From positions 1,052 through 65,051 of the forward strand of contig JAFQFH010000001.1 of the NCBI GenBank assembly GCA_017398685.1: DNA of 64,000 nt. The letters are read 5' to 3'. Below, piece by piece: positions 1 through 64,000 of the stretch (position 1 is the first letter of the stretch; every line of letters begins with the position of its first letter). Source of the stretch: Oscillospiraceae bacterium (GTDB lineage Bacteria; Bacillota; Clostridia; Oscillospirales; Oscillospiraceae). Below the pieces are notes generated by a model, which saw only the letters and a list, made by a program, of their open reading frames with translations, was not told where the DNA came from and did not search any database. A program made the translations under genes and the position numbers.

Positions 1-638
1 AGCTGGACGGCGACGCCAGAGGCGGCGCGGCTCTTTCCATAAGAGCTGCCACCGGCAAGCCCATCAAGTTCATAGGCGTAGGCGAAAAGCTGGACATGAT
101 AGAGCCCTTCCACCCGGACCGTATGGCTTCCCGTATTCTGGGCATGGGCGATGTGCTGACCCTCATCGAAAAGGCCGAGCAGAGCTTTGACCAGCAGAAG
201 GCCCTTGAAGCTGCCGAAAGGCTCAAGGCCAACCGCTTCACTCTGGCCGACTATCTTGACCAGATGGCTCAGATAAAGAACATGGGTGATCTGGGCGAGC
301 TGATGGGCATGATCCCCGGCATGGATGCCAAGGCCCTCAAGGGCGCAAAGCTGGACGAGAAGGCTATGGCCCGTCAGGAGGCAATAATACTCTCCATGAC
401 AAAGGCCGAGCGTGAAAACCCCTCAATGCTCAACTCCAGCCGCAAAAAGCGCATTGCCGCAGGCTCCGGCACTTCCGTTGTGGATGTGAACAGGCTTTTG
501 AAGCAGTTTGAGGCCATGCAGCAGATGATGAAGCAGCTTTCCGGCAAGAACATGAGAAAGCTCCAGAAAAAGATGGGGCGCATGGGCGGCGGTTTCCCCG
601 GTATGGGCGGCGGCTTCCCCGGTGGCTTCGGCTTCTGA
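1..638 (+). CDS. ffh: Signal recognition particle protein Ffh, C-terminal part (5' end lies outside the window)
   Basis: The frame is open from base 3 ([12 protein letters not shown]...[10 protein letters not shown]). It has a Met-rich M-domain ([14 protein letters not shown]) and a G/F/P-rich tail. rpsP follows, as in the conserved ffh-rpsP arrangement. Confidence 0.9.
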
Positions 639-709
639 GTGAAAAAACTTTGTTTACTTACGCACTAGCGTTTGTAATATATGAAATAATTCTATGGAGG
701 TGAAAATAC

Positions 710-946
710 ATGGTTAAAATCAGACTTCGCAGAATGGGCGCAAAGAAGGCTCCCTTCTACCGCATCGTTGTCGCTGACTCCCGTTCTCCCCGTGACGGTC
801 GTTTCATCGAGGAGCTGGGCACCTACGATCCTTCCGCAGTGGAAAACAAGATCAAGGTCGACATGGAGCGCGCAAAGTACTGGATCGCAAACGGCGCACA
901 GCCCACCGATACCGTACGTGGCCTGCTGAAAAAGCTTGAGGCCTGA
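710..946 (+). CDS. rpsP: 30S ribosomal protein S16
   Basis: [41 protein letters not shown] is the canonical S16 N-terminus. A GGAGG sits upstream. Confidence 0.97.
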
Positions 947-965
947 TAAGGAGTAATCTACCGGC

Positions 966-1196
966 ATGAAAGAACTTTTGACCTACATCATACAGAGCCT
1001 TGTGGACCATCCCGATCAAGTCTCTGTGACCGAGCGCAAGGCCGACGGCGAGACCGTGTACGAGGTACGCGTGGCCGACGGCGACATGGGCAAGGTCATC
1101 GGCCGGCAGGGCAGGATCGTAAAGCAGATCCGTATTCTTATGCGGGCCGTTGCCCAGAGAAAGGGCAAAAAGGTTTCTGTTGAAATTCTTGACTGA
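966..1196 (+). CDS. KH-domain RNA-binding protein (YlqC-like)
   Basis: It carries the GKVIGRQGRIVKQIR KH GXXG motif. Its position right after rpsP is conserved in Firmicutes. Confidence 0.9.
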   Translation: MKELLTYIIQSLVDHPDQVSVTERKADGETVYEVRVADGDMGKVIGRQGRIVKQIRILMRAVAQRKGKKVSVEILD

Positions 1197-1207
1197 AACT
1201 ATGAAAA

Positions 1208-1260
1208 GACCATACATCAGGCTTGGAGAGGCCCGATGTACGGTCTTTTTCTTGTTTTTC
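1208..1260 (+). terminator. Rho-independent terminator after the KH gene
   Basis: gaccatacatc...gatgtacggtc forms an 11-bp stem with one mismatch, followed by TTTTT. Confidence 0.8.
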
Positions 1261-1284
1261 ACGAATATACTGACTTACTGTTTA

Positions 1285-1313
1285 TTGACTAAAGGTAATA
1301 ATCAGTATATAAT
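1285..1313 (+). promoter_or_regulatory. SigA-type promoter of the toxin-antitoxin operon
   Basis: TTGACT (1285-1290), a 17-nt spacer, then TATAAT (1308-1313). Confidence 0.7.
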
Positions 1314-1329
1314 AATTGTACAATAATTA
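1310..1329. promoter_or_regulatory. Imperfect palindrome, candidate antitoxin operator
   Basis: taataattgtacaataatta is symmetric around GTAC with one mismatched pair. It overlaps the -10 element and the likely transcription start. Confidence 0.45.
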
Positions 1330-1346
1330 CCGGAGGTGGAGCTGAC

Positions 1347-1613
1347 ATGTTTATTCGTTCCGCAACAGCGCTGAGAAATGACTACGATGGAATGGTAAAG
1401 CTTGCAAAAGAAAAGCAGCAGCCTATTTTCCTTACCCGCAACGGCGACGGAGAAATGGTTTTTCTTCCCATCGAAATGTGGGAGCAGCGCGAGACAGAGC
1501 TTGATATGCTCCATATGCTTTTGAAAAGAGAGCAAAACAGGCAGGCAGGAGCAAAAACCTTCTCCATGGATGAAATGAAAACAGCAACGGAGGACCTTCT
1601 CCGTGAAGATTGA
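1347..1613 (+). CDS. Type II antitoxin, Phd/YefM family
   Basis: It is 88 aa with an N-terminus typical of Phd/YefM (ALRNDYDGMVKLAKEKQQPIFLTRNGDGEMVFLPIEMWE). It overlaps the downstream toxin by 11 nt. Confidence 0.8.
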   Translation: MFIRSATALRNDYDGMVKLAKEKQQPIFLTRNGDGEMVFLPIEMWEQRETELDMLHMLLKREQNRQAGAKTFSMDEMKTATEDLLRED

Positions 1614-1911
1614 GTGGCTTTACGAGGCTCAGATGGAATATAAAGAGCTTCTTTCCTACTACAAGAACACTGTCGGTGTTCAAGCTGCGCGAAAATTTTC
1701 AGAAGAGATTCTGGGGACAATTGGCAAACTGGCATCCTTTCCTGAAATGGGTGTACTTAAAAGTGAACGTCTGTTGGGAAAGTATGGATTCCGCGCATTG
1801 TTTATAGGAAAATATGTTTGTATATACCGTGTGGATGAAGATGCTGTCCGCATTTTCCATCTGGCAGATGCCCGTAGTAATTATATGTATAACATCTTTG
1901 GAATAAGCTGA
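1603..1911 (+). CDS. Type II toxin, ParE/RelE family
   Basis: It is 102 aa with a ParE-like pattern (A..E...L..YY......AA.KF...I...I..L..FP..G....RALFIGKY.CIYRVDEDAVRIFHL). It overlaps the antitoxin gene. Confidence 0.8.
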   Translation: MKIEWLYEAQMEYKELLSYYKNTVGVQAARKFSEEILGTIGKLASFPEMGVLKSERLLGKYGFRALFIGKYVCIYRVDEDAVRIFHLADARSNYMYNIFGIS

Positions 1912-1921
1912 AAACAAAAGA

Positions 1922-1951
1922 GGGAGCAGCCGCAAATTTCCGGCTGCTCCC
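1922..1951. terminator. Bidirectional hairpin between convergent genes
   Basis: gggagcagccg / cggctgctccc forms an 11-bp perfect stem. Confidence 0.6.
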
Positions 1952-1963
1952 CAAATCTTTTAT

Positions 1964-2329
1964 TTACATCAGCGCAAAATAGAATATCACAAGAAGGATC
2001 AAAATTGAAAAAGCCGCAACACCCAGCATTTTCAGCTTTTCCTTCCAGCTTGCCCTGAAAAAGCTGACGATAAGATACAAAGCGCCGCCAGCAAAGCCTA
2101 TAAGGAACATTATAAGCATAATGCGGTTGCCCGGCTCATTGGCTGTGCCGTTCCACATGGTCATGGGCGCAGTTTTGCACATGCGCAGAAATCTTTCCAT
2201 CCTGTCCCAGAAAAGAGGCAGGCTGTCGATTATTTTTCCCGCCTCATATATGATTTTTTCAAAAAAGCCATTTACTGCGTCCATGAGATGTATGCTCCCT
2301 TCGCTCTGCCATTTGCTACAGTATAGCAA
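1964..2329 (-). CDS. Hypothetical small membrane protein
   Basis: The 121-aa ORF has two hydrophobic segments near the C-terminus. I recognise no family. Confidence 0.45.
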   Translation of the reverse strand: MLYCSKWQSEGSIHLMDAVNGFFEKIIYEAGKIIDSLPLFWDRMERFLRMCKTAPMTMWNGTANEPGNRIMLIMFLIGFAGGALYLIVSFFRASWKEKLKMLGVAAFSILILLVIFYFALM

Positions 2330-2436
2330 TTTACGGGCTTTATTTCAATTGAAATCACCACAAAGTTTCCCTTCCTATTGCAAAAAGGCAGGTTTTGGCA
2401 TATAATATTATGACGAATTTTCGTGTGGAGGCTCAG

Positions 2437-4017
2437 ATGCTTAAACTTGAGAAAAAACATGCGGCGCTTCTGGCTGTACTTATCATAATATCCGCAGTCT
2501 GTTTTCTCTTTGCCGGACGCAAGGACGGCATGTTTATCGACGAGATATACTCACTGGGCCTTTCAAACAGCCACTATGCCCCCTTCGTGACAGACATCAA
2601 GGGCGGGGACATGCGCGACACTGTCATGACCAGGCAGGAGCTTACGGACTACCTTTCCGTGGGTGAGGATGACCGCTTTGCCTATGGTTCGGTCTACTAC
2701 AACCAGGTAAACGACGTGCATCCCCCTCTCTACTACTGGCTTTTGCACACGGCCTACTCTCTCGCGCCCGGTGCCTTTTCCATGTGGCCGGGCTTGGTTT
2801 TGGACTATATCATATACATGGCCACGCTCATTATGCTATATGCCCTCGTGGTAAAGCTCCTTGAAAGCCGGCCCGCAGCTCTGGCGGCGGTGTGTCTGTA
2901 CGGTTTGAGCGTTATCGGCCTTTCCACCATGCTGATGATACGCATGTATGTGCTTCTCACCTTTTTCACGGTGCTTCTGGCCTACGCTGCCCTATGCGTA
3001 CTGCGGCAGGGCAGAAAAAGGGACTATGCCCTTTTGGGCCTGGGTATCTTCCTCGGGCTTCTGACCCAGTATTACTTTGTGTTTTACGCTTTCTTCCTTT
3101 GCGCCGCCGTGGTGATATGCCTTATTTGCAGGAAAGAGTTCAAAAAGGCCTTTGGCTTTGCCCTGTGCGCTTTCGCAGGTGTTGGGGTTTTCGTTCTGGT
3201 GTTTCCCGCCTGCTTTGACCATCTATTTGCCGATGCACTGGTCTCCGGCGGCAACGCTGTGGAAAACCTCAAAAACGTGGCTCAGTATTCCGAGCGTCTT
3301 GACTTTTTCAAGGAGGAGTGCGCCGAGCGTATGCGGGCCATACGCTATGTGAGCATTGCGCTGGCGGTCTTGTGCCTTGTGCGCTTTAAAAAGCTTATTG
3401 CAGATTTCAGGGCAAAGAAGCTCCGGCTGGACACGCTTATACTGCTGCTCCCCGCATTTGTGACCTATGTTCTGGTGGCTGTGATCTCCCCCGTGGCGGA
3501 GATACGCTATGTATATAACCTTATCCCTATATTCGTGCTGGGCGACGCGCTGATGCTCTTCTGGCTCATAACTGCGGACGGCGAAGGCTGGGCACAGCTT
3601 CTCAGATACGTGCCGGTGTTGCTTATCGGTGCGATAGCCCTCTGGTACGCCCGAACCCTGCCCCCCGACTATCTCTATGAGGAGCATGAGGAGCTGAACA
3701 CCATGCTCTCGGAGTACGCGGATGCGCCCTGTGTGTACATGGACGATAATTACCCTGCGCCCATCACCTTTGATATGATGCAGCTCATGCTGTTTGATGA
3801 TTTTCTCATAACAGCCGATGCCGCATCTCCCGCCATTGCCGACTACCTTGCAGGCAGCGGGCGCATGGTGGTATTCATAGACATAAGCGAGTTCTGGGCC
3901 AGCGGCTTTGATGCCGATGAAATTCTGGACAAGCTCTCCCTCAGCACCGGCTTTGAAAATATTACACCCCTGTATTCCAACGGTTTTTCCGATGTATATC
4001 TGATGGAGGATATATAA
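2437..4017 (+). CDS. GT-C fold polytopic membrane glycosyltransferase (ArnT/PMT/GT39-like)
   Basis: It has many TM helices and an early periphery-facing DE motif (FIDEIYS). The ATG at 2437 follows GGAGG; an alternative upstream start is at 2395. It is adjacent to GtrB-like and GtrA-like genes. Confidence 0.7.
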   Translation: MLKLEKKHAALLAVLIIISAVCFLFAGRKDGMFIDEIYSLGLSNSHYAPFVTDIKGGDMRDTVMTRQELTDYLSVGEDDRFAYGSVYYNQVNDVHPPLYYWLLHTAYSLAPGAFSMWPGLVLDYIIYMATLIMLYALVVKLLESRPAALAAVCLYGLSVIGLSTMLMIRMYVLLTFFTVLLAYAALCVLRQGRKRDYALLGLGIFLGLLTQYYFVFYAFFLCAAVVICLICRKEFKKAFGFALCAFAGVGVFVLVFPACFDHLFADALVSGGNAVENLKNVAQYSERLDFFKEECAERMRAIRYVSIALAVLCLVRFKKLIADFRAKKLRLDTLILLLPAFVTYVLVAVISPVAEIRYVYNLIPIFVLGDALMLFWLITADGEGWAQLLRYVPVLLIGAIALWYARTLPPDYLYEEHEELNTMLSEYADAPCVYMDDNYPAPITFDMMQLMLFDDFLITADAASPAIADYLAGSGRMVVFIDISEFWASGFDADEILDKLSLSTGFENITPLYSNGFSDVYLMEDI

Positions 4018-4019
4018 AT

Positions 4020-4946
4020 ATGATATCTGTTATTCTGCCCTCCTACAACGAGGAAAAAATGATCCAGACCGCAGCTGACACTGTTGCGGGCATACTCAAA
4101 AGCGAGAATATAGCCTACGAGCTGGTTTTCGTTGACGATGGCTCAAAGGACAAGACCTGGGAAAACATCGTCCTTGCCAACAAGAATGACCCCTGTGTCA
4201 CCGGCGTTCACTTCAGCCGCAATTTCGGCAAGGAAGCCGCCATGTTCGCCGGGCTTGAAAAGGCTCGGGGTGACTGCTGCGTGGTCATTGACTGCGACCT
4301 TCAGCACCCGCCCGAGAAGATAGTTGAGATGTACAGGCTCTGGGAGCAGGGCTATGAAGTGGTTGAAGGCATCAAGGAAGACAGGGGCGAGGAGTCCGCT
4401 TTCCACAAGTTTGCCGCAAACAGCTTCTATTCTCTCATAAGCGGCGCCACCGGCATGGACATGGCCTCCTCTTCCGACTTCAAGCTTCTTGACCGCAAGG
4501 TGGTGGACACCCTCAACAGTCTGCCCGAGCGGAATGTTTTCTTCCGCGCCCTCTCCTTCTGGGTGGGCTACAGGAAGGCCACCGTGTACTACAGCGTGCA
4601 GGAGCGCACCGCCGGTGAGAGCAAGTGGTCCACCAAGGCGCTGGTGAAGTACGCCCTTACAAACATCACCTCTTTCTCCTCCGCTCCCCTGCACATCATC
4701 ACAGTGCTGGGCTTTGTGATGATGGCTATAAGCGTGGTGTTTGGTGTTATCGCCCTTGTGCAGAAGCTCAACGGCGCAGCCGTGGCAGGCTTTACCACAG
4801 TTATCATCCTGCTGCTCTTCGCCAGCAGCGCCATCATGATAAGCCTTGGCATTATCGGCTACTATGTGGCCCGCATCTATGACGAGATCAAGGGCCGCCC
4901 CCGCTATATTATTTCTCAGATGATCGGAGAAGGCTATGATAGATAA
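4020..4946 (+). CDS. GT2 polyprenyl-phosphate glycosyltransferase (GtrB/CsbB/ArnC-like)
   Basis: SVILPSYNEE, VFVDDGSKD and the DCDLQHPPE (DXD) motif, plus two C-terminal TM helices. Confidence 0.9.
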   Translation: MISVILPSYNEEKMIQTAADTVAGILKSENIAYELVFVDDGSKDKTWENIVLANKNDPCVTGVHFSRNFGKEAAMFAGLEKARGDCCVVIDCDLQHPPEKIVEMYRLWEQGYEVVEGIKEDRGEESAFHKFAANSFYSLISGATGMDMASSSDFKLLDRKVVDTLNSLPERNVFFRALSFWVGYRKATVYYSVQERTAGESKWSTKALVKYALTNITSFSSAPLHIITVLGFVMMAISVVFGVIALVQKLNGAAVAGFTTVIILLLFASSAIMISLGIIGYYVARIYDEIKGRPRYIISQMIGEGYDR

Positions 4947-5433
4947 ACTCTTTGAACTGGCGTTCAAAATAATAAGAGCCGTGTTCCGCAAGGGCGAAAC
5001 CGGCGAAAAGCTCATAGGGCTTTTGAAAAAGTACAGGGAGATACTGGTCTACCTCTTTGTGGGCGGCCTTACAACCGTTGTGGCTCTGGGTGCAAAGTTC
5101 CTTTTCAATATAGTTGTGTACGAAGGCACCGCCCATCCCACCACCGTGCAGAACTTCATCCTCAGCATGGTCAACTGGGTGTCCGGCGTAGCCGCAGCTT
5201 ACCCCATGAACCGCAGCTGGGTCTTCCAGAGCACTGACCCCAACATCCTCAAGGAGCTTTGGAGCTTTGTTCTGTCCCGCGTGGCTACGCTGATCATGGA
5301 CATCGTTGTGATGCAGGTGCTGGTGCTGCTGGGCATGAACATGTACGTTGCCACCATCATCTCCGCAGTCCTTGTTGTCATCGGCAACTATATATTTTCC
5401 AAGTTCTTCGTGTTCAAGAATAAAGCTGAATAA
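4936..5433 (+). CDS. GtrA-family membrane protein (putative lipid-linked sugar flippase)
   Basis: It is 165 aa with four TM segments and a GtrA-like YLFVGGLTTVV N-terminus. It overlaps the GT2 gene by 11 nt. Confidence 0.85.
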   Translation: MIDKLFELAFKIIRAVFRKGETGEKLIGLLKKYREILVYLFVGGLTTVVALGAKFLFNIVVYEGTAHPTTVQNFILSMVNWVSGVAAAYPMNRSWVFQSTDPNILKELWSFVLSRVATLIMDIVVMQVLVLLGMNMYVATIISAVLVVIGNYIFSKFFVFKNKAE

Positions 5434-5438
5434 GACTC

Positions 5439-5471
5439 AAAAAGCTCACTGCTTCGGCAGTGAGCTTTTTC
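5439..5471 (+). terminator. Rho-independent terminator
   Basis: aaaagctcactgc-ttcg-gcagtgagctttt followed by a T run. Confidence 0.85.
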
Positions 5472-5487
5472 GTCAAATTTTGCATTT

Positions 5488-5769
5488 TTATTTTTTGGTT
5501 TTTCCCATGGCGAAGAGGAACACTATAGTCAGCACTGAAAGGGCGATTATCGCGCTGACCAGTGATATTTCGTACGGAAATGGAAGAATATTCCTCAAAA
5601 GAACCAATACCACAAGTGCGGCAATGTCCACCAGCATCTGCACGCGCCTTGCGTTTTTTGCCGCTTTTATATCCTTCTTCTCCAGCGCCTTTCGGGCAAT
5701 GCGGCTGTTTGCAAAGGCCGCCGCTGCGCCCCATACTACACCGAAAAGCACAGCAAAAATATTGTTCAC
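5488..5769 (-). CDS. Hypothetical small membrane protein
   Basis: The 93-aa ORF has three hydrophobic segments and an AGGAGG-like site upstream on the minus strand. Confidence 0.5.
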   Translation of the reverse strand: MNNIFAVLFGVVWGAAAAFANSRIARKALEKKDIKAAKNARRVQMLVDIAALVVLVLLRNILPFPYEISLVSAIIALSVLTIVFLFAMGKTKK

Positions 5770-5917
5770 AGTGCTTCCTCCTTTTTTGTCATTGCTCTCA
5801 TACTATTATATACTAGCACAAAACTATTGCGCAGCCAACAATTTTTGCCGTCACTTCGCAATTTTGCCGGGGTTATAGCGCATTTTTCGGCAGATACTAT
5901 CTGCGAGGTGATGAAAA

Positions 5918-6091
5918 ATGAGTCCTAAAGAACTGCTTTATATCGATGACGCTCTCGGACACACTCAGTTTCTCATGAACCAGTGCCGTACCGCCGCAAG
6001 TCAGCTGACCGACCCTGTGCTCCGTCAGCAGGCTCAGGAGCTGGTGAACCGCAACCAGAAGCTGTTCACCCAGTTTTACGATCTGGTATAA
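5918..6091 (+). CDS. Small protein (57 aa) paired with the CotF-like gene; below the cutoff of the ORF track
   Basis: ATG at 5918 preceded by GAGGTG; translation MSPKELLYIDDALGHTQFLMNQCRTAASQLTDPVLRQQAQELVNRNQKLFTQFYDLV. The TAA stop lies inside the GGAGG of the next gene. Confidence 0.5.
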   Translation: MSPKELLYIDDALGHTQFLMNQCRTAASQLTDPVLRQQAQELVNRNQKLFTQFYDLV

Positions 6092-6101
6092 GGAGGAAAT
6101 T

Positions 6102-6350
6102 ATGAACGACAGAGACATCATGGAAAACATCCTCATGACCACAAAGGGCGTGTGCGACCTCTATCTGCACGGCTCCATCGAGTCCTCCACGCCCAAGGTG
6201 CATCAGGCTTTCAGCACCGCCCTCAACGACTCTTTGTGCATGCAAAACAGCATCTACAAGCACATGTCCGACAAGGGCTGGTACACTACCCAGCAGGCTC
6301 AGCAGCCTCAGATGCAGCAGGTCAAGCAGAAATACTGCTGTATGCAGTAA
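6102..6350 (+). CDS. Spore coat protein, CotF-like
   Basis: MNDRDIMENILMTTKGVCDLYLHGSIESSTPKVHQAF...MSDKGWY matches the Coat_F-type pattern. Confidence 0.75.
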   Translation: MNDRDIMENILMTTKGVCDLYLHGSIESSTPKVHQAFSTALNDSLCMQNSIYKHMSDKGWYTTQQAQQPQMQQVKQKYCCMQ

Positions 6351-6366
6351 CCGGCTCAGAGCAAAG

Positions 6367-6400
6367 CAAAAACCATCGGGAAAACTCCCGATGGTTTTTG
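6367..6400. terminator. Bidirectional terminator
   Basis: caaaaaccatcggga / tcccgatggtttttg forms a 15-bp stem flanked by A/T runs. Confidence 0.85.
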
Positions 6401-6404
6401 CTGT

Positions 6405-7595
6405 TCAGCCTTGTGCGCCGTAGAGCTTCGCCATGTCTTCCTCGGCTGCGGATACATAGTACCATGCTCCCCGCACTTCCGGCGAAGTGCAGCCAATGCC
6501 TATATAGTCATTGAACATCACATTCAAATGGTTTATGGTAATGGCTTCGCTGTATGGGTTCAAAACCTCGTTTATCATGTCCCGCCACTGGTACACCAGA
6601 CACACCGCATAGCTGTGCGCCGGTTCGCCCAGCATTCTCGGGGAGTGGGGCATGATATGGAAATTTATGTCCTCACTTTTGCACATAAGCGCCTGACGCA
6701 GGAAAAAGGCAATATTGGCAGCAGAAAGGTCCGTATCCACGCTTTCGGAAATAATGTCTATCACCTTGCCCACGTTGGGGATATTTCCGAGAGATATGAA
6801 CTGTCTGGCACAGGATTTGAGGAAATCGTGCTGCACCTTGATGCGGCCTATGTCGCCTTCCTCATAGCCGTGGCGGTAGCGGACAAGCCCCATGCACTGG
6901 AAACCGCTGAGGGTCTGCTTGCCCGGGTATATGTAGTTGTAGGAATCCTCCCACTCGCCGTCCACCATGGTGTAGTCCTCAAAGTATATTTCCTGAGGTA
7001 CATCGTACTCCACTCCGCCAAGGGCATCTATGGTATCAATAAAGGCCTCCAGACTCACTATGGCGTAGCAATCAACATCAAAGCCGATAAGCTCCTTTAT
7101 CCTGAGCTTTATCTGCTCTGCCGGATCCTGTCCCGCATTTCTCGCTTTGTAGACCACGGAATTTATCTTTCGTACATCCCAGTCCATATTTATAAGGGTA
7201 TCTCTGGGAATGCTGACAAAGTCCATCTTGTGATTGACAGTGTCGATCTTGCCGACAAGAATTGTGTCCGTATTACCGGTCCACTTATCTTCCCCCACAA
7301 GCAGCACCGTATACACGCCGTCCTGCCGTATATTTTCCGGTGCAATCGCTTTTTCAAGCGGATTTTCAGTGGGCGCCGGTGTGGCTTCAGGCGTGGGTGC
7401 GGGGGAGGCTTCCTCCGGTACTATCATCTCCTGGACAACTGCCGCTGTCTCCGCCGGGGCAGGCTTGCTCTCTGCTATGTCGGGAGCCTGCTCCCACAGC
7501 ATATAGGCAGCCGCGCCGCCAACAACAAGCACAGTCAGCACAATTACCGCTATACGAAACACTTTGCGCGCTTTTCTGAAATTTCTTTTTCGCAT
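6405..7595 (-). CDS. LytR-CpsA-Psr (LCP) family cell-wall glycopolymer ligase
   Basis: N-terminal TM anchor, a P/A/E-rich linker, then the LCP core (VLLVGEDKWTGNTDTILVGKID...FVSIPRDT). Confidence 0.9.
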   Translation of the reverse strand: MRKRNFRKARKVFRIAVIVLTVLVVGGAAAYMLWEQAPDIAESKPAPAETAAVVQEMIVPEEASPAPTPEATPAPTENPLEKAIAPENIRQDGVYTVLLVGEDKWTGNTDTILVGKIDTVNHKMDFVSIPRDTLINMDWDVRKINSVVYKARNAGQDPAEQIKLRIKELIGFDVDCYAIVSLEAFIDTIDALGGVEYDVPQEIYFEDYTMVDGEWEDSYNYIYPGKQTLSGFQCMGLVRYRHGYEEGDIGRIKVQHDFLKSCARQFISLGNIPNVGKVIDIISESVDTDLSAANIAFFLRQALMCKSEDINFHIMPHSPRMLGEPAHSYAVCLVYQWRDMINEVLNPYSEAITINHLNVMFNDYIGIGCTSPEVRGAWYYVSAAEEDMAKLYGAQG

Positions 7596-7695
7596 TCCGC
7601 GAGACTCCTTTCAGGGATTTTCCGCTGTATTATACCACCATTATTCCGTATCAACAAGCTTTCAAAAATATTTGCATTTGCCCTCGAAAAAACGC

Positions 7696-7723
7696 TTGAC
7701 AAATGAGAAAATAAATGTATAAT
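7696..7723 (+). promoter_or_regulatory. SigA-type promoter of tRNA-Gln
   Basis: TTGACA (7696-7701), a 16-nt spacer, then TG-TATAAT (7716-7723). Confidence 0.75.
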
Positions 7724-7736
7724 AATCCTTGCGTTT

Positions 7737-7810
7737 AGCGGGATTGTGTAAAGGTAGCACAGCGGACTCTGACTCCGTATGTGAGGGTTCGAATCCTTCT
7801 CCCGCTGCCA
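7737..7810 (+). tRNA. tRNA-Gln (anticodon CTG)
   Basis: Hand-folded cloverleaf: acceptor agcggga/tcccgct, D stem gtgt/gcac, anticodon stem gcgga/tccgt with loop ctCTGac, T arm gaggg-ttcgaat-ccttc, encoded CCA. Confidence 0.85.
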
Positions 7811-7815
7811 AAGTA

Positions 7816-7850
7816 AAAAAGTCCGTCCGTCAGGATGGGCTTTTTTGTTT
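7816..7850 (+). terminator. Terminator after tRNA-Gln
   Basis: gtccgtcc-gtca-ggatgggc (with G:U pairs) followed by TTTTTTGTTTT. Confidence 0.7.
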
Positions 7851-7865
7851 TCTCATGTGGGTATA

Positions 7866-7882
7866 GATTCGAACCCTCACAT
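7866..7882 (-). repeat. Inverted 17-nt copy of the tRNA-Gln variable/T-arm segment
   Basis: gattcgaaccctcacat is the exact reverse complement of 7779-7795. Confidence 0.9.
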
Positions 7883-7917
7883 TATTTCAATCGCGTCGCG
7901 TCAGCGCCAAAGGCGCT

Positions 7918-7945
7918 GAGGGTTCGAATCCTTCTCCCGCTGCCA
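7918..7945 (+). repeat. Direct 28-nt copy of the tRNA-Gln 3' end (T arm, acceptor, CCA); tRNA fragment
   Basis: gagggttcgaatccttctcccgctgcca is identical to 7783-7810. There is no matching 5' acceptor strand upstream. Confidence 0.9.
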
Positions 7946-7981
7946 AAAGAACTCATTGCTTTCGCAATGAGTTCTTTTTTT
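7946..7981 (+). terminator. Hairpin plus T-run after the tRNA fragment
   Basis: gaactcattgc-tttc-gcaatgagttc followed by TTTTTTT. Confidence 0.7.
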
Positions 7982-8100
7982 GCGGTCGAACACGCCTTGA
8001 CGCCAATGCCGTTCCCACTGCATTGTCATTTGCGGCAACGGCGCGTCTGCGGAGCTGAGTGAGCTGCTTTATCTGCCACAGGCAGCGCCGCTCTCTCAGC

Positions 8101-8155
8101 CTCCCGCTGCCAAAGTGAAAAAGTCCGTCCGTCAGGATGGGCTTTTTTGTTTTCA
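8101..8155 (+). repeat. 55-nt direct repeat of the tRNA-Gln 3' tip plus its terminator
   Basis: It matches 7799-7853 at 54 of 55 positions (ctcccgctgccaaagtGaaaaagtccgtccgtcaggatgggcttttttgttttc). Confidence 0.9.
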
Positions 8156-8162
8156 TGCTGCC

Positions 8163-8198
8163 AAAAACCTCAGACTTCGGTCTGAGGTTTTCTTTTTC
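8163..8198 (+). terminator. Orphan hairpin plus T-run in noncoding DNA
   Basis: acctcagac-ttcg-gtctgaggt followed by tttctttttc. Confidence 0.55.
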
Positions 8199-8302
8199 AT
8201 TAAGCTTCTGTTTTACTTCCCCCTTGTCGGCATAGCCGCCGAGGTCTCCGCTAAAAATGTGCCACCGGCACATTTTCATTACGCTACGGCTCCCGCACAT
8301 GA

Positions 8303-8356
8303 CACCTGGATTCGGCGCCATTCGGGCACTGGGACGCTGTATAATGGAGGCGCCAC
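8303..8356 (-). repeat. Degenerate tRNA-Cys fragments
   Basis: 8303-8315 matches 8534-8546 at 12 of 13 positions and is fused to cgcca, which resembles the tRNA 5' end. 8345-8356 (tggaggcgccac) is identical to 8525-8536. Confidence 0.7.
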
Positions 8357-8487
8357 GTCGTCAAAATAACTGTGAGTGTCATGTGCCGCCGCAAGCGGCT
8401 GCACATTGACAGGCACAGTTATTTTTCCTCTCCAAATCAAAACCACTTCGTTGGGTTTTGATTTGGTAATCCGAAATATGACACTTC

Positions 8488-8520
8488 CAAAAAAAGAACC
8501 GACCCAATGGGTCGGTCCTT
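8488..8520 (-). terminator. Terminator of the minus-strand tRNA operon
   Basis: On the minus strand: accgaccc-att-gggtcggt followed by TCTTTTTTT, immediately after tRNA-Cys. Confidence 0.8.
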
Positions 8521-8524
8521 TTTT

Positions 8525-8599
8525 TGGAGGCGCCACCCGGATTCGGACCGGGGAATCGCGGATTTGCAGTCCGCTGCCTTACCACTTGGCTATGGCGCC
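8525..8599 (-). tRNA. tRNA-Cys (GCA)
   Basis: The reverse complement folds as ggcgcca..gcgga-ctGCAaa-tccgc..T arm ccggg (T loop tccgaat; the two stem strands were not individually resolved)..tggcgcc-t-CCA. Confidence 0.9.
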
Positions 8600-8643
8600 A
8601 TATAAGATTTGCGGGCGAAACAAAGCCCGCAAATCTGTTTTAT

Positions 8644-8719
8644 TGGAGCGGCTTACGAGGCTCGAACTCGCTACCTCCACCTTGGCAAGGTGGCGCTCTA
8701 CCGGATGAGCTAAAGCCGC
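8644..8719 (-). tRNA. tRNA-Gly (GCC)
   Basis: The reverse complement is gcggctttagctc...ccacc-ttGCCaa-ggtgg...ttcgagc...aagccgc-t-CCA. Confidence 0.9.
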
Positions 8720-8743
8720 ATGCTACCCGCCTTTAAAGGCGGG

Positions 8744-8819
<76 letters not shown>

Positions 8820-8831
8820 GTGTCAATAAGA

Positions 8832-8908
8832 TGGTGGGAACAACTGGACTCGAACCAGTGACCCCCTGCTTGTAAGGCAGGTGCTCTAACCAGCTGAGCT
8901 ATGCTCCC
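8832..8908 (-). tRNA. tRNA-Val (TAC)
   Basis: The reverse complement is gggagcatagctcagctggttagagc-a-cctgc-ctTACaa-gcagg...ttcgagt...tgttccc-a-CCA. Confidence 0.9.
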
Positions 8909-8924
8909 GCGTGACAGCTCAGTA

Positions 8925-8953
8925 ATAATACATCAGAAAACCGAACTTGTCAA
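8925..8953 (-). promoter_or_regulatory. SigA-type promoter of the Val-Phe-Gly-Cys tRNA operon
   Basis: On the minus strand: TTGACA (8953-8948), a 17-nt spacer, TATTAT (8930-8925), about 16 nt before tRNA-Val. Confidence 0.8.
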
Positions 8954-8985
8954 TATCTTATTGAAAAATTTTTGGGAAATTTTGT

Positions 8986-9870
8986 TTATTCCCTTTTTGC
9001 GTCTGCAATGGCGCGAAGTTCTTGGGGTGTAAATGTGTACTCCGCATCGCAAAACTGGCAGCTTACGCTTATCTCGCGCCCTTCTGCCGCCATATCCTCA
9101 AGCTCCGCCTTTTCGATGCAGGACACGGCCTCCTCAACGCGCTCACGGCTGCAATAGCAGCGGTATTCCACCTCGGTCTCGCTGAGTATCTGGTAGTCAA
9201 GACCTTTGAGCACCTGACGGAAAACTTCCTCAATGCCGTCCTCGGCCAGTATGGTTGTCAGCTGATCCATGAAGAAGATATTGTCCTCAAGCTTTTCTAT
9301 AAGCTCCTCCGGGGCAAAGGGCAAAAGCTGCACGATAAAGCCGCCGGCGGCCTTGATAGTCCTGTCCGTATCCACCAGCACACCCAGCCCGCAGGCGGAG
9401 GGAATCTGTTCACTGGAGAGAAGGTAGGAACTCAGATCTTCCGCGATCTCGCCGCTTACAAGCTCAGTGGAGCCAATGTAGGGCTCCCTCAGTCCGATAT
9501 CCCGGCTGACAGTCAGCATACCGTCCTGACCCACAGCACCGCCCACATCCAGCTTGCCGTCGGAACGCAAAGGCAGATCCAGCCCCGGGTTTTCCACATA
9601 GCCGCGCACATTGCCCGAGCTGTCAGACACGGCAACCACGCTGCCGATTGGCCCGCCGCCGTTTACGCGGATAGTGAGGCTGCCGTCATCCTCCTTCATC
9701 ATTTCACCCATAAGTGAGGCAGCGCACAATGTGCGCCCCAAAGCCGCAGAGGCAGTGGGTGTGAGGGAGTGAATCTGCCTTGCTCTCTCTACTGTATCCC
9801 TTGCGGTGATAACCGACATTTTGATGTTGCCGTCTCCGGCCAGTGCTCTTATTATCTTATCCATTTTCAT
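8986..9870 (-). CDS. hslO: Redox-regulated chaperone Hsp33
   Basis: The C-terminal zinc centre is CYCSRERV...CQFCDAEY and the N-terminus is IRALAGDGNIKMSVITARDTV. The start is chosen at the ATG that overlaps the stop of the upstream gene. Confidence 0.9.
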   Translation of the reverse strand: MKMDKIIRALAGDGNIKMSVITARDTVERARQIHSLTPTASAALGRTLCAASLMGEMMKEDDGSLTIRVNGGGPIGSVVAVSDSSGNVRGYVENPGLDLPLRSDGKLDVGGAVGQDGMLTVSRDIGLREPYIGSTELVSGEIAEDLSSYLLSSEQIPSACGLGVLVDTDRTIKAAGGFIVQLLPFAPEELIEKLEDNIFFMDQLTTILAEDGIEEVFRQVLKGLDYQILSETEVEYRCYCSRERVEEAVSCIEKAELEDMAAEGREISVSCQFCDAEYTFTPQELRAIADAKRE

Positions 9871-10595
9871 TCGCCTCTGATAGCAGTGATAAATTGCCGC
9901 CCAAGCCCGGTCTGTGGCCCATCGGGGCAAAGCTTAATGTCCCGGAAGCCCTCCTTTTCCATGGCGGCTTTCAAAAATTCAAATTCGTGGATAAACTCCT
10001 CGTGCTCCTCCCGCTCCCGGCGCCACAGGCCGTTCTCTGCGGAAAAAATGTCCATCCCGTATACGATAAGCCCCTCGTCTTCCACAAGGTCTGCTCTCCA
10101 CAGGCAAAGCACGTCATCCTGCTCATCCACATATATCTGCCCGTCCATGGAGCGCAGCCACGCCGGTGAGCGCAGATCGAAGATAAAAAGTCCGCCCGGT
10201 CGGATGAAGAGCCGAAGCTTATTCATAAGCGCCGGCATATCCTCCGGCGGGATATAGTTCATACCGTCCAGCGAGCAGTAGGCAGCGTCCACCGTTCCGT
10301 ACAGGTCAAGCTCGCTTGCGTCCTGACAGAGGTACAAAGGCGGCGTTTCAAGCCCTTCGGACTTTTCACCAGCCTGCATCAGCATCTCCACAGATGCGTC
10401 CACACCGATCATTTCATAGCCCCGCTGGGCCATCATGCGGGTGAGTGTGCCCGTGCCGCAGCAAAGGTCCAGGATAAGATGAAACTTGCCGTCATGCTTT
10501 GCAAACTCCCGCTCGTAGAAATCCGCAAAGTCCCCGTATGGCACATCCCCGGTCAGTTGATCGTACCACTGGGCCAAAGGGCCGTAGCAGCTCAC
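9867..10595 (-). CDS. Class I SAM-dependent methyltransferase
   Basis: Motif I is ILDLCCGTGTLT, followed by an acidic loop (GVDAS). Confidence 0.85.
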   Translation of the reverse strand: MSCYGPLAQWYDQLTGDVPYGDFADFYEREFAKHDGKFHLILDLCCGTGTLTRMMAQRGYEMIGVDASVEMLMQAGEKSEGLETPPLYLCQDASELDLYGTVDAAYCSLDGMNYIPPEDMPALMNKLRLFIRPGGLFIFDLRSPAWLRSMDGQIYVDEQDDVLCLWRADLVEDEGLIVYGMDIFSAENGLWRREREEHEEFIHEFEFLKAAMEKEGFRDIKLCPDGPQTGLGRQFITAIRGE

Positions 10596-10888
10596 GCCTC
10601 GTCTCCCTTGGTGCGCTCAAAAACAATGGCGTAGCCGCCGTTGCCGTACTGGAGTGAGCGGTTGACACGGCTGATGGTGGCGCTGGATGCACCGGTTTCT
10701 GCCAGAATTTCGTTATAGATCATGCCGTTGTTCAGACAGTAGGCCACCTGATAGCGCTGCTCCATAGCCAGAAGCTCGGATACAGTGCAAAGGTCATCAA
10801 AAAATTTCATGCACTCCTCAACACTTTTGAGGCTGAGGATAGCTTTATACAAGTTTTCGTTGCGTGGTTTCTTGGGTAATTTGTTCAT
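10592..10888 (-). CDS. YerC/YecD family TrpR-like DNA-binding protein
   Basis: LCT..E....QR......L..G..Y..I...TGAS.ATISRV.R.L.YG..GY is the characteristic signature. Confidence 0.85.
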   Translation of the reverse strand: MNKLPKKPRNENLYKAILSLKSVEECMKFFDDLCTVSELLAMEQRYQVAYCLNNGMIYNEILAETGASSATISRVNRSLQYGNGGYAIVFERTKGDEA

Positions 10889-11085
10889 GCCTTACTCCAT
10901 ACCGCGTCCACTTCTCCGGAGAGGCGCGGCTGCCTGACTTCACGGTGATCGGCTTACCGTTATAGTGCCTGCGCCGAAAATTTGTCTTTCGCGCTTTAAA
11001 TAATATGATACAACTTTTCACTCGAAATGTAAAGAGCTAATGTGCTAAAGCGAGTGAACAAAATGTGAAATGTAAAACTAGGCAC

Positions 11086-11114
11086 TTGCACAAAATATGG
11101 CCTCATTATATAAT
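11086..11114 (+). promoter_or_regulatory. SigA-type promoter of the nfeD-SPFH operon
   Basis: TTGCAC, a 17-nt spacer, then TATAAT (11109-11114). Confidence 0.65.
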
Positions 11115-11151
11115 CACAATAAGAAATAATATTAAACGGAGGTGGCTCATT

Positions 11152-11601
11152 ATGGCCTTTGTACTTGGCGTTCCGGTGAATATGGCTATGGTCTGGCTTG
11201 TGGCCATGGTGGTGTTTCTTGTGATAGAAGCGCTGGTGCCGGGATTGGTTTCCCTTTGGTTTGCCCTTGGTGCGCTGGCGGCTGTGCTGGCAGCAGCACT
11301 GAACGCCCCCATATGGCTGCAGCTTGTGTGGTTTTTTGTGGTTTCCGTGGCGGCCCTGTGGCTGACACGTCCGCTGGTTAAAAAGTTTATCAACTCAAAG
11401 GTCCAGCCCACCAATGCCGATGCCGTCATCGGCAGAGAGTGCCTTGTAATCGAGGATATCGACAATATCCGTGCCACAGGCCGCGTGAAGGTCGGCGGCA
11501 TGGAATGGACTGCCCGCAGCGAAAAGGACGATGTGAAGTTCAGCTCGGGCGCGGTGGTCACAGCGGTGGCCATTGAGGGCGTAAAGCTCATAGTAAAATG
11601 A
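11152..11601 (+). CDS. NfeD-family membrane protein
   Basis: Three TM helices followed by a C-terminal OB-fold-like segment (GRVKVGGMEWTARS). The ATG at 11152 follows GGAGGTG. Confidence 0.85.
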   Translation: MAFVLGVPVNMAMVWLVAMVVFLVIEALVPGLVSLWFALGALAAVLAAALNAPIWLQLVWFFVVSVAALWLTRPLVKKFINSKVQPTNADAVIGRECLVIEDIDNIRATGRVKVGGMEWTARSEKDDVKFSSGAVVTAVAIEGVKLIVK

Positions 11602-11620
11602 TTTAAAAGGAGGAAAAAAT

Positions 11621-12514
11621 ATGGCACAGATTATTGTTATACTTGTAGTCGTTGCAATTTTGATCATTGTGCGGAATATCCGCATCGTACAGCAGGCCAA
11701 AGCCTATGTTATAGAGCGCCTGGGTGCATACAAGACCACATGGAACGTGGGCATTCATCTGAAAATACCTTTCATTGAGAGAGTTGCCAAGATAGTCTCC
11801 CTCAAGGAGCAGGTGGCGGACTTCCCACCTCAGCCGGTCATCACCAAGGACAACGTGACCATGCAGATAGACACGGTGGTATATTTCCAGATAACCGACC
11901 CCAGACTCTACACTTACGGCATTGAGCAGCCCATGCTGGCTATCGAAAATCTCTCCACCACCACGCTGCGTAACATCATCGGCGATCTGGAGCTGGACCA
12001 GTGCCTCACCAGCCGTGACCATATAAACTCCAAGATGCGCTCCATTCTAGACGAGGCCACCGACCCCTGGGGCATCAAGGTCAACCGTGTTGAGCTGAAG
12101 AACATTCTGCCGCCCAAAGAAATTCAGAGCGCCATGGAAAAGCAGATGAAGGCCGAGCGTGAGCGCCGTGAAGCTATCCTCCGCGCCGAGGGTGAAAAGC
12201 GCGCCGCCATACTGGAGGCCGAGGGCGAAAAGGAATCCGCCATACTCCGGGCCGATGCAAAGAAACAGCAGCAGATACTTGAGGCCGAAGGTCAGGCCGA
12301 GGCTATTTTGAAGGTGCAGCAGGCTACCGCCGAGGGCATAAAGCTTATAAACGAGGCTTGCCCCAGTGATGCGGTGATAAAGCTGAAGGCGCTTGAGTCC
12401 TTCGCTGCCGCAGCCAACGGCCAGTCCACAAAGATAATCATCCCCAGCGAGATACAGGGCCTTGCCGGTCTTGCAGCCGGTGTTATCGAAAGTGCAACTA
12501 AGCAAGAAAAATAA
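11621..12514 (+). CDS. SPFH/band-7 (stomatin-like) protein
   Basis: N-terminal TM helix, an SPFH core (IVQQAKAYVIERLGAY...VTKDNV.MQIDTVVYFQI), and an A/E/K-rich coiled coil. Confidence 0.9.
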   Translation: MAQIIVILVVVAILIIVRNIRIVQQAKAYVIERLGAYKTTWNVGIHLKIPFIERVAKIVSLKEQVADFPPQPVITKDNVTMQIDTVVYFQITDPRLYTYGIEQPMLAIENLSTTTLRNIIGDLELDQCLTSRDHINSKMRSILDEATDPWGIKVNRVELKNILPPKEIQSAMEKQMKAERERREAILRAEGEKRAAILEAEGEKESAILRADAKKQQQILEAEGQAEAILKVQQATAEGIKLINEACPSDAVIKLKALESFAAAANGQSTKIIIPSEIQGLAGLAAGVIESATKQEK

Positions 12515-12532
12515 AAAACACAAATAAATATC

Positions 12533-12563
12533 TGAAACCGGCGCTTACGCCGGTTTCAGTTTG
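12533..12563 (+). terminator. Rho-independent terminator
   Basis: ctgaaaccggcg-ctta-cgccggtttcag followed by TTT. Confidence 0.8.
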
Positions 12564-12574
12564 GAGGAAGAGCA

Positions 12575-13855
12575 ATGAGCAGTATAAAGGCAAAGGAATT
12601 TATCAAAAGACACGGCATGGCGCCTGAACTTTCAGATCCTGTAGCACTGGCAGAGCTGATGGTGAAGGATATGGAAAAGGGTCTTGAAGGCAAGGAAAGC
12701 TCCCTGCCCATGATCCCCACCTACATAAGCGGTGAGGGCGAAATCCCCCTCGGCGAAAAAGTAGTGGTCATTGATGCAGGCGGCACAAACTTCCGCTGCG
12801 GCCTCGCCAGCTTCACCGGCAGTGAATGGTGCGTTGAAAAAGTCAGCCGCCAGCGTATGCCCGGTATCGAAAAGCCCGCCACATGGGAGGAGTTTATCGC
12901 TTTTGTGGCTGACAATATCCAGCCCCTTCTCGCCGAGGCCGATAAGATATCCTTTTGCTTTTCCTACAATGCGGATATTACCCCGGAAATAGACGGTCTT
13001 GTAAAGCGCATCGACAAGGAAGTGGTCATCACCGGTTCCTCCGGCAAGCTGGTGGGCGCATCTCTGGAGGCTGAGCTTGAGCGCCGCGGCATCTCCGGCA
13101 AGCGGGTCTACATACTCAACGACACCGTTGCGGCCCTTCTGGGTGCAGCCTCTCTTATCGACAAGAGCAATTACAGCGGCTTTGCCGGGCAGATAAGCGG
13201 CACAGGTGCCAACACCTGCTGCACCCTGCCCTATAAGCGCATCCCCAAGCTCAATAGAGATGAGGACAAGAGCATACTTATAAACCTTGAATCCGGTCTC
13301 TTTGACGGCGTGCCTCAGGGTGACTTTGACCTGATACTGGACAAAGAGAGCAATAACCCCGGCGAGAAAATAATGGAAAAGCTCATCGCCGGCGCTTACT
13401 TAGGCGAGCTTGGCAGACTGAGCCTTGTTGCCGCCGCCGACGAAGGGCTTCTCTCCGAAGGCAGCTGTGCAAAGGTCCGCGACCTTGGCAAGATAGACGC
13501 TTCCTATATTGACGCATGGAGCTGCGGTGAGAAGCTGGAGCTGGCAGCCGACAATGAAGAGGATGGCGAGTTTGTAAAGGAGATAAGCCTTGCCCTCTTT
13601 GAGCGCGCCGCCAGATGCACCTGCGCCAATATCACCGCCATTATGCTGCTGACCGGTGCCGGCACCGAAAAGGACAAGCCCATGTGCGTTTGCGCCGAGG
13701 GCTCCCTTGTGGACAAGAGCACCCATTTCAGACCCATGTACCTCAAGTTCCTTGAGGAGTACGCCGCAGGCAAGCTCGGCCGCTACGCCGAGATAAAGGT
13801 GGGCAGGGACACTACTCTCCCCGGCTCCGCCGCAGCCGCACTTCTCAATAAGTAA
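12575..13855 (+). CDS. Hexokinase-family sugar kinase
   Basis: Motifs line up with eukaryote-type hexokinases: VIDAGGTNFRCG, ISFCFSY, ILNDTVAALLG, GTGANTCC, INLESGLF. Confidence 0.75.
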   Translation: MSSIKAKEFIKRHGMAPELSDPVALAELMVKDMEKGLEGKESSLPMIPTYISGEGEIPLGEKVVVIDAGGTNFRCGLASFTGSEWCVEKVSRQRMPGIEKPATWEEFIAFVADNIQPLLAEADKISFCFSYNADITPEIDGLVKRIDKEVVITGSSGKLVGASLEAELERRGISGKRVYILNDTVAALLGAASLIDKSNYSGFAGQISGTGANTCCTLPYKRIPKLNRDEDKSILINLESGLFDGVPQGDFDLILDKESNNPGEKIMEKLIAGAYLGELGRLSLVAAADEGLLSEGSCAKVRDLGKIDASYIDAWSCGEKLELAADNEEDGEFVKEISLALFERAARCTCANITAIMLLTGAGTEKDKPMCVCAEGSLVDKSTHFRPMYLKFLEEYAAGKLGRYAEIKVGRDTTLPGSAAAALLNK

Positions 13856-13867
13856 GAGGACAACCGT

Positions 13868-14833
13868 ATGAAGCTTTGCGTAGTAGATGGCAGCATCGTC
13901 AATCTGGGGGATCTGAGCTACAAGCAGTTTGAAAAATTCGGCGAGCTCACCGTGTTCAACTCCCATACACGCAGTCTGGAGGAAATTGTGCGCCGTGTGG
14001 GAGATGCTGACATTGTCATAGGCGACGGGCCCGACCTGCCTCCCGGACTGACGGATGCCTGTCCCAACATAAAACTCATCTGCGTCATGGCCACCGGCTA
14101 CGATGCCTCCGACGTGGATGGCAGCCGCAAAAACGGAGTGCCTCTTTGCAATGTGCCAAACTACGGCACCTATTCCGTCTCCCAGTACGCCATTTCCCTG
14201 CTGCTGGATATCTGCGGTCATGCCGCATTTTATTCAAGCGCCGTGCACGAGGGCAAGTGGTTTGAAATTTGGGATCACTGCGCCGGAGAGCATAAGCTCA
14301 TAGAGCTTGCAGGCAAGACCATGGGTGTTATCGGTTTTGGCAATATAGGCCGGGCCGTAGGCAATGTTGCCAAGGCTCTGGGTATGAATGTTGTGGCCTA
14401 TAACCGTTCCCGCTGTGCTGAGGGCGAGGCCATAGGGGAGTATGTGAGCCTTGAGGAGCTTTTTGCAAAAAGCGATGTTATATCGCTCCATGCGCCTCTC
14501 ACCGACAGCACAAAGCACATCATAAATAAAGAAAGCATCGCAAAGATGAAGGACGGGGTCATCATCATAAATAACGGCCGCGGCCCGCTGATAGACTCTG
14601 CCGCACTGGCTGAAGCCCTCCACTCCGGCAAGGTGTATGCCGCAGGGCTGGATGTTATCGAGGGTGAACCCAATGTTTGGGACAATCCTCTCCTCAAGGC
14701 ACCCCGCTGCCTTATCACGCCACACATCAGCTGGCTGCCCAAGGAAAGCCGCCAGAAGATACTGGACATCACCGAGGCCAATATTCAGGCCTTTCTGGAT
14801 GGCAAGCCCCAGAACGTGGTCAACGGCGTGTGA
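13868..14833 (+). CDS. D-isomer-specific 2-hydroxyacid dehydrogenase (glycerate/hydroxypyruvate reductase-like)
   Basis: Rossmann motif GVIGFGNIGRAV, plus NNGRGPLID and the catalytic ITPHISW. Confidence 0.9.
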   Translation: MKLCVVDGSIVNLGDLSYKQFEKFGELTVFNSHTRSLEEIVRRVGDADIVIGDGPDLPPGLTDACPNIKLICVMATGYDASDVDGSRKNGVPLCNVPNYGTYSVSQYAISLLLDICGHAAFYSSAVHEGKWFEIWDHCAGEHKLIELAGKTMGVIGFGNIGRAVGNVAKALGMNVVAYNRSRCAEGEAIGEYVSLEELFAKSDVISLHAPLTDSTKHIINKESIAKMKDGVIIINNGRGPLIDSAALAEALHSGKVYAAGLDVIEGEPNVWDNPLLKAPRCLITPHISWLPKESRQKILDITEANIQAFLDGKPQNVVNGV

Positions 14834-14841
14834 ATATTTAC

Positions 14842-14877
14842 AAAAAAGTGAGGAAGCTTCGGCTTCCTCACTTTTTT
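14842..14877. terminator. Bidirectional terminator
   Basis: aaaaaagtgaggaagc-ttcg-gcttcctcactttttt. Confidence 0.85.
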
Positions 14878-15118
14878 ACCATTCTCTCAGCACCAGATCA
14901 GTCTCGCCCATATTCAGCCCCAATTCGATGCGCTTGACCTGCGGGTGCCTGGCATAGTCCCGGCGGATTGCGTCCCGCAGCACAGTACCGCCGTGGTAGC
15001 CGTGGATCACACGCAAGCGGTACGCGCCCTTTGAGCGCCTCAGCTTTGAGTCAATGGCAATTTTTGCCTGATAGAGGCTCATATTGTGCACATCTATCTC
15101 AACTATGCTCTCATTCAT
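14876..15118 (-). CDS. Smr-domain protein
   Basis: It is 80 aa. EIDVHNMSLYQAKIAI....R......LRVIHGYHGGTVLRDAI matches the Smr pattern. Confidence 0.8.
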   Translation of the reverse strand: MNESIVEIDVHNMSLYQAKIAIDSKLRRSKGAYRLRVIHGYHGGTVLRDAIRRDYARHPQVKRIELGLNMGETDLVLREW

Positions 15119-15768
15119 ATAAGCTCCCCCGTATAGCCCAGCGCTACCATGTTCTCAAAAGCCGACCTCACATAATCGGGCAGGGGCTGGGGTATCTGAA
15201 AGCCCTTTTCAGCGTAAATCTCCATACGCTGAACATCGCCTACGATAACATCTATGACGGCCTTCTCCGTCATGTCCTGGGCCATGGTGCGCTCAATATA
15301 TTCCTCCATGTCCAAAAGGGGCGAGGTCATGGTGAAATCCGCCTCCGGCCAGTAAGCCTTCATGGCCGCCCAGACCCGCCGCTCCATAAAGGGCTTGTGC
15401 ACGCAAAGAAGCTTTTTGTCCGCAAGGCCGTGGGCTTTTAAAATCTCCCGGCTGAAGGTGATGTTTTCCCCGGTGTTGCTGGAGCGGTTTTCGATGAGAA
15501 TAACATTCTCCGGCACACCCAGTTCTACGGCAATATCCCGGTAGCGTTCAGCCTCGCTGCTGCTCCAGCGGCTTTTGGTATTACGGCCAAGCCCACCGGA
15601 AAAGAGAACGACAGGGGCATAGCCATCCTTATAGAGCTGGGCGCAGCGGATGGCGATATCGTCATTTATGCAGCCAAAGCCCACAATGCAGTCGGCGCTC
15701 TCCGCTTCCTGCCCAAGGCGCATCCAGTCCCATATGATTTTCAGATTTTTACTTGCAGCTATTTCCAT
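15115..15768 (-). CDS. YdcF/DUF218 family protein
   Basis: VLFSGGLGRNT...SEAERY...ILIENRSSNTGENI is a typical DUF218 core. Confidence 0.85.
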   Translation of the reverse strand: MEIAASKNLKIIWDWMRLGQEAESADCIVGFGCINDDIAIRCAQLYKDGYAPVVLFSGGLGRNTKSRWSSSEAERYRDIAVELGVPENVILIENRSSNTGENITFSREILKAHGLADKKLLCVHKPFMERRVWAAMKAYWPEADFTMTSPLLDMEEYIERTMAQDMTEKAVIDVIVGDVQRMEIYAEKGFQIPQPLPDYVRSAFENMVALGYTGELI

Positions 15769-15833
15769 AAGTTCACGCCCCTTTTTAATTAAGGATGATT
15801 ATAATATAGTTTGCGTCCCGCAACAAGATTTAA

Positions 15834-15862
15834 TTGACAAATCACCTTTCTGGTGGTATCGT
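15834..15862 (+). promoter_or_regulatory. Candidate promoter of the T-box leader
   Basis: TTGACA, a 17-nt spacer, then an extended -10 (TGG-TATCGT). Confidence 0.5.
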
Positions 15863-15879
15863 AAGTGCAAGTTCATATC

Positions 15880-16160
15880 AAACCGTTGACGCGGAGATAA
15901 AGTCGGTGATGCCTTCACAGAGAGCCTGCGGCGCTGAAAGTCAGGTAAGAAACACATCGGCAAATGGACCGCTGAGGGCGCAGTCAAAGGCGAAGATGCG
16001 CTGAGTATTCTGCGACGTGGGGCATACGTCAGTTGCCGGGAATATGTTGGTATTCCGCTGAGGGTACAGCGTCAAAGCTGTGAAATCAAGGTGGCACCGC
16101 GGATAGTTTTTATTCGTCCTTGACAGATAAGTTGAAGTCTGTCCGGGGCGTTTTTCTTTT
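15880..16160 (+). promoter_or_regulatory. T-box riboswitch, Trp-specific (specifier UGG)
   Basis: Stem I elements are AGAGAG...GCGCTGAAAG. The specifier-loop UGG at 15965-15967 is followed by A. The T-box is aatcaaGGTGGCACCGCGG (16084-16102). A terminator at 16115-16150 is followed by TTTTTCTTTT. Confidence 0.85.
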
Positions 16161-16258
16161 GCGGAGGAAGATAATATGAAGCTGTACACTAAACGATGGC
16201 GACGCTGAGCTTTTGCCGCCACATCGAATAAAATATAATTATTTCGGAGGATATAAAA

Positions 16259-17476
16259 ATGAATTACAGCGGTGTGAATTTCGATACCTATTTCAAAAAC
16301 TACCCCGATGAGAAGGGGTATTTCGGCAGATACGGCGGATGCTACATCCAGCCCGAACTTCAGAAGGCCATGGAGGAGATAACCGAGGCCTATTTCACCA
16401 TCTGCAAGTCCACCAGATTCATAAGCGAGCTACGCCGCATCCGCCGTGAGTTTCAGGGCAGACCCACTCCCATCTCCCATCTGGAGCGTCTCTCCGGCTC
16501 TCTCGGTAATGTTCAGCTTTACGTAAAGCGCGAGGATCTCAACCATACCGGCGCACACAAGCTCAACCACTGCATGGGCGAGGCCCTGCTTGCAAAGTAC
16601 ATGGGCAAGAAAAAGCTCATCGCCGAGACCGGTGCCGGTCAGCACGGTGTGGCTCTGGCTACCGCCGCCGCTTATTTTGGCATGGAGTGCGACATTTACA
16701 TGGGCTCTGTGGACATCAAGAAGCAGGCCCCCAATGTGGCCCGTATGAAGATACTGGGCGCAAACGTGGTGGAAGTGACCCACGGCCTCCAGACTCTCAA
16801 GGAAGCTGTTGACGCTGCCTTTGAAGCCTATGCCAACGAGTACAAGGATGCTATTTACTGCATCGGCTCCGTGCTCGGCCCCCACCCCTTCCCCATGATG
16901 GTCCGAGATTTTCAGGCTGTTGTGGGCATAGAGGCCAGAGAGCAGTTTACCAGCATGACCGGTGAGCTGCCCGACGCCATCGTTGCCTGCGTGGGCGGCG
17001 GCTCCAACGCTGCCGGCTTCTTCTCAGGTTTTCTGAATGACCCTGTTGACATCTACGGTGTTGAGCCTCTGGGCCGCGGCCCCAAGCTGGGCGACCATGC
17101 CGCCAGCCTCCAGTACGGCGAAGAGGGTATAATGCACGGCTTCAACAGCATTATGCTCAAGGACGAAAACGGTGAGCCCGCCCCTGTCTACTCCGTAGCC
17201 AGCGGTCTGGACTATCCCTCCTCCGGCCCCGAGCATGCCTTCCTCCACGAGCTGGGCCGTGTCCGTTACGACGTTGTGGATGACGAGGAGGCCATAGACG
17301 CATTCTTCAAGCTCTCCCGCCTTGAGGGCATCATCCCCGCCATCGAAAGCTCCCACGCAGTGGCCTACGGCATAAAGCTTGCCCAGCGCATGGGCAAGGG
17401 CAGCGTGCTCATCAACCTCTCCGGCCGCGGAGACAAGGACATGGACTATGTGATTGAAAACTACGGCATAAGATAA
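16259..17476 (+). CDS. trpB: Tryptophan synthase beta-chain-like PLP enzyme (stand-alone; no trpA adjacent)
   Basis: [21 protein letters not shown] (PLP lysine) and GAGQHGVA. It sits under a Trp T-box. Confidence 0.88.
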
Positions 17477-17480
17477 GAAA

Positions 17481-17512
17481 AATGGCAGGGTTTGCCCCTG
17501 CCATTTATTTTT
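17481..17512. terminator. Bidirectional terminator
   Basis: aatggcaggg-tttgc-ccctgccatt followed by a T run. Confidence 0.8.
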
Positions 17513-18668
17513 TCAGCGCTGTGATGTCAGCTTTACCCTGCTTTCGCAGTTCTCTTGTCTCGGTGGCCTCTTTAAGAAGCACATAGGCCGTGGATGCCAC
17601 GGGGACACCCAGCAGCATGCCCAGAGGCCCGGCCAAGCCGCCGCCTACAGTGACCGCTGCCAGAATCCAGAGGCTTGGCAGATTGACCCGGCTGCTCATG
17701 ACCTTAGGGTAGATTATATTGCCCTCTATCTGCTGCAAAATCACAAGGAACACCACGAAAAGAGCGGCCTTCAGAGGGTCTACAGTCAGTATCATGAAAG
17801 CGCCAACCGCAGCGCCTATGAATGCGCCAACCACGGGGATAAGGGCGGTTATACCCACCAGTGCGCTCACCATAGGGGCATAGGGCATATCGAAGATGAG
17901 CATGCCGAAAAGGCACAGCAGCCCCAGTATCACAGCCTCCAGAGACTGGCCGGACACGAAATTGCGGAAGTTGAGACTGGCAACGGAAGAGGCGTGGATG
18001 ATCCACTCCCCGGCGCCGCTGGGCAGCCATGCCCGGATAAGGCGGCAAAACTGAGTTTTCAGCCTGTCCTTGCTGAAAATAATGTATATTGAGAAAATAA
18101 AGGCGATGACGAAATCGAAAACGCCGCCCACAAGTGAGCTTATGCTGCCAAAAGCGGTATTGACGATGTTGCCGCCTTCGTTTTTAAGCCACTCCTGCAG
18201 GGAGTTCCATATGCCGTTCCAGTCCACACCAAGCAGCAGCTTACCGAAGGGCAGCTGTTCAAACTGCTCGGTGCTCATGCCGCTCAGGGTATCCACAAAG
18301 CTTACAATGCCGTCAATGATTATCCCGAAAGCATTTACAAGCTCCGGAATGACCAGCCAGACCACGCCTATAAATATGCCGAAGATAACGAGCACGGATA
18401 TAATGAAGGCCACGGGGCGGCAGAGCTTTGAATGGGCAGGCTTTTTAAGGGCGCGGCGGAGTCTGTCCTCAAAAAAGCGCATGGGCACATTGAAAATAAG
18501 GGCAAAGGCAAAGCCGCATATCAAGGGTGATATAAGCCCCAGAAACCACTTTAATGCGCCTGCCACCACGTCAATATTCTGCACCGCGAGAAATACCAGC
18601 ACGCAGGCCGTGACGGTGCCTATTATCCACAAACTGAGCTCCCTGAGCTTTTTCGAGCTGAAATCCAT
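17505..18668 (-). CDS. AI-2E family transporter (PerM-like)
   Basis: A 387-aa polytopic membrane protein with an AI-2E-like C-terminal core (...ALIPVVGAFIGA...IEGNIIYPKVMS). Confidence 0.88.
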   Translation of the reverse strand: MDFSSKKLRELSLWIIGTVTACVLVFLAVQNIDVVAGALKWFLGLISPLICGFAFALIFNVPMRFFEDRLRRALKKPAHSKLCRPVAFIISVLVIFGIFIGVVWLVIPELVNAFGIIIDGIVSFVDTLSGMSTEQFEQLPFGKLLLGVDWNGIWNSLQEWLKNEGGNIVNTAFGSISSLVGGVFDFVIAFIFSIYIIFSKDRLKTQFCRLIRAWLPSGAGEWIIHASSVASLNFRNFVSGQSLEAVILGLLCLFGMLIFDMPYAPMVSALVGITALIPVVGAFIGAAVGAFMILTVDPLKAALFVVFLVILQQIEGNIIYPKVMSSRVNLPSLWILAAVTVGGGLAGPLGMLLGVPVASTAYVLLKEATETRELRKQGKADITALKK

Positions 18669-18781
18669 TTATCATTTCTCCTTAGCACACTGTTGAACAG
18701 CATACAGTGTAGCATTTTGCAGGTGAAAAAAATTAGCATTGTGTGAACTTTCTGCCATGGAAATATAAACTTTACGTGAAA

Positions 18782-18816
18782 AATCCGGAGTCTCTCTGCT
18801 GAGACTCCGGATAAAC
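18782..18816 (-). terminator. Rho-independent terminator
   Basis: On the minus strand: tccggagtctc-agcaga-gagactccgga followed by TTTTT. Confidence 0.85.
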
Positions 18817-18833
18817 ATTTTGCTGTGTTGTTT

Positions 18834-20672
18834 TTATGCTGCGGGAGCTTCGATGACGATACGGCCGGTGCCGTTCACGGTGCCGTAGTCAACAGCGAAG
18901 CCTGCGTACTTGGCAGCAAGGGGAGAGTTGTCAGCTGCGACAAGGCCGCTGTCAAAGGCCTGTACGTAGTTTGCAAGCACCATGTAGTCTTCCATCACGT
19001 AGTCCAGCACGTTCACAGCGCCGGAGAACATATTGAAGCCGTCACCCAGATCGCGCAGGGTGTAGTTGTAGCCTGCCAGATTGTAGGAAGCCTCAAGGTC
19101 AAGGGCATCCCATGCGCCGGTTTCCTTGTTGTACACGGTCACATCGTATACCTTGTAGCCGCCGGTGGGAGCGCCGACCCAGACGCCCTTGTCATCCATC
19201 TGCACGGAAGTGGGCCATTCGGGATCAACCTTGTAGTTCACGCCGGAAACGTGCAGGAAGCCGCCGATCTCCTCGCCGGTGCCTACGCCTCTTGCGCCCC
19301 ACTCAAGAGCGTCCAGAAGCTGCTGGCCGGTGATGGTCTGCAGGCATGCCACGTTGCCGAAGGTGTGGATATCCTTGCAGGTCTTGTAGCTGATGTCGCC
19401 GGTGATGGCCTTGTTGCGCACGCCGCCGCCGTTCATGATGGCAACGTCAACATCAAGACCCATGTTGTCAAAGAGATAGTACAATGCGTCGGCTGCAAAG
19501 TCGCCGGTGTTGGTGCTCTGGGAACGGACAAGGCGCTTGCCCTCTGCATCGTAGTTGTCGAAGGTCAGCTCGGTGGAGCCGATGACCTGACCAAGAGCCT
19601 CATCGATCTCGCTGATCCATGCGTCCTTGATCTCTGCCACGGCATCAACGCTGACCCACTCAGCGCCGGTGTAGAGTTCGGATACGAGCTTGTAGCCCAC
19701 GACTTCGGTGACTTCCTCGCCGTCCTCGTCCACAACGACCTTGCCGTCCTCGCCGATAACGGTCTCAAGGATCTCTTCGCTCTCAATGAAATCGGTGCTG
19801 ACTGCGCCGGTCTCAGCGTCGATGACCATCATGCCGATGCGGCCAAAGTACTCACCGGTCTGGGTCAGGACAACAGCATTGCCGTCCTTGTCAGCCACTT
19901 CTGCGTACTCCACGGTGGAGTGGGAGTGACCGTCGATGAAAGCGTCAAGGCCGGAGACATTTGCGATGGTCTCCTCGCTGGTCCAGGGCTGGGAAGCGGG
20001 GTCATCACCCAGATGGCCCAGAGCCACGACTGCGTCAGCGCCGTCAGAAACTGCTGCGTCAACAGCGTCCTGAACGTCGGCATAGAGGGCAGCGCCGTCT
20101 TCGCCGCCGGAGATGCCGTAGATGTAGTTGCCGTTTTCATCCTGGAAGTATGCGGGGGTGGACTTGGTGAAGGATTCGGGAGTGGTGATGCCGAGGATAG
20201 CCACGGTCACATCGCCGCACTCAAAAAGTGCGTATGCGTCCAGCACGTTCTCGCCGCGCACGCCGTCCTCTTCATGGTAGAAGTTGGCGGAAACGTAGGG
20301 GTACTCAGCCCAGTCGATAATGTCCATTGCGCCCACCATGCCGTAGTCAAACTCATGGTTGCCCAGAGTTGCAAGGTCGTAGCCGGCGGCGTTCATGAGC
20401 TTGATGATGGTCTCGCCCTTGTCCATGGAGCCGTAGGCGGTGCCCTGAACATGGTCGCCTGCGTCAACAAGCAGTACGTTCTCATACTCTTTGAGAAGCT
20501 CTGCCTTTACGCCGGCAATGACATCATAGCTGATGGGATTGTCGATGTAGGTATGTACGTCGTTGGTGTAGAGGATAACGATGTCTTCGCTCAGCGCGTC
20601 ATCTGCTGTTGCAAATACGCCGCAGGAGAGAAGCATTGCCAGAGAAAGTGCGATAGCAAGTAATTTCTTCAT
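18834..20672 (-). CDS. Lipoprotein bifunctional metallophosphatase/5'-nucleotidase (UshA-like)
   Basis: The start is MKKLLAIALSLAMLLSC (lipobox LLSC) after AGGAGG. Motifs are YTNDVH, DAGDHVQG, GNHEFD and GHSH, with a C-terminal 5'-nucleotidase domain. Confidence 0.9.
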   Translation of the reverse strand: MKKLLAIALSLAMLLSCGVFATADDALSEDIVILYTNDVHTYIDNPISYDVIAGVKAELLKEYENVLLVDAGDHVQGTAYGSMDKGETIIKLMNAAGYDLATLGNHEFDYGMVGAMDIIDWAEYPYVSANFYHEEDGVRGENVLDAYALFECGDVTVAILGITTPESFTKSTPAYFQDENGNYIYGISGGEDGAALYADVQDAVDAAVSDGADAVVALGHLGDDPASQPWTSEETIANVSGLDAFIDGHSHSTVEYAEVADKDGNAVVLTQTGEYFGRIGMMVIDAETGAVSTDFIESEEILETVIGEDGKVVVDEDGEEVTEVVGYKLVSELYTGAEWVSVDAVAEIKDAWISEIDEALGQVIGSTELTFDNYDAEGKRLVRSQSTNTGDFAADALYYLFDNMGLDVDVAIMNGGGVRNKAITGDISYKTCKDIHTFGNVACLQTITGQQLLDALEWGARGVGTGEEIGGFLHVSGVNYKVDPEWPTSVQMDDKGVWVGAPTGGYKVYDVTVYNKETGAWDALDLEASYNLAGYNYTLRDLGDGFNMFSGAVNVLDYVMEDYMVLANYVQAFDSGLVAADNSPLAAKYAGFAVDYGTVNGTGRIVIEAPAA

Positions 20673-20856
20673 GTAGGTTAAACTCCTCCTTCTTGATAAT
20701 GAGACACTTAGAGTATACATTAAAGCAAAAAGAAAATAAAGCCTGAGAACGACAAATTTTTGCTCTGCTGCAAAGAAAGATTTTTCTTGTAATTCATATG
20801 GATATCGGATATCCTTGAAACAGGAGAAAAACGGAAAATACACGGGAGGAAGCAGC

Positions 20857-23274
20857 ATGAAATACGGTTACTTTGACGATGCGAGGCGGGAGTATGTCAT
20901 CACCACTCCGGCCACACCTCTGCCCTGGATAAACTATCTGGGCAGTGAGGATTTTCTCGGCATGATTTCCAACACCGGCGGCGGCTATTGCTTTTACAGG
21001 GACGCAAAGCTCCAGAGGCTGCTGCGTTACCGCTACAACGCCGTCCCCGGCGATAACGGTGGACGTTTCTATTACATAAAGGAGCGGGGAAAAAAGGCAT
21101 GGAACCCGGGCTTTCTTCCCACAAAGACGGAGCTTGACAGCTACAAGTGCCGCCACGGCATGGGCTACACCGTTTTTGAAAGCTCCAAGGACGAGCTGGA
21201 GTGCAGCCTGAAGTTTTTTATCCCTCAGGGTGAAAACTGCGAGATACACGATATGGTGCTGAGAAATCTCAGCGGCAGCCCCAAGAGCGTACAGATCTGG
21301 GGCGTGATGGAGTGGTGCCTGTGGAATGCGGTGGACGACAGCCAGAACTACCAGCGCAACCTTAACATCGCCGAAAGTGAAGTGGAAGACAGCATCATCT
21401 ACCACAAGACCGAGTACCGTGAGCGCCGCGACCATTATGCCTACTACGCGGTCAACAAGCCTGCCGCGGGCTGGGACACTGACCGCAACAGCTTCCTTGG
21501 CCACATGGGCGACTGGAGCGATCCCCAGCTTGTCCGGGAAGAGCGCAGCGCATCCTCTCTCAGAGTGGGCTGGTATCCCATCGGCTGCCATCGGCTTGAT
21601 ATAGAGCTTGCTCCAAGGGCTGAATACCGTGTCAGCTTCATTCTCGGCTACGGGCAGAACCCCAGAGACGAAAAGTTCATCTCTCCGGGCATTATCCGCA
21701 AGGATACGGCACAGCGCGTGGCCAAAAAATTTGCCACCCCCGCTGCCGTAGACGCAGCTTTCAGCGGGCTTTGCAAACGCTGGGATGAGCTTCTCTCCTC
21801 CTACCGCCTCTCCTCCGGCAATGAAAAGCTGGACAGAATGGTCAATATATGGCACCAGTATCAGTGTATGGTCACTTTCCTTATGAGCCGCTCTGCCTCC
21901 TATTACGAGACAGGCACAGGCCGCGGCATGGGCTTTCGCGACTCCTGTCAGGACCTTTACGGCTTCATGCACATCATTCCCGACCGCGCCCGTGAACGTA
22001 TTATAGACATTGCCTCCATCCAGTTTGCCGACGGCTCCACCTACCATCAGTATCAGCCCCTCACCAAGCGGGGCAACAACGATATTGGCGGCGGCTTCAA
22101 CGACGATCCGCTCTGGCTTGTGGGCGCAGTCTGCGCTTATATAAAGGAGACCGGGGACTTTACTATCCTTGAGCACCCCACACCCTTTGACAATGTACCC
22201 GGCAGCGAAGTACCCCTTATGGAGCATGTGCGCCGCAGTGTAAACTTCACCCTGAATAACCTCGGCCCACACAAGCTGCCCCTTATAGGCCGGGCCGACT
22301 GGAACGACTGCCTCAACCTAAACTGCTTCTCCGCAGAGCCGGGAGAGAGCTTCCAGACCTTCGGCCCCTCCGAAGGCCCCGTGGCCGAATCCGTGTTCAT
22401 CGGCGGCATGTTCGTAAAGTACGGCGGGGACTATGCCGCACTTTGCCGCAGGCTGGGTCTTGAGGATGAGGCCAAGGCAATCGAAAAGGCCGTTTTTGAT
22501 ATGGAAAAGGCCATACTTGAGCACGGCTGGGACGGTGAGTGGTTCTTGCGCGCCTATGATGCCTACGGCAACAAGGTGGGAAGCCGCGATTGCGAGGAAG
22601 GACAGATTTTCATTGAGCCTCAGGGCTTCTGCACCCTTGCGGGCGTGGGTCTGGAAAGCGGACAGGGCCTGAAGGCCATGGAGTCCGTGAGAAAGCATCT
22701 TTTAGGCGAGTACGGCGTGGAGCTTCTGGCCCCCTGCTACACGAAATATCATCTGGAGCTGGGCGAGATATCCTCCTATCCTCCCGGATTCAAGGAAAAC
22801 GGCTCTGTTTTCTGCCACAATAACCCATGGATAGTCTGCGCTGAGGCCGCCTTGGGCCGGGGAAACGAGGCCTTTGACATATACCGGCGCATCTGCCCTG
22901 CCTATCTTGAAGATAAGAGCGAGATACATGAGACTGAGCCCTACGTCTATTCACAGATGGTCACAGGCCGGGCCTCCGGCGCTCCCGGTCACGCCAAAAA
23001 CAGCTGGCTCACCGGCACGGCCTCGTGGACCTTCCTTTCCATAAGCCAGTCCATTCTGGGTGTGTACCCTGAATATGAGGGCCTTCGTATAGCTCCCTGC
23101 TTCCCTGAAGACTGGAACGGCTATACCGTCACCCGCCGTTTCAGAGGCAGCGAGTATATTATCCACGTAAGGCGCACAGGCGAAAAGAGTCTGAGTGTTG
23201 ACGGGAAGCGCGTAGACGGCGATATCGTCCCTGTCAGCAATGCGGAGAAAGTATTTGTGGAGGTCACAGTATGA
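20857..23274 (+). CDS. GH94 cellobiose/cellodextrin phosphorylase
   Basis: MKYGYFDDARREYVITTP.TPLPWINYLG is the canonical GH94 N-terminus; length is about 805 aa. The ATG follows GGGAGGA. Confidence 0.9.
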   Translation: MKYGYFDDARREYVITTPATPLPWINYLGSEDFLGMISNTGGGYCFYRDAKLQRLLRYRYNAVPGDNGGRFYYIKERGKKAWNPGFLPTKTELDSYKCRHGMGYTVFESSKDELECSLKFFIPQGENCEIHDMVLRNLSGSPKSVQIWGVMEWCLWNAVDDSQNYQRNLNIAESEVEDSIIYHKTEYRERRDHYAYYAVNKPAAGWDTDRNSFLGHMGDWSDPQLVREERSASSLRVGWYPIGCHRLDIELAPRAEYRVSFILGYGQNPRDEKFISPGIIRKDTAQRVAKKFATPAAVDAAFSGLCKRWDELLSSYRLSSGNEKLDRMVNIWHQYQCMVTFLMSRSASYYETGTGRGMGFRDSCQDLYGFMHIIPDRARERIIDIASIQFADGSTYHQYQPLTKRGNNDIGGGFNDDPLWLVGAVCAYIKETGDFTILEHPTPFDNVPGSEVPLMEHVRRSVNFTLNNLGPHKLPLIGRADWNDCLNLNCFSAEPGESFQTFGPSEGPVAESVFIGGMFVKYGGDYAALCRRLGLEDEAKAIEKAVFDMEKAILEHGWDGEWFLRAYDAYGNKVGSRDCEEGQIFIEPQGFCTLAGVGLESGQGLKAMESVRKHLLGEYGVELLAPCYTKYHLELGEISSYPPGFKENGSVFCHNNPWIVCAEAALGRGNEAFDIYRRICPAYLEDKSEIHETEPYVYSQMVTGRASGAPGHAKNSWLTGTASWTFLSISQSILGVYPEYEGLRIAPCFPEDWNGYTVTRRFRGSEYIIHVRRTGEKSLSVDGKRVDGDIVPVSNAEKVFVEVTV

Positions 23275-24611
23275 TAAAGTTTCCCGAAAATTTCATCTGG
23301 GGTGCGGCCTCCAGCGCCTATCAGATAGAGGGCCACAGCACTGCCGACGGCGGCGGGCTTTCTATATGGGATACCTTCAGCCATACTCCCGGCAATATTG
23401 ACTATGGTGACACCGGTGACATTGCCTGCGATGCCTACCACCGCTACGCCGAGGACATTGCCCTTCTCAAGGCTACCGGCGCATCTGCCTACCGCTTTTC
23501 CACAAGCTGGGCAAGGGTAGACCCCAAGGCTGACGGCACATGGAACGAAGCGGGCCTTGCCTATTATGATGCGGTGGTCAACTGCTGCATTGAAAACGGC
23601 CTCACCCCCTACATGACCCTTTACCACTGGGAGCTGCCGCAGTCGGCTCAGGACAGGGGCGGCTGGCTCAACGGCGAGACTCCTCTGGCCTTTGCCCGCT
23701 ATGCGGGAATGATGGCAGAGCATTTCAAGGGCCGGGTGAAAAACTACTTTACCCTCAATGAGCCTCAGTGTACCGTATCAATGGGCCATAAGGACGCTCT
23801 CCATGCCCCCGGTCTGAAGCTTGGCACCAAGGAGCTTTTCACCTGCTGGAAGCATCAGCTCCTTGCCCACGGCTATGCCCAGAGAGCCATAAAAGCAGCC
23901 GACAGCGGGGCCACCGTTGGCCTTGCCTCCACGGGGCAGCTCTGCTATCCGGAAAGTGAGACAGCAGAGGATATAGCCGCTGCCAGAAAAGCCACTTTTG
24001 AGACTAACCCCGGCTGGCTTTTCTCCCACCACTGGCTTCTGGACCCCATCTGCCTTGGCAGCTTTCCCGACTGTGATGATAATGAGCTTTCCGCTCTTGC
24101 AAAGTCTGTGACCGGGGAGGAAATGGAAATAATCCATACTGTTCCGGATATTTTGGGCTATAATATCTATAACGGCCACGAGGTGCGGGCCACGGCAGAC
24201 GGCTTTGAGCAGGTGCCACGTTATCCGGGCTTTCCCCGCACCGGCATAAAATGGCCTGTCAGTGAAAAGGTGCTGGACTGGGGCGTGCGCTTTTTGTCCG
24301 AGCGCTATGGTATCCCCGCTTTTATCTCCGAAAACGGTCTGAGCTGCAACGACAGGATATATCTGGACGGCAAGGTACACGACGCCGACCGCATAGATTT
24401 TCTTGCCCGCTATCTTGGCTGCCTCAGCCGCGCCATTGAAAACGGAGCCAATATGATAGGCTATTTCCACTGGTCGCTGACGGATAATTTCGAGTGGCAC
24501 AACGGCTACGGCGAGCGCTTCGGGCTTATATATATCGACTACCCCAGCCAGAAGCGCATCCCCAAGGACTCATATTACTGGTACTCCAAGCTCATAAAGG
24601 GTCAAATCTGA
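23271..24611 (+). CDS. GH1 beta-glucosidase
   Basis: FIWGAASSAYQIEG, TLNEP (acid/base) and ISENG (nucleophile). It overlaps the GH94 stop by 4 nt. Confidence 0.95.
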   Translation: MIKFPENFIWGAASSAYQIEGHSTADGGGLSIWDTFSHTPGNIDYGDTGDIACDAYHRYAEDIALLKATGASAYRFSTSWARVDPKADGTWNEAGLAYYDAVVNCCIENGLTPYMTLYHWELPQSAQDRGGWLNGETPLAFARYAGMMAEHFKGRVKNYFTLNEPQCTVSMGHKDALHAPGLKLGTKELFTCWKHQLLAHGYAQRAIKAADSGATVGLASTGQLCYPESETAEDIAAARKATFETNPGWLFSHHWLLDPICLGSFPDCDDNELSALAKSVTGEEMEIIHTVPDILGYNIYNGHEVRATADGFEQVPRYPGFPRTGIKWPVSEKVLDWGVRFLSERYGIPAFISENGLSCNDRIYLDGKVHDADRIDFLARYLGCLSRAIENGANMIGYFHWSLTDNFEWHNGYGERFGLIYIDYPSQKRIPKDSYYWYSKLIKGQI

Positions 24612-24698
24612 ACAAAAAATTTACACTCTTGCCGAATTAGCTTGCCATAGCCATACACATTGGGTTATAATGTCAGAAAATGTTTATTGGAGGCTGCC

Positions 24699-25583
24699 AT
24701 GTCTTTTGCCATAATTACCGACACTTCCGCCAATGTTCCTCTCGAGCTTGTCAGAGCCGAAAACATTCAGGTGCTGGCCATCGAGTGCGATATGAGCGGT
24801 GTTGAAAAAAAGCAGAGCTATCTGGACGATGCGGAGTTTGACTCCAAGGCCTTTTACGATGCCATGCGCGCCGGAGCAAGGGTGCGTACATCCCAGATAA
24901 ACCCCCAGACTTATGTGGACTGCATGGAAAAGCTGCTCAATGACGGGCTGGATGTTCTTTTCGTGGGTATGTCCTCCGGCATAAGCGGCTCCTATGCTTC
25001 TGCCGAGATGGCTGCAGCCCAGCTTCGTGACGAGTACCCGGAGCGCAGTATCCGTCTGGTGGACAGCCTTGGTGCCTCCCTCGGCGAGGGACTTCTGGTA
25101 GTGAAGGCCATTGAGCTTCGCCGCGAAGGCAAGAGTATTGAGGAAGTGTACGAGCATCTTTCAAAGCTTCTTGTGCGTATGTATCAGGTCTTCACCGTGG
25201 ACGATCTCAACTACCTGCGCCGCGGCGGCCGCCTTTCCAACGCCGCAGCCATTGCCGGCATCGTGCTGAACATCAAGCCCATACTCAAGGGCAACGAAAA
25301 CGGCAAAATAGTCTCCTTTGAGAAGATAAGAGGCCGCAAGCGCACCATTGAAAGACTGGCTGAGAAGTACGACGAGCTGGTTGTGGAGCCTGAAAATCAG
25401 ATAATCGGCATATCTCACGCCGACTGTCCCGAGGATGCCCAGAAGCTTATCGAGCTTATAAGCCGCAACAAGCCCCCCAAGGAGATCATGCTGGTGGATC
25501 ATGAGCCTGCCACAGGCTCCTACCTTGGCCCCGGCGCTCTGGCACTGTATTTTGCCGGCGACGAGGAGTGCAGATATAAGTAA
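24699..25583 (+). CDS. DegV-family fatty-acid-binding protein
   Basis: FAIITDTSANVP, TSQINP and the SSGISGSY motif. The ATG at 24699 follows GGAGG. Confidence 0.9.
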   Translation: MSFAIITDTSANVPLELVRAENIQVLAIECDMSGVEKKQSYLDDAEFDSKAFYDAMRAGARVRTSQINPQTYVDCMEKLLNDGLDVLFVGMSSGISGSYASAEMAAAQLRDEYPERSIRLVDSLGASLGEGLLVVKAIELRREGKSIEEVYEHLSKLLVRMYQVFTVDDLNYLRRGGRLSNAAAIAGIVLNIKPILKGNENGKIVSFEKIRGRKRTIERLAEKYDELVVEPENQIIGISHADCPEDAQKLIELISRNKPPKEIMLVDHEPATGSYLGPGALALYFAGDEECRYK

Positions 25584-25590
25584 AAATCCA

Positions 25591-25627
25591 AAAAATGACC
25601 CGTATTCTTTGAGACGGGTCATTTTTC
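25591..25627 (+). terminator. Rho-independent terminator
   Basis: aaaatgacccgt...acgggtcatttt followed by TC. Confidence 0.8.
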
Positions 25628-25631
25628 ACGC

Positions 25632-25660
25632 TTGACTATATGATGCGAAAATAGTATAAT
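25632..25660 (+). promoter_or_regulatory. SigA-type promoter
   Basis: TTGACT, a 17-nt spacer, then TATAAT (25655-25660). Confidence 0.75.
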
Positions 25661-25773
25661 TTTTCAGCATTGCGTCAGAAAACGTATTTTTCACGGTTTG
25701 CAGCGGACACGCTGCGGCTCGTGCTGCGATACAAGAGACATATATAAGATAAGAAAACGAAGGGACGGACGGG

Positions 25774-26898
25774 ATGAGAACCAGAAATGAAGAGATGGAA
25801 ATAAACCTTCTGACACTGTTTGAGGTTTTATGCAAGAAAATAGCGATTATACTTGTAGTGGGTATCGTCTGCGGGCTTCTGGGCTTCGGCTGGGCATATT
25901 CCGCCAGTAATCCTGTGGAAAATTACACCGCCACGGTCTCCGTATTCGTTACCAGTGAAGTAAATCATCCTGAAACAAATGCTCCCACATCCTATTCGTC
26001 CGCAACAGGTAAGGTCTATGCCGACACCTGCGCCTGGGTACTGAAATCCAATGCCATGCTCGGTGAAATTCTGGATGAGACAGGCTTGCCGTACAGCACA
26101 TCTGAGCTTTCCGGAATGATTGACGCTGTTGCCGTGAAAGACATCTCCGCTCTGGATATAAGTGTGAAAGCCGCAGACGCCAAAGAGGTTGAGAGCATTG
26201 CACAGGCAATACTGAAGCTGCTCCCTGCAAGACTCAATGCTCTTGGTGGTGACATCGCAATAGGCATATCAAACTACTCACTTTCCTCCGTGCAGAAGGT
26301 CACTGAGGGTGGGATCGACATGAAAAAGCCCGCTATCGGTGCGCTTCTCGGTGTGTTCCTCGCCGCAGCGCTTATCGTGGTCAAATTCCTCGTCTCCGGT
26401 CAGCTCATCTGGAAGGCCGCCGAGTTGAATGAGCTTTATCCCCAGCTTCCCCTGCTTGCTGCCGTTTCCCACAAAAGCGCCAAGGGCAAAAATAAGGATG
26501 AAGAGTACAGATTTGCCGCTGCAAACCTTGTGGCTCAAACCAGTGAGAGCACAAGAGTATTCGGCCTTACAGGTGTGAAGGAAATTTCCCGCGAGAGTGT
26601 GGACAAGCTTCTTGAGGCTTTTGCCCATTTTGGCAAGAAGGCAGGCTTTGTGGATGCAAAGGCCATGTCCTTAAACGAGCTTGAAAGAGCAATTTCAGAT
26701 GCAAAAGCCACTTGCGATTACGTATTGGCGGAGCTTCCTCCCATTGGACTGAAAGCGGATGCCATGCCCGCAGCAAAGCTTGTGGATACGCTGGTGCTTG
26801 TGATAAAAGAGCAGCAGTGCACAGTAGAGGAAACTGACACCTGCATTGAGCGTCTCCAGCGTACCGGAGCCGAAATTCTGGGCTTTATTGCCGAGTAA
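25774..26898 (+). CDS. Fused Wzz-like (chain-length determinant) / BY-kinase-like protein with degenerate nucleotide-binding motifs
   Basis: Two TM helices bracket an extracellular Wzz-like segment. The C-terminal roughly 165 aa aligns with CpsD/CapB-type kinases but lacks Walker A, A' and B. The start could instead be M8 (25795). Confidence 0.65.
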   Translation: MRTRNEEMEINLLTLFEVLCKKIAIILVVGIVCGLLGFGWAYSASNPVENYTATVSVFVTSEVNHPETNAPTSYSSATGKVYADTCAWVLKSNAMLGEILDETGLPYSTSELSGMIDAVAVKDISALDISVKAADAKEVESIAQAILKLLPARLNALGGDIAIGISNYSLSSVQKVTEGGIDMKKPAIGALLGVFLAAALIVVKFLVSGQLIWKAAELNELYPQLPLLAAVSHKSAKGKNKDEEYRFAAANLVAQTSESTRVFGLTGVKEISRESVDKLLEAFAHFGKKAGFVDAKAMSLNELERAISDAKATCDYVLAELPPIGLKADAMPAAKLVDTLVLVIKEQQCTVEETDTCIERLQRTGAEILGFIAE

Positions 26899-26916
26899 AT
26901 TACATATCTGATGTAA

Positions 26917-26949
26917 CTGAAAGAGCGGGTTTTGTTCCCGCTCTTTCAG
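26917..26949 (+). terminator. Hairpin terminator
   Basis: ctgaaagagcggg-ttttgtt-cccgctctttcag. Confidence 0.65.
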
Positions 26950-26955
26950 GCTTTA

Positions 26956-26984
26956 TTGACTTTTGTCCCCAACTGGGATATATT
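26956..26984 (+). promoter_or_regulatory. SigA-type promoter
   Basis: TTGACT, a 17-nt spacer, then TATATT. Confidence 0.6.
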
Positions 26985-27047
26985 AAGATTTGGCAAATAA
27001 ATAATCCGTGCTGTTATACGGATATAAAATAATTTTGGAGGCTTATT

Positions 27048-28193
27048 ATGAACAAAGACGTTTTAGTCATGATCCCCGGCCCCACCCCCGTAGTCGAGTC
27101 CATCTGTCAGGAGATGGGCCGTACCGTACAGGCATTCGGCGACCCCCGCTTCGTTGCAGACTACAAGAGTCTCATTGACGATCTGGGCGCACTTTATAAT
27201 TGCAGCGGCGTGACCTTCCCTCTGGCCGGTACCGGCACTCTGGCAATGGAAATGGCCATTGCCAACACCACCAAGCGCGGCGACAACGTGCTCATCGTAT
27301 CCAACGGCTTCTTTGGTGACCGTTTCATCGACATCTGCCAGCGCAAGGGTCTGAACGTGGATGTCCTCTCCGCCGAGTGGGGCACTTTCGTTACTCCCGA
27401 AGAGATAGACAGGAAGCTCAGCGAAAAGGACTATGCCGCAATGACCGTCACCCATGTTGACACCTCCACCGCTGTTGTGGCTCCTATTGCCGAGATCGGC
27501 GAAGTTATAAAGAAGTACCCCAACACCGTTTACATCCTTGACGGCGTTGCAGCCACCGCAGGCGAGTACGCCGATGTGGACGGTATGGGTATCGACGTGA
27601 TGTTCACCGCATCCCAGAAGGCCTTCGGCGTAAGCCCCGGCATGTTCATTCTCTGGGCCGGTCAGAAGGCTCTGGAGCGCCGCAAGACTCTGGGCGTTAT
27701 CCCCGAGTACTTTGTGGACTTTGACAAGTGGATCCCCGTTATGGAAAACCCCGCCAAGTACTTTGCAACTCCAGCCGTCAACCTTATCTGGGCCATGAAG
27801 GAGTCTGTCCGCATCATCAAGGAAGAGGGTCTGAAGGAGCGCGCCGCACGTCACCGCAAGAACGCAGACGCTATTGTCAAGGCTCTTGAGAGCATCGGCT
27901 TCAAGCCCCTTGCAAACGCAGACTGCCGCGCCAGCACCCTGACTGTTGCCATCTACCCCGAAGGCGTGGACGATGCCAAGTTCCGCAGCACCATGTACGC
28001 CGAGGGCGTTGTGTGCGCCAACGCACTGGCTGCATACTTCGGCAAGGCCTTCCGTCTGGGTCACATGGGTAACATCACCGAAAACCAGATCGTTGTGGGT
28101 CTTTCCGCTGTTGAGCGTTCTCTTAAGGCCTGCGGCATCGATGTGGAGATGGGCAAGGCTGTGGGCGTATACCTCAGCGAGATCAGAAAGTAA
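27048..28193 (+). CDS. Class V PLP aminotransferase (serine-pyruvate/alanine-glyoxylate type)
   Basis: MIPGPTPV, THVDTSTAV and the TASQKAF PLP-lysine motif. Confidence 0.9.
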   Translation: MNKDVLVMIPGPTPVVESICQEMGRTVQAFGDPRFVADYKSLIDDLGALYNCSGVTFPLAGTGTLAMEMAIANTTKRGDNVLIVSNGFFGDRFIDICQRKGLNVDVLSAEWGTFVTPEEIDRKLSEKDYAAMTVTHVDTSTAVVAPIAEIGEVIKKYPNTVYILDGVAATAGEYADVDGMGIDVMFTASQKAFGVSPGMFILWAGQKALERRKTLGVIPEYFVDFDKWIPVMENPAKYFATPAVNLIWAMKESVRIIKEEGLKERAARHRKNADAIVKALESIGFKPLANADCRASTLTVAIYPEGVDDAKFRSTMYAEGVVCANALAAYFGKAFRLGHMGNITENQIVVGLSAVERSLKACGIDVEMGKAVGVYLSEIRK

Positions 28194-28220
28194 TCTGAAA
28201 AAATATTGTGAATATACTTA

Positions 28221-28250
28221 CAGCGGCAGCTTCGGCTGCCGCTGTTTCTT
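28221..28250 (+). terminator. Rho-independent terminator
   Basis: cagcggcagc-ttcg-gctgccgctg followed by TTTCTT. Confidence 0.8.
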
Positions 28251-28371
28251 ATTCTCTGGCCGGAAATTTTGGACCACTAAAGTTGTTGCATAACGCAGGG
28301 AGAAATGTTATTATAATATCAGCGTGGTTCGACCACAGCCCAGAAGCTGAGAAATTGAAAGGAGCTTATAT

Positions 28372-29916
28372 ATGGCCAAATATGACATAGTCGTCGTAGG
28401 CGCGGGTAACTCCGGTCTGTCTGCGGCGCTGCAAAGCCAGATAGCAGGCAAAAAGACCCTGCTTATCGAACAGCACAACCTGCCCGGCGGCGCTGCCACC
28501 AGCTTTGTGAGAGGTCGCTTTGAGATAGAGCCCTCCCTCCACGAGCTGTGTGACTTCGGCCCTGCCGAAAACCCCGGCGACGTTAGAAATCTTCTGGACT
28601 CCTACGGCGTAAAGGTCAACTGGTGCGAGTGCCCCGACTGCTTCAGAATTATCACTGAGGGCTCTGACGGCAAGCTGCTGGATGCCACCATGCCCGCAGG
28701 CATCGAAAACTTCATCGACGCAATGGAGAAGGAAGTTCCCGGTTCCCGTCCCAAGATGGAAGAGCTTTTCGAGCTTTTCGACGAGGTACTGCGCGGTATT
28801 GCCTACATCTCCGCCTCTGCCGGCAAGGCCGACTCCAAGGTGCTGCAGGCAGACTACCCCAACATGCTTCGCACCGGTGCTTATTCCACCCAGAAGGTAT
28901 TTGACGCACTGAAGCTGCCCAAGAAGTGCCAGGACATCCTTGCAACCTACTGGAGCTATCTGGGCGTTGACCTTGAGCATCTGGCATTCATCCACTACGC
29001 TGCAATGGTACATAAGTACGTAAGCCGCGGCGCATACATCCCCGCCCACACCTCCCACGAGCTTTCCACCGCCATGGTGGAGCGTTTCCGTGAGCTGGGC
29101 GGCGACGTTTGGTTCAACTGCCGTGCTGAAGAGTTCCTCTTTGACGGAGATCGCCTCTGCGGCATCAAGACCAACATGGGCCATATCGAATGTGACTATG
29201 TGCTGGCAAACATCAACCCCGACATCATCTACGGCAAGATGATTCCCAAGGAGCTTGTTCCCGAGCGCGAAAAGAAGCTCTCCGCTGCCCGCGACAGAAA
29301 GATGGGCGGCCGTATGTTCACCGCATACTTCTGCTGCGACAAATCCGCTGAAGAGCTGGGCATCAAGGACTACTCCATATTCCTCTCCGGTCATGCAGAT
29401 TCCGCACAGGAATATAAGGACCTGCTGGGCGGCATCAAGACCAACGACTACTCCATCTTCCTCTGCTACAATATTGCAAATCCCGGCTTCTCCCCCGAAG
29501 GCACCTGCGTGTGCTCCTTCACTACCTTCGGCTCTCCCGTGGACTGGAACGACCTTCCTCAGGAAGAATATTTCCAGTTTAAAAACCAGTTTGCCAAGAA
29601 GTTCCTCAAGAGCCTCAAGGACAAGGCCGGCATAGAGCTGGAAGGCCATATCGAGGAAATGGCAGTTGCCACTCCCTGGACCTTTGCCCGCTACCTCAAC
29701 GCCCCCGAAGGCGCAGTTTACGGCTACGAGACTACCGACTGGGACGGCATGATGGCCCGTCTCCAGATGCTGGCTACCGACTACCCCATCAAGGGTCTCA
29801 GACCCATCGGCGCCGCCGGTCCCAGAGGCGACGGCTACTCCGCAGCAATGCTCACCGGCCAGCTGATGGCAAGACTTGCCATCAAGGATCTCAGCGAAGA
29901 AGGAGGTAACAAGTAA
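28372..29916 (+). CDS. FAD-dependent oxidoreductase, phytoene-desaturase (CrtI)-like family
   Basis: The dinucleotide-binding N-terminus is YDIVVVGAGNSGLSAAL....GKK.LLIEQHN.PGG. Length is 514 aa. Confidence 0.85.
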   Translation: MAKYDIVVVGAGNSGLSAALQSQIAGKKTLLIEQHNLPGGAATSFVRGRFEIEPSLHELCDFGPAENPGDVRNLLDSYGVKVNWCECPDCFRIITEGSDGKLLDATMPAGIENFIDAMEKEVPGSRPKMEELFELFDEVLRGIAYISASAGKADSKVLQADYPNMLRTGAYSTQKVFDALKLPKKCQDILATYWSYLGVDLEHLAFIHYAAMVHKYVSRGAYIPAHTSHELSTAMVERFRELGGDVWFNCRAEEFLFDGDRLCGIKTNMGHIECDYVLANINPDIIYGKMIPKELVPEREKKLSAARDRKMGGRMFTAYFCCDKSAEELGIKDYSIFLSGHADSAQEYKDLLGGIKTNDYSIFLCYNIANPGFSPEGTCVCSFTTFGSPVDWNDLPQEEYFQFKNQFAKKFLKSLKDKAGIELEGHIEEMAVATPWTFARYLNAPEGAVYGYETTDWDGMMARLQMLATDYPIKGLRPIGAAGPRGDGYSAAMLTGQLMARLAIKDLSEEGGNK

Positions 29917-31121
29917 TGGCACTTAACGTTAAAGTGGGCCTTATCGGCAAGTTCGACATGCTCAAGTTCAAGAACATGAAGAAAGTCCGCGAGCAGGCCA
30001 TTCAGGCAGCCCCCGCCAAAGAGATCAGCGGTGACTTCGCCATAAACATCAATGCGAAAAATCTCCACCCCGACTGCATGGAGCTGGTCATCGACCAGAT
30101 AATCGACCACGGCAGCGCCAATGCCAAGAGCTTTGTGTTCAAGCGCGCCGACGGCAAGCCCTTCCCCTATTTCAGAGCAGGCCAGTACCTCTCTCTCAAG
30201 CTGCCCATTGGTGACAGCTTCGTCACCCGCTCCTACTCTTTGTGCTCCTCCCCCAAGTGGGCACTGGATGGCAGGGCAGCCATTACCATCCGCTCCAACC
30301 CCGGCGGATATGCAGCGGACATTCTCCTTGAGACTCTCAAGGTGGGCGACAAGGTCATATCCTCCGATCCTCAGGGCTTTTTCTACTATGAGGACCTGAG
30401 AGACAAGAAGACCGTTGTAGGTCTTGCAGGCGGCTCCGGTATCACCCCCTTCCTCTCCATGGCCTACGCCATCCGCGACGGCATTGAGGACTTTGAGCTT
30501 ATTCTCCTTTACGGCAGCCGCGATGAGGCCAACATTCTCTTCAAGAAAGAGCTGGATGAGATTGCCGCAGCCTGCCCCAAGTTCAAGGTCATCCATGTTC
30601 TCTCCGATGAGAAGAAGGAAGGCTACGAAAACGGCTTTATCACCGCAGAGCTTATAAAGAAGTACGCCCCCGAAGAGTACTCCGTGTACCTGTGCGGTCC
30701 CGAGGCCATGTACAAGTTCCTCAAGCCCGAGATTGCAAAGCTGGGTCTGCCCGAGCGTCTCTTCCGCCGCAAGATGATAGACGTTACAAAGACCGTATGG
30801 GAGTGCGAGAATTACCCCATTGATGCCAAGGATAAGGTCTTTGACATGACCGTAAAGCAGGGCGCTGCCGAGTACAAGATAAAGTGCGCCGCCAACGAGC
30901 CTATTCTGGTTGCCCTTGAGCGCGCCGCCATCAAGGCTCCCTCCCGCTGCCGCAGCGGTGAATGCGGCTGGTGCCGTTCCAAGCTCATCTCCGGCAATGT
31001 GTTCGTTCCCAAAGAAAACGAGCTGCGCCGCTGGGCCGACATTGCCTATGGCTACATTCATCCCTGCTCAAGCTTTGCACTGAGTGATATAGTTCTGGAA
31101 GTACCCGGCGAATACTACTAA
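29916..31121 (+). CDS. Ferredoxin-NAD(P)+ reductase-like flavoprotein fused to a C-terminal plant-type 2Fe-2S ferredoxin
   Basis: RSYSLCSSP (RxYS FAD motif), GGSGITP (NAD motif) and CRSGECGWCRS...HPCSSF (a 2Fe-2S cysteine set). Its start shares one nucleotide with the upstream stop. Confidence 0.85.
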   Translation: MALNVKVGLIGKFDMLKFKNMKKVREQAIQAAPAKEISGDFAININAKNLHPDCMELVIDQIIDHGSANAKSFVFKRADGKPFPYFRAGQYLSLKLPIGDSFVTRSYSLCSSPKWALDGRAAITIRSNPGGYAADILLETLKVGDKVISSDPQGFFYYEDLRDKKTVVGLAGGSGITPFLSMAYAIRDGIEDFELILLYGSRDEANILFKKELDEIAAACPKFKVIHVLSDEKKEGYENGFITAELIKKYAPEEYSVYLCGPEAMYKFLKPEIAKLGLPERLFRRKMIDVTKTVWECENYPIDAKDKVFDMTVKQGAAEYKIKCAANEPILVALERAAIKAPSRCRSGECGWCRSKLISGNVFVPKENELRRWADIAYGYIHPCSSFALSDIVLEVPGEYY

Positions 31122-31131
31122 AATCAACCAA

Positions 31132-31163
31132 AGGGACGGGTGCATACCCGTCCCTGTTTTTTT
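31132..31163 (+). terminator. Rho-independent terminator abutting the next start codon
   Basis: agggacggg-tgcata-cccgtccct followed by GTTTTTTT. Confidence 0.8.
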
Positions 31164-31167
31164 GATT

Positions 31168-32493
31168 ATGGATAATGTCAAGGAAGAAAAGCAAATACTG
31201 GCCGAGTCTCTGGCGAAGGATATTCTGACCCTGGCGCGAAATTCACTTATCGTCAATTTCCGCTTTCTGGACAGAGCCATATCCTGTGCCCCCTTTGTCT
31301 GCAACGATAATGTGAGCCTTGCCACCGACGGGGAGAGCATCTACTACTCCCCCTGGTTTATCCTGCACATTTACAAGGCTGAGCAAAAGTGCGTGGCAAG
31401 GGATATACTCCACTGTCTTTTCCACTGCATTTTCCGACACAATCTCATGGAGCAGAAGCTGGATATGCCAAGATGGGATCTGGCCTGCGACATTGCGGTG
31501 GAGCACGCCATAAATCAGCTTCACTCCCCCGCTCTCCACGCGGCAAGGGAAGTCCGACAGCAGGCCACAATCGCCATGCTTGAGGATAAGCTGGGGCTTA
31601 TCACGGCGGAGCGGGTATACAAATGGCTGGGCGACATGGAGATAAGCGAGGAAGAGCTTATTGCCCAGCGGGAGAGCTTCAAAGCCGACGGCCACGCCAT
31701 ATGGTACGGGGAAAATGACCCCAATGCCAAAAAGGACAGCAAAATAAACCTCAAAAAGATATGGAAAGAGGTCTCCAAGCGGATGCAGACCGAGCTTGAG
31801 ACTATGAACAAGGACAAAAACAGCGCCCTTGTGCAAAATCTCAAAAGTCTCAACCGCTCCCGCTACAGCTACACGGAGTTTCTAAGGCGCTTTGGCATGC
31901 GCGGTGAGGTGATGCGCCTTTCCGAGGACGAGTTTGACCAGAACTACTACAGCTACTCCATGGAGCTTTACGGCAATATCCCCCTCATCGAGCCGCTGGA
32001 ATACTCCGAGCAAAAGCGTATCCGTGAATTTGTCATCGCCATCGACACCTCCGGCAGCGTGAAGGGCGATGTGGTGCAGTCTTTCATACAGCACACCCAC
32101 GACATACTCCAGCGGCAAGAAAACTTCTTTACGAGGGTGAATATGCACATCATCCAGTGCGACGACAGGATAAGGGAGGATGTTTGCATACACAGCAAGG
32201 AGGAATTTGACCAATATCTCAAAACCATGGAGATACTGGGCCTTGGAAAAACGGATTTTCGCCCTGTATTTGAATATGTGGATGAGCTTATTCGCACAAA
32301 GGAGCTTTCAAATTTGCAGGGCCTTATATATTTTACCGACGGTAAAGGTACTTTTCCCCACGTACAGCCCAAGTATGACACCGCCTTTATTCTCCACAAC
32401 GACGGCTATGCCGAGGCGGAAGTCCCCTCATGGGCCATGCACCTTACTTTAAGTGAGGAGGATATACTTGACAAAAGATTTTCAGCTTATTGA
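31168..32493 (+). CDS. Zincin-like N-domain + VWA domain protein (DUF2201_N/DUF2201-type)
   Basis: The N-terminal region has a His-rich helix (LHCLFHCIFRH). The C-terminal VWA has an intact MIDAS start (VIAIDTSGSV). The ATG at 31168 (TTG alternative at 31162) has no visible SD. Confidence 0.8.
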   Translation: MDNVKEEKQILAESLAKDILTLARNSLIVNFRFLDRAISCAPFVCNDNVSLATDGESIYYSPWFILHIYKAEQKCVARDILHCLFHCIFRHNLMEQKLDMPRWDLACDIAVEHAINQLHSPALHAAREVRQQATIAMLEDKLGLITAERVYKWLGDMEISEEELIAQRESFKADGHAIWYGENDPNAKKDSKINLKKIWKEVSKRMQTELETMNKDKNSALVQNLKSLNRSRYSYTEFLRRFGMRGEVMRLSEDEFDQNYYSYSMELYGNIPLIEPLEYSEQKRIREFVIAIDTSGSVKGDVVQSFIQHTHDILQRQENFFTRVNMHIIQCDDRIREDVCIHSKEEFDQYLKTMEILGLGKTDFRPVFEYVDELIRTKELSNLQGLIYFTDGKGTFPHVQPKYDTAFILHNDGYAEAEVPSWAMHLTLSEEDILDKRFSAY

Positions 32494-33319
32494 CGGGGTG
32501 CTTACCATTGCCCCCGGCACAGCATATATAAAAAGTCAGCAGTTCAGCGAAAACCCGGAGATCCGGAAAATAATCATCCCCGAGGGCGTGGGCTTTATGG
32601 AGGATGAGGCCTTTGCCGAGTGCGAGGCACTGGAAGAGGTCATACTCCCAGAGGGGCTTGTGAACATCAGTGTGGCGGCCTTTGCCTCCTGCGTGTCGCT
32701 TAGGGAGATAAATATTCCTTCCACCGTAAAGAGCATTGAGGACGGGGCCTTTCTCTTCTGTGAGAGTTTGCAGAGCATAGAGCTGCCCGAAGGGCTTGAG
32801 GAAATATCCTCTCTCGCTTTTCAAAGCAGCGGGCTTGAGAGCATAAGCGTGCCTGCAACGGTGAAGAGCATCGGGGAAGAGGCTTTCTTTGAGTGCCCGT
32901 CCCTTATGCACGCGGATGTGCTGGGCCATGAGACAAGGATAGGGCTCAATGCCTTTGGCAGCAACTATGCCCTTCTCTCCGGCTTTATCGCTCCCGGCTA
33001 CCCTCAGCTTGAGCAGAGCGGCTCGTCGGAGCTTTTGTACACCCTTTTGTGGTGCTCCTGCCCGGAAAAGCACAGTGAGGCCACCACAAAAAGAGCTGAG
33101 AGCTTCATCCACTCTCAGGAGGCGCTTATAATGGAGCGCATTTTGAAAATGAACAATATCCCCGCCATGACCGGCCTGGCCCAGCGTGGCCTGCTGGCGG
33201 CGGCGAATATAGACAAGTACCTGAAAGCTGCGCTCAGCGCAGGCCAGACGGAGATCAGCGCCCTTTTACTCAAAGCAAAGGCCGTAAGCGGCATTGATGA
33301 GGAGGAATTTGAACTATGA
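32468..33319 (+). CDS. Cytoplasmic BspA-type leucine-rich-repeat protein
   Basis: Five or six repeats of about 23 aa fit the pattern I.IP..V..I...AF..C..L. There is no signal peptide and the C-terminus is helical. The TTG at 32468 lies 6 nt after GAGGAGG (GTG alternative at 32453). It overlaps both neighbours. Confidence 0.78.
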   Translation: MTKDFQLIDGVLTIAPGTAYIKSQQFSENPEIRKIIIPEGVGFMEDEAFAECEALEEVILPEGLVNISVAAFASCVSLREINIPSTVKSIEDGAFLFCESLQSIELPEGLEEISSLAFQSSGLESISVPATVKSIGEEAFFECPSLMHADVLGHETRIGLNAFGSNYALLSGFIAPGYPQLEQSGSSELLYTLLWCSCPEKHSEATTKRAESFIHSQEALIMERILKMNNIPAMTGLAQRGLLAAANIDKYLKAALSAGQTEISALLLKAKAVSGIDEEEFEL

Positions 33320-34776
33320 ATATAGCCGAAGCGAAAGAACAGATAAAAAACGCCATGACCGCCTACTTCACAAAGGACGAGTTCGGCAATTTCCTCATCC
33401 CCCCCGAAGCCCAGCGCCCTGTTTTTCTGATGGGGCCTCCGGGCATAGGCAAGACCGCCATAATGAAGCAGATTGCCCATGAGCTGGGCGTGGGGCTTGT
33501 GAGCTACTCCATGACCCACCACACCCGCCAGAGTGCACTTGGTCTGCCGGTTATAGTGCACAAGGACTACGGTGGGGAGGACTACGCCGTTTCCGAGTAC
33601 ACTATGTCGGAAATCATAGCCTCCGTTTATGATATGATAGAAAAGGGCGGGGTGAAAAACGGCATACTCTTCCTTGACGAGATAAACTGCGTGTCCGAAA
33701 CGCTCACCCCCACCATGCTTCAGTTCTTGCAGTACAAAACCTTCGGCAAGCACGCCGTACCTCCCGGATGGATAGTGGTGACGGCTGGCAATCCCCTTGA
33801 GTATAACCGCAGCGCAAGGGAATTTGACATTGTAACATGGGACAGATTAAAGCGCATCGACATTGAGCCGGACTACGGCGCATGGCGGGAATTTGCTTTG
33901 AAAAAGGGCGTACACGCCGCCATACTCAGCTACCTTGAGGCAAGACGGGAAAACTTCTACCGGGTGGAGCTGAGCGTTGAGGGCAAGCACTTTGTGACAG
34001 TGCGAAGCTGGACGGATTTAAGCGACATGATAAAGCTTTATGAGCTGAATAACTTGCCCGTGGACAAGCTGCTTATAGCCCAATACGTGCAGGACAGGGA
34101 CATTGCCGAGGACTTTGCCGTATACTACGAGCTTTTCAACAAATATAAGTCCGACTATAAGATAGAGCTTATTCTCAGCGGCAAGGCCCCTGCCGATATT
34201 GAGCAGCGCGCTGCCAGTGCAGGCTTTGACGAAAGGCTCAGCCTCATAGGGCTGATGCTGGACAGGCTCCACACGGATGTGCGCGCCGTCATGGAGACGG
34301 AGGATGTGATATCCGAGCTTCTGCCCATACTCAAAGAGGTCAAGGCCGGCGCTGCCCTTGCCGATAAGCTTGAAAGCCTGAAAGCCCAGAAGCAGCGCGA
34401 GGAAAGGCGGGGTACCCTCTCCCCCGAAAGGCTCAGGCAGTATGAGCGTATGCTTGCCTTCATGTCAGGGCATGAGTCCAGAGGCTCAGATTTTCCCTCC
34501 ATCAAGGCAGACTTTGACGGCATGGTCGCCGCCATGCGTTCCGATGCCGCAGCTGCAAAAGGCAAGATGGAAGCTATGCTCGCCTTTGCCGAAAGGGTCT
34601 GGCCGGAGGGACAGGAGATGCTGATACTTGTGACGGAGCTTACCATAAGCTGGTACGCCGCCCGCTTTATCTCCCGCTACGGCTGCGAAAGCTACTACAG
34701 GCACAATGAGGAGCTTATGCTCTATGAGAGACATTCAAGGATTATAAGCCAGCTGAATATTCTGGAAGAACTGTAA
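33316..34776 (+). CDS. MoxR-like AAA+ ATPase (AAA_5 type) with a long C-terminal helical extension
   Basis: Walker A is LMGPPGIGKTAI, Walker B is ILFLDEIN, and sensor 1 is VVTAGNP. The roughly 230-aa A/E/R-rich tail has no family I recognise. Confidence 0.85.
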   Translation: MNIAEAKEQIKNAMTAYFTKDEFGNFLIPPEAQRPVFLMGPPGIGKTAIMKQIAHELGVGLVSYSMTHHTRQSALGLPVIVHKDYGGEDYAVSEYTMSEIIASVYDMIEKGGVKNGILFLDEINCVSETLTPTMLQFLQYKTFGKHAVPPGWIVVTAGNPLEYNRSAREFDIVTWDRLKRIDIEPDYGAWREFALKKGVHAAILSYLEARRENFYRVELSVEGKHFVTVRSWTDLSDMIKLYELNNLPVDKLLIAQYVQDRDIAEDFAVYYELFNKYKSDYKIELILSGKAPADIEQRAASAGFDERLSLIGLMLDRLHTDVRAVMETEDVISELLPILKEVKAGAALADKLESLKAQKQREERRGTLSPERLRQYERMLAFMSGHESRGSDFPSIKADFDGMVAAMRSDAAAAKGKMEAMLAFAERVWPEGQEMLILVTELTISWYAARFISRYGCESYYRHNEELMLYERHSRIISQLNILEEL

Positions 34777-34852
34777 AATCCTGTTGTAAATTCAGCGTAA
34801 ATATGCTAAGGTGAGCTTAGTTTATGCTGAAAAATAAACCGGAGGGAAGAAA

Positions 34853-35797
34853 ATGAAGAAAATTATTGCATTTTTGCTGTGTGTCATGATGCTGGCAAGC
34901 TTCGCTAGCTGCTTTGCTGATGAGGGCACTCAGTTCGCCCGCGCCCACGTTATCGGCGCAGGCAACCGTTTCAGCGTGGGCGTACGCTGCGACGGCAAGA
35001 TCCTTGTCAAGGGCGGTATGAACGAGAACGTCTATGACCAGGAAAAGGTCAGGGAATGGACGGATATCGTATCTTTGGATGTGGGCACCAACCACATAGT
35101 CGGCCTTAAGTCCAACGGCAGAGTTGTGGCCGCCAGCGAGAGCAATTCCTCTACCCTTTGTGCAGTCAACCACTGGGTCGATATCGTGGCCGTGATTGCC
35201 GGCCATGACTTCACTCTCGGCCTTAAGGACGACGGTACCATCGTTTCCACCAAGGAAGGTTATCTGGAAGACTGGTTCAGAATTATTGATATTGACGCCG
35301 GACGCTGGCAGACCGTCGGTCTGAGAGAAAACGGCAAGGTCATCGCAGACGGTCCCAACCAGTACGGCGAATGCAATGTTGAAAACTGGAGCGACATCGT
35401 TTCCATCGCCGCCGGCACCTGGCATACTGTGGGTCTTAAGTCCGACGGTACCGTGGTGGCTGTGGGCGGTAACGAGGTTGACGAGTGCGAGGTATCCAGC
35501 TGGAGCAAGATCGTGGCCATTGCCGCAGGTCAGCGCTTCACCGTTGGCCTTCGCGCTGACGGCACTGTGCTGGCTATCGGCGACAACAGTGAAGGTCAGT
35601 GCGAAGTGTCCGACTGGACCGATATCGTGGCTATCTCCGCCAGCGACAAGCACATAATAGGCCTCAAGGCAGACGGCACCGTTGTCACAACCGGCAAGGA
35701 CTATTACGGCGAGTGCAGCCTTGGCGGCTGGACAGACATGACCATGCCCGCAGACTTGCCCGCAGACCTTCTCTATAACTACAGCGTAGCCTGGTAA
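34853..35797 (+). CDS. RCC1-like repeat (beta-propeller) lipoprotein
   Basis: The signal peptide has a lipobox (LASFASC). There are about seven repeats of W.DIV.I.AG..HTVGLK.DGTVVA.G.N..G.C.V. Confidence 0.8.
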   Translation: MKKIIAFLLCVMMLASFASCFADEGTQFARAHVIGAGNRFSVGVRCDGKILVKGGMNENVYDQEKVREWTDIVSLDVGTNHIVGLKSNGRVVAASESNSSTLCAVNHWVDIVAVIAGHDFTLGLKDDGTIVSTKEGYLEDWFRIIDIDAGRWQTVGLRENGKVIADGPNQYGECNVENWSDIVSIAAGTWHTVGLKSDGTVVAVGGNEVDECEVSSWSKIVAIAAGQRFTVGLRADGTVLAIGDNSEGQCEVSDWTDIVAISASDKHIIGLKADGTVVTTGKDYYGECSLGGWTDMTMPADLPADLLYNYSVAW

Positions 35798-35810
35798 AAC
35801 AATATAATGT

Positions 35811-35841
35811 AAAAGCTCCCAAGCGTTACTTGGGAGCTTTT
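35811..35841. terminator. Bidirectional terminator
   Basis: aaaagctcccaag-cgtta-cttgggagctttt. Confidence 0.85.
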
Positions 35842-36449
35842 ACTCTTTCTGAGATTGTTTTAAATCCAGTATGGATAAGATAGAGTGCCACAACGGCGGA
35901 GCCTGCCTTATCCAGCCAGTAGGAGATCGCCGAACCCGGCAGCAAGGTCACGGACAGCAGGGCCGCCGTGACGCAGATATCCACAAGGGTCTTGGCACGG
36001 TAGAGCCTGCTTTGCACCAAAAGGATGCTGTTATTGCTCTCTTTCCCAAGGCGGCTGTAGCGCCGCCAGAAGATGGAGTTTGCGATAACGCCGAGAATGG
36101 CAATGCTCAGGCCGGGGATTACATTGCCGGTCTCACCCGTTGAGGGCAGCAGCGCCAGAACGAGCATCATTGCCCCGCCAAGGCACATAGCCCCGCCCAC
36201 GAAAAGGTCGGTATTTTTCTCAAGCCTTGCTTTTCTCTCCATATCGGTAAAGCCGTCACGGGTGGTAAGCTGATAGACCACATAGGACACTATTATTGCC
36301 AGAAGCTCCGCACTGCGGCGCACAAAGTCCGCAATCTGGGTGGAGCTTCTGCCCATTACAAGGCCAATTCCAACCACAAGAGGGCCGGGTGAGGACATTA
36401 TAACCGACCACAAAAGCGTATTTCTTCCGGATTTATTCTTATTTTTCAT
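35826..36449 (-). CDS. Cation-diffusion-facilitator-like membrane protein (transmembrane domain only)
   Basis: It is 207 aa with six TM helices and a CDF-like pattern. The usual C-terminal cytoplasmic domain is missing. Confidence 0.6.
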   Translation of the reverse strand: MKNKNKSGRNTLLWSVIMSSPGPLVVGIGLVMGRSSTQIADFVRRSAELLAIIVSYVVYQLTTRDGFTDMERKARLEKNTDLFVGGAMCLGGAMMLVLALLPSTGETGNVIPGLSIAILGVIANSIFWRRYSRLGKESNNSILLVQSRLYRAKTLVDICVTAALLSVTLLPGSAISYWLDKAGSAVVALYLIHTGFKTISERVKAPK

Positions 36450-37147
36450 ATGCCACCTCCGAAAAGATGCACGAGGGGCAGCATTACAGCCATAGCGCAG
36501 AAGGGACAGCTTATGGTGTCATAGCCGCCGGGGGTATAAAGCTCCGTGGCAGCTGTGGCAGCCGCCACCAGCGCTGCGGTAATGACGCAGGCATATATCT
36601 CCATACCGCCTCTGAACATAAGTATGACAAATACACTGAGAAAAGAAAGGGCAAACATGGAAAGGCTGCCTTCATAGCTTTTTTTGCTGCCGGGTATCTT
36701 ATGCTTTCCAAAGCGCTTGCCGATAAGCGCCGCTGCCGCATCCCCGAAGCCCCATGCGTACACCGTGGCCAGCACAAGGAGTCGGTCTCCCAAAAGTCCC
36801 CAGCAGACCGTGATGACAACGGCAAACATGGTAAATACAACAATCAGGCTATTTTTAAGCTCGCCCTTTTTCCGCTCGGTGACTGTTTCGGAATAGCGGC
36901 TGAAATGCTCGAAATAGTGGAGTATGGGGTAGACCACCGCGGCAAAGATAAGGCAGGACATAACCGCATGCCACCAGATATCAAAGCAGAAAACATACAC
37001 CAAAAGTGAGCCCAGCAAAATACAGTGGAGTATCTTGCGGAAAACCTCATCATTTATCTTTACAAGTATTCTGCTGCCGAGAGCGGCGCTGGCAAGGATA
37101 ATGTAGTATATGAGTGTATCGCCGGTGCCGGTGAGAAAATCGCGCAT
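36446..37147 (-). CDS. CTP-dependent polyprenol/diacylglycerol kinase - cytidylyltransferase family membrane protein
   Basis: It carries the WGFGDAAAALIGKRFGKHK motif and has multiple TM helices. The start is chosen at MRDFL; the longer ORF runs into the pyrC promoter region. Confidence 0.7.
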   Translation of the reverse strand: MRDFLTGTGDTLIYYIILASAALGSRILVKINDEVFRKILHCILLGSLLVYVFCFDIWWHAVMSCLIFAAVVYPILHYFEHFSRYSETVTERKKGELKNSLIVVFTMFAVVITVCWGLLGDRLLVLATVYAWGFGDAAAALIGKRFGKHKIPGSKKSYEGSLSMFALSFLSVFVILMFRGGMEIYACVITAALVAAATAATELYTPGGYDTISCPFCAMAVMLPLVHLFGGGI

Positions 37148-37252
37148 CAAATCATCTCTCTTTGTTTTTTCTTTTTCCGTATTATAACACGTCAGGCCGG
37201 GGTTGTACAAAATAATTACAGTTTTCCGGGCAAAAATGTGCAATGTCCACTG

Positions 37253-37281
37253 TTGACTATATGGCCTTGCCGTGCTATAAT
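37253..37281 (+). promoter_or_regulatory. SigA-type promoter of the pyr operon
   Basis: TTGACT, a 17-nt spacer, then an extended -10 (TGC-TATAAT, 37273-37281). Confidence 0.8.
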
Positions 37282-37340
37282 CTCTCGAATGATTTTTAAG
37301 CCGATACGGGATATTGGCAAGGTCTGACGCGGAGGCAATT

Positions 37341-38555
37341 ATGGCAACACCTGAAAAAAGCAAAATGAATATCCGCTGCATTGGTATTGACGAGGCCTCA
37401 GTATTTGCATTTCTGGCAAAGGAGTGTCTCGATATTTTTGACCCCGAAAAAGAATACGTTGTTTTTCCCGGCTTTTGTGATGTGCATGTACATTTCAGAG
37501 AGCCGGGTTTTTCGTACAAAGAAACCATCGCCACCGGCTCAAAGGCAGCGGCAGCAGCGGGCTACACCTGTGTTTGCACCATGCCCAATCTCTCCCCTGT
37601 GCCGGACTCCATGGAAACGCTGGCTTTGCAGCTTGAAAAGATTGAAAAGGACGCACTTATCCGCGTTATCCCCTATGGCGCAATCAGCCGGGGAGAGCTT
37701 GGCAAGGAGCTTGCCGACATGGAGGCAATGGCAGATCTGGTCTGTGCCTTTTCCGATGACGGCAGAGGTGTGCAGGACGGTGAGATGATGCGCGCCGCGA
37801 TGCTGAAAGCGAAGGCGCTTGGGAAGCCCATCGCCGCCCACTGCGAGGTAAACGAGCTGTTGAAAGGTGGCTACATCCACGACGGAGTCTATGCGGCAGC
37901 GCACGGACACCGGGGCATCTGCTCTGAGAGTGAGTATGAGCAGATTGCAAGGGACATTGAGCTTGTGCGTGAAACGGGCTGCCCCTACCATGTGTGCCAC
38001 ATCTCCACAAAGGAGAGCGTGGAGCTTATACGAAAGGCAAAAGCCGAGGGGCTGGACATAAGCTGTGAGACAGGGCCGCACTACCTTGTGCTCTGCGACG
38101 AGGACCTTCAGGAAGACGGACGCTTCAAGATGAACCCGCCCTTAAGGTCAAAAGAGGACAGGGCGGCGCTCATAGAGGGCATACTGGACGGCACTATCGA
38201 CATGATAGCCACCGACCATGCCCCCCACTCCGCCGAGGAAAAAGGCCGGGGGCTTGAAAAGAGCGCCATGGGCATAGTGGGGCTTGAAACCGCCTTCCCC
38301 ATTCTCTACACCCACTTTGTGAAAAAAGGCATACTGAGCCTTGAAAAGCTCTCAGAGCTTATGCACAAAAATCCCCTTGAGCGCTTCCGGCTGCCGGTGG
38401 GCAAGGATATGTGCATATTTGAACTGAGCGAGGAATACAGCATTGAGCCGGAGGAGTTTTTCTCCATGGGCCGTGCCACGCCCTTTGCGGGCAATAAAGT
38501 ATATGGCCGCTGCGTACTGACGGTCATGGACGGTAAGACAGTATATAGAGCATAG
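37341..38555 (+). CDS. pyrC: Dihydroorotase
   Basis: PGFCDVHVHFREPG, a cyclic-amidohydrolase fold, and DHAPH. The ATG at 37341 lies 5 nt after GGAGG. Confidence 0.9.
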   Translation: MATPEKSKMNIRCIGIDEASVFAFLAKECLDIFDPEKEYVVFPGFCDVHVHFREPGFSYKETIATGSKAAAAAGYTCVCTMPNLSPVPDSMETLALQLEKIEKDALIRVIPYGAISRGELGKELADMEAMADLVCAFSDDGRGVQDGEMMRAAMLKAKALGKPIAAHCEVNELLKGGYIHDGVYAAAHGHRGICSESEYEQIARDIELVRETGCPYHVCHISTKESVELIRKAKAEGLDISCETGPHYLVLCDEDLQEDGRFKMNPPLRSKEDRAALIEGILDGTIDMIATDHAPHSAEEKGRGLEKSAMGIVGLETAFPILYTHFVKKGILSLEKLSELMHKNPLERFRLPVGKDMCIFELSEEYSIEPEEFFSMGRATPFAGNKVYGRCVLTVMDGKTVYRA

Positions 38556-38574
38556 AGCTTCGGGAGGATATGAA

Positions 38575-41500
38575 ATGGCTAAGAGAACAGACCTTAAAAA
38601 GATAATGATAATCGGCTCCGGCCCCATCGTCATCGGTCAGGCTGCCGAGTTTGACTATGCAGGCACTCAGGCCTGCCTCGCATTGAAAGAAGAGGGCTAT
38701 GAGGTTGTGCTTTGCAACTCAAACCCCGCCACCATCATGACCGACACCACCATCGCCGACAAGGTGTACATGGAGCCGCTGACCCTTGAATACATTGCAA
38801 AGATACTCCGCTACGAGCGTCCCGACGCCATCATCCCCGGCATCGGCGGCCAGACCGGCCTTAACCTTGCCATGCAGCTTGAAAAGAAGGGCATACTGCG
38901 CGAGTGTCAGGTGGAGCTTCTTGGCACTTCCGGCGAGAGCATTGAGCGGGCCGAGGACCGCGAAATGTTCAAGGAGCTTTGCCAGGAGATAGGCGAGCCT
39001 GTCATCCCCTCAAAGATAACCTACAGCGTGGAAGAGGCCAAGGCCGCAGCCGCCGAGATAGGCTACCCTGTTGTGCTGCGCCCCGCCTTCACCCTCGGCG
39101 GCACCGGCGGCGGCTTTGCCTACAACGAAGAGGAGCTTATAGAGGTGGGCATGAACGCCTTCAAGCTCTCTCCCGTTCATCAGGTGCTCATTGAAAAGAG
39201 CGTGAAGGGCTACAAGGAAATAGAGTTTGAGATGATGCGCGACAGCGAGGACAAGGTCATCACTATCTGCGGCATGGAGAATGTTGACCCTGTGGGCGTG
39301 CACACCGGTGACTCCATCGTGGTGGCCCCCATACTCACCCTCAACGACCATGACCTTAAAATGCTCAACGACAGCGCCATAAAGCTTATAAAAGCCCTTA
39401 AGATAGAAGGCGGCTGCAACGTGCAGTTTGCCCTTGACCCCAACAGCAGCCAGTACTACCTTATCGAAGTCAACCCCCGCGTGTCCCGCTCCTCTGCTCT
39501 CGCCTCCAAGGCCAGCGGCTACCCCATTGCTAAGGTAACGGCCAAGATCGCCGTGGGCATGAGCCTTGACGAGATACCCCTTGCCAACACCACTGCTGCC
39601 AGAGCTCCCGTGCTGGACTACATCGTGGCAAAGCTCCCCCGTTTCCCCTTTGACAAGTTTGCCTCCGCCTCCAACAAGCTGGGCACCCAGATGAAGGCTA
39701 CCGGCGAGGTCATGGGCATTGGCAGCAATCTGGAAGAGTGCCTTCTCAAGTCCGTGCGCTCTCTGGAGATAGGCGCCTGCCACTTCCATCTGCCCAAATT
39801 TGACGGCATGAGCGTAAGTGAGCTTGAAGAGTATATTGCCGCTTTCCGGGATGACAATATCTTTGCCATTGCCCAGCTTATGCGCTTTGGCGTGTCCGTT
39901 GAGCGTATCCACGGCATCACCCAGATAACCGCCTACTTCCTTGAGGCCATTGAGCGGATAGTGAAGATGGAGCAGGAGCTGAAGGACAATATAAACAGTC
40001 TTGAGGTTCTCACCCGGGCCAAGAAAATGGGCTTTAGCGACAAGTTTGTTGCAAAGCTGTGGCGGCTGGAAGAGCTTGAGGTATTCAACTACCGCAAGGC
40101 CAAGGGACTTATGCCCGTTTACCGCATGGCGGACACCTTCCACACCGGGGCATACATCCCCTACTTCTATTCCTCCTACTCTGAGGAAAACCGCTCCGTG
40201 GTCAGCGATAAGGAAAAGATCATCGTCCTTGGCGCAGGCCCCATCCGTATCGGTCAGGGCGTGGAGTTTGACTATTCCAGCGTACACGCCGTCATGACCA
40301 TCAAGGAAAGCGGCTACGAAGCCATTATCATAAACAATAACCCCGAGACCGTCTCCACAGACTACACCTGCTCCGACAAGCTCTATTTCGAGCCTTTGAC
40401 CACTGAGGATGTAGCCAATATCATTGAGCTTGAAAAGCCCCTTGGCGTTATCGCAACTCTCGGCGGCCAGACCGCTATCAATCTGGCAGAGCCTCTGATG
40501 AAGCGGGGCGTAAAGCTCATCGGTACCGACTGCGCCGCCATAGACCGGGCCGAGAACCGGGACAGCTTTGAAAAGCTCCTTGAAGAGCTGAATATCCCCC
40601 AGCCCATGGGCAGAGCCGTCACCAACGTGGAGGCCGGTGTGGAGGCCGCCGCAAAGATCGGCTACCCGGTACTTGTGCGCCCCAGCTTCGTGCTGGGCGG
40701 CAGAGCCATGCAGATAGTTGCCAATGAAGAGCAGCTTCGCTCTTATCTCAGAACCGCCGTTGAAATTGACGAGGATCGCCCCGTACTGGTGGACAAGTAT
40801 ATTCAGGGCCGCGAGGTTGAGGTGGATGCCGTATGCGACGGCCGTGACGTATTCGTCCCCGGTATCATGGAGCTTGTGGAGCGCACCGGCGTACACTCCG
40901 GCGACTCTATCTCCGTATACCCCACCTTCTCCATATCCGACAAGGTGAAGGGCACCATCCTCACCTACACCAAGAAGCTGGGTCTGGGTATCGGCATTGT
41001 TGGTCTTTACAATATCCAGTTCATCGTGGACAAGAACGACAATGTATATATAATCGAGGTCAATCCCCGTTCCTCCCGCACAGTTCCCTTCCTCTCCAAG
41101 TCCACCGGCTACTGCCTTGCCGACATCGGCACCCTTTGCATGCTGGGGCTGAGCCTTAAGGAACAGGGCATATTCGACCTCTACCCCACGGACAAGAAGA
41201 AATGGTACGTAAAAGTGCCCGCCTTCTCCTTCTCCAAGCTTCACGGCATGGATGCCTACCTCTCCCCGGAGATGAAGTCCACCGGCGAGGCCATAGGCTA
41301 CGACAAGAAGCTCAACCGCGCCCTGTACAAGGCTTTGCAGGCTTCCGGCATGCAGGTTATGAACTACGGCACCGTGCTTGTCACCATTGCCGACAAGGAC
41401 AAGGAAGAGGCCCTGCCTCTTATCCGCCGCTTCTACAATCTGGGCTTCAACATTGAAGCTACCTACGGCACCGCCGTATTCCTCAAGGAGCACGGCATAC

Positions 41501-41745
41501 GCACCCGTGTCAAGAAGAAGCTGAGCGAGGGCAGCGAGGAAATTCTGGAGTCCATCCGTCAGGGCCACGTGACCTATGTCATAAACACCAAGGACTACAG
41601 TTCCGGCAACTATCAGGACGGCGGCCTTATCCGCCAGTGCGCCGTTGAAAACGGTGTGACCATCTTCACAGCTCTCGACACCGTGCGTGTGCTGCTGGAC
41701 GTGCTGGAAGAGATCACTATGGAGATTTCCACCATTGACTCCTGA
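38575..41745 (+). CDS. carB: Carbamoyl-phosphate synthase large subunit
   Basis: The N-terminus is IMIIGSGPIVIGQAAEFDYAGTQA. It has duplicated ATP-grasp halves and is 1056 aa long. Confidence 0.97.
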   Translation: MAKRTDLKKIMIIGSGPIVIGQAAEFDYAGTQACLALKEEGYEVVLCNSNPATIMTDTTIADKVYMEPLTLEYIAKILRYERPDAIIPGIGGQTGLNLAMQLEKKGILRECQVELLGTSGESIERAEDREMFKELCQEIGEPVIPSKITYSVEEAKAAAAEIGYPVVLRPAFTLGGTGGGFAYNEEELIEVGMNAFKLSPVHQVLIEKSVKGYKEIEFEMMRDSEDKVITICGMENVDPVGVHTGDSIVVAPILTLNDHDLKMLNDSAIKLIKALKIEGGCNVQFALDPNSSQYYLIEVNPRVSRSSALASKASGYPIAKVTAKIAVGMSLDEIPLANTTAARAPVLDYIVAKLPRFPFDKFASASNKLGTQMKATGEVMGIGSNLEECLLKSVRSLEIGACHFHLPKFDGMSVSELEEYIAAFRDDNIFAIAQLMRFGVSVERIHGITQITAYFLEAIERIVKMEQELKDNINSLEVLTRAKKMGFSDKFVAKLWRLEELEVFNYRKAKGLMPVYRMADTFHTGAYIPYFYSSYSEENRSVVSDKEKIIVLGAGPIRIGQGVEFDYSSVHAVMTIKESGYEAIIINNNPETVSTDYTCSDKLYFEPLTTEDVANIIELEKPLGVIATLGGQTAINLAEPLMKRGVKLIGTDCAAIDRAENRDSFEKLLEELNIPQPMGRAVTNVEAGVEAAAKIGYPVLVRPSFVLGGRAMQIVANEEQLRSYLRTAVEIDEDRPVLVDKYIQGREVEVDAVCDGRDVFVPGIMELVERTGVHSGDSISVYPTFSISDKVKGTILTYTKKLGLGIGIVGLYNIQFIVDKNDNVYIIEVNPRSSRTVPFLSKSTGYCLADIGTLCMLGLSLKEQGIFDLYPTDKKKWYVKVPAFSFSKLHGMDAYLSPEMKSTGEAIGYDKKLNRALYKALQASGMQVMNYGTVLVTIADKDKEEALPLIRRFYNLGFNIEATYGTAVFLKEHGIRTRVKKKLSEGSEEILESIRQGHVTYVINTKDYSSGNYQDGGLIRQCAVENGVTIFTALDTVRVLLDVLEEITMEISTIDS

Positions 41746-41755
41746 AAGGCATAAA

Positions 41756-42487
41756 ATGGAAGACAAGATATTCAAGATAAAAGAAAACAGTCAGGCAGCC
41801 CGGGATGTATACCATCTCAGGCTTGAGGGGGACAGCTCAGAGATTAACTGCCCCGGTCAGTTTGCCAGCATAAAACTTGATGGGCTTTTCCTGCGCCGCC
41901 CCTTCTCCATATGCAGCTGGGACGAAAGCGGACTTGACATCTACTACAAGGCCGTGGGCGAAGGAACAGCAAAACTGAGCACCCTTCCCGTCGGCACTGA
42001 GCTTTCAGTGCTGACAGGGCTTGGCAAGGGCTATGACACCGCCCCCAGCGGCGATAATCCCCTGCTCATAGGCGGCGGCATGGGCGCAACACCCCTTTAC
42101 TGCCTGTGCAGAAAGCTCATTGCCGAGGGTAAAAGGCCCACTGTGCTTCTGGGCTTTGCCTCAGATAAGGATATTTTCCTCAGTGATGAATTCAAAACAC
42201 TGGGTGCTGATGTGATAATCTGCACTGATGACGGCAGCTGTGGGCATAAGGGCTTTGTGACTGACGTGATGGCAGGGCTTGACTACAGCTACTTCTACAC
42301 CTGCGGCCCTGAGGGGATGTTCCGCGCCATTGACCGCATTGCCAAAACCGAGGGGCAGTTCAGCTTTGAGGCCAGAATGGGCTGCGGCTTCGGTGCCTGC
42401 ATGGGCTGCACCTGCAAGACCCACAAGGGCAATAAGCGCATCTGCAAGGATGGCCCGGTGCTTGAAAGGAGCGAGATAATATGGTGA
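41756..42487 (+). CDS. pyrK: Dihydroorotate dehydrogenase electron-transfer subunit
   Basis: An FNR-like fold plus the C-terminal CGFGACMGCTC...C 2Fe-2S motif. The start is at MEDKIF. Confidence 0.9.
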   Translation: MEDKIFKIKENSQAARDVYHLRLEGDSSEINCPGQFASIKLDGLFLRRPFSICSWDESGLDIYYKAVGEGTAKLSTLPVGTELSVLTGLGKGYDTAPSGDNPLLIGGGMGATPLYCLCRKLIAEGKRPTVLLGFASDKDIFLSDEFKTLGADVIICTDDGSCGHKGFVTDVMAGLDYSYFYTCGPEGMFRAIDRIAKTEGQFSFEARMGCGFGACMGCTCKTHKGNKRICKDGPVLERSEIIW

Positions 42488-43398
42488 ACATGAAAGTCTC
42501 ACTCTCCGGCTGGCAGCTTGATAACCCCATTATCCCCGCCAGCGGCACTTTCGGCTACGGCAAGGAGTTTGCAGAGTTTTACGACATAAACTGCCTTGGC
42601 ACATTTTCTTTCAAGGGCACTACTTTGAATGAGCGCTTCGGCAATCCCACGCCCCGCATTGCCGAGTGCCCCGCCGGGATGCTCAACGCCGTGGGCCTTC
42701 AGAACCCCGGTGTGGAGCATGTTATCGCCCACGAGCTGCCCGAAATGAAAAAATACTTTTCCAAAAAGCTTATCGCCAATGTGAGCGGCTTTTCCGTGGA
42801 AGAGTATGTGAAAGCCTGTGCACTTCTGGACAGGGAGGAGCAGGTGGGGCTGCTGGAAGTAAATATAAGCTGCCCCAATGTGCACAATGGCGGCATGAGC
42901 TTTGGCACCGAGCCAAAGGCGGCTTATGAGGTGACAAAGGCAGTTAAGGCCGTGTGCAAAAAGCCCGTATATATAAAGCTCAGCCCCAATGTGACGGACA
43001 TTGTGTCCATCGCAAAAGCCTGCGAGGACGCAGGAGCTGACGGCATAAGCCTTATAAATACCCTCATGGGTATGCGAATTGACCTTAAAGCACGCCGCCC
43101 CATTCTCGCCAACACCACCGGCGGTTACTCCGGCCCCGGCGTATTCCCCGTGGCGCTGAGGATGGTATATCAGGTGTATGAGGCAGTTAAGGTGCCCATA
43201 ATCGGCATGGGCGGCATCAGCCGGGCCGAGGATGTGATAGAGATGATGCTGGCGGGAGCAAGCGCTGTTGAAGTGGGCGCTGCAAACCTTGCAGACCCGA
43301 TGATTTGCAAAAAGATAATCGACACACTTCCCGCAGTGATGGAAAAATACGGTATAGATAATTTAAGTGAAATAACAGGAGGAGCACACCATGGGTAA
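42481..43398 (+). CDS. pyrD: Dihydroorotate dehydrogenase B catalytic subunit
   Basis: [26 protein letters not shown] and GGI...D. Confidence 0.95.
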
Positions 43399-44089
43399 GG
43401 ACGTAATAGTTGCCTGCGATTTTGCCGGCAGAGAGCAGGTTTTTGAGTTTCTGGACAAGTTTACCGATACAAAGCCCTTTGTCAAAATCGGTATGGAGCT
43501 TTTCTACGCAGAAGGCCCCCAGATAGTCCGGGACATCAAGGCCAGAGGCCATAAGATTTTCCTCGACCTGAAGCTCCACGATATCCCCAACACCGTCACC
43601 AAGGCAATGCGCGTGCTGTCAAACCTCGACGTGGACATGACAAATCTCCACGCCGCCGGTACCACCGCCATGATGGAGGGCGCTCTCAAGGGTCTGACCC
43701 GCGAAGACGGCAGCCGTCCCATGCTCATCGCCGTGACCCAGCTGACCTCCACCGATCAGGAGAGTATGGAGCGGGATATCCTCATCCGTGAACCTATTGA
43801 CAAGGTCGTAATGCACTATGCCCAGACCGCCAAGAACGCAGGCCTGGACGGCATTGTCTGCTCCCCTCTTGAAAGCGGCAAGGTACACGAGGCCTGTGGA
43901 AAAGATTTCGTCACCGTGACCCCCGGTGTCCGCTTTGCCGAAAACGACAGCGGCGACCAGAAGCGCGTTATGACCCCGGCTGAGGCCAAGCGCATCGGCT
44001 CTGACTACATTGTGGTGGGCCGCCCCATCACTGCCGCCGCTGACCCCGTAGCCGCCTATGAGCGCTGCGTGAGAGAATTTGTGGATTGA
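43391..44089 (+). CDS. pyrF: Orotidine-5'-phosphate decarboxylase
   Basis: VACDF, the [12 protein letters not shown] motif, and IVVGRPI. Confidence 0.95.
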
Positions 44090-44107
44090 GTTTGGAGGAT
44101 AAAGAAA

Positions 44108-44749
44108 ATGACTGACATTCAGAAGCTTATCGCAAAAGACCTTCTCAGCATCAAGGCCGTATTCTTCCGTCCGGAAGAGCCCTTCACATGGGCCAGCGGC
44201 ATAAAAAGCCCCGTATACTGCGACAATCGCCTCACTCTCACCGCTCCCGAAGTGAGAAACGACGTTGAAAACGCGCTGGCTGAGACCATCCGCGCAAACT
44301 ACCCCGATGTGGAAGTGCTGATGGGCACCTCCACTGCCGGTATCGCCCACGCTGCCATCACCGCACACATCATGGGTCTGCCCATGGGCTATGTGCGCTC
44401 CGGTGCAAAGGATCACGGCAGGCAGAACCAGATTGAAGGCAAGCTCCTTCCCGGCCAGAAGGTGGTCGTGGTGGAAGACCTTATCTCCACCGGCGGCAGC
44501 GTTATCGAGGTGGTTAATGTTCTCCGCGAGGCCGGGGCTGAGGTGCTGGGCATTGTAAGCATATTCACCTACGGCATGAAAAAGGGCCTTGAGCGCCTTG
44601 CCGCAGCAAATGTGAAGAATATCAGCCTCACCGAGTTTGACGTTATTGCCAACATCGCCGCTGAGGAAAACTACATCAAAAAGGAAGACGTGGCAAAGCT
44701 TATCGCTTTCCGCAACAATCCCTCCGACGAGAGCTGGATAGGAGCATAA
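44108..44749 (+). CDS. pyrE: Orotate phosphoribosyltransferase
   Basis: [15 protein letters not shown] plus the PRPP loop [13 protein letters not shown]. Confidence 0.95.
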
Positions 44750-44750
44750 G

Positions 44751-45668
44751 ATGAGAAATCTTATCAACATTCTCGACCTCTCCGTGGAGGAGATAGCCGA
44801 GCTTATATCTGTAGCCGACGATATAATCGCAAATCCCGCGAAGTACCGCCACGTCTGTGACGACAAGATACTGGCCACCCTTTTCTTTGAGCCATCCACC
44901 CGCACAAGGCTCAGCTTTGAGTCTGCAATGCTCAACTTAGGCGGCAAGGTGCTGGGCTTTTCCGACGCAAACTCCAGCTCCTCCACCAAGGGCGAGAGCG
45001 TGGCGGACACGGTAGCGGTTGTCAGCGGCTACGCCGACATTATCGCCATGCGCCACCCCAAAGAGGGTGCGCCCATGGTGGCGGCAATGCACTCCACCAT
45101 CCCTGTGATAAACGCAGGCGACGGCGGACACTATCACCCCACCCAGACCCTTACCGACCTTCTCACCATACATCACGAGAAGGGACGCTTTGACAATCTT
45201 GTGATCGGTCTTTGCGGTGACCTGAAGTTTGGCCGCACGGTGCACTCCCTTATCGAAGCCATGAGTCGCTACAGCGGTATCCGCTTCGTACTCATCTCCC
45301 CGGAGGAGCTGAAGCTGCCCAGCTTCGTAAAGCAGGAGTATATAAAGGACAAGAACATCGACTATGTCCAGTCCACCTCCCTTGAGGATGTTATTGGCGA
45401 GCTTGATATACTGTATATGACCAGAGTGCAGAGAGAGCGCTTTTTCAACGAGGAAGACTATCTGAGGCTCAAGGACAGCTATATTCTGGACAAGGCCAAG
45501 ATGGAAAAGGCCAAAGCTGACATGATAGTGCTCCATCCCCTGCCCCGCGTCAACGAGATTTCCACCGAGGTGGACGATGACCCCCGCGCCTGCTACTTCC
45601 GTCAGGCACACTACGGTAAATTCATCCGCATGGCGCTTATCATGAAGCTTCTGGAGGTGAAGGCATGA
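44751..45668 (+). CDS. pyrB: Aspartate carbamoyltransferase catalytic subunit
   Basis: [13 protein letters not shown] and HPLPR motifs. Confidence 0.95.
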
Positions 45669-46078
45669 AGGTTGACAGCATCGTAAACGGCATAGTCATC
45701 GACCATATAGCCGCAGGCAAGGCCATGACCCTATACAGGCTTCTGGAGCTGGACAAGCTGGACTGCCCCGTGGCCGTTATCCAGAACGCCCCCAGTGAGT
45801 TCATGGGCAAGAAGGATATTATCAAGATAGACAGCGATGTGGACGTAAATCTGGATGTTATTGGCTATGTAAGCCCCAATGTGACTGTAAATATCATCCG
45901 GAACGAAGAAATCGTTGAGAAAAAGCACCTGAGCCTGCCCAGGAAGCTGACAAATATTATCCGCTGCAAGAACCCCCGCTGCATCACCACCACCGAGCAG
46001 GGCATTGACCATATCTTCATGCTCCGCGGTGAGGACAGAAACGAATACCGCTGCTACTACTGCGACGCAAAGCCCTGA
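45665..46078 (+). CDS. pyrI: Aspartate carbamoyltransferase regulatory subunit
   Basis: I.NGIVIDHI plus the C-terminal zinc motif CKNPRC...CYYC. Confidence 0.95.
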
Positions 46079-46088
46079 TAAAATGACA

Positions 46089-46121
46089 AAAAACTGCCGC
46101 ACCCTTCGGTGCGGCAGTTTT
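46089..46121. terminator. Terminator after the pyr operon (bidirectional)
   Basis: aaaactgccgcac-ccttcg-gtgcggcagtttt. Confidence 0.85.
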
Positions 46122-46137
46122 GCATTTATTATATGTA

Positions 46138-47241
46138 TCAGATCTTGATAAGCTCGTAGTCTCTGGTGCCGATGCCCAGCTTTTCAGCGTGCTCAACGGC
46201 GCTCATCCAGTTGGTTTCAGGATGGTTGTCGTTGAAGTGGTCGTTGTGGGTGTGGGGCAGCTCGTCGAGAATGCTGCCGGTGAGGACGGGCTGGGCGTTT
46301 GCAGCGTCAGCACAGGCCATATCAAGGGCAACAGGGTCAAAGGAGCAGAACATACCCACATCGGGGATGATGGGCATATCGTTTTCGGCATGGCAGTCAC
46401 AGTTGGGGGAGACGTCCATGACAAAGCTTATGTGGAAGTGGGGACGGTCTTTCACGACAGCCAGAGCGTACTCTGCGATCTTGCAGTTGAGGATATCGTT
46501 GGACTCGTCATTGGCGGCGGTGACGGCATCCATGGGGCAAACGCCGATGCATCTGCCGCAGCCGACGCACTTGTCATAGTCAATGGAGGCCTTCTTATTG
46601 CTGACAGTGATGGCACCGTGGGCGCAGTTTCTGGTGCAGGCGCCGCAGCCGATGCAGTTTTCCTGATGGACAACAGGCTTACCGGCAGAGTGCATCTCCA
46701 TCTTGCCGGCTCTGGAGCCACAGCCCATGCCAAGGTTCTTGAGAGCGCCGCCGAAGCCGGTGGACTCATGGCCCTTGAAGTGGTTCATGGAGATAATGAT
46801 GTCTGCATCCATAACGGCGCGGCCTATCTTGGCTTCCTTTACGTACTCACCGTCAATGGGAACGAGCACTTCGTCAGTGCCCTTCAGACCGTCGGCAATG
46901 ATGACGTGGGCGCCGGTGGTGAAGGGGTTGTAGCCATTTTCATAGGCAGCTTCCAGATGGTCCAGAGCGTTCTTGCGGCGGCCGACGTAGAGGGTGTTGC
47001 AGTCGGTCAGGTAGACACGGCCGCCTGCGTTCTTTATCATGTCAATAACTACCTTGGCGTAGTTGGGACGCAGATAGGACAGGTTGCCGGGCTCACCGAA
47101 GTGGATTTTGATGGCGGTGAACTTGTTTGTGAAATCTATGCCCTCGAGCATGCCTGCGGTCTTGATGAGGCGGGCCAGCTTCTGAGGGATATTCTCGGTG
47201 AAAGTGGCGCGGAAATTGGCAAAATAAACTTTGGATGCCAT
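46138..47241 (-). CDS. DUF362-family protein with two inserted 4Fe-4S ferredoxin motifs
   Basis: The N-terminus is IKIHFGE.GN...RP; the cluster motifs are CIGCGACTRNC and CVGCGRCIGVCP. Confidence 0.85.
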   Translation of the reverse strand: MASKVYFANFRATFTENIPQKLARLIKTAGMLEGIDFTNKFTAIKIHFGEPGNLSYLRPNYAKVVIDMIKNAGGRVYLTDCNTLYVGRRKNALDHLEAAYENGYNPFTTGAHVIIADGLKGTDEVLVPIDGEYVKEAKIGRAVMDADIIISMNHFKGHESTGFGGALKNLGMGCGSRAGKMEMHSAGKPVVHQENCIGCGACTRNCAHGAITVSNKKASIDYDKCVGCGRCIGVCPMDAVTAANDESNDILNCKIAEYALAVVKDRPHFHISFVMDVSPNCDCHAENDMPIIPDVGMFCSFDPVALDMACADAANAQPVLTGSILDELPHTHNDHFNDNHPETNWMSAVEHAEKLGIGTRDYELIKI

Positions 47242-47330
47242 GGTGCTCCTCCTTAAATTTCTTTAAAGCATACATTTTTATTATATCAAATCGGGGAGCA
47301 AAGTCAATACAAGGCTCTTGCGCTGATTTT

Positions 47331-47594
47331 TTACAAAGAACAAATATGGCGCATTTTGGCCGTAAGCTTCAGCTTTTCCTGCGCTGTATCCCAATCTCCG
47401 GGGCAGGGCCGTATATCCACGCCCGGCACAGCAGCATTTTCGCAGTCCACATACAGCTCATAGGCAAGCCACATGCATTGAAAGCTGACACGCACATATT
47501 CTCCTTCCCTGCAAATACTCACACTGCGGATGTGACTTTCTTCAAGGCCCACATACTCCAGAGCCACACGCAAGGCATCATAATTATTATTCAT
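47331..47594 (-). CDS. Hypothetical small protein (weak PepSY-like pattern)
   Basis: The 87-aa ORF has an AGGAAAGGA-like SD. The resemblance to PepSY is weak. Confidence 0.4.
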   Translation of the reverse strand: MNNNYDALRVALEYVGLEESHIRSVSICREGEYVRVSFQCMWLAYELYVDCENAAVPGVDIRPCPGDWDTAQEKLKLTAKMRHICSL

Positions 47595-47659
47595 TTTCCA
47601 CTATCCTTTCCTGTTTTCTGTTTTGAGGATAATTGAAAACAATAAGAACAAAATTAAAG

Positions 47660-48007
47660 CTACATGAAAATAAAATAATATGCACCAAAAAGGAACATGA
47701 GCGATGCAATTATGGCAAGCAGTGCTTTCAGCCATCGGCCTGCACCGGCTCGGGGCGGCATCATTCCCCCGTATTCTCCTGCCGCCTCCCTCGCCTGACG
47801 CAGAAGTTCCTGTGTGGACAGGCGGCTCTGGCGTACATAATCGTCACTAAGCACAAACACCGCATGGGAAAACATTCGGTTTTCCGGCTTCACTATGATG
47901 ACGTTCTGAATATTCCCCTTGATTGGCGCATACTCAAGCTTTTTCCTTTGCCTTGTACATATGCTCTGCCGCAGCCGCCAGATACGGTAGCGTATTCTCT
48001 CCATCAT
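47660..48007 (-). CDS. Hypothetical tail-anchored membrane protein translationally coupled to spoIIE
   Basis: Its ATG overlaps the spoIIE stop (ATGA). It has a basic N-terminus and a single C-terminal TM helix. Confidence 0.55.
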   Translation of the reverse strand: MMERIRYRIWRLRQSICTRQRKKLEYAPIKGNIQNVIIVKPENRMFSHAVFVLSDDYVRQSRLSTQELLRQAREAAGEYGGMMPPRAGAGRWLKALLAIIASLMFLFGAYYFIFM

Positions 48008-50331
48008 GGCCGTTCCTCCACTCTTACGGTGAGCACCGTCATATCGTCATTGGCTCCATAAAGCTTTTCCGCCTCTTTCAGCGTAGAGCGGGCCAGCGCC
48101 TTCATGTCCTCAAAGCCCTTATTCAAAAGCGCCTTTATCCACTCATCCTCCGCATCTGCTATTACCCCGTCCGAGGCAATTATGGCGGTACAGCCGGGCT
48201 TTAAGCGCATACGCACAAGATCCGGCGCCATGCCCTCGCCCAGCCCCAGTCCCGCAGCAAGGCTCTCGCCCTTGATACGCTTTACGGTTTTGCCGTTAAA
48301 TACGTATGAGGGCGCGGCACCGTATTTATAAAAGCAGGTGTCACCTGTAAAAAGATTTACGCACATAAGATCCACCGTGGCATAGCCCCAGCTCTCCGCA
48401 CTTTTCAAGAGCATGACGGAATTGAGTATCTTCATGGAAACCGCCGGGTCAATTCCGGAGCGAAGAAATTTTTCCAGTATGCTGACGGCCTGATCGCTGT
48501 CCCGGGCAGCGTCGCTGCCGGTGCCCATGCCGTCGGAGAGGATGACGCAGAGAATGCCGGAGTCCGTTTTGAAGTATGTACCCTTATCGCCGCTGACCTT
48601 TTCGCCCCGCTTTTTCATTGCGGCTATGCCCACGGACACCGCCAGAGGCTCCGCCTCCAGAAGAGTAAGCCGGCTTCCGTTTTCCTCCGTCTCCAATGGC
48701 TGGCAAAGGCGCACACCCACAACGGATGAGAGCTTGTCCAGATAGTCTCCGCTGCGGGTAAGAGGCGTGAGCCTGCCGCTTTCTATTACCACCCGGGTCC
48801 TGCCGCTGCCATCCCTGTATACGGCTGTGTCCGCGTCTATATCCAGAGTCCTCAGATATTTTGTAAGCCGTTTTTCCGCCAAGGGGTCGGAGCCGTTCTT
48901 GCTGCCCAGCTCATCGGCTACGGTGGAGAGTATCTGGGAGATGTCCGCCAGCTGCGCCCATGCAATGCTCCTGTTTTCCCGCAGATGCTCCCGAAGGCGA
49001 CGGCGGTACGCCAGAGAGCGAAGCTGGGCATTGACCGAGGCCACAAAGGCCGGAAGCGAAGTGCAGCGTTCCCTGAAAAAACCGGGCAGATCGTTCACAT
49101 GGAGGCTGCCGTTCTCGCTCATGGCGTGGGTGGCATCGTTCATGGCGGAAAGCGTATCCATGTACTCATTGTTCCAGCAGCGGTTTTTGTAACGGCAGCG
49201 GACACACACCTCATCTGCCGCCCGGTCAAAGACCCGGGCAATGTTTTCGTCATTATACGGCTGCTCCACATTCTTGCGGACTGTCTCATAAAGCTCTGAG
49301 TAGGCAAGGCTGAGATTTTTTACCCGCCCTGCTACGAAACGGCGCAGTCCGGTTTCGCCGCTGCCTCTCTCCGCCGGCTGGAGCAGCATACCCACCTGAT
49401 TTAAAAATGCACCAGGCAAAAGTAGAAACACACAGCATGCACTGAAAAATTCAAGCAGCGCCGATATATAAAGCTCCTCATCCCATCCTCCCACCACGGA
49501 AAGCGCCCCTGCAAGAAGAAAGGACAGCGCAAATATAAATCTGCCATGCTTGCCGAAAACGCCGGAGAGAAGCCCTGAAAAGGCGTAGGCCATGGCATAG
49601 AAGGGATGCCCCATGCGGCAGATGTCCATAGCAAGGCCCAAAACCGTACCCACCGCAGCCCCAGTGAACATGCCGCCCTTCATGGCAGAGCTCATCACCA
49701 GCAAAAGGGACAAAAACCTCCCCACCGACAAAAGGGAAAAAAGCTCAACCCGGGCAAAGGCCATGAGCGCACAGGCCGCCATTATCATCACAGCCACACT
49801 GTGCTTAAGTTCAGCCGTCTCTGTTGTATGCGTCTCCCCGCTTAGCGCCTCATGGAAAAAATATGTACTGCCAAAGGCAAGACTTGTTTCAAGAAAAATC
49901 TCCGCATACATGGGCAGAGCCCCATTGGAGGAAGACATGTTGCCCAGAAAACCGGTAAGCGCCATGACAATGCCTGAGGCCGTGGGCATAAAATACTCCT
50001 GTTTGTAAAATGAAAGTTCCTGAAAGACAAAGGCAATGGTATAAACCAGCACACAGGCGGCAATATAACGTATGCCCCAGCCAAGGCCGCCGCTCAGAAG
50101 ATAGCCTGCGGAGGCACCCACGAGAGCACACACTCCGGATATCCCCGCCCCCGAACAGGCCACCATCGCCATGCCGAAGGGAGCGCCGTTTTGCAGCACC
50201 CTGCCACAGCTCATAAGCATGCCCATCCCCATGTATATGACACCTCTCAGGGCGATATAAAATCGGGGGTCTGTTTCCCCCGTTCTTACCCTGCCCATCA
50301 TCTTCAGTTTCCCACGTCCTCCAAGCTCCAT
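48004..50331 (-). CDS. spoIIE: Stage II sporulation protein E (PP2C phosphatase)
   Basis: About 10 N-terminal TM helices, then a central regulatory region, then a C-terminal PP2C domain (VSGDKG....LSDGMG.G..A...S, ASDGV, DDMTVL). GGAGGG lies 7 nt upstream of the ATG at 50331. Confidence 0.9.
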   Translation of the reverse strand: MELGGRGKLKMMGRVRTGETDPRFYIALRGVIYMGMGMLMSCGRVLQNGAPFGMAMVACSGAGISGVCALVGASAGYLLSGGLGWGIRYIAACVLVYTIAFVFQELSFYKQEYFMPTASGIVMALTGFLGNMSSSNGALPMYAEIFLETSLAFGSTYFFHEALSGETHTTETAELKHSVAVMIMAACALMAFARVELFSLLSVGRFLSLLLVMSSAMKGGMFTGAAVGTVLGLAMDICRMGHPFYAMAYAFSGLLSGVFGKHGRFIFALSFLLAGALSVVGGWDEELYISALLEFFSACCVFLLLPGAFLNQVGMLLQPAERGSGETGLRRFVAGRVKNLSLAYSELYETVRKNVEQPYNDENIARVFDRAADEVCVRCRYKNRCWNNEYMDTLSAMNDATHAMSENGSLHVNDLPGFFRERCTSLPAFVASVNAQLRSLAYRRRLREHLRENRSIAWAQLADISQILSTVADELGSKNGSDPLAEKRLTKYLRTLDIDADTAVYRDGSGRTRVVIESGRLTPLTRSGDYLDKLSSVVGVRLCQPLETEENGSRLTLLEAEPLAVSVGIAAMKKRGEKVSGDKGTYFKTDSGILCVILSDGMGTGSDAARDSDQAVSILEKFLRSGIDPAVSMKILNSVMLLKSAESWGYATVDLMCVNLFTGDTCFYKYGAAPSYVFNGKTVKRIKGESLAAGLGLGEGMAPDLVRMRLKPGCTAIIASDGVIADAEDEWIKALLNKGFEDMKALARSTLKEAEKLYGANDDMTVLTVRVEERP

Positions 50332-50528
50332 TTTACGCCCTCCAGAGTTTACATAAGTTTATAATTATTATAGTTATGTAATTCGACGAAGGCTGTCAGA
50401 CGGTGCTGTATTATTATGATTATTCCAAGGGGGAATTGTTGGGAAAAGACAGGCTTGCAAATGTTTGATATGCTTACAGCTCATATTTGTCCGTTCGCTC
50501 CGGACGGGGCTTTTTCTGTGTGAAAACC

Positions 50529-50557
50529 TTGCCATTGATTTTTCGCTGTGGTAAAAT
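50529..50557 (+). promoter_or_regulatory. Candidate promoter of ahcY
   Basis: TTGCCA, a 17-nt spacer, then an extended -10 (TGG-TAAAAT). Confidence 0.6.
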
Positions 50558-50595
50558 ATTTTGTCTGATATTTTACTGTAGCGGAGGATTTTTCC

Positions 50596-51831
50596 ATGAG
50601 CTTTATAAAGGATATATCCCTTGCCCCTTCCGGCGAGATGAAAATAAAATGGGTTGAGCGCAGAATGCCTGTTCTCTGCCGCATTGCAGAGCAGTTCAAA
50701 GAGAGCCGTCCTTTTGAGGGTTTGAAGGTTGCGCTGAGTGTGCATCTTGAGGCCAAGACCGCGTATCTCTGCCGTGTTATGGAGCTGGGCGGAGCCGAAA
50801 TGTACGTTACCGGCTCCAATCCCCTGTCCACTCAGGACGATGTGGCCGCAGCGCTGGTTGCAGGCGGCATGGAGGTTTTTGCCCGCTATGACTGCTCCAT
50901 GGAGGAGTACGAGGAAAATCTCTGCCGTGTGCTGGAAGCAGGCCCCAACATCATCATTGACGACGGCGGCGACCTTGTAAAGCTCATCCACGAAAAGTAC
51001 CGTCATCTGATCCCCAATATCATAGGCGGCTGCGAAGAGACCACCACCGGCATCCACCGTCTTCGTGCCATGGACCGCAAGGGCGAGCTGTGCTTCCCCA
51101 TGGTCATGGTCAATGAGGCCGACTGCAAGCACATGTTCGATAACCGCTACGGCACCGGTCAGTCCGTGTGGGACGGTATCATGCGCACCACAAACCTTAT
51201 TGTCGCCGGAAAGCAGGTTGTGGTATCCGGCTACGGTTGGTGCGGCAAGGGCGTTTCCCTGAGAGCCAAGGGTATGGGTGCAAGGGTCATCGTTACCGAA
51301 ACTGACCCCATCCGCGCTCTGGAAGCCTACATGGACGGCTATGAGGTCATGCCCATGGACGAGGCCGCAAAGCATGGCGACATCTTTGTCACCGTCACCG
51401 GCTGCAGCGGTGTTATCCGCAAGGAGCACTATGAAAGCATGAAGGACGGGGCTATTCTCTCCAACGCAGGCCACTTTGATGTGGAAGTGGATATTGCAGG
51501 GCTGAAGGACTACGCTGTTGAGAGCTATGAGGCAAGGCACAATATTCAGGCCTATGTGCTCCCCTCCGGCAAGACCCTTTTCGTCATTGCTCAGGGCAGG
51601 CTTGTAAATCTTGCAGCGGCTGACGGGCATCCCGCCGAGATAATGGACATGAGCTTTGCAATTCAGGCTCTCTCCGCCGAGTATCTGGCCTCCCACAAGG
51701 CTGAGCTTGGAAACCATGTTATTGCGGTACCCCGTGAAATAGACGAGCGCGTGGCCAGAATAAAGCTTGAGGCCATGGGAGTAGGTATCGACACTCTCAG
51801 TGCCGAGCAGGCAGATTATCTTGGTATTTGA
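50596..51831 (+). CDS. ahcY: Adenosylhomocysteinase
   Basis: HLEAKTA, TGSNPLSTQDDVAAAL, EETTTG and VSGYGWCGKG. Confidence 0.95.
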   Translation: MSFIKDISLAPSGEMKIKWVERRMPVLCRIAEQFKESRPFEGLKVALSVHLEAKTAYLCRVMELGGAEMYVTGSNPLSTQDDVAAALVAGGMEVFARYDCSMEEYEENLCRVLEAGPNIIIDDGGDLVKLIHEKYRHLIPNIIGGCEETTTGIHRLRAMDRKGELCFPMVMVNEADCKHMFDNRYGTGQSVWDGIMRTTNLIVAGKQVVVSGYGWCGKGVSLRAKGMGARVIVTETDPIRALEAYMDGYEVMPMDEAAKHGDIFVTVTGCSGVIRKEHYESMKDGAILSNAGHFDVEVDIAGLKDYAVESYEARHNIQAYVLPSGKTLFVIAQGRLVNLAAADGHPAEIMDMSFAIQALSAEYLASHKAELGNHVIAVPREIDERVARIKLEAMGVGIDTLSAEQADYLGI

Positions 51832-51874
51832 TTTTTTGATTTTAAACCGCAAACACTGAAAGGAGGTTTGTTTC

Positions 51875-53284
51875 GTGGCTGAAATTGAGAATATTGAAGC
51901 TATGGACTTTGACCTTTTGGTTGAAAAACGCACCGATGAGCTGACTGAGCTGCTGGACAAAAGAGATATGAAGCAGCTTAAACGGCGCATGGAGGAAATG
52001 AACGAATTTGACGTGGCGGAATTTCTGACGGAGATAGGCGACAACAGGATGCCCATGGTGTTCAGACTTCTCTCCAAGGAGGCCGCCGCAGAGGTCTTTG
52101 CCAATTTTGAAGCGCCCGAGCAGGAGCAGATAATAAATTCCATCACCGATTCCGAGCTTGCAGCCATTATTGAGGAGCTGTACGTGGACGACGCGGTTGA
52201 CATGATGGAGGAGCTGCCCGCAAACGTTGTGCGCCGTGTGATGCGCACCGCCACCGCAGAGACCCGAAACCTTATAAACCAGTATCTCAGATACCCGGAA
52301 AACTCCGCAGGCAGCATTATGACCTCGGAATTTGTGGATCTGAAAAAATACATGAGCGTCAAAGAGTCCTTTGCCCGCATAAGGCGCATCGGCGAGGACA
52401 AGGAGACTATCTATGTCTGCTTTGTTATCTCCGCCGACAGAAAGCTTGAGGGCATAGTGACAGTGAAGGATCTGCTTCTGGCCGATGACGATGTTATCAT
52501 CGAAGATCTCATGGACAGAAACGTGATTTTCGCCTCCACCACCGACGACCAGGAGAGCGTTTCCGAGAAGTTCTCCGACTACGACCTTATGGCAATGCCG
52601 GTTGTGGATAAGGAAGGCAGGCTTGTTGGCATCGTCACCGTTGACGACGTTCTGGACGTTATGGAGCAGGAGACCACCGAAGACTTTGAAATCATGGCCG
52701 GTATTCTCCCTTCCGACAAGCCCTATTCCCGCACAAGCACCTTTGAGATGTGGAAAAACCGCATCCCCTGGCTTATGTTTCTGATGCTTTCTGCCACCTT
52801 CACCAGCATGATACTCACCTCCTTTGAGGATATGCTGGCTGTACAGGCCGGACTTGTGGCCTTTATCCCCATGCTGATGGGCACCGGCGGCAATTCCGGC
52901 GCGCAGGCCTCCACTGCCGTTATACGAAGCCTCTCCCTTGGTGACACCGAACCAAAGGATGCCTTCCGCGTGATGTGGAAAGAGTGGCGGGTTTCTTTCC
53001 TTTGCGGTCTGAGCCTTGCCGTGGTCAATTTTGTGAAAATGCTGCTGGTGGACGGTATGGTGCTGCACAATGATGTTATTACCGTGGCTGTGGCTGCCAC
53101 CGTGTCCCTCTCCATTTTGTTTATCGTTATGTTTGCCAAGGTTGTGGGCAGCACCCTGCCCATTCTGGCGGAAAAAATCGGGGTAGACCCTGCGGTCATG
53201 GCAAACCCGCTCATATCCACCGTGACTGACGCGGTATCCCTGCTTATCTATATCTATGTGGCAAAGCTTATTCTCCACATATAA
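51875..53284 (+). CDS. mgtE: Magnesium transporter MgtE
   Basis: MgtE N-domain, tandem CBS domains, then the TM domain (GNSGAQ). It uses a GTG start 8 nt after GGAGG. Confidence 0.95.
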   Translation: MAEIENIEAMDFDLLVEKRTDELTELLDKRDMKQLKRRMEEMNEFDVAEFLTEIGDNRMPMVFRLLSKEAAAEVFANFEAPEQEQIINSITDSELAAIIEELYVDDAVDMMEELPANVVRRVMRTATAETRNLINQYLRYPENSAGSIMTSEFVDLKKYMSVKESFARIRRIGEDKETIYVCFVISADRKLEGIVTVKDLLLADDDVIIEDLMDRNVIFASTTDDQESVSEKFSDYDLMAMPVVDKEGRLVGIVTVDDVLDVMEQETTEDFEIMAGILPSDKPYSRTSTFEMWKNRIPWLMFLMLSATFTSMILTSFEDMLAVQAGLVAFIPMLMGTGGNSGAQASTAVIRSLSLGDTEPKDAFRVMWKEWRVSFLCGLSLAVVNFVKMLLVDGMVLHNDVITVAVAATVSLSILFIVMFAKVVGSTLPILAEKIGVDPAVMANPLISTVTDAVSLLIYIYVAKLILHI

Positions 53285-53302
53285 AAAGGAAAGTGTCATC
53301 TT

Positions 53303-54226
53303 ATGGACTATTCTCAGCTTATAAATACAATGGTGGTTTTTGTTGTTTTAATGACCATCGGCTATGTAGGCGCAAGAAAAAATGTGCTTACGGGTGAATT
53401 TACAAAGGGTGCAAACAAACTTGTTCTCAATGTATTCCTTTCAGCCTCTGTTTTAAACTCCGTCATCGGCGACCAGCCGGATATGTCCGCCGCCCAGCTC
53501 TGGCATGTGATGCTGCTGACCTCCCTTGCAATCGTCATATGCTATATCGTAGGCGCTGTGATGGCAAGACTTCTGAGACTTAAAAATGATGCCGCCATTA
53601 CCGAGCTTCTCATGAGCGTGCCAAACACCATGTTTGTGGGCCTGCCAATCGTTCAGGAGCTTTTCGGCGCAACCGCCGTTTTGTATCTTGCTTTGAGCTG
53701 CATCCCCTTCAATGTGCTGCTCTACTCTTACGGAGTATGGAGGCTCAAGTCCTCCAAGGATGAGGACGGTGGACGTGTGCGGATAAAGGACATGATGTCC
53801 ATTCCACTTATTGCCACACTTATCTCCCTTGTTATTTTCTTCTTCCGTATCCCTGTACCCGGCGTGATAGTCAAGCTGACCACTACTATGGCTCCTGCTA
53901 CCATGCCCCTTTCCATGCTGGTCATCGGCGCTACTCTCGGGCGTGTGCATCTGCTGGACGCATTCAGGGAAAAGCGGGTATACCTTGTTTGCTTTTTCAG
54001 GCTTGTGGTCGCTCCCCTGCTGGCATGGTTCTTGCTTGGCTTTATCACCACGGACGCTGTGCTTCTGGCCACCTGCGTCATTATAGCAGGCTGCCCCAGC
54101 GGTATAATCTGCACCGTGCTGGCCTTGCAGTATGGTCACAACGCAGAGCTTTCATCCAAGGGCGTTCTGGCCTCCACCACGCTTTCCATGCTGGTGCTGC
54201 CGCTGATCGCCAGCCTTCTTGTTTAA
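53303..54226 (+). CDS. AEC (auxin efflux carrier) family transporter
   Basis: It is 307 aa with 10 TM helices and an AEC-like layout. Confidence 0.8.
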   Translation: MDYSQLINTMVVFVVLMTIGYVGARKNVLTGEFTKGANKLVLNVFLSASVLNSVIGDQPDMSAAQLWHVMLLTSLAIVICYIVGAVMARLLRLKNDAAITELLMSVPNTMFVGLPIVQELFGATAVLYLALSCIPFNVLLYSYGVWRLKSSKDEDGGRVRIKDMMSIPLIATLISLVIFFFRIPVPGVIVKLTTTMAPATMPLSMLVIGATLGRVHLLDAFREKRVYLVCFFRLVVAPLLAWFLLGFITTDAVLLATCVIIAGCPSGIICTVLALQYGHNAELSSKGVLASTTLSMLVLPLIASLLV

Positions 54227-54239
54227 AGAGGTTATCAAT

Positions 54240-54860
54240 ATGCACATTCCTGTCTGCCAGTCACAGGCTGTGGATATACTCAGCTTTGACGAGGCCATGA
54301 GTCGCTCCGGTCTGAGCGGCGGGTACGACAGCGAAAAATGGCTGTACATACCCGATTTTTATACCGAGTACCGTTATATACTGGGCACCCGGGGGGATAA
54401 TCCCCTTATCTGCATCGGCATAAACCCATCCACTGCCGCCCCCGACGATCTGGACAACACGCTCAAGTCTGTTGCCCGCATTGCAGATGCCAACGGCTAC
54501 GACAGCTGGATAATGTTCAATGTATATGCCCAGCGCGCCACAAGGCCGGACGATATGGACCATGCGCTCAACGATCGGCTGCACCGGGAGAACATGAGAG
54601 CATTTGAGTACATACTCCGCTCCGTCTCTGAAAAGGGTTACAGCCCCGCAATCTGGAGCGCCTGGGGTACTATCGTTGAAAAGCGCGGCTACCTTGCCGA
54701 TTGTCTGAGAGACATGGTGACTCTGGGCGAAAGCTACGGGGCAAAATGGCTTTGCGCCGGGAAATGCTCCGTAAAAGGCCATCCCCACCATCCCCTTTAC
54801 CTGAAAAAAGATGAGCGCACCCGGGATTTTGACATTGGGAGGTATCTTGAATGTCTTTGA
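54240..54860 (+). CDS. DUF1643-family protein
   Basis: The core is LICIGINPSTA....D.T......IA...GYDSW.M.N.YA.RAT.P and the C-terminus is HPLYL. The ATG at 54240 follows AAGAGG (alternative start at 54219). Confidence 0.7.
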   Translation: MHIPVCQSQAVDILSFDEAMSRSGLSGGYDSEKWLYIPDFYTEYRYILGTRGDNPLICIGINPSTAAPDDLDNTLKSVARIADANGYDSWIMFNVYAQRATRPDDMDHALNDRLHRENMRAFEYILRSVSEKGYSPAIWSAWGTIVEKRGYLADCLRDMVTLGESYGAKWLCAGKCSVKGHPHHPLYLKKDERTRDFDIGRYLECL

Positions 54861-55666
54861 AGATAGCAGTTTGTCAGCTGAGAACCGAGCTTGAGCAGGA
54901 TGTCACTCTTGCCAAGGCCGGGAGCATGGTAAAAGAAGCGGCACAAAGCGGCGCTGACATGGTAGCGCTGCCGGAAATGTTCAACTGCCCCTATTCCAGC
55001 GGCTTTTTCAGAAAGATTGCCTCACTCGGTCACGAAAAGACCGTGGCTGCCATGTCCCGCTGGGCAAGAGAAAACAGTGTTATCCTTATCGGCGGCTCCA
55101 TCCCAGAGGTGGATGGCGAAAGAATTTACAACACTTCCTTTGTTTTTGACCGCAATGGTCAGCAGATAGCCCGGCACAGAAAGGTGCATCTTTTCGACGT
55201 TGACCTGCCCGGTATGCGTTTCAAGGAGTCGGACACCTTCACCCCCGGTGAGGACATCACCGTGTTTGACACCGAGTACGGCAAAATGGGGCTTGCCATA
55301 TGCTTTGATGTGCGCTTTCCCGAGCTTTTCAGAGCCATGGCAAAGCGGGGCGCGCAGATCATATTCCTGCCTGCCCAGTTCAATATGACCACCGGCCCTG
55401 CCCACTGGGATTTGCAGCTTCGCTGCCGCGCCGTGGACAATGAGTGCTTTTTCGTGGCTGCGACTGCGGCCAGATACGAGGGCTTTGACTATGAGTGCTG
55501 GGGGCATTCCATGATAATTGACCCCTATGGCACAAAGCTGGCTGACTGCGACGAGAAGGAGCAGATAATATATGCCGATGTTGACCTTGAAAGGATAGCT
55601 CAGGTGCGTGCTCAGCTGCCCACCTTCCTGCATCTCCGGTCTGAGCTTTACCCGGTGGCAGAATGA
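54851..55666 (+). CDS. Carbon-nitrogen hydrolase (nitrilase superfamily, omega-amidase-like)
   Basis: The catalytic E-K-C triad context is LPEMF, HRKVHLF and GLAICFDVRFPE. Confidence 0.9.
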   Translation: MSLKIAVCQLRTELEQDVTLAKAGSMVKEAAQSGADMVALPEMFNCPYSSGFFRKIASLGHEKTVAAMSRWARENSVILIGGSIPEVDGERIYNTSFVFDRNGQQIARHRKVHLFDVDLPGMRFKESDTFTPGEDITVFDTEYGKMGLAICFDVRFPELFRAMAKRGAQIIFLPAQFNMTTGPAHWDLQLRCRAVDNECFFVAATAARYEGFDYECWGHSMIIDPYGTKLADCDEKEQIIYADVDLERIAQVRAQLPTFLHLRSELYPVAE

Positions 55667-56226
55667 TATATCACCAGATAGAAAACTACCGCCCCTTCAA
55701 TGAGCAGGAGCGGCGGGATAAAGAGCTTATATTGAAATTCCTCCGTGAAAATGAGGATGCATTTGAGCGCTCCAACGCCACAGCCCACATGACAGCCTCC
55801 GCCTGGGTGATAAACAGGGATGCCACAAAGGTTCTGATGGTTTATCACAAAATTTATAATTCCTGGTCATGGACCGGCGGCCACGCCGACGGAGAGCGGG
55901 ATATGCTGGCTCTGGCTATCCGGGAAGTGCAGGAGGAGACGGGCGTTCACAATGTAAAGCCCGTGAGTGAGGACATTTACTCCCTTGAGATACTGACCGT
56001 TGACGGCCATGAAAAGCGGGGCGAATACGTGGCAAGCCATCTGCACATGAACGTGACTTATCTTCTCATGGCAGATGAGCGTGAGACTTTGCATATCTGC
56101 GAGGACGAGAACAGCGGTGTTGCATGGTTTACGCTGGATGGTGCCCTGAAAGCCTCCACGGAGCCATGGTTTGTGGAGCGTATTTACAAAAAACTCAATG
56201 ATAAATTACCCTTATATATCAAATAA
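55663..56226 (+). CDS. NUDIX hydrolase
   Basis: The Nudix box is GGHADGERDMLALAIREVQEETG. Confidence 0.88.
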   Translation: MIYHQIENYRPFNEQERRDKELILKFLRENEDAFERSNATAHMTASAWVINRDATKVLMVYHKIYNSWSWTGGHADGERDMLALAIREVQEETGVHNVKPVSEDIYSLEILTVDGHEKRGEYVASHLHMNVTYLLMADERETLHICEDENSGVAWFTLDGALKASTEPWFVERIYKKLNDKLPLYIK

Positions 56227-56255
56227 AAAATGGAGCCTGACGGCTCCATTTTTTA
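56225..56255. terminator. Bidirectional terminator
   Basis: aaaaatggagcc-tgac-ggctccattttt. Confidence 0.85.
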
Positions 56256-57095
56256 TTCAAGTGTCTGCAGATATTCTTCAAAGGTCAGCCCGGAGGCCTC
56301 TACGGCCTTGGCTGTGCTGACACCCACATAGCGGTAGTGCCAGGGTTCAAAGATAATGCCGGTTATGTCGCTGCTGCCATTGGGGTAGCGGAGAATAAAA
56401 CCATAGTCCGAGCAGTTTGCCATGAGCCACTTCTGCACATTGGTATACTGCTGGTACTGGTCCAGATTTACGTAGTTTTCATCAATAATATCAACGGCGA
56501 GGCCCAGCTGATGCTCACTGGTGCCTGGTATGGCCACGGAACGGGCTGCGACCTGGGGTGCGTCCCAGGGGGCTGTGCCCGCTGCCACAAGACGCTTGAT
56601 TTTGTTCTGGTACAGCTCCTCCTGATACTCATGGGTGCGGTAGGCAGAGCAGATTACCGGAAGATTTCCCGCCTCGCGGCAGGCATTTACCATGGCCATG
56701 AGCGCATCTGCACAGCGCCTGTCTATGAGGTAGCCGTCCTCCACGGTGCTCAGCAGCGCCACATAGTTCTCCGGTACTTCGTTCCATGGATTTACCAGCA
56801 GCAAAAGCTCGTCGGAATACTTTTCCAGCCTTGTCTGCAATCCCCTTGCAATGGCCTCTTCCACGGCTTTTTGGGCATCGTCAACACGCTTTTGGCTTAT
56901 CTCGGCAGCCATTTCATCCGCAGCCTGGGCAAGCTGGGCAAAAAGAGCTGAGTCCGCTGTTTCATAAAGTGTCTTTTCCTGTGCCCAAGCCTGATAAAAG
57001 GAAAAGCCCAGCAGAAAAAGCAGCATTGCCGCAAGGCCTGCCGCCGCTGCCAGAACTATTCTCATTTTCCATTTTTTGTCCATTTTTCCTGTCAT
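56253..57095 (-). CDS. M15 D-alanyl-D-alanine carboxypeptidase (VanY-like)
   Basis: N-terminal TM anchor; SAYRT, SEHQLGLAVD and WHYRYVG motifs. Confidence 0.88.
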   Translation of the reverse strand: MTGKMDKKWKMRIVLAAAAGLAAMLLFLLGFSFYQAWAQEKTLYETADSALFAQLAQAADEMAAEISQKRVDDAQKAVEEAIARGLQTRLEKYSDELLLLVNPWNEVPENYVALLSTVEDGYLIDRRCADALMAMVNACREAGNLPVICSAYRTHEYQEELYQNKIKRLVAAGTAPWDAPQVAARSVAIPGTSEHQLGLAVDIIDENYVNLDQYQQYTNVQKWLMANCSDYGFILRYPNGSSDITGIIFEPWHYRYVGVSTAKAVEASGLTFEEYLQTLE

Positions 57096-57096
57096 T

Positions 57097-57660
57097 TCAG
57101 AACTTTATTATGCCCAGATGCTCCAGTAATATTTTAAGACCCATACATATAAGTATCACGCCGCCGGCAAACTCGGCTCCGGATTTGAAGCGCTCGCCGA
57201 AAAAATGCCCCACATATGTGCCCAGGGCGGAAAGGCAGAATGTGATTATTCCGATGAAGAGAGCCGCAGCTAATATATTCACATCCAGAAACGCAAAGCT
57301 TATGCCCACCGCCAGAGCATCTATACTGGTGGCCACTGCCAAAACCAGCATTGTTCTGACGCCAAAATCGTCATTATGTTCCTCCGCCTGCCCGAAGGCC
57401 TCGCGTATCATATTTATACCGATGACAGCCAACAACACAAAAGCTATCCAGTGATCAATCTCCTTGATGAGATGCTCAAAGCGAAAGCCCAGAAGATAGC
57501 CGATAAGGGGCATAAGTCCCTGAAAAAGGCCAAAATACGCACCAGCCAGCAGTGCGTGGCGGGCTTTTAGTTTTTGTACGCTCAGCCCCTTGCACACCGA
57601 GACCGCGCAGGCATCCATGCTAAGTCCAAGAGCTATCAAAACAAGTTCTGTTGTTCCCAT
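57097..57660 (-). CDS. mntP: Manganese efflux pump MntP
   Basis: LGLSMDACAVS and a second half with VATSIDALAVG (duplicated DUF204 motifs). The start is at MGTTELV. Confidence 0.88.
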   Translation of the reverse strand: MGTTELVLIALGLSMDACAVSVCKGLSVQKLKARHALLAGAYFGLFQGLMPLIGYLLGFRFEHLIKEIDHWIAFVLLAVIGINMIREAFGQAEEHNDDFGVRTMLVLAVATSIDALAVGISFAFLDVNILAAALFIGIITFCLSALGTYVGHFFGERFKSGAEFAGGVILICMGLKILLEHLGIIKF

Positions 57661-57691
57661 ATACACCTTCCTGTTTTTTACGAACAAGAAA

Positions 57692-57720
57692 ACTTTACAA
57701 CAGCTCTTTACAAAAGTCAA
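57692..57720 (-). promoter_or_regulatory. Candidate promoter of mntP
   Basis: On the minus strand: TTGACT, a 17-nt spacer, then TAAAGT. Confidence 0.45.
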
Positions 57721-57746
57721 GCAAACGATGTCAGGCACACAGCAGC

Positions 57747-57782
57747 AAAGGACTTGTTGCATCATTTTGCAACAAGTCCTTT
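57747..57782 (-). terminator. 15-bp perfect hairpin after the Cys-rich protein gene (no clear U-tract)
   Basis: aaaggacttgttgca-tcattt-tgcaacaagtccttt. Confidence 0.5.
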
Positions 57783-57795
57783 AAGGGAGTAAAAG

Positions 57796-58722
57796 TCACT
57801 TTTGTGCTTCAACTTTTGTAGTTGGGGCCGGTTCTTCAACCGGTGGAACAGAGGGTGAAGGCGCAGGTGATGCAGTGGGCGCGGGTGATGCGGAGGCTTC
57901 AGGCTTTGCACTGGGCTTGGGCAGCATCCACCATGCGTATTCACGGGCGCCGCAGCTGGTGCATATTCTCATGGGGCAGCCCGGCTCGATATAGGGCCAG
58001 TAATTGGCGGAGTTGGCGTAAAACCAGTTGTGTACGTGCTGGCAGATACCTACGCCGTGCTCACCAAAGCATTTGGGGGAAAGGCAGTTGCCGCAGAAAG
58101 CGTGATCCCTGCCATCACAGACAAAGTGACCGCCATAGCCGCAGGCACCTGATGCGTGAGCCATGGGATGTCCTCCATCCTGACAGACATAGTGGCCGCA
58201 GGAGAAGATATGCATTGTGGTACCCATATCTTCGCCGCATTTGGAGCAGACCGCCTTGATGATATAGTTGGGCTTTGCTCCCGTGACGGTGACAGCGAAG
58301 CGATCCACCTCAGTGCCGCTGGGGTCATACACTATAATCTCGCTCTCTCCGGTGCCGCTGGCATAGAACTTGCCGGCAGTCTCAAGGAAAACTGCTTCAG
58401 GGTTGCTGTTTTCATAGGTAAAGCCATTGTTGCCTACCATGACCTGCTTTGTGGCCTTATAGTACTCCTCGCCCACATCCTCAAAATCAATACTCATTGT
58501 GGAAAAGAGGCTTCTGTCATGCATATCGGTGTTTATAAGCTTATAGAGCTTTGCGTTGCAGTTGCCGCTGGCTTCAAGGGTGGCTCTTCCGGTGCCCTGA
58601 TATACTACCTTGTCGGTTCTCTCTATGTACATGGTATATCTGTCTCCGGTCTGTGCAAAAGCAGAAACCCCAAGGCTCAGAAGCATTGCAAGCACCAGCA
58701 GCAGGGATAAGTATCTTTTCAT
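57796..58722 (-). CDS. Secreted protein with a Cys/His-rich module and a Pro/Ala/Ser-rich tail
   Basis: The start at MKRYLSLLLVLAMLLSLGVSAFA (signal peptide) follows AGGAGG. The N-terminal half is beta-rich. By my count there are 13 Cys and 9 His in about 100 aa, followed by a PAPTASPAPSPS tail. Confidence 0.65.
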   Translation of the reverse strand: MKRYLSLLLVLAMLLSLGVSAFAQTGDRYTMYIERTDKVVYQGTGRATLEASGNCNAKLYKLINTDMHDRSLFSTMSIDFEDVGEEYYKATKQVMVGNNGFTYENSNPEAVFLETAGKFYASGTGESEIIVYDPSGTEVDRFAVTVTGAKPNYIIKAVCSKCGEDMGTTMHIFSCGHYVCQDGGHPMAHASGACGYGGHFVCDGRDHAFCGNCLSPKCFGEHGVGICQHVHNWFYANSANYWPYIEPGCPMRICTSCGAREYAWWMLPKPSAKPEASASPAPTASPAPSPSVPPVEEPAPTTKVEAQK

Positions 58723-58787
58723 AGCCAAACCTCCTTTTTTACCAATTTTATCATATTGTTTCCGACCCTGTCCATATGAATTTGTCT

Positions 58788-58818
58788 GAAAAAAGCCCAT
58801 CCCTTTCGGGATGGGCTT
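58788..58818 (-). terminator. Rho-independent terminator
   Basis: On the minus strand: aagcccatccc-gaaa-gggatgggctt followed by TTTTT. Confidence 0.85.
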
Positions 58819-58830
58819 GATGCTTTCAAA

Positions 58831-60303
58831 TTATGCGAAGGGGTTCTCGGTGGGGTAAGGCAGGGATGCGGGCTGGTTGTAGGCCACATCTGCAACACCG
58901 AAGTACTTAAAGAGGTCGAACAGAACCTTGCCGCAGTGTGCGAATGCCACAGCACCGTGGTGGGGATAACGCTTCTGGATGAGCACGTGGCGGTAGAAGC
59001 GGCCCATTTCGGGGATGGCGAACACGCCGATGCCGCCGAAGGAACGGGTCTTGACGGGCAGGACTTCGCCTTCTGCGATGTAGGCGCGAAGCACACCGTC
59101 GCTGTCGCACTGGAGGCGGTAGAAGGTGATCTCACCGGGGGCGATGTCGCCTTCGAGGGTGCCGCGGGTGAAGTCAGGCTCGCCGCCGTTCTCAAGAAGT
59201 CTGTTCTGGATGAGCTGGTACTTGACAGCGCAGTCAGAGCACATCTTGCAGGAGGGAGTATTGCCGCAGTGGAAGCCCATGAAGGTATCCTTGATGTCGT
59301 AATCGAACTTGCCGACAATGTCCTCATCGTAGAGGTACTTGGGCACGGAGTTGTTGATGTCAAGCAGGGTGACAGCGTCGCCGGTAACACAGGCGCCGAT
59401 GTACTCGCTCAGTGCGCCGTAAATGTCCACTTCGCAGGCCACGGGGATGCCCTTGGAGGCCAGACGGGAGTTGACATAGCAGGGCTCGAAGCCGAAAGCT
59501 TCGGGGAATGCGGGCCAGCACTTGTCAGCAAAGGCAACGTACTTTCTTGCACCCTTGTGCTGCTCTGCCCAGTCAAGGAGGGTCAGCTCAAACTGAGCCA
59601 TACGCTCGAGCAGGTCGGGGAATATCTTTCTGTCGCCCATCTCGGCTTCCATGTCAGCAATGACTTCGGGAATTCTCTTGTCGCCTGCGTGGGCCTTGTA
59701 AGCAACCAGCAGGTCAAGCTCGGAGTTCTCCTCAACCTCAACACCCAGCTCGTACAGGCCCTTGATGGGTGCGTTGCAGGCGAAGAAGTCCTGGGGACGG
59801 GGACCGAAGGTGATGATCTTCAGGTTCTGGACACCGATGATAGCGCGGGCCAGAGGAATGAATGCCTTGATCTCGGCTGCTGCCTCTTCTGCGGTCATTA
59901 CAGGGTATGCGGGGATATGTGCCTTCAGATGGCGCATGCCAAGGTTGTAGGAGCAGTTGAGCATACCGCAGTATGCGTCGCCGCGGCCATTGATAAGGTC
60001 GCCGTCGCCTTCGGCGGCTGCGATGTACATCACAGGGCCATCAAAGTACTTGGCGATAAGAGTCTCGGGGGTCTCGGGGCCGAAGTTGCCCAGGAAAACG
60101 CAAAGAGCGTTGCAGCCGGCAGCCTGAACGTCTGCTACGGCCTTCTGTGCGTCCAGCTCGTTCTCAACGGTGATGGGGCAGTTGTAAAGGCCCTCGCCGC
60201 AGATCTGAGCTATTGCGTTGCGTCTGGTGGTGGAGAGGCTGATGGGGAAGCAGTCACGGGAGACTGCAATAATTCCCAGTTTTACGTCAGGAATGTTCTT
60301 CAT
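58831..60303 (-). CDS. L-fucose/L-arabinose isomerase-family sugar isomerase
   Basis: It is 490 aa. The N-terminal layout KLGIIAVSRDCFP....A..V..F.GNFGPE is typical of short FucI-family proteins. Confidence 0.8.
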   Translation of the reverse strand: MKNIPDVKLGIIAVSRDCFPISLSTTRRNAIAQICGEGLYNCPITVENELDAQKAVADVQAAGCNALCVFLGNFGPETPETLIAKYFDGPVMYIAAAEGDGDLINGRGDAYCGMLNCSYNLGMRHLKAHIPAYPVMTAEEAAAEIKAFIPLARAIIGVQNLKIITFGPRPQDFFACNAPIKGLYELGVEVEENSELDLLVAYKAHAGDKRIPEVIADMEAEMGDRKIFPDLLERMAQFELTLLDWAEQHKGARKYVAFADKCWPAFPEAFGFEPCYVNSRLASKGIPVACEVDIYGALSEYIGACVTGDAVTLLDINNSVPKYLYDEDIVGKFDYDIKDTFMGFHCGNTPSCKMCSDCAVKYQLIQNRLLENGGEPDFTRGTLEGDIAPGEITFYRLQCDSDGVLRAYIAEGEVLPVKTRSFGGIGVFAIPEMGRFYRHVLIQKRYPHHGAVAFAHCGKVLFDLFKYFGVADVAYNQPASLPYPTENPFA

Positions 60304-60369
60304 ACGATTTTCTCCTTATAAATTAAAAACTTGAGACTTTCAAAAAACTTTGCTTCTGCGCCGGGAAAC

Positions 60370-61005
60370 TTATATAAACTCTGCTATGTCTATATTCTCG
60401 CCGGTGAGGCCAACGTGGGCTCCGCTCTGAGCCTCGGATGACTCAGCATGGGCCAGAAGCCACTTGTTGCAGGCGGTGAGCCACTTTTCTTCCTCAAAGT
60501 CTGCTTCATACTCAGGCTTTGCGGTGTTGGTGCCCCGGGGCAGGACTATTGCCACTTTGAAGCCCTCGGCCTTATCGGCCTGGCAGGGGGCATAGTGGAG
60601 AGATGTGGCATAGACTTCCACAACGGCTCCGGCAGGGGCCTTGAATGCTTCCACCTTTGCAGTATCCAGCTTGCCGTCGATGATATCGCCCTGCTTTGCA
60701 AGCAGAAGGATATAGTCGCCATTGCCGATGTTCAGCTCGCTGTCTCTGTGGTACTCAAGGCAGTTGAGCTTGGTGTTGTGACCCCAGCACATGCCTATCT
60801 GGATGGGCATGCCGCCATAGGCCTTGGCAGCAAGCGCAGGGAAGATTGCGCAGGCTTCTAGGCTTTCAATGGCAGGCTCGTAGGCCACGCCGGCCTCGGG
60901 CATGGGGATAGCGTTCATTGCCTGGATAAGCTCGGCAGTGTCATAGCCTTCCAGTACCTTGCCGTATGGGCGGAACTGCTCATCGTATACAGAATAGATT
61001 TTCAT
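60370..61005 (-). CDS. DUF4867-family (cupin-like) protein
   Basis: It is 211 aa and starts MKIYSVYDEQFRPYGKVLEGYD. This kind of protein is usually found next to FucI-like and FGGY kinase genes. Confidence 0.65.
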   Translation of the reverse strand: MKIYSVYDEQFRPYGKVLEGYDTAELIQAMNAIPMPEAGVAYEPAIESLEACAIFPALAAKAYGGMPIQIGMCWGHNTKLNCLEYHRDSELNIGNGDYILLLAKQGDIIDGKLDTAKVEAFKAPAGAVVEVYATSLHYAPCQADKAEGFKVAIVLPRGTNTAKPEYEADFEEEKWLTACNKWLLAHAESSEAQSGAHVGLTGENIDIAEFI

Positions 61006-61014
61006 ACTTCCTCC

Positions 61015-62490
61015 TTATTTCAAAAGAGGGAATACCTCTTTGAGTGCGGGATATATTCTGCTGAACTTCTCGTACTGCTGCTGGTACTTGGCCTGCAAAA
61101 CGGCGTCAGGCTCGGTGGTGGAGGCCACTTCAACAAGGGCGTCAGCCGCTTCTATAACACTGGCGTACTGGCCGCAGCCCACCATGGCCAGCATTGCTGC
61201 GCCGTAGCCGGGGCCCTGCTCGGTCTTCACCATGTCCAGAGGGATGCCCAGAACATTGGCAAAAATCTTGCGCCACAGGGGGGACTTGCTGCCGCCGCCG
61301 CATATCTTGCTGCGGGGGATATTGATGCCCAGTGCCTTGGCGACTTCAAAGGAGTCGCGGATGGCGAAGGCCACGCCCTCCAGCACGGCCTGAACCATGT
61401 CGGAACGGGTGGAGTCCATGCTCATGCCGATGAAGGTAGCTCTGGCATCGGTGTCGTTTATGGGGCTGCGCTCGCCCATGAGATAGGGCAGGAAGAACAC
61501 GCGGTTCTCGCCCAGCTTTTCATCGGTGATATCCACCTGCTCTGCGGCGTAGTCCTCATTCTTGAGGATATCGTCGCACAGCCACTTGTTGCAGCTTGCC
61601 GCGGAGAGCATGCAGCCCATCAGATGATAGCCGCCGTCTGCGTGGGCAAAGGCGTGAAGTGCGTTGTTGGGGTCAACGCCAAAGCTGTCGCTGGAGATAA
61701 ACACGGTGCCGGAAGTGCCGAGGGAGATGTTGCATCCGCCTGCACCGACAGTGCCGGTACCGACTGCGGCAGCGGCATTGTCACCGGCGCCGGCAACCAC
61801 CTTGACGCTCTCGCTCAGACCAAGGAGCTTTGCAGCCTCGGCAGTGAGAGTGCCCACAACTTCGTAGCTTTCAAAGAGCTTGGGCATCTGGTCATCGGTG
61901 AGAGAGCAGATTTCCATCATCTCTTTGGACCAGCACTTTTTCTCAACATCCATAAGGAGCATACCGGAGGCATCTGAGTAGTCACAGCAGTGCACACCGG
62001 TGAGCTTGTAGTTGATGTAGTCCTTGGGCAGCATGATCTTGGCGATCTTTGCAAAATTCTCAGGCTCGTTGTTCTTCATCCAGAGGACTTTGGGAGCAGT
62101 GAAGCCTGCAAAGGCGATATTGGCGGTAAGCTCAGAGAGCTTTGCCTTGCCGATGACATTGTTGAGATAGTCAACCTCGTCGGCTGTTCTGCCGTCGTTC
62201 CACAAAATTGCGGGGCGGATAACGTTGTCATCCTTGTCCAGAGCTACCAGACCGTGCATCTGACCGCCTGCGCCGATACCCGCCACCTCTGCTGCGTCAA
62301 AGCCTTCCAGAAGCTGGGGTATGCCCTTTACGCAGGCATCCCACCAGTCCTCGCAGCGCTGCTCAGACCAGCCGGGCTGGGGGAAGTAGAGAGGATAGTC
62401 CAGTGTGACGGTGTTGAGGATCTGTCCCTGTTCGTCCACCAGAAGCATTTTAAGGGAAGAAGTTCCCAAATCAAGGCCTATATACAGCAT
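61015..62490 (-). CDS. xylB: FGGY-family carbohydrate kinase (xylulokinase-like)
   Basis: IGLDLGTSSLK, GWSEQ and GGGSKS motifs. The ATG at 62490 lies 6 nt after GGAG (the TTG at 62502 is less likely). Confidence 0.85.
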   Translation of the reverse strand: MLYIGLDLGTSSLKMLLVDEQGQILNTVTLDYPLYFPQPGWSEQRCEDWWDACVKGIPQLLEGFDAAEVAGIGAGGQMHGLVALDKDDNVIRPAILWNDGRTADEVDYLNNVIGKAKLSELTANIAFAGFTAPKVLWMKNNEPENFAKIAKIMLPKDYINYKLTGVHCCDYSDASGMLLMDVEKKCWSKEMMEICSLTDDQMPKLFESYEVVGTLTAEAAKLLGLSESVKVVAGAGDNAAAAVGTGTVGAGGCNISLGTSGTVFISSDSFGVDPNNALHAFAHADGGYHLMGCMLSAASCNKWLCDDILKNEDYAAEQVDITDEKLGENRVFFLPYLMGERSPINDTDARATFIGMSMDSTRSDMVQAVLEGVAFAIRDSFEVAKALGINIPRSKICGGGSKSPLWRKIFANVLGIPLDMVKTEQGPGYGAAMLAMVGCGQYASVIEAADALVEVASTTEPDAVLQAKYQQQYEKFSRIYPALKEVFPLLK

Positions 62491-62574
62491 GCTTTTCTCC
62501 AATCCGGTCCAGAGGACCTTTACATATGACGGCCCCGGCCGTTCCGGTCCGGGGCCGTTGAAGCTTAAAGGATA

Positions 62575-63750
62575 TCAGGTCTTCTCGCGCTTGGAAACAA
62601 CGTCGAAGATGACGGCTGCCAGCAGAACAAGACCCTTGACCACCTTCTGGTAGTTTGCGTCAACACCCATGATGCTCATGCCGATGTTGATAACGCCCAT
62701 GAGGACTGCGCCGACGATAACACCGGGAACAGTGCCGATGCCGCCGTAAGCGGAGGCGCCGCCGATGAAGCAGGAGCCGATAGCGTCCATCTCATAGTTC
62801 TGGCCGTAGGTGGGCTGTGCAGAGGACATACGGGCGATGGTCAGCATACCGGCAAAGGCAGCCAGAAGGCCCATATTGGCGTAGGCAATGAAGTAGACCT
62901 TCTTGGTGTTGATACCGGAGAGCTTGGTGGCCTGCTCGTTGCCGCCGACAGCGTAGAAGTGACGGCCGACAGTGGTCTTGGAGGTGATGTAGGTGTAGAT
63001 TGCGATGATGATTGCAACCCAGATGAGTGCAGTGGGCAGGCCCTTGTACTGGGCCAGCTTGTATGCAAAGAACACGATAACTGCGGAGATAACAACAGCC
63101 TTAATAAGAGTCTGGAAGATAGGCTCCACATCGTAGCCCTTGCGAATTCTGCCTGCGCGGCTCATGAAGGTGGCTGCAAGGTAGATAACGATTGCAGCGC
63201 CGCCTACCACGAGACAGAGCATATTGAGCTCGGCTTCGGGGCCGCCGATGAAGTCGGGTACGTAGCAGTTTGCACCGCCGCCGAAGAGACGGACAAAGGT
63301 CTCATGGCTGACAGACTGGGTGCGGCCCTTGAGAACCACGTTGGAAAGACCTCTGAACACCAGCATGCCGGACAGGGTGGTGATGAAGGGCGGTACGCGG
63401 ACAAAGGCTATCCAGAATGCCTGCCATGCGCCGATGCCAAGGCCCACAGCCAGCATGAGGACAACGACCAGCCACATGTTCATGCCCTTTGCCAGCCACA
63501 CAGCGCCCAATGCGCCAACGAAGCAGACAACAGAACCGACAGACAGGTCTATGTTACCGCCGGTAAGGATGCACAGCAGCATACCGGTTGCAAGGACAAA
63601 CACGTATGCGTTCTGGGCAATGATGTTGGTGATGTTCTGGGGCAGAAGGAGCTTGCCGTCAGTGCGCCATGTGAAGAAGGCAACCACCAGCACCAGTATC
63701 AGTATCATGGTATATTTCTGGACTCCGTCCATTATTTTTTTCTTACTCAT
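62575..63750 (-). CDS. Monosaccharide ABC transporter permease (XylH/MglC-like)
   Basis: It is 391 aa and polytopic, with a GGIDLSVG-type motif (GGNIDLSVGS). Confidence 0.9.
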   Translation of the reverse strand: MSKKKIMDGVQKYTMILILVLVVAFFTWRTDGKLLLPQNITNIIAQNAYVFVLATGMLLCILTGGNIDLSVGSVVCFVGALGAVWLAKGMNMWLVVVLMLAVGLGIGAWQAFWIAFVRVPPFITTLSGMLVFRGLSNVVLKGRTQSVSHETFVRLFGGGANCYVPDFIGGPEAELNMLCLVVGGAAIVIYLAATFMSRAGRIRKGYDVEPIFQTLIKAVVISAVIVFFAYKLAQYKGLPTALIWVAIIIAIYTYITSKTTVGRHFYAVGGNEQATKLSGINTKKVYFIAYANMGLLAAFAGMLTIARMSSAQPTYGQNYEMDAIGSCFIGGASAYGGIGTVPGVIVGAVLMGVINIGMSIMGVDANYQKVVKGLVLLAAVIFDVVSKREKT

Positions 63751-63764
63751 TTCTCTGTGCTCCT

Positions 63765-64000
63765 TTATTTGTTGCTTGATTTAAGAATTGCTGCCATGAT
63801 CTTTTCCTGAGTGGCTTCGGCGCCGTCAAACTCGCCCACCACTGAGCCTTCGTTGAGCACGTAAATTCTGTCGCTCATGCCCAGAACCTCCGGAAGCTCG
63901 GAGGAGATCATTATGACTGACTTGCCCTCGGCAGCCAGCTGGTTGATGATGCAGTATATCTCGTATTTAGCACCCACGTCAATGCCGCGGGTAGGTTCAT
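63765..64000 (-). CDS. Sugar ABC transporter ATP-binding protein, C-terminal end (5' part lies outside the window)
   Basis: ...[47 protein letters not shown] is the second NBD of an MglA/XylG-type ATPase. The frame stays open to the window edge. Confidence 0.85.

Follow-up and report, generated by a model that had tools for sequence, protein, structure and literature searches.

We found that a trio of genes encoding a zincin-like/VWA protein (gene 1), an LRR protein (gene 2) and a MoxR-like AAA+ ATPase (gene 3) has been kept in hundreds of species of gut anaerobes; the trio is not known to have been studied before. Beside the VWA/AAA+ pair, the LRR gene is supported as a third partner that is both conserved and integral. 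We propose, at about even confidence and on sequence grounds, that the products would form a self-contained cytoplasmic three-component machine, a MoxR–VWA remodeller with exchangeable LRR/ankyrin receptor subunits. The locus described here lies in a 64,000-nucleotide stretch of DNA from an Oscillospiraceae bacterium, referred to as the window.

Organization of the locus

Genes 1–3 lie on the same strand with overlapping boundaries, and the open reading frames, Pfam domains and motifs listed in the earlier note were all confirmed (Table 1). The gene 1 stop falls inside gene 2 in another frame, 26 nt from the TTG start and 41 nt from the alternative GTG start, in agreement with the coordinates read before. 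An RBS (GAGGAGG) is located 6 nt upstream of the TTG, and gene callers on identical contigs gave 441 aa for gene 1 and 283 aa for gene 2. At the other junction, the gene 2 stop and the gene 3 start overlap by 4 nt and share one ATGA (33316–33319), exactly as previously read; GAGGAGG precedes this junction as well, and the three genes are translationally coupled. All three are under purifying selection (omega 0.06–0.10). The four Pfam families that the earlier note had named for profile searches all scored above the gathering cut-off (bits/gathering cut-off): DUF2201_N (35.4/23.2) and the VWA-like DUF2201 (51.3/26.4) in gene 1, LRR_5 (188.9/27.7) in gene 2 and AAA_5 (36.5/22) in gene 3.

Table 1. 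Features of the locus, in positions of the window
Feature	Position	Strand	Evidence or remarks
CrtI/CrtD-family flavoprotein	28372–29916	+	Pfam, NCBIfam
FNR-[2Fe-2S] reductase	29916–31121	+	Pfam, NCBIfam
Hairpin, GC-rich, then T-run	31132–31155	+	Terminator-like site, fold energy -23 kcal/mol
Gene 1, DUF2201-family zincin-like/VWA cofactor, 441 aa	31168 (ATG; alternative TTG 31162)–32493	+	ORF, Pfam
DUF2201_N zincin-like domain	31282–31674	+	Pfam match, motif census, conservation
Metal-site helix LHCLFHCIFRH, residues 81–91	31408–31440	+	
E112	31501–31503	+	
Linker, zincin-like to VWA, residues 177–285	31696–32022	+	pLDDT < 50
VWA domain	32032–32451	+	Pfam match, MIDAS conservation, integrin I-domain fold
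MIDAS D293-T-S295-G-S297	32044–32058	+	Within IAIDTSGS, residues 290–297
MIDAS T362	32251–32253	+	
MIDAS D391	32338–32340	+	
Gene 2, cytoplasmic LRR_5 partner, 283 aa	32468 (TTG; alternative GTG 32453)–33319	+	ORF, Pfam
LRR array	32570–32986	+	Five canonical BspA-type units (residues 35–149), one degenerate (150–173)
Ankyrin-like module and acidic C-terminal tail, residues 226–283: LKMNNIPAMTGLAQRGLLAAANIDKYLKAALSAGQTEISALLLKAKAVSGIDEEEFEL	33143–33316	+	Own HMM
Gene 3, MoxR-like (AAA_5) AAA+ ATPase, 486 aa	33316–34776	+	ORF, Pfam
Walker A GPPGIGKT, residues 40–47	33433–33456	+	
Conserved insert, 63-SYSMTHHTRQSALGLP-78	33502–33549	+	
Walker B LFLDE, residues 118–122	33667–33681	+	
C-terminal all-helical extension, residues ~280–486	34153–34773	+	pLDDT ~90, long helices

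Conservation of the triad

The three-gene arrangement is far beyond chance. Among 76 mapped loci, which represent other species, the same-strand cluster contained at least one LRR_5 gene in about 57, compared with 12 of 742 genes (1.6%) elsewhere in those loci. Tabulated beside AAA and VWA homologs, the LRR gene thus proved to be conserved, which supports the earlier suggestion that an LRR protein wedged between the two partners points to a three-component machine. The triad was found in gut Clostridia and Eggerthellaceae and recurs in dozens of species; genes 1 and 3 are neighbours in nearly all of 80 loci, and, weighing against the proposed complex, no fusion of a partner gene to either enzyme was found in the family. 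Pfam assigned 78 of 80 partners to LRR_5. They vary in position and in size, from about 230 to 1,280 aa, and one cluster can hold as many as five of them in same-strand tandem; elsewhere the third slot is filled by ankyrin (Ank), DUF6273 or unassigned helical proteins. At depth the LRR protein diverges fastest, with 32–50% identity compared with 54–62% for the AAA+ protein. Tandem LRR paralogs are 30–45% identical and old.

The LRR partner and its ankyrin-like module

Gene 2 belongs to the same repeat family as BspA-type surface LRR proteins, and the five clear units and one degenerate unit of its array fit the five or six repeats counted previously. Unlike those surface proteins, it lacks both signal peptide and anchor and carries an additional ankyrin-like module and tail. 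Its N-terminus is not hydrophobic (score 1.35, versus 2.74 for a neighbouring lipoprotein), and a signal peptide was missing from 80 of 83 LRR partners, bearing out the earlier view of the protein as cytoplasmic. The dN/dS of gene 2 (0.058–0.077) equals that of the ATPase.

The module, of about 58 aa, was covered by no model in a Pfam search of gene 2, and defines the third component across the family. Within the window, gene 2 was the sole match (E 2e-17) to an HMM built here. The consensus reads …AIEAGATEITALLLEYKN…DEFEL, and gene 2 itself ends in …EEEFEL. Across 81 loci the module was present in 93 of 1,223 genes; 76 of these 93 genes lie between the VWA and AAA genes or no more than 100 nt away from them, and the module was missing from signal-peptide LRR_5 proteins of the same loci. 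Gut Clostridia are rich in LRR_5 genes, and an unrelated surface-protein LRR gene might in principle have landed, or been annotated, between the two partners. This is extremely improbable in view of the recurrence over background, the absence of the module from signal-peptide LRR proteins, the coupled, overlapping start and stop codons and the purifying selection; we ruled out chance adjacency on the LRR recurrence and the location of the partner-specific module at the VWA/AAA pair.

Sixty module copies are C-terminal and 37 internal. Among the former, 53 end in hydrophobic-x-Leu, and positions -2 and -4 to -6 are acidic. Such a conserved motif at the extreme C-terminus is reminiscent of C-terminal recognition tags and raises the possibility, in our view a minor one, that the LRR/ankyrin proteins are clients or cargo whose tail tag is read by the AAA+ pore or the zincin-like groove, the machine unfolding, assembling, storing or handing them over. 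One engine with several partner genes would suit such a role, and phage relatives have been proposed as assembly or processing chaperones of structural proteins (PMC7824862). The 37 internal copies argue against it and mean that the tail cannot be the sole contact; furthermore, neither a conserved component of membrane or secretion type nor an acceptor downstream lies in the loci, and it is not obvious why LRR/ankyrin repeats, classic binding scaffolds, would require a remodeller of their own. In multi-paralog loci the docking module was 42% conserved and the rest of the protein 38%, with no clear excess, so the prediction of a conserved dock with a diversified surface was not confirmed.

The two enzymes and their phage relatives

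The N-terminal domain of gene 1 appears to be zincin-derived, keeping a constrained putative metal site (H82, H86, H91, D108 and E112) and having lost the canonical catalytic Glu. H82, H86 and H91 of the metal-site helix are invariant across the family, as are D108 and E112 on the helix that follows, and Cys occupies the catalytic Glu position. In a motif census the Glu of HExxH was missing from 66 of 68 family variants, including that of the window (HCLFH), whereas phage homologs retain HExxH; the zincin is therefore unlikely to be a proteolytic effector, contrary to what had been considered possible. The interdomain linker is probably flexible, judging from its low predicted confidence, and has grown to ~400 aa in some homologs. 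The VWA domain has a complete MIDAS, whose residues (DxSxS, T, D) are 97–100% conserved in the family, and its predicted structure matches the integrin I-domain fold (target TM ~0.6).

Gene 3 encodes a MoxR-class AAA+ ATPase, presumed to be hexameric, with intact Walker A, Walker B and sensor 1 motifs. Its C-terminal tail of ~200 aa is predicted to be an all-helical bundle, variable in the middle (331–420) and conserved at the end (421–480).

Both enzymes are related to the MoxR AAA+/metallopeptidase-vWA pair of jumbo and N4-like phages (Iyer et al. 2021, PMC7824862). Gene 1 matched phrog_1314 over its full length (E 8.7e-39) and gene 3 matched phrog_1297 over the core (E 1.1e-37); the phage genes are also adjacent, and their VWA protein likewise has an N-terminal zincin-like domain followed by the VWA domain. 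Where the phage proteins have HExxH, those of the bacterial clade read HxxxH, with Glu112 gained on the helix that follows. The phage ATPase, of 338 aa, lacks the helical tail, the phage gene order is reversed, there is no LRR/ankyrin partner, and the window locus is chromosomal with housekeeping flanks. Neither these phage relatives nor the docking module and C-terminal tail figured in the earlier note.

Comparison with MoxR–VWA and related systems

NorQ/NorD, CbbQ/CbbO and RavA/ViaA are MoxR–VWA chaperones of metalloenzymes and respiratory complexes. They share with the trio an AAA_5/MoxR-like ATPase beside a VWA gene with a DxSxS-T-D MIDAS and a flexible linker between N-domain and VWA, and NorQ was, with dynein, among the best Foldseek matches of gene 3; no significant sequence match to these systems was found outside the P-loop region. 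The window family differs in its extra putative receptor subunit, its zincin-derived N-domain, the long helical tail of its ATPase and the lack of a family-wide client enzyme.

Midasin/Rea1, also of the AAA_5 class, was the best sequence match of gene 3 among solved structures. According to literature cited in PMC13036017, its MIDAS captures an acidic residue of interchangeable assembly-factor ligands, the UBL domains of Ytm1 and Rsa4. Unlike the trio, the eukaryotic Midasin fuses six AAA modules in one giant polypeptide, and its ligands are UBL domains rather than LRR/ankyrin proteins.

The MoxR-vWA ternary conflict systems (VMAP, iSTAND, FtsH, beta-propeller and TERNS3; Kaur et al. 2020/2021, PMC7159879, PMC8195603) likewise add a system-specific third component to a MoxR and vWA core, and gene 3 scored marginally above the cut-off of the bpMoxR Pfam model (28.5 versus 27 bits). 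The LRR/ankyrin proteins might by analogy be invader sensors, with the AAA+/VWA pair setting the response threshold, a reading that we consider unlikely. It would be consistent with the bpMoxR match, the third component's variable domain type, size, position and copy number, its fast divergence at depth, a genomic context that changes even among moderately related genomes, and the phage homologs of both enzymes. However, PADLOC returned no match for the locus, the nearest 130 flanking genes were housekeeping with no defence-island signal, and the LRR dN/dS equals that of the ATPase, so that the immunity or conflict flavour of the earlier note was not upheld. No effector domain is recognizable, the zincin lacking its catalytic Glu, and the tandem paralogs are old. 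Defining features of the ternary systems are also absent: an LRR_5/Ank component with its own docking module corresponds to no described type, the P-loop is canonical rather than GxxxTAKS, the vWA protein has no beta-propeller, the family's hosts are gut Clostridia and Eggerthellaceae, not multicellular bacteria, and the family carries no conflict signature (flank survey, dN/dS).

The upstream flavoprotein/FNR pair

No single known client enzyme was consistently linked to the family loci, extending the earlier observation for the window to the whole family. In the window subclade, whose LRR is small, single and strongly constrained, a CrtI-like flavoprotein/FNR pair is found with the module in the majority of full-length loci, in three arrangements (upstream on the same strand; upstream and divergent with a GntR regulator; downstream and overlapping the AAA+ stop), each with unrelated outer flanks. 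The upstream redox pair had been regarded as an unrelated flank, which proved wrong. Only a hairpin, with no space for a separate promoter, lies between the FNR stop and gene 1; its position is kept, with differing stem sequences, in five further loci (L091, L092, L087, L088 and L007), and it is probably a leaky terminator or attenuator.

The pair is possibly a client or co-regulated enzyme in this subclade only. A stricter version, to which we assign a rather low probability, would make the trio a dedicated maturation or activation system for the flavoprotein/FNR-[2Fe-2S] enzyme in this subclade, with the LRR as enzyme-specific adaptor, like the classical MoxR–VWA metalloenzyme chaperones. 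The co-travel, the promoterless hairpin junction, the single constrained LRR and the conserved His3/Cys/Asp/Glu putative metal site of gene 1 point in this direction; but L089 and the roughly 70 loci sampled from other clades all lack the pair while the LRR partner is family-wide, no chaperone need is known for the pair, and co-travel could mean a co-mobilized block.

Proposed mechanism

In the three-component machine that we favour, a gene 3 hexamer would be the motor and gene 1 its VWA cofactor. Gene 2 would act as the exchangeable receptor, in which the family-specific ankyrin-like module is joined to a protein-binding scaffold that varies between loci (LRR_5 in the window; in other loci ankyrin, DUF6273 or further types). 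The LRR surface would capture a target protein, and the receptor would be tethered to the engine by its docking module and tail; ATP hydrolysis would then drive remodelling of the captured protein, as with NorQ/NorD, CbbQ/CbbO and Midasin. In described systems the VWA domain is docked on the MoxR ring, and the MIDAS receives its sixth ligand either from an unstructured peptide or from the target (PMC13036017; PMC7159879). As the most plausible contact, the MIDAS metal would have its coordination completed by the terminal carboxylate or by an acidic residue of the tail; as another option, the tail may occupy the zincin-like domain's peptide groove. In the window subclade, read-through from the flavoprotein/FNR pair probably accounts for transcription of the module, and this pair is the best candidate target or co-regulated partner there. 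The trio resembles a molecular motor with exchangeable target-recognition subunits.

The three-gene locus

An ORF scan of the window placed the three open reading frames at the positions given in the earlier note: a DUF2201_N zincin-like/VWA protein (gene 1), an LRR_5 protein (gene 2, the partner) and a MoxR-like AAA+ ATPase (gene 3). Every motif quoted there was found in the translated sequences. The in-frame TTG of gene 2 is preceded at 6 nt by a GAGGAGG ribosome-binding site, and a start there overlaps gene 1 by 26 nt; the stop of gene 2 shares an ATGA (33316–33319) with the start of gene 3, with a second GAGGAGG upstream of it. In identical public contigs, gene callers picked the 441-aa version of gene 1 and the 283-aa version of gene 2. 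The proposed Pfam check was run, and DUF2201_N (35.4 bits; cut-off 23.2), the VWA-like DUF2201 (51.3; 26.4), LRR_5 (188.9) and AAA_5 (36.5; 22) all scored above the curated cut-offs.

The dN/dS values against two close relatives were 0.060 and 0.100 for the VWA gene, 0.058 and 0.077 for the LRR gene and 0.065 and 0.063 for the AAA+ gene; in this lineage, then, the LRR protein is under the same degree of constraint as the enzymes. Over deeper distances, identity was 54–62% for AAA+, 40–57% for VWA and 32–50% for LRR. The three genes are a conserved, translationally coupled three-component module under purifying selection.

Features in the window and in homologous loci of other genomes (L numbers)
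Sequence	Feature	Position (nt)	Strand	Remark
Window	Redox pair: CrtI/CrtD-family flavoprotein and PaaE/BenC-type FNR-[2Fe-2S] reductase	28372–31121
Window	Hairpin, terminator-like, GC-rich	31132–31155		between FNR stop and gene 1 start
Window	Gene 1	31162 (TTG) or 31168 (ATG) to 32493	+	ORF scan
Window	Gene 2	32453 (GTG) or 32468 (TTG) to 33319	+	ORF scan
Window	Docking module and tail	33143–33316	+	last 58 residues of gene 2, ends EEEFEL
Window	Gene 3	33316–34776	+	ORF scan
Window	RCC1-repeat lipoprotein	34853–35797		follows the ATPase gene
Window	Next terminator	35809–35843
Window	Pyrimidine biosynthesis cluster	37314–41745 and beyond		dihydroorotase, carbamoyl-phosphate synthase large subunit, PyrK/PyrD, OMP decarboxylase, PyrE, aspartate carbamoyltransferase
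L012	Partner-gene array	3814–18521		cluster of five, three more module-bearing paralogs downstream
L029	Partner-gene array	165–9971		five
L054	Partner-gene array	1590–9998		four
L011	Small extra gene	9426–10004
L025	Small extra gene	1324–1860		no Pfam match (the one examined)
L033	Small extra gene	6418–6930
L012	Small extra gene	7751–8281
L008	Small extra gene	1902–2351
L080	DUF4140/DUF4139 protein 3′ of ATPase, and two upstream genes with the docking module	6365–8471 and 11521–13059

The VWA/zincin protein and its phage relatives

The C-terminal half of the gene 1 protein adopts an integrin-I-domain fold, a fold search having confirmed the VWA fold, and its MIDAS site (D293xS295xS297, T362 and D391; 97–100% conserved) is complete and nearly invariant. 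The linker (residues 177–285) was modelled at low confidence and is enlarged in some homologs; the protein ends about 10 residues past the VWA domain, and long homologs enlarge only the linker. Across the family the zincin-like helix reads L-H-x-x-x-H-C-x-x-x-H, with three invariant His, and the catalytic Glu of HExxH is missing in 66 of 68 variants, including the window (HCLFH).

Both gene 1 and gene 3 have full-length phage counterparts (phrog_1314, 8.7e-39; phrog_1297, 1.1e-37), whose genes are adjacent in N4-like phages, and a MoxR protein with a metallopeptidase-vWA protein has been described as a chaperone pair in jumbo phages (PMC7824862). Homologous in both proteins, the phage pair is the closest relative of this family; however, it is encoded in phage genomes and retains HExxHxxxxH (HETWH, HELLH), whereas the window locus is chromosomal and has lost HExxH. 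The alignment revealed a reciprocal swap, phage HExxH … ACDxxIN versus bacterial HxxxH … ACDxAVE112, which indicates that the metal site is constrained and the canonical general base lost. The invariant Glu112 of the following helix may perhaps make up for the lost Glu, so that loss of catalysis is not certain. The zincin-like domain, cast as a possible effector in the earlier note, is by its motif not a conventional protease effector; it lacks the canonical base in a module whose MIDAS and ATPase motifs are intact.

A phage location of close homologs was considered and dropped: the 44–57% identical "Bacteriophage sp." contigs are unverified, and the longest of them comes from a bacterial chromosome and carries LRR-VWA-AAA. 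L086 (MT835935.1) and similar GenBank records under that name, entered as unverified phage of human fecal viromes, are pieces of bacterial chromosome with an ABC exporter, radical SAM, M18 peptidase, Mur ligase and LRR-VWA-AAA, and such mislabelled records could mislead phage-association analyses.

The AAA+ ATPase

Walker A (GPPGIGKT, residues 40–47), Walker B (LFLDE, 118–122) and sensor 1 (N159) are at least 90% conserved among 78 homologs. In addition to AAA_5, Pfam matched AAA and, marginally, bpMoxR (28.5 bits against a cut-off of 27). The AAA_5 profile, the intact motifs and the adjacent VWA gene fit the MoxR class, whose members would form hexameric rings with ATPase and remodelling activity. 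Where the helix-2 insert would be expected, the conservation profile shows an inserted stretch that is conserved (63-SYSMTHHTRQSALGLP-78); this stretch and a predicted beta-hairpin (80–93) lie between beta2 and alpha2, where the model has a pLDDT of 40–50. The C-terminal extension of about 200 aa has a variable middle and a conserved end, and was predicted by AlphaFold as long helices (pLDDT about 90), in agreement with the helical tail described earlier. The ATPase core was modelled poorly from a 15-sequence alignment, which is why a fold search with the model, tail included, returned generic AAA+ matches at low TM, with dynein and NorQ on top. By sequence, the best solved relative is Midasin, around the P-loop only; the search of solved structures matched the ATPase at P-loop level only and gave nothing for the VWA protein. 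The fusion survey gave one AAA+-methyltransferase fusion; in the ATPase homolog P0132 (792 aa), a class I SAM-dependent methyltransferase domain is fused C-terminally.

Survey of relatives

With one genome scanned per species, relatives of the gene 3 ATPase came from at least 595 genomes, each standing for one species of gut or rumen anaerobe; the family comprises over 8,000 clusters when grouped at 90% identity. The best 80 of these at least 595 loci (50–64% ATPase identity) were mapped with the window proteins as queries, and came from Oscillospiraceae, Lachnospiraceae, Acutalibacteraceae, Eubacteriaceae, Peptococcaceae and also Eggerthellaceae. In this best-80 set the VWA gene adjoins the ATPase gene almost everywhere, and the same-strand cluster includes an LRR_5 gene in about 57 of 76 mapped loci; the LRR gene, proposed earlier as an integral partner of the VWA/AAA+ pair, thus does recur beside homologs of that pair. 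In the mapped loci, LRR-like genes made up 12 of 742 genes outside the clusters, several being divergent genes abutting the VWA gene, as occurs in four Eggerthellaceae loci. The position between the VWA and AAA+ genes, from which the earlier note inferred a three-component machine, is seen in some loci; others have the partner 3′ of the ATPase gene or 5′ of the VWA gene.

Partner length varies between about 230 and 1,280 aa. A cluster can contain as many as five tandem copies on one strand (L012, L029), and in L012 further paralogs bearing the docking module described below lie downstream of the five. Pfam called 78 of 80 partners LRR_5. Where the slot holds no LRR protein, it is occupied by ankyrin-repeat proteins (L009, L019, L011), DUF6273 proteins (L057, L062) or, elsewhere, helical proteins without family assignment.

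Several clade-specific features were also observed. The partner alignment showed some partners joining LRR_5 to DUF4132 (3), BRCT (3) or zinc-ribbon domains; DUF4132 is presumably also found beside the E. coli YehL/YehP MoxR-VWA genes. A number of loci have an extra small gene, coding for 150–190 aa, between the LRR partner gene and that of the ATPase. These genes are of a soluble type (…YENYKEQFKRLNRAL…) and a type with an N-terminal transmembrane helix, and may be additional components in those clades. L080 has two upstream genes with the docking module and without detectable LRRs.

A putative docking module and tail define the partner

Gene 2 encodes five clear LRR units and one degenerate unit, in line with the five or six counted earlier, and its N-terminus contains no hydrophobic segment, which bears out the reported lack of a signal peptide. 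The partners share LRR_5 repeats with BspA-type surface LRR proteins; the latter are typically secreted or anchored, whereas 80 of 83 partner LRR proteins lack a signal peptide and its hydrophobic N-terminus, and therefore form a cytoplasmic lineage.

Comparison of partner C-termini revealed one element common to LRR-type, ankyrin-type and unassigned partners, which we modelled iteratively as a profile (consensus IKKNDIAALRLLLELGLLTAENIDELLERAIEAGATEITALLLEYKNEHFGEKDAEDEFEL). This docking module consists of an ankyrin-like helical part, then an acidic linker and a terminal hydrophobic-x-Leu. Gene 2 was the sole match to the profile in the 64-kb window. Across 81 loci it matched 93 of 1,223 genes, 40 lying between VWA and AAA and 36 outside the pair within 100 nt, with nearly all the rest in tandem arrays or directly abutting the pair; it was not found in signal-peptide LRR proteins of the same loci. 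Sixty copies are C-terminal and 37 internal, and 53 of the C-terminal copies end in hydrophobic-x-Leu, Leu being the last residue in 41. No Pfam model covers this region of gene 2, and a search of the 58-aa profile against 5.8 billion proteins returned only 10 tiny fragments and was uninformative. Presence of a partner-specific docking module at the VWA/AAA pair upholds the assignment of the LRR gene to the three-gene module: the partner is a cytoplasmic protein of variable binding-domain type with a diagnostic docking module and tail.

Tandem paralogs of the partner are old (30–45% identity), and their docking modules are 42% identical versus 38% for the rest of the protein, not clearly a case of a conserved dock beside a diversified surface. 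In L054, the docking modules of the paralogs are 54–84% identical and the rest as low as 30%. An N-terminal helical "ELGEVEMSAPALGLACRF" module, considered as a universal dock, was rejected, being confined to 8 loci. Among the homologs, the partner was not seen as a Rosetta-stone fusion to either VWA or AAA+.

We give about even credence to the partner being an exchangeable receptor, which would bind a target and tether it to the MoxR-VWA remodeller. Its acidic C-terminal tail would be the likely ligand of the MIDAS metal, since at such sites the sixth ligand is contributed by an acidic residue of the partner or by an unstructured peptide (PMC7159879, PMC13036017). That the partners, diverse in fold and sharing one docking element, are instead clients or cargo of the pair seems to us improbable.

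Genomic context and selection

Against PADLOC-DB 2.0, the ATPase gave only IetA matches at P-loop level (E 6e-5 or weaker), and the VWA and LRR proteins had no match. Among the closest 130 genes outside the module, defence matches were isolated singletons, and the other genes belonged to a mixture of housekeeping and redox families. When 619 flanking genes were clustered, no family-wide neighbour emerged, which agrees with the earlier statement that no client enzyme lies nearby, and plasmids contained only distant MoxR genes and no close homologs of the module. The PADLOC, flank, phage and plasmid results therefore indicate that the context is not a defence island, a mobile element or a fixed metabolic operon. 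An ABC-F protein seemed at first to be a neighbour in 14 loci, but this was an artefact of single-linkage clustering: just 3 loci have the same protein, 4.6–6.4 kb away. In the window, the pyrimidine cluster provides a housekeeping context.

These data bear on the conflict or immunity flavour given to the system earlier, of which PADLOC, the 130 flanking genes and dN/dS carry no signature. Variability of the partners would suit a conflict sensor; genomic context, selection and the lack of an effector all speak against it, making this reading unlikely. By logic, the closest known systems are the MoxR-vWA ternary conflict systems of Kaur et al. (PMC7159879, PMC8195603), yet every defining feature testable here is absent. 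Their third component is VMAP, iSTAND, FtsH, beta-propeller/TPR or TERNS3, whereas here it is LRR_5, Ank or DUF6273, and the beta-propeller and FtsH types have a GxxxTAKS P-loop, in contrast to the canonical GPPGIGKT of the window ATPase.

The weak bpMoxR match and the lack of a terminator before 35809 pointed to the RCC1 beta-propeller lipoprotein as a fourth component. It was rejected, being exported and absent from L087–L090 and all 80 other loci. The occurrence of the lipoprotein is limited to relatives whose AAA+ protein is at least 94% identical, so that it probably rides in the module's transcript as a lineage-specific passenger.

A redox pair accompanies the module in one subclade

The flanks had been described as unrelated, which does not hold for the redox pair: it travels with the module across the small-LRR (~282-aa) subclade in three arrangements. 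In the window, L007, L066, L087, L088, L091 and L092 it precedes the module on the same strand; in L090, and as a second copy in L014 and L018, it is upstream, divergent and accompanied by a GntR regulator; in L005, L006, L014 and L018 it lies downstream with a 22-nt overlap at the ATPase stop. The outer flanks of pair plus module are unrelated in every arrangement, and the pair is absent from L089 and from the other clades sampled. A GntR/FCD regulator often accompanies the redox pair.

In the same-strand arrangement, the hairpin leaves no promoter space before gene 1, and its position is kept, with differing stem sequences, across relatives with 60–95% AAA+ identity. This suggests an attenuator within a polycistron, the simplest reading being that the redox pair and module are co-transcribed by read-through. 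Given this association, the module might be dedicated to maturing the flavoprotein pair; the idea would apply to this subclade only and is compatible with the exchangeable-receptor model, and we rate it lower still than the conflict and client readings.

Significance

Our literature search found no paper linking LRR_5/BspA proteins with MoxR/VWA systems, and DUF2201 proved essentially unstudied, with mentions in just four papers on unrelated subjects. We regard the family as real, widespread, mechanistically suggestive and experimentally approachable, its function being a proposal from comparative data. Few AAA+ systems are as widespread or as poorly understood as the MoxR-VWA pairs, above all in how targets are selected; here, target recognition appears to be outsourced to separate, exchangeable LRR/ankyrin proteins with a docking module and C-terminal tail, which offers tail peptides, MIDAS mutants and receptor swaps as experimental handles. 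More tentatively, gut Clostridia and Eggerthellaceae may possess a widespread "receptor-exchange" AAA+ machine, in which LRR/ankyrin receptors plug into one MoxR-VWA engine via the dock, with the acidic hydrophobic-x-Leu tail ligating the MIDAS metal. It would be a bacterial counterpart of F-box/LRR proteins on SCF and UBX proteins on p97, serving targeted protein remodelling or a new intracellular surveillance. The evolutionary path would lead from a phage metallopeptidase-vWA assembly chaperone to a cellular system in which the protease lost its catalytic Glu. Should the link to the redox pair prove functional, the locus would point to an uncharacterised gut Oscillospiraceae redox enzyme that needs a dedicated remodeller.
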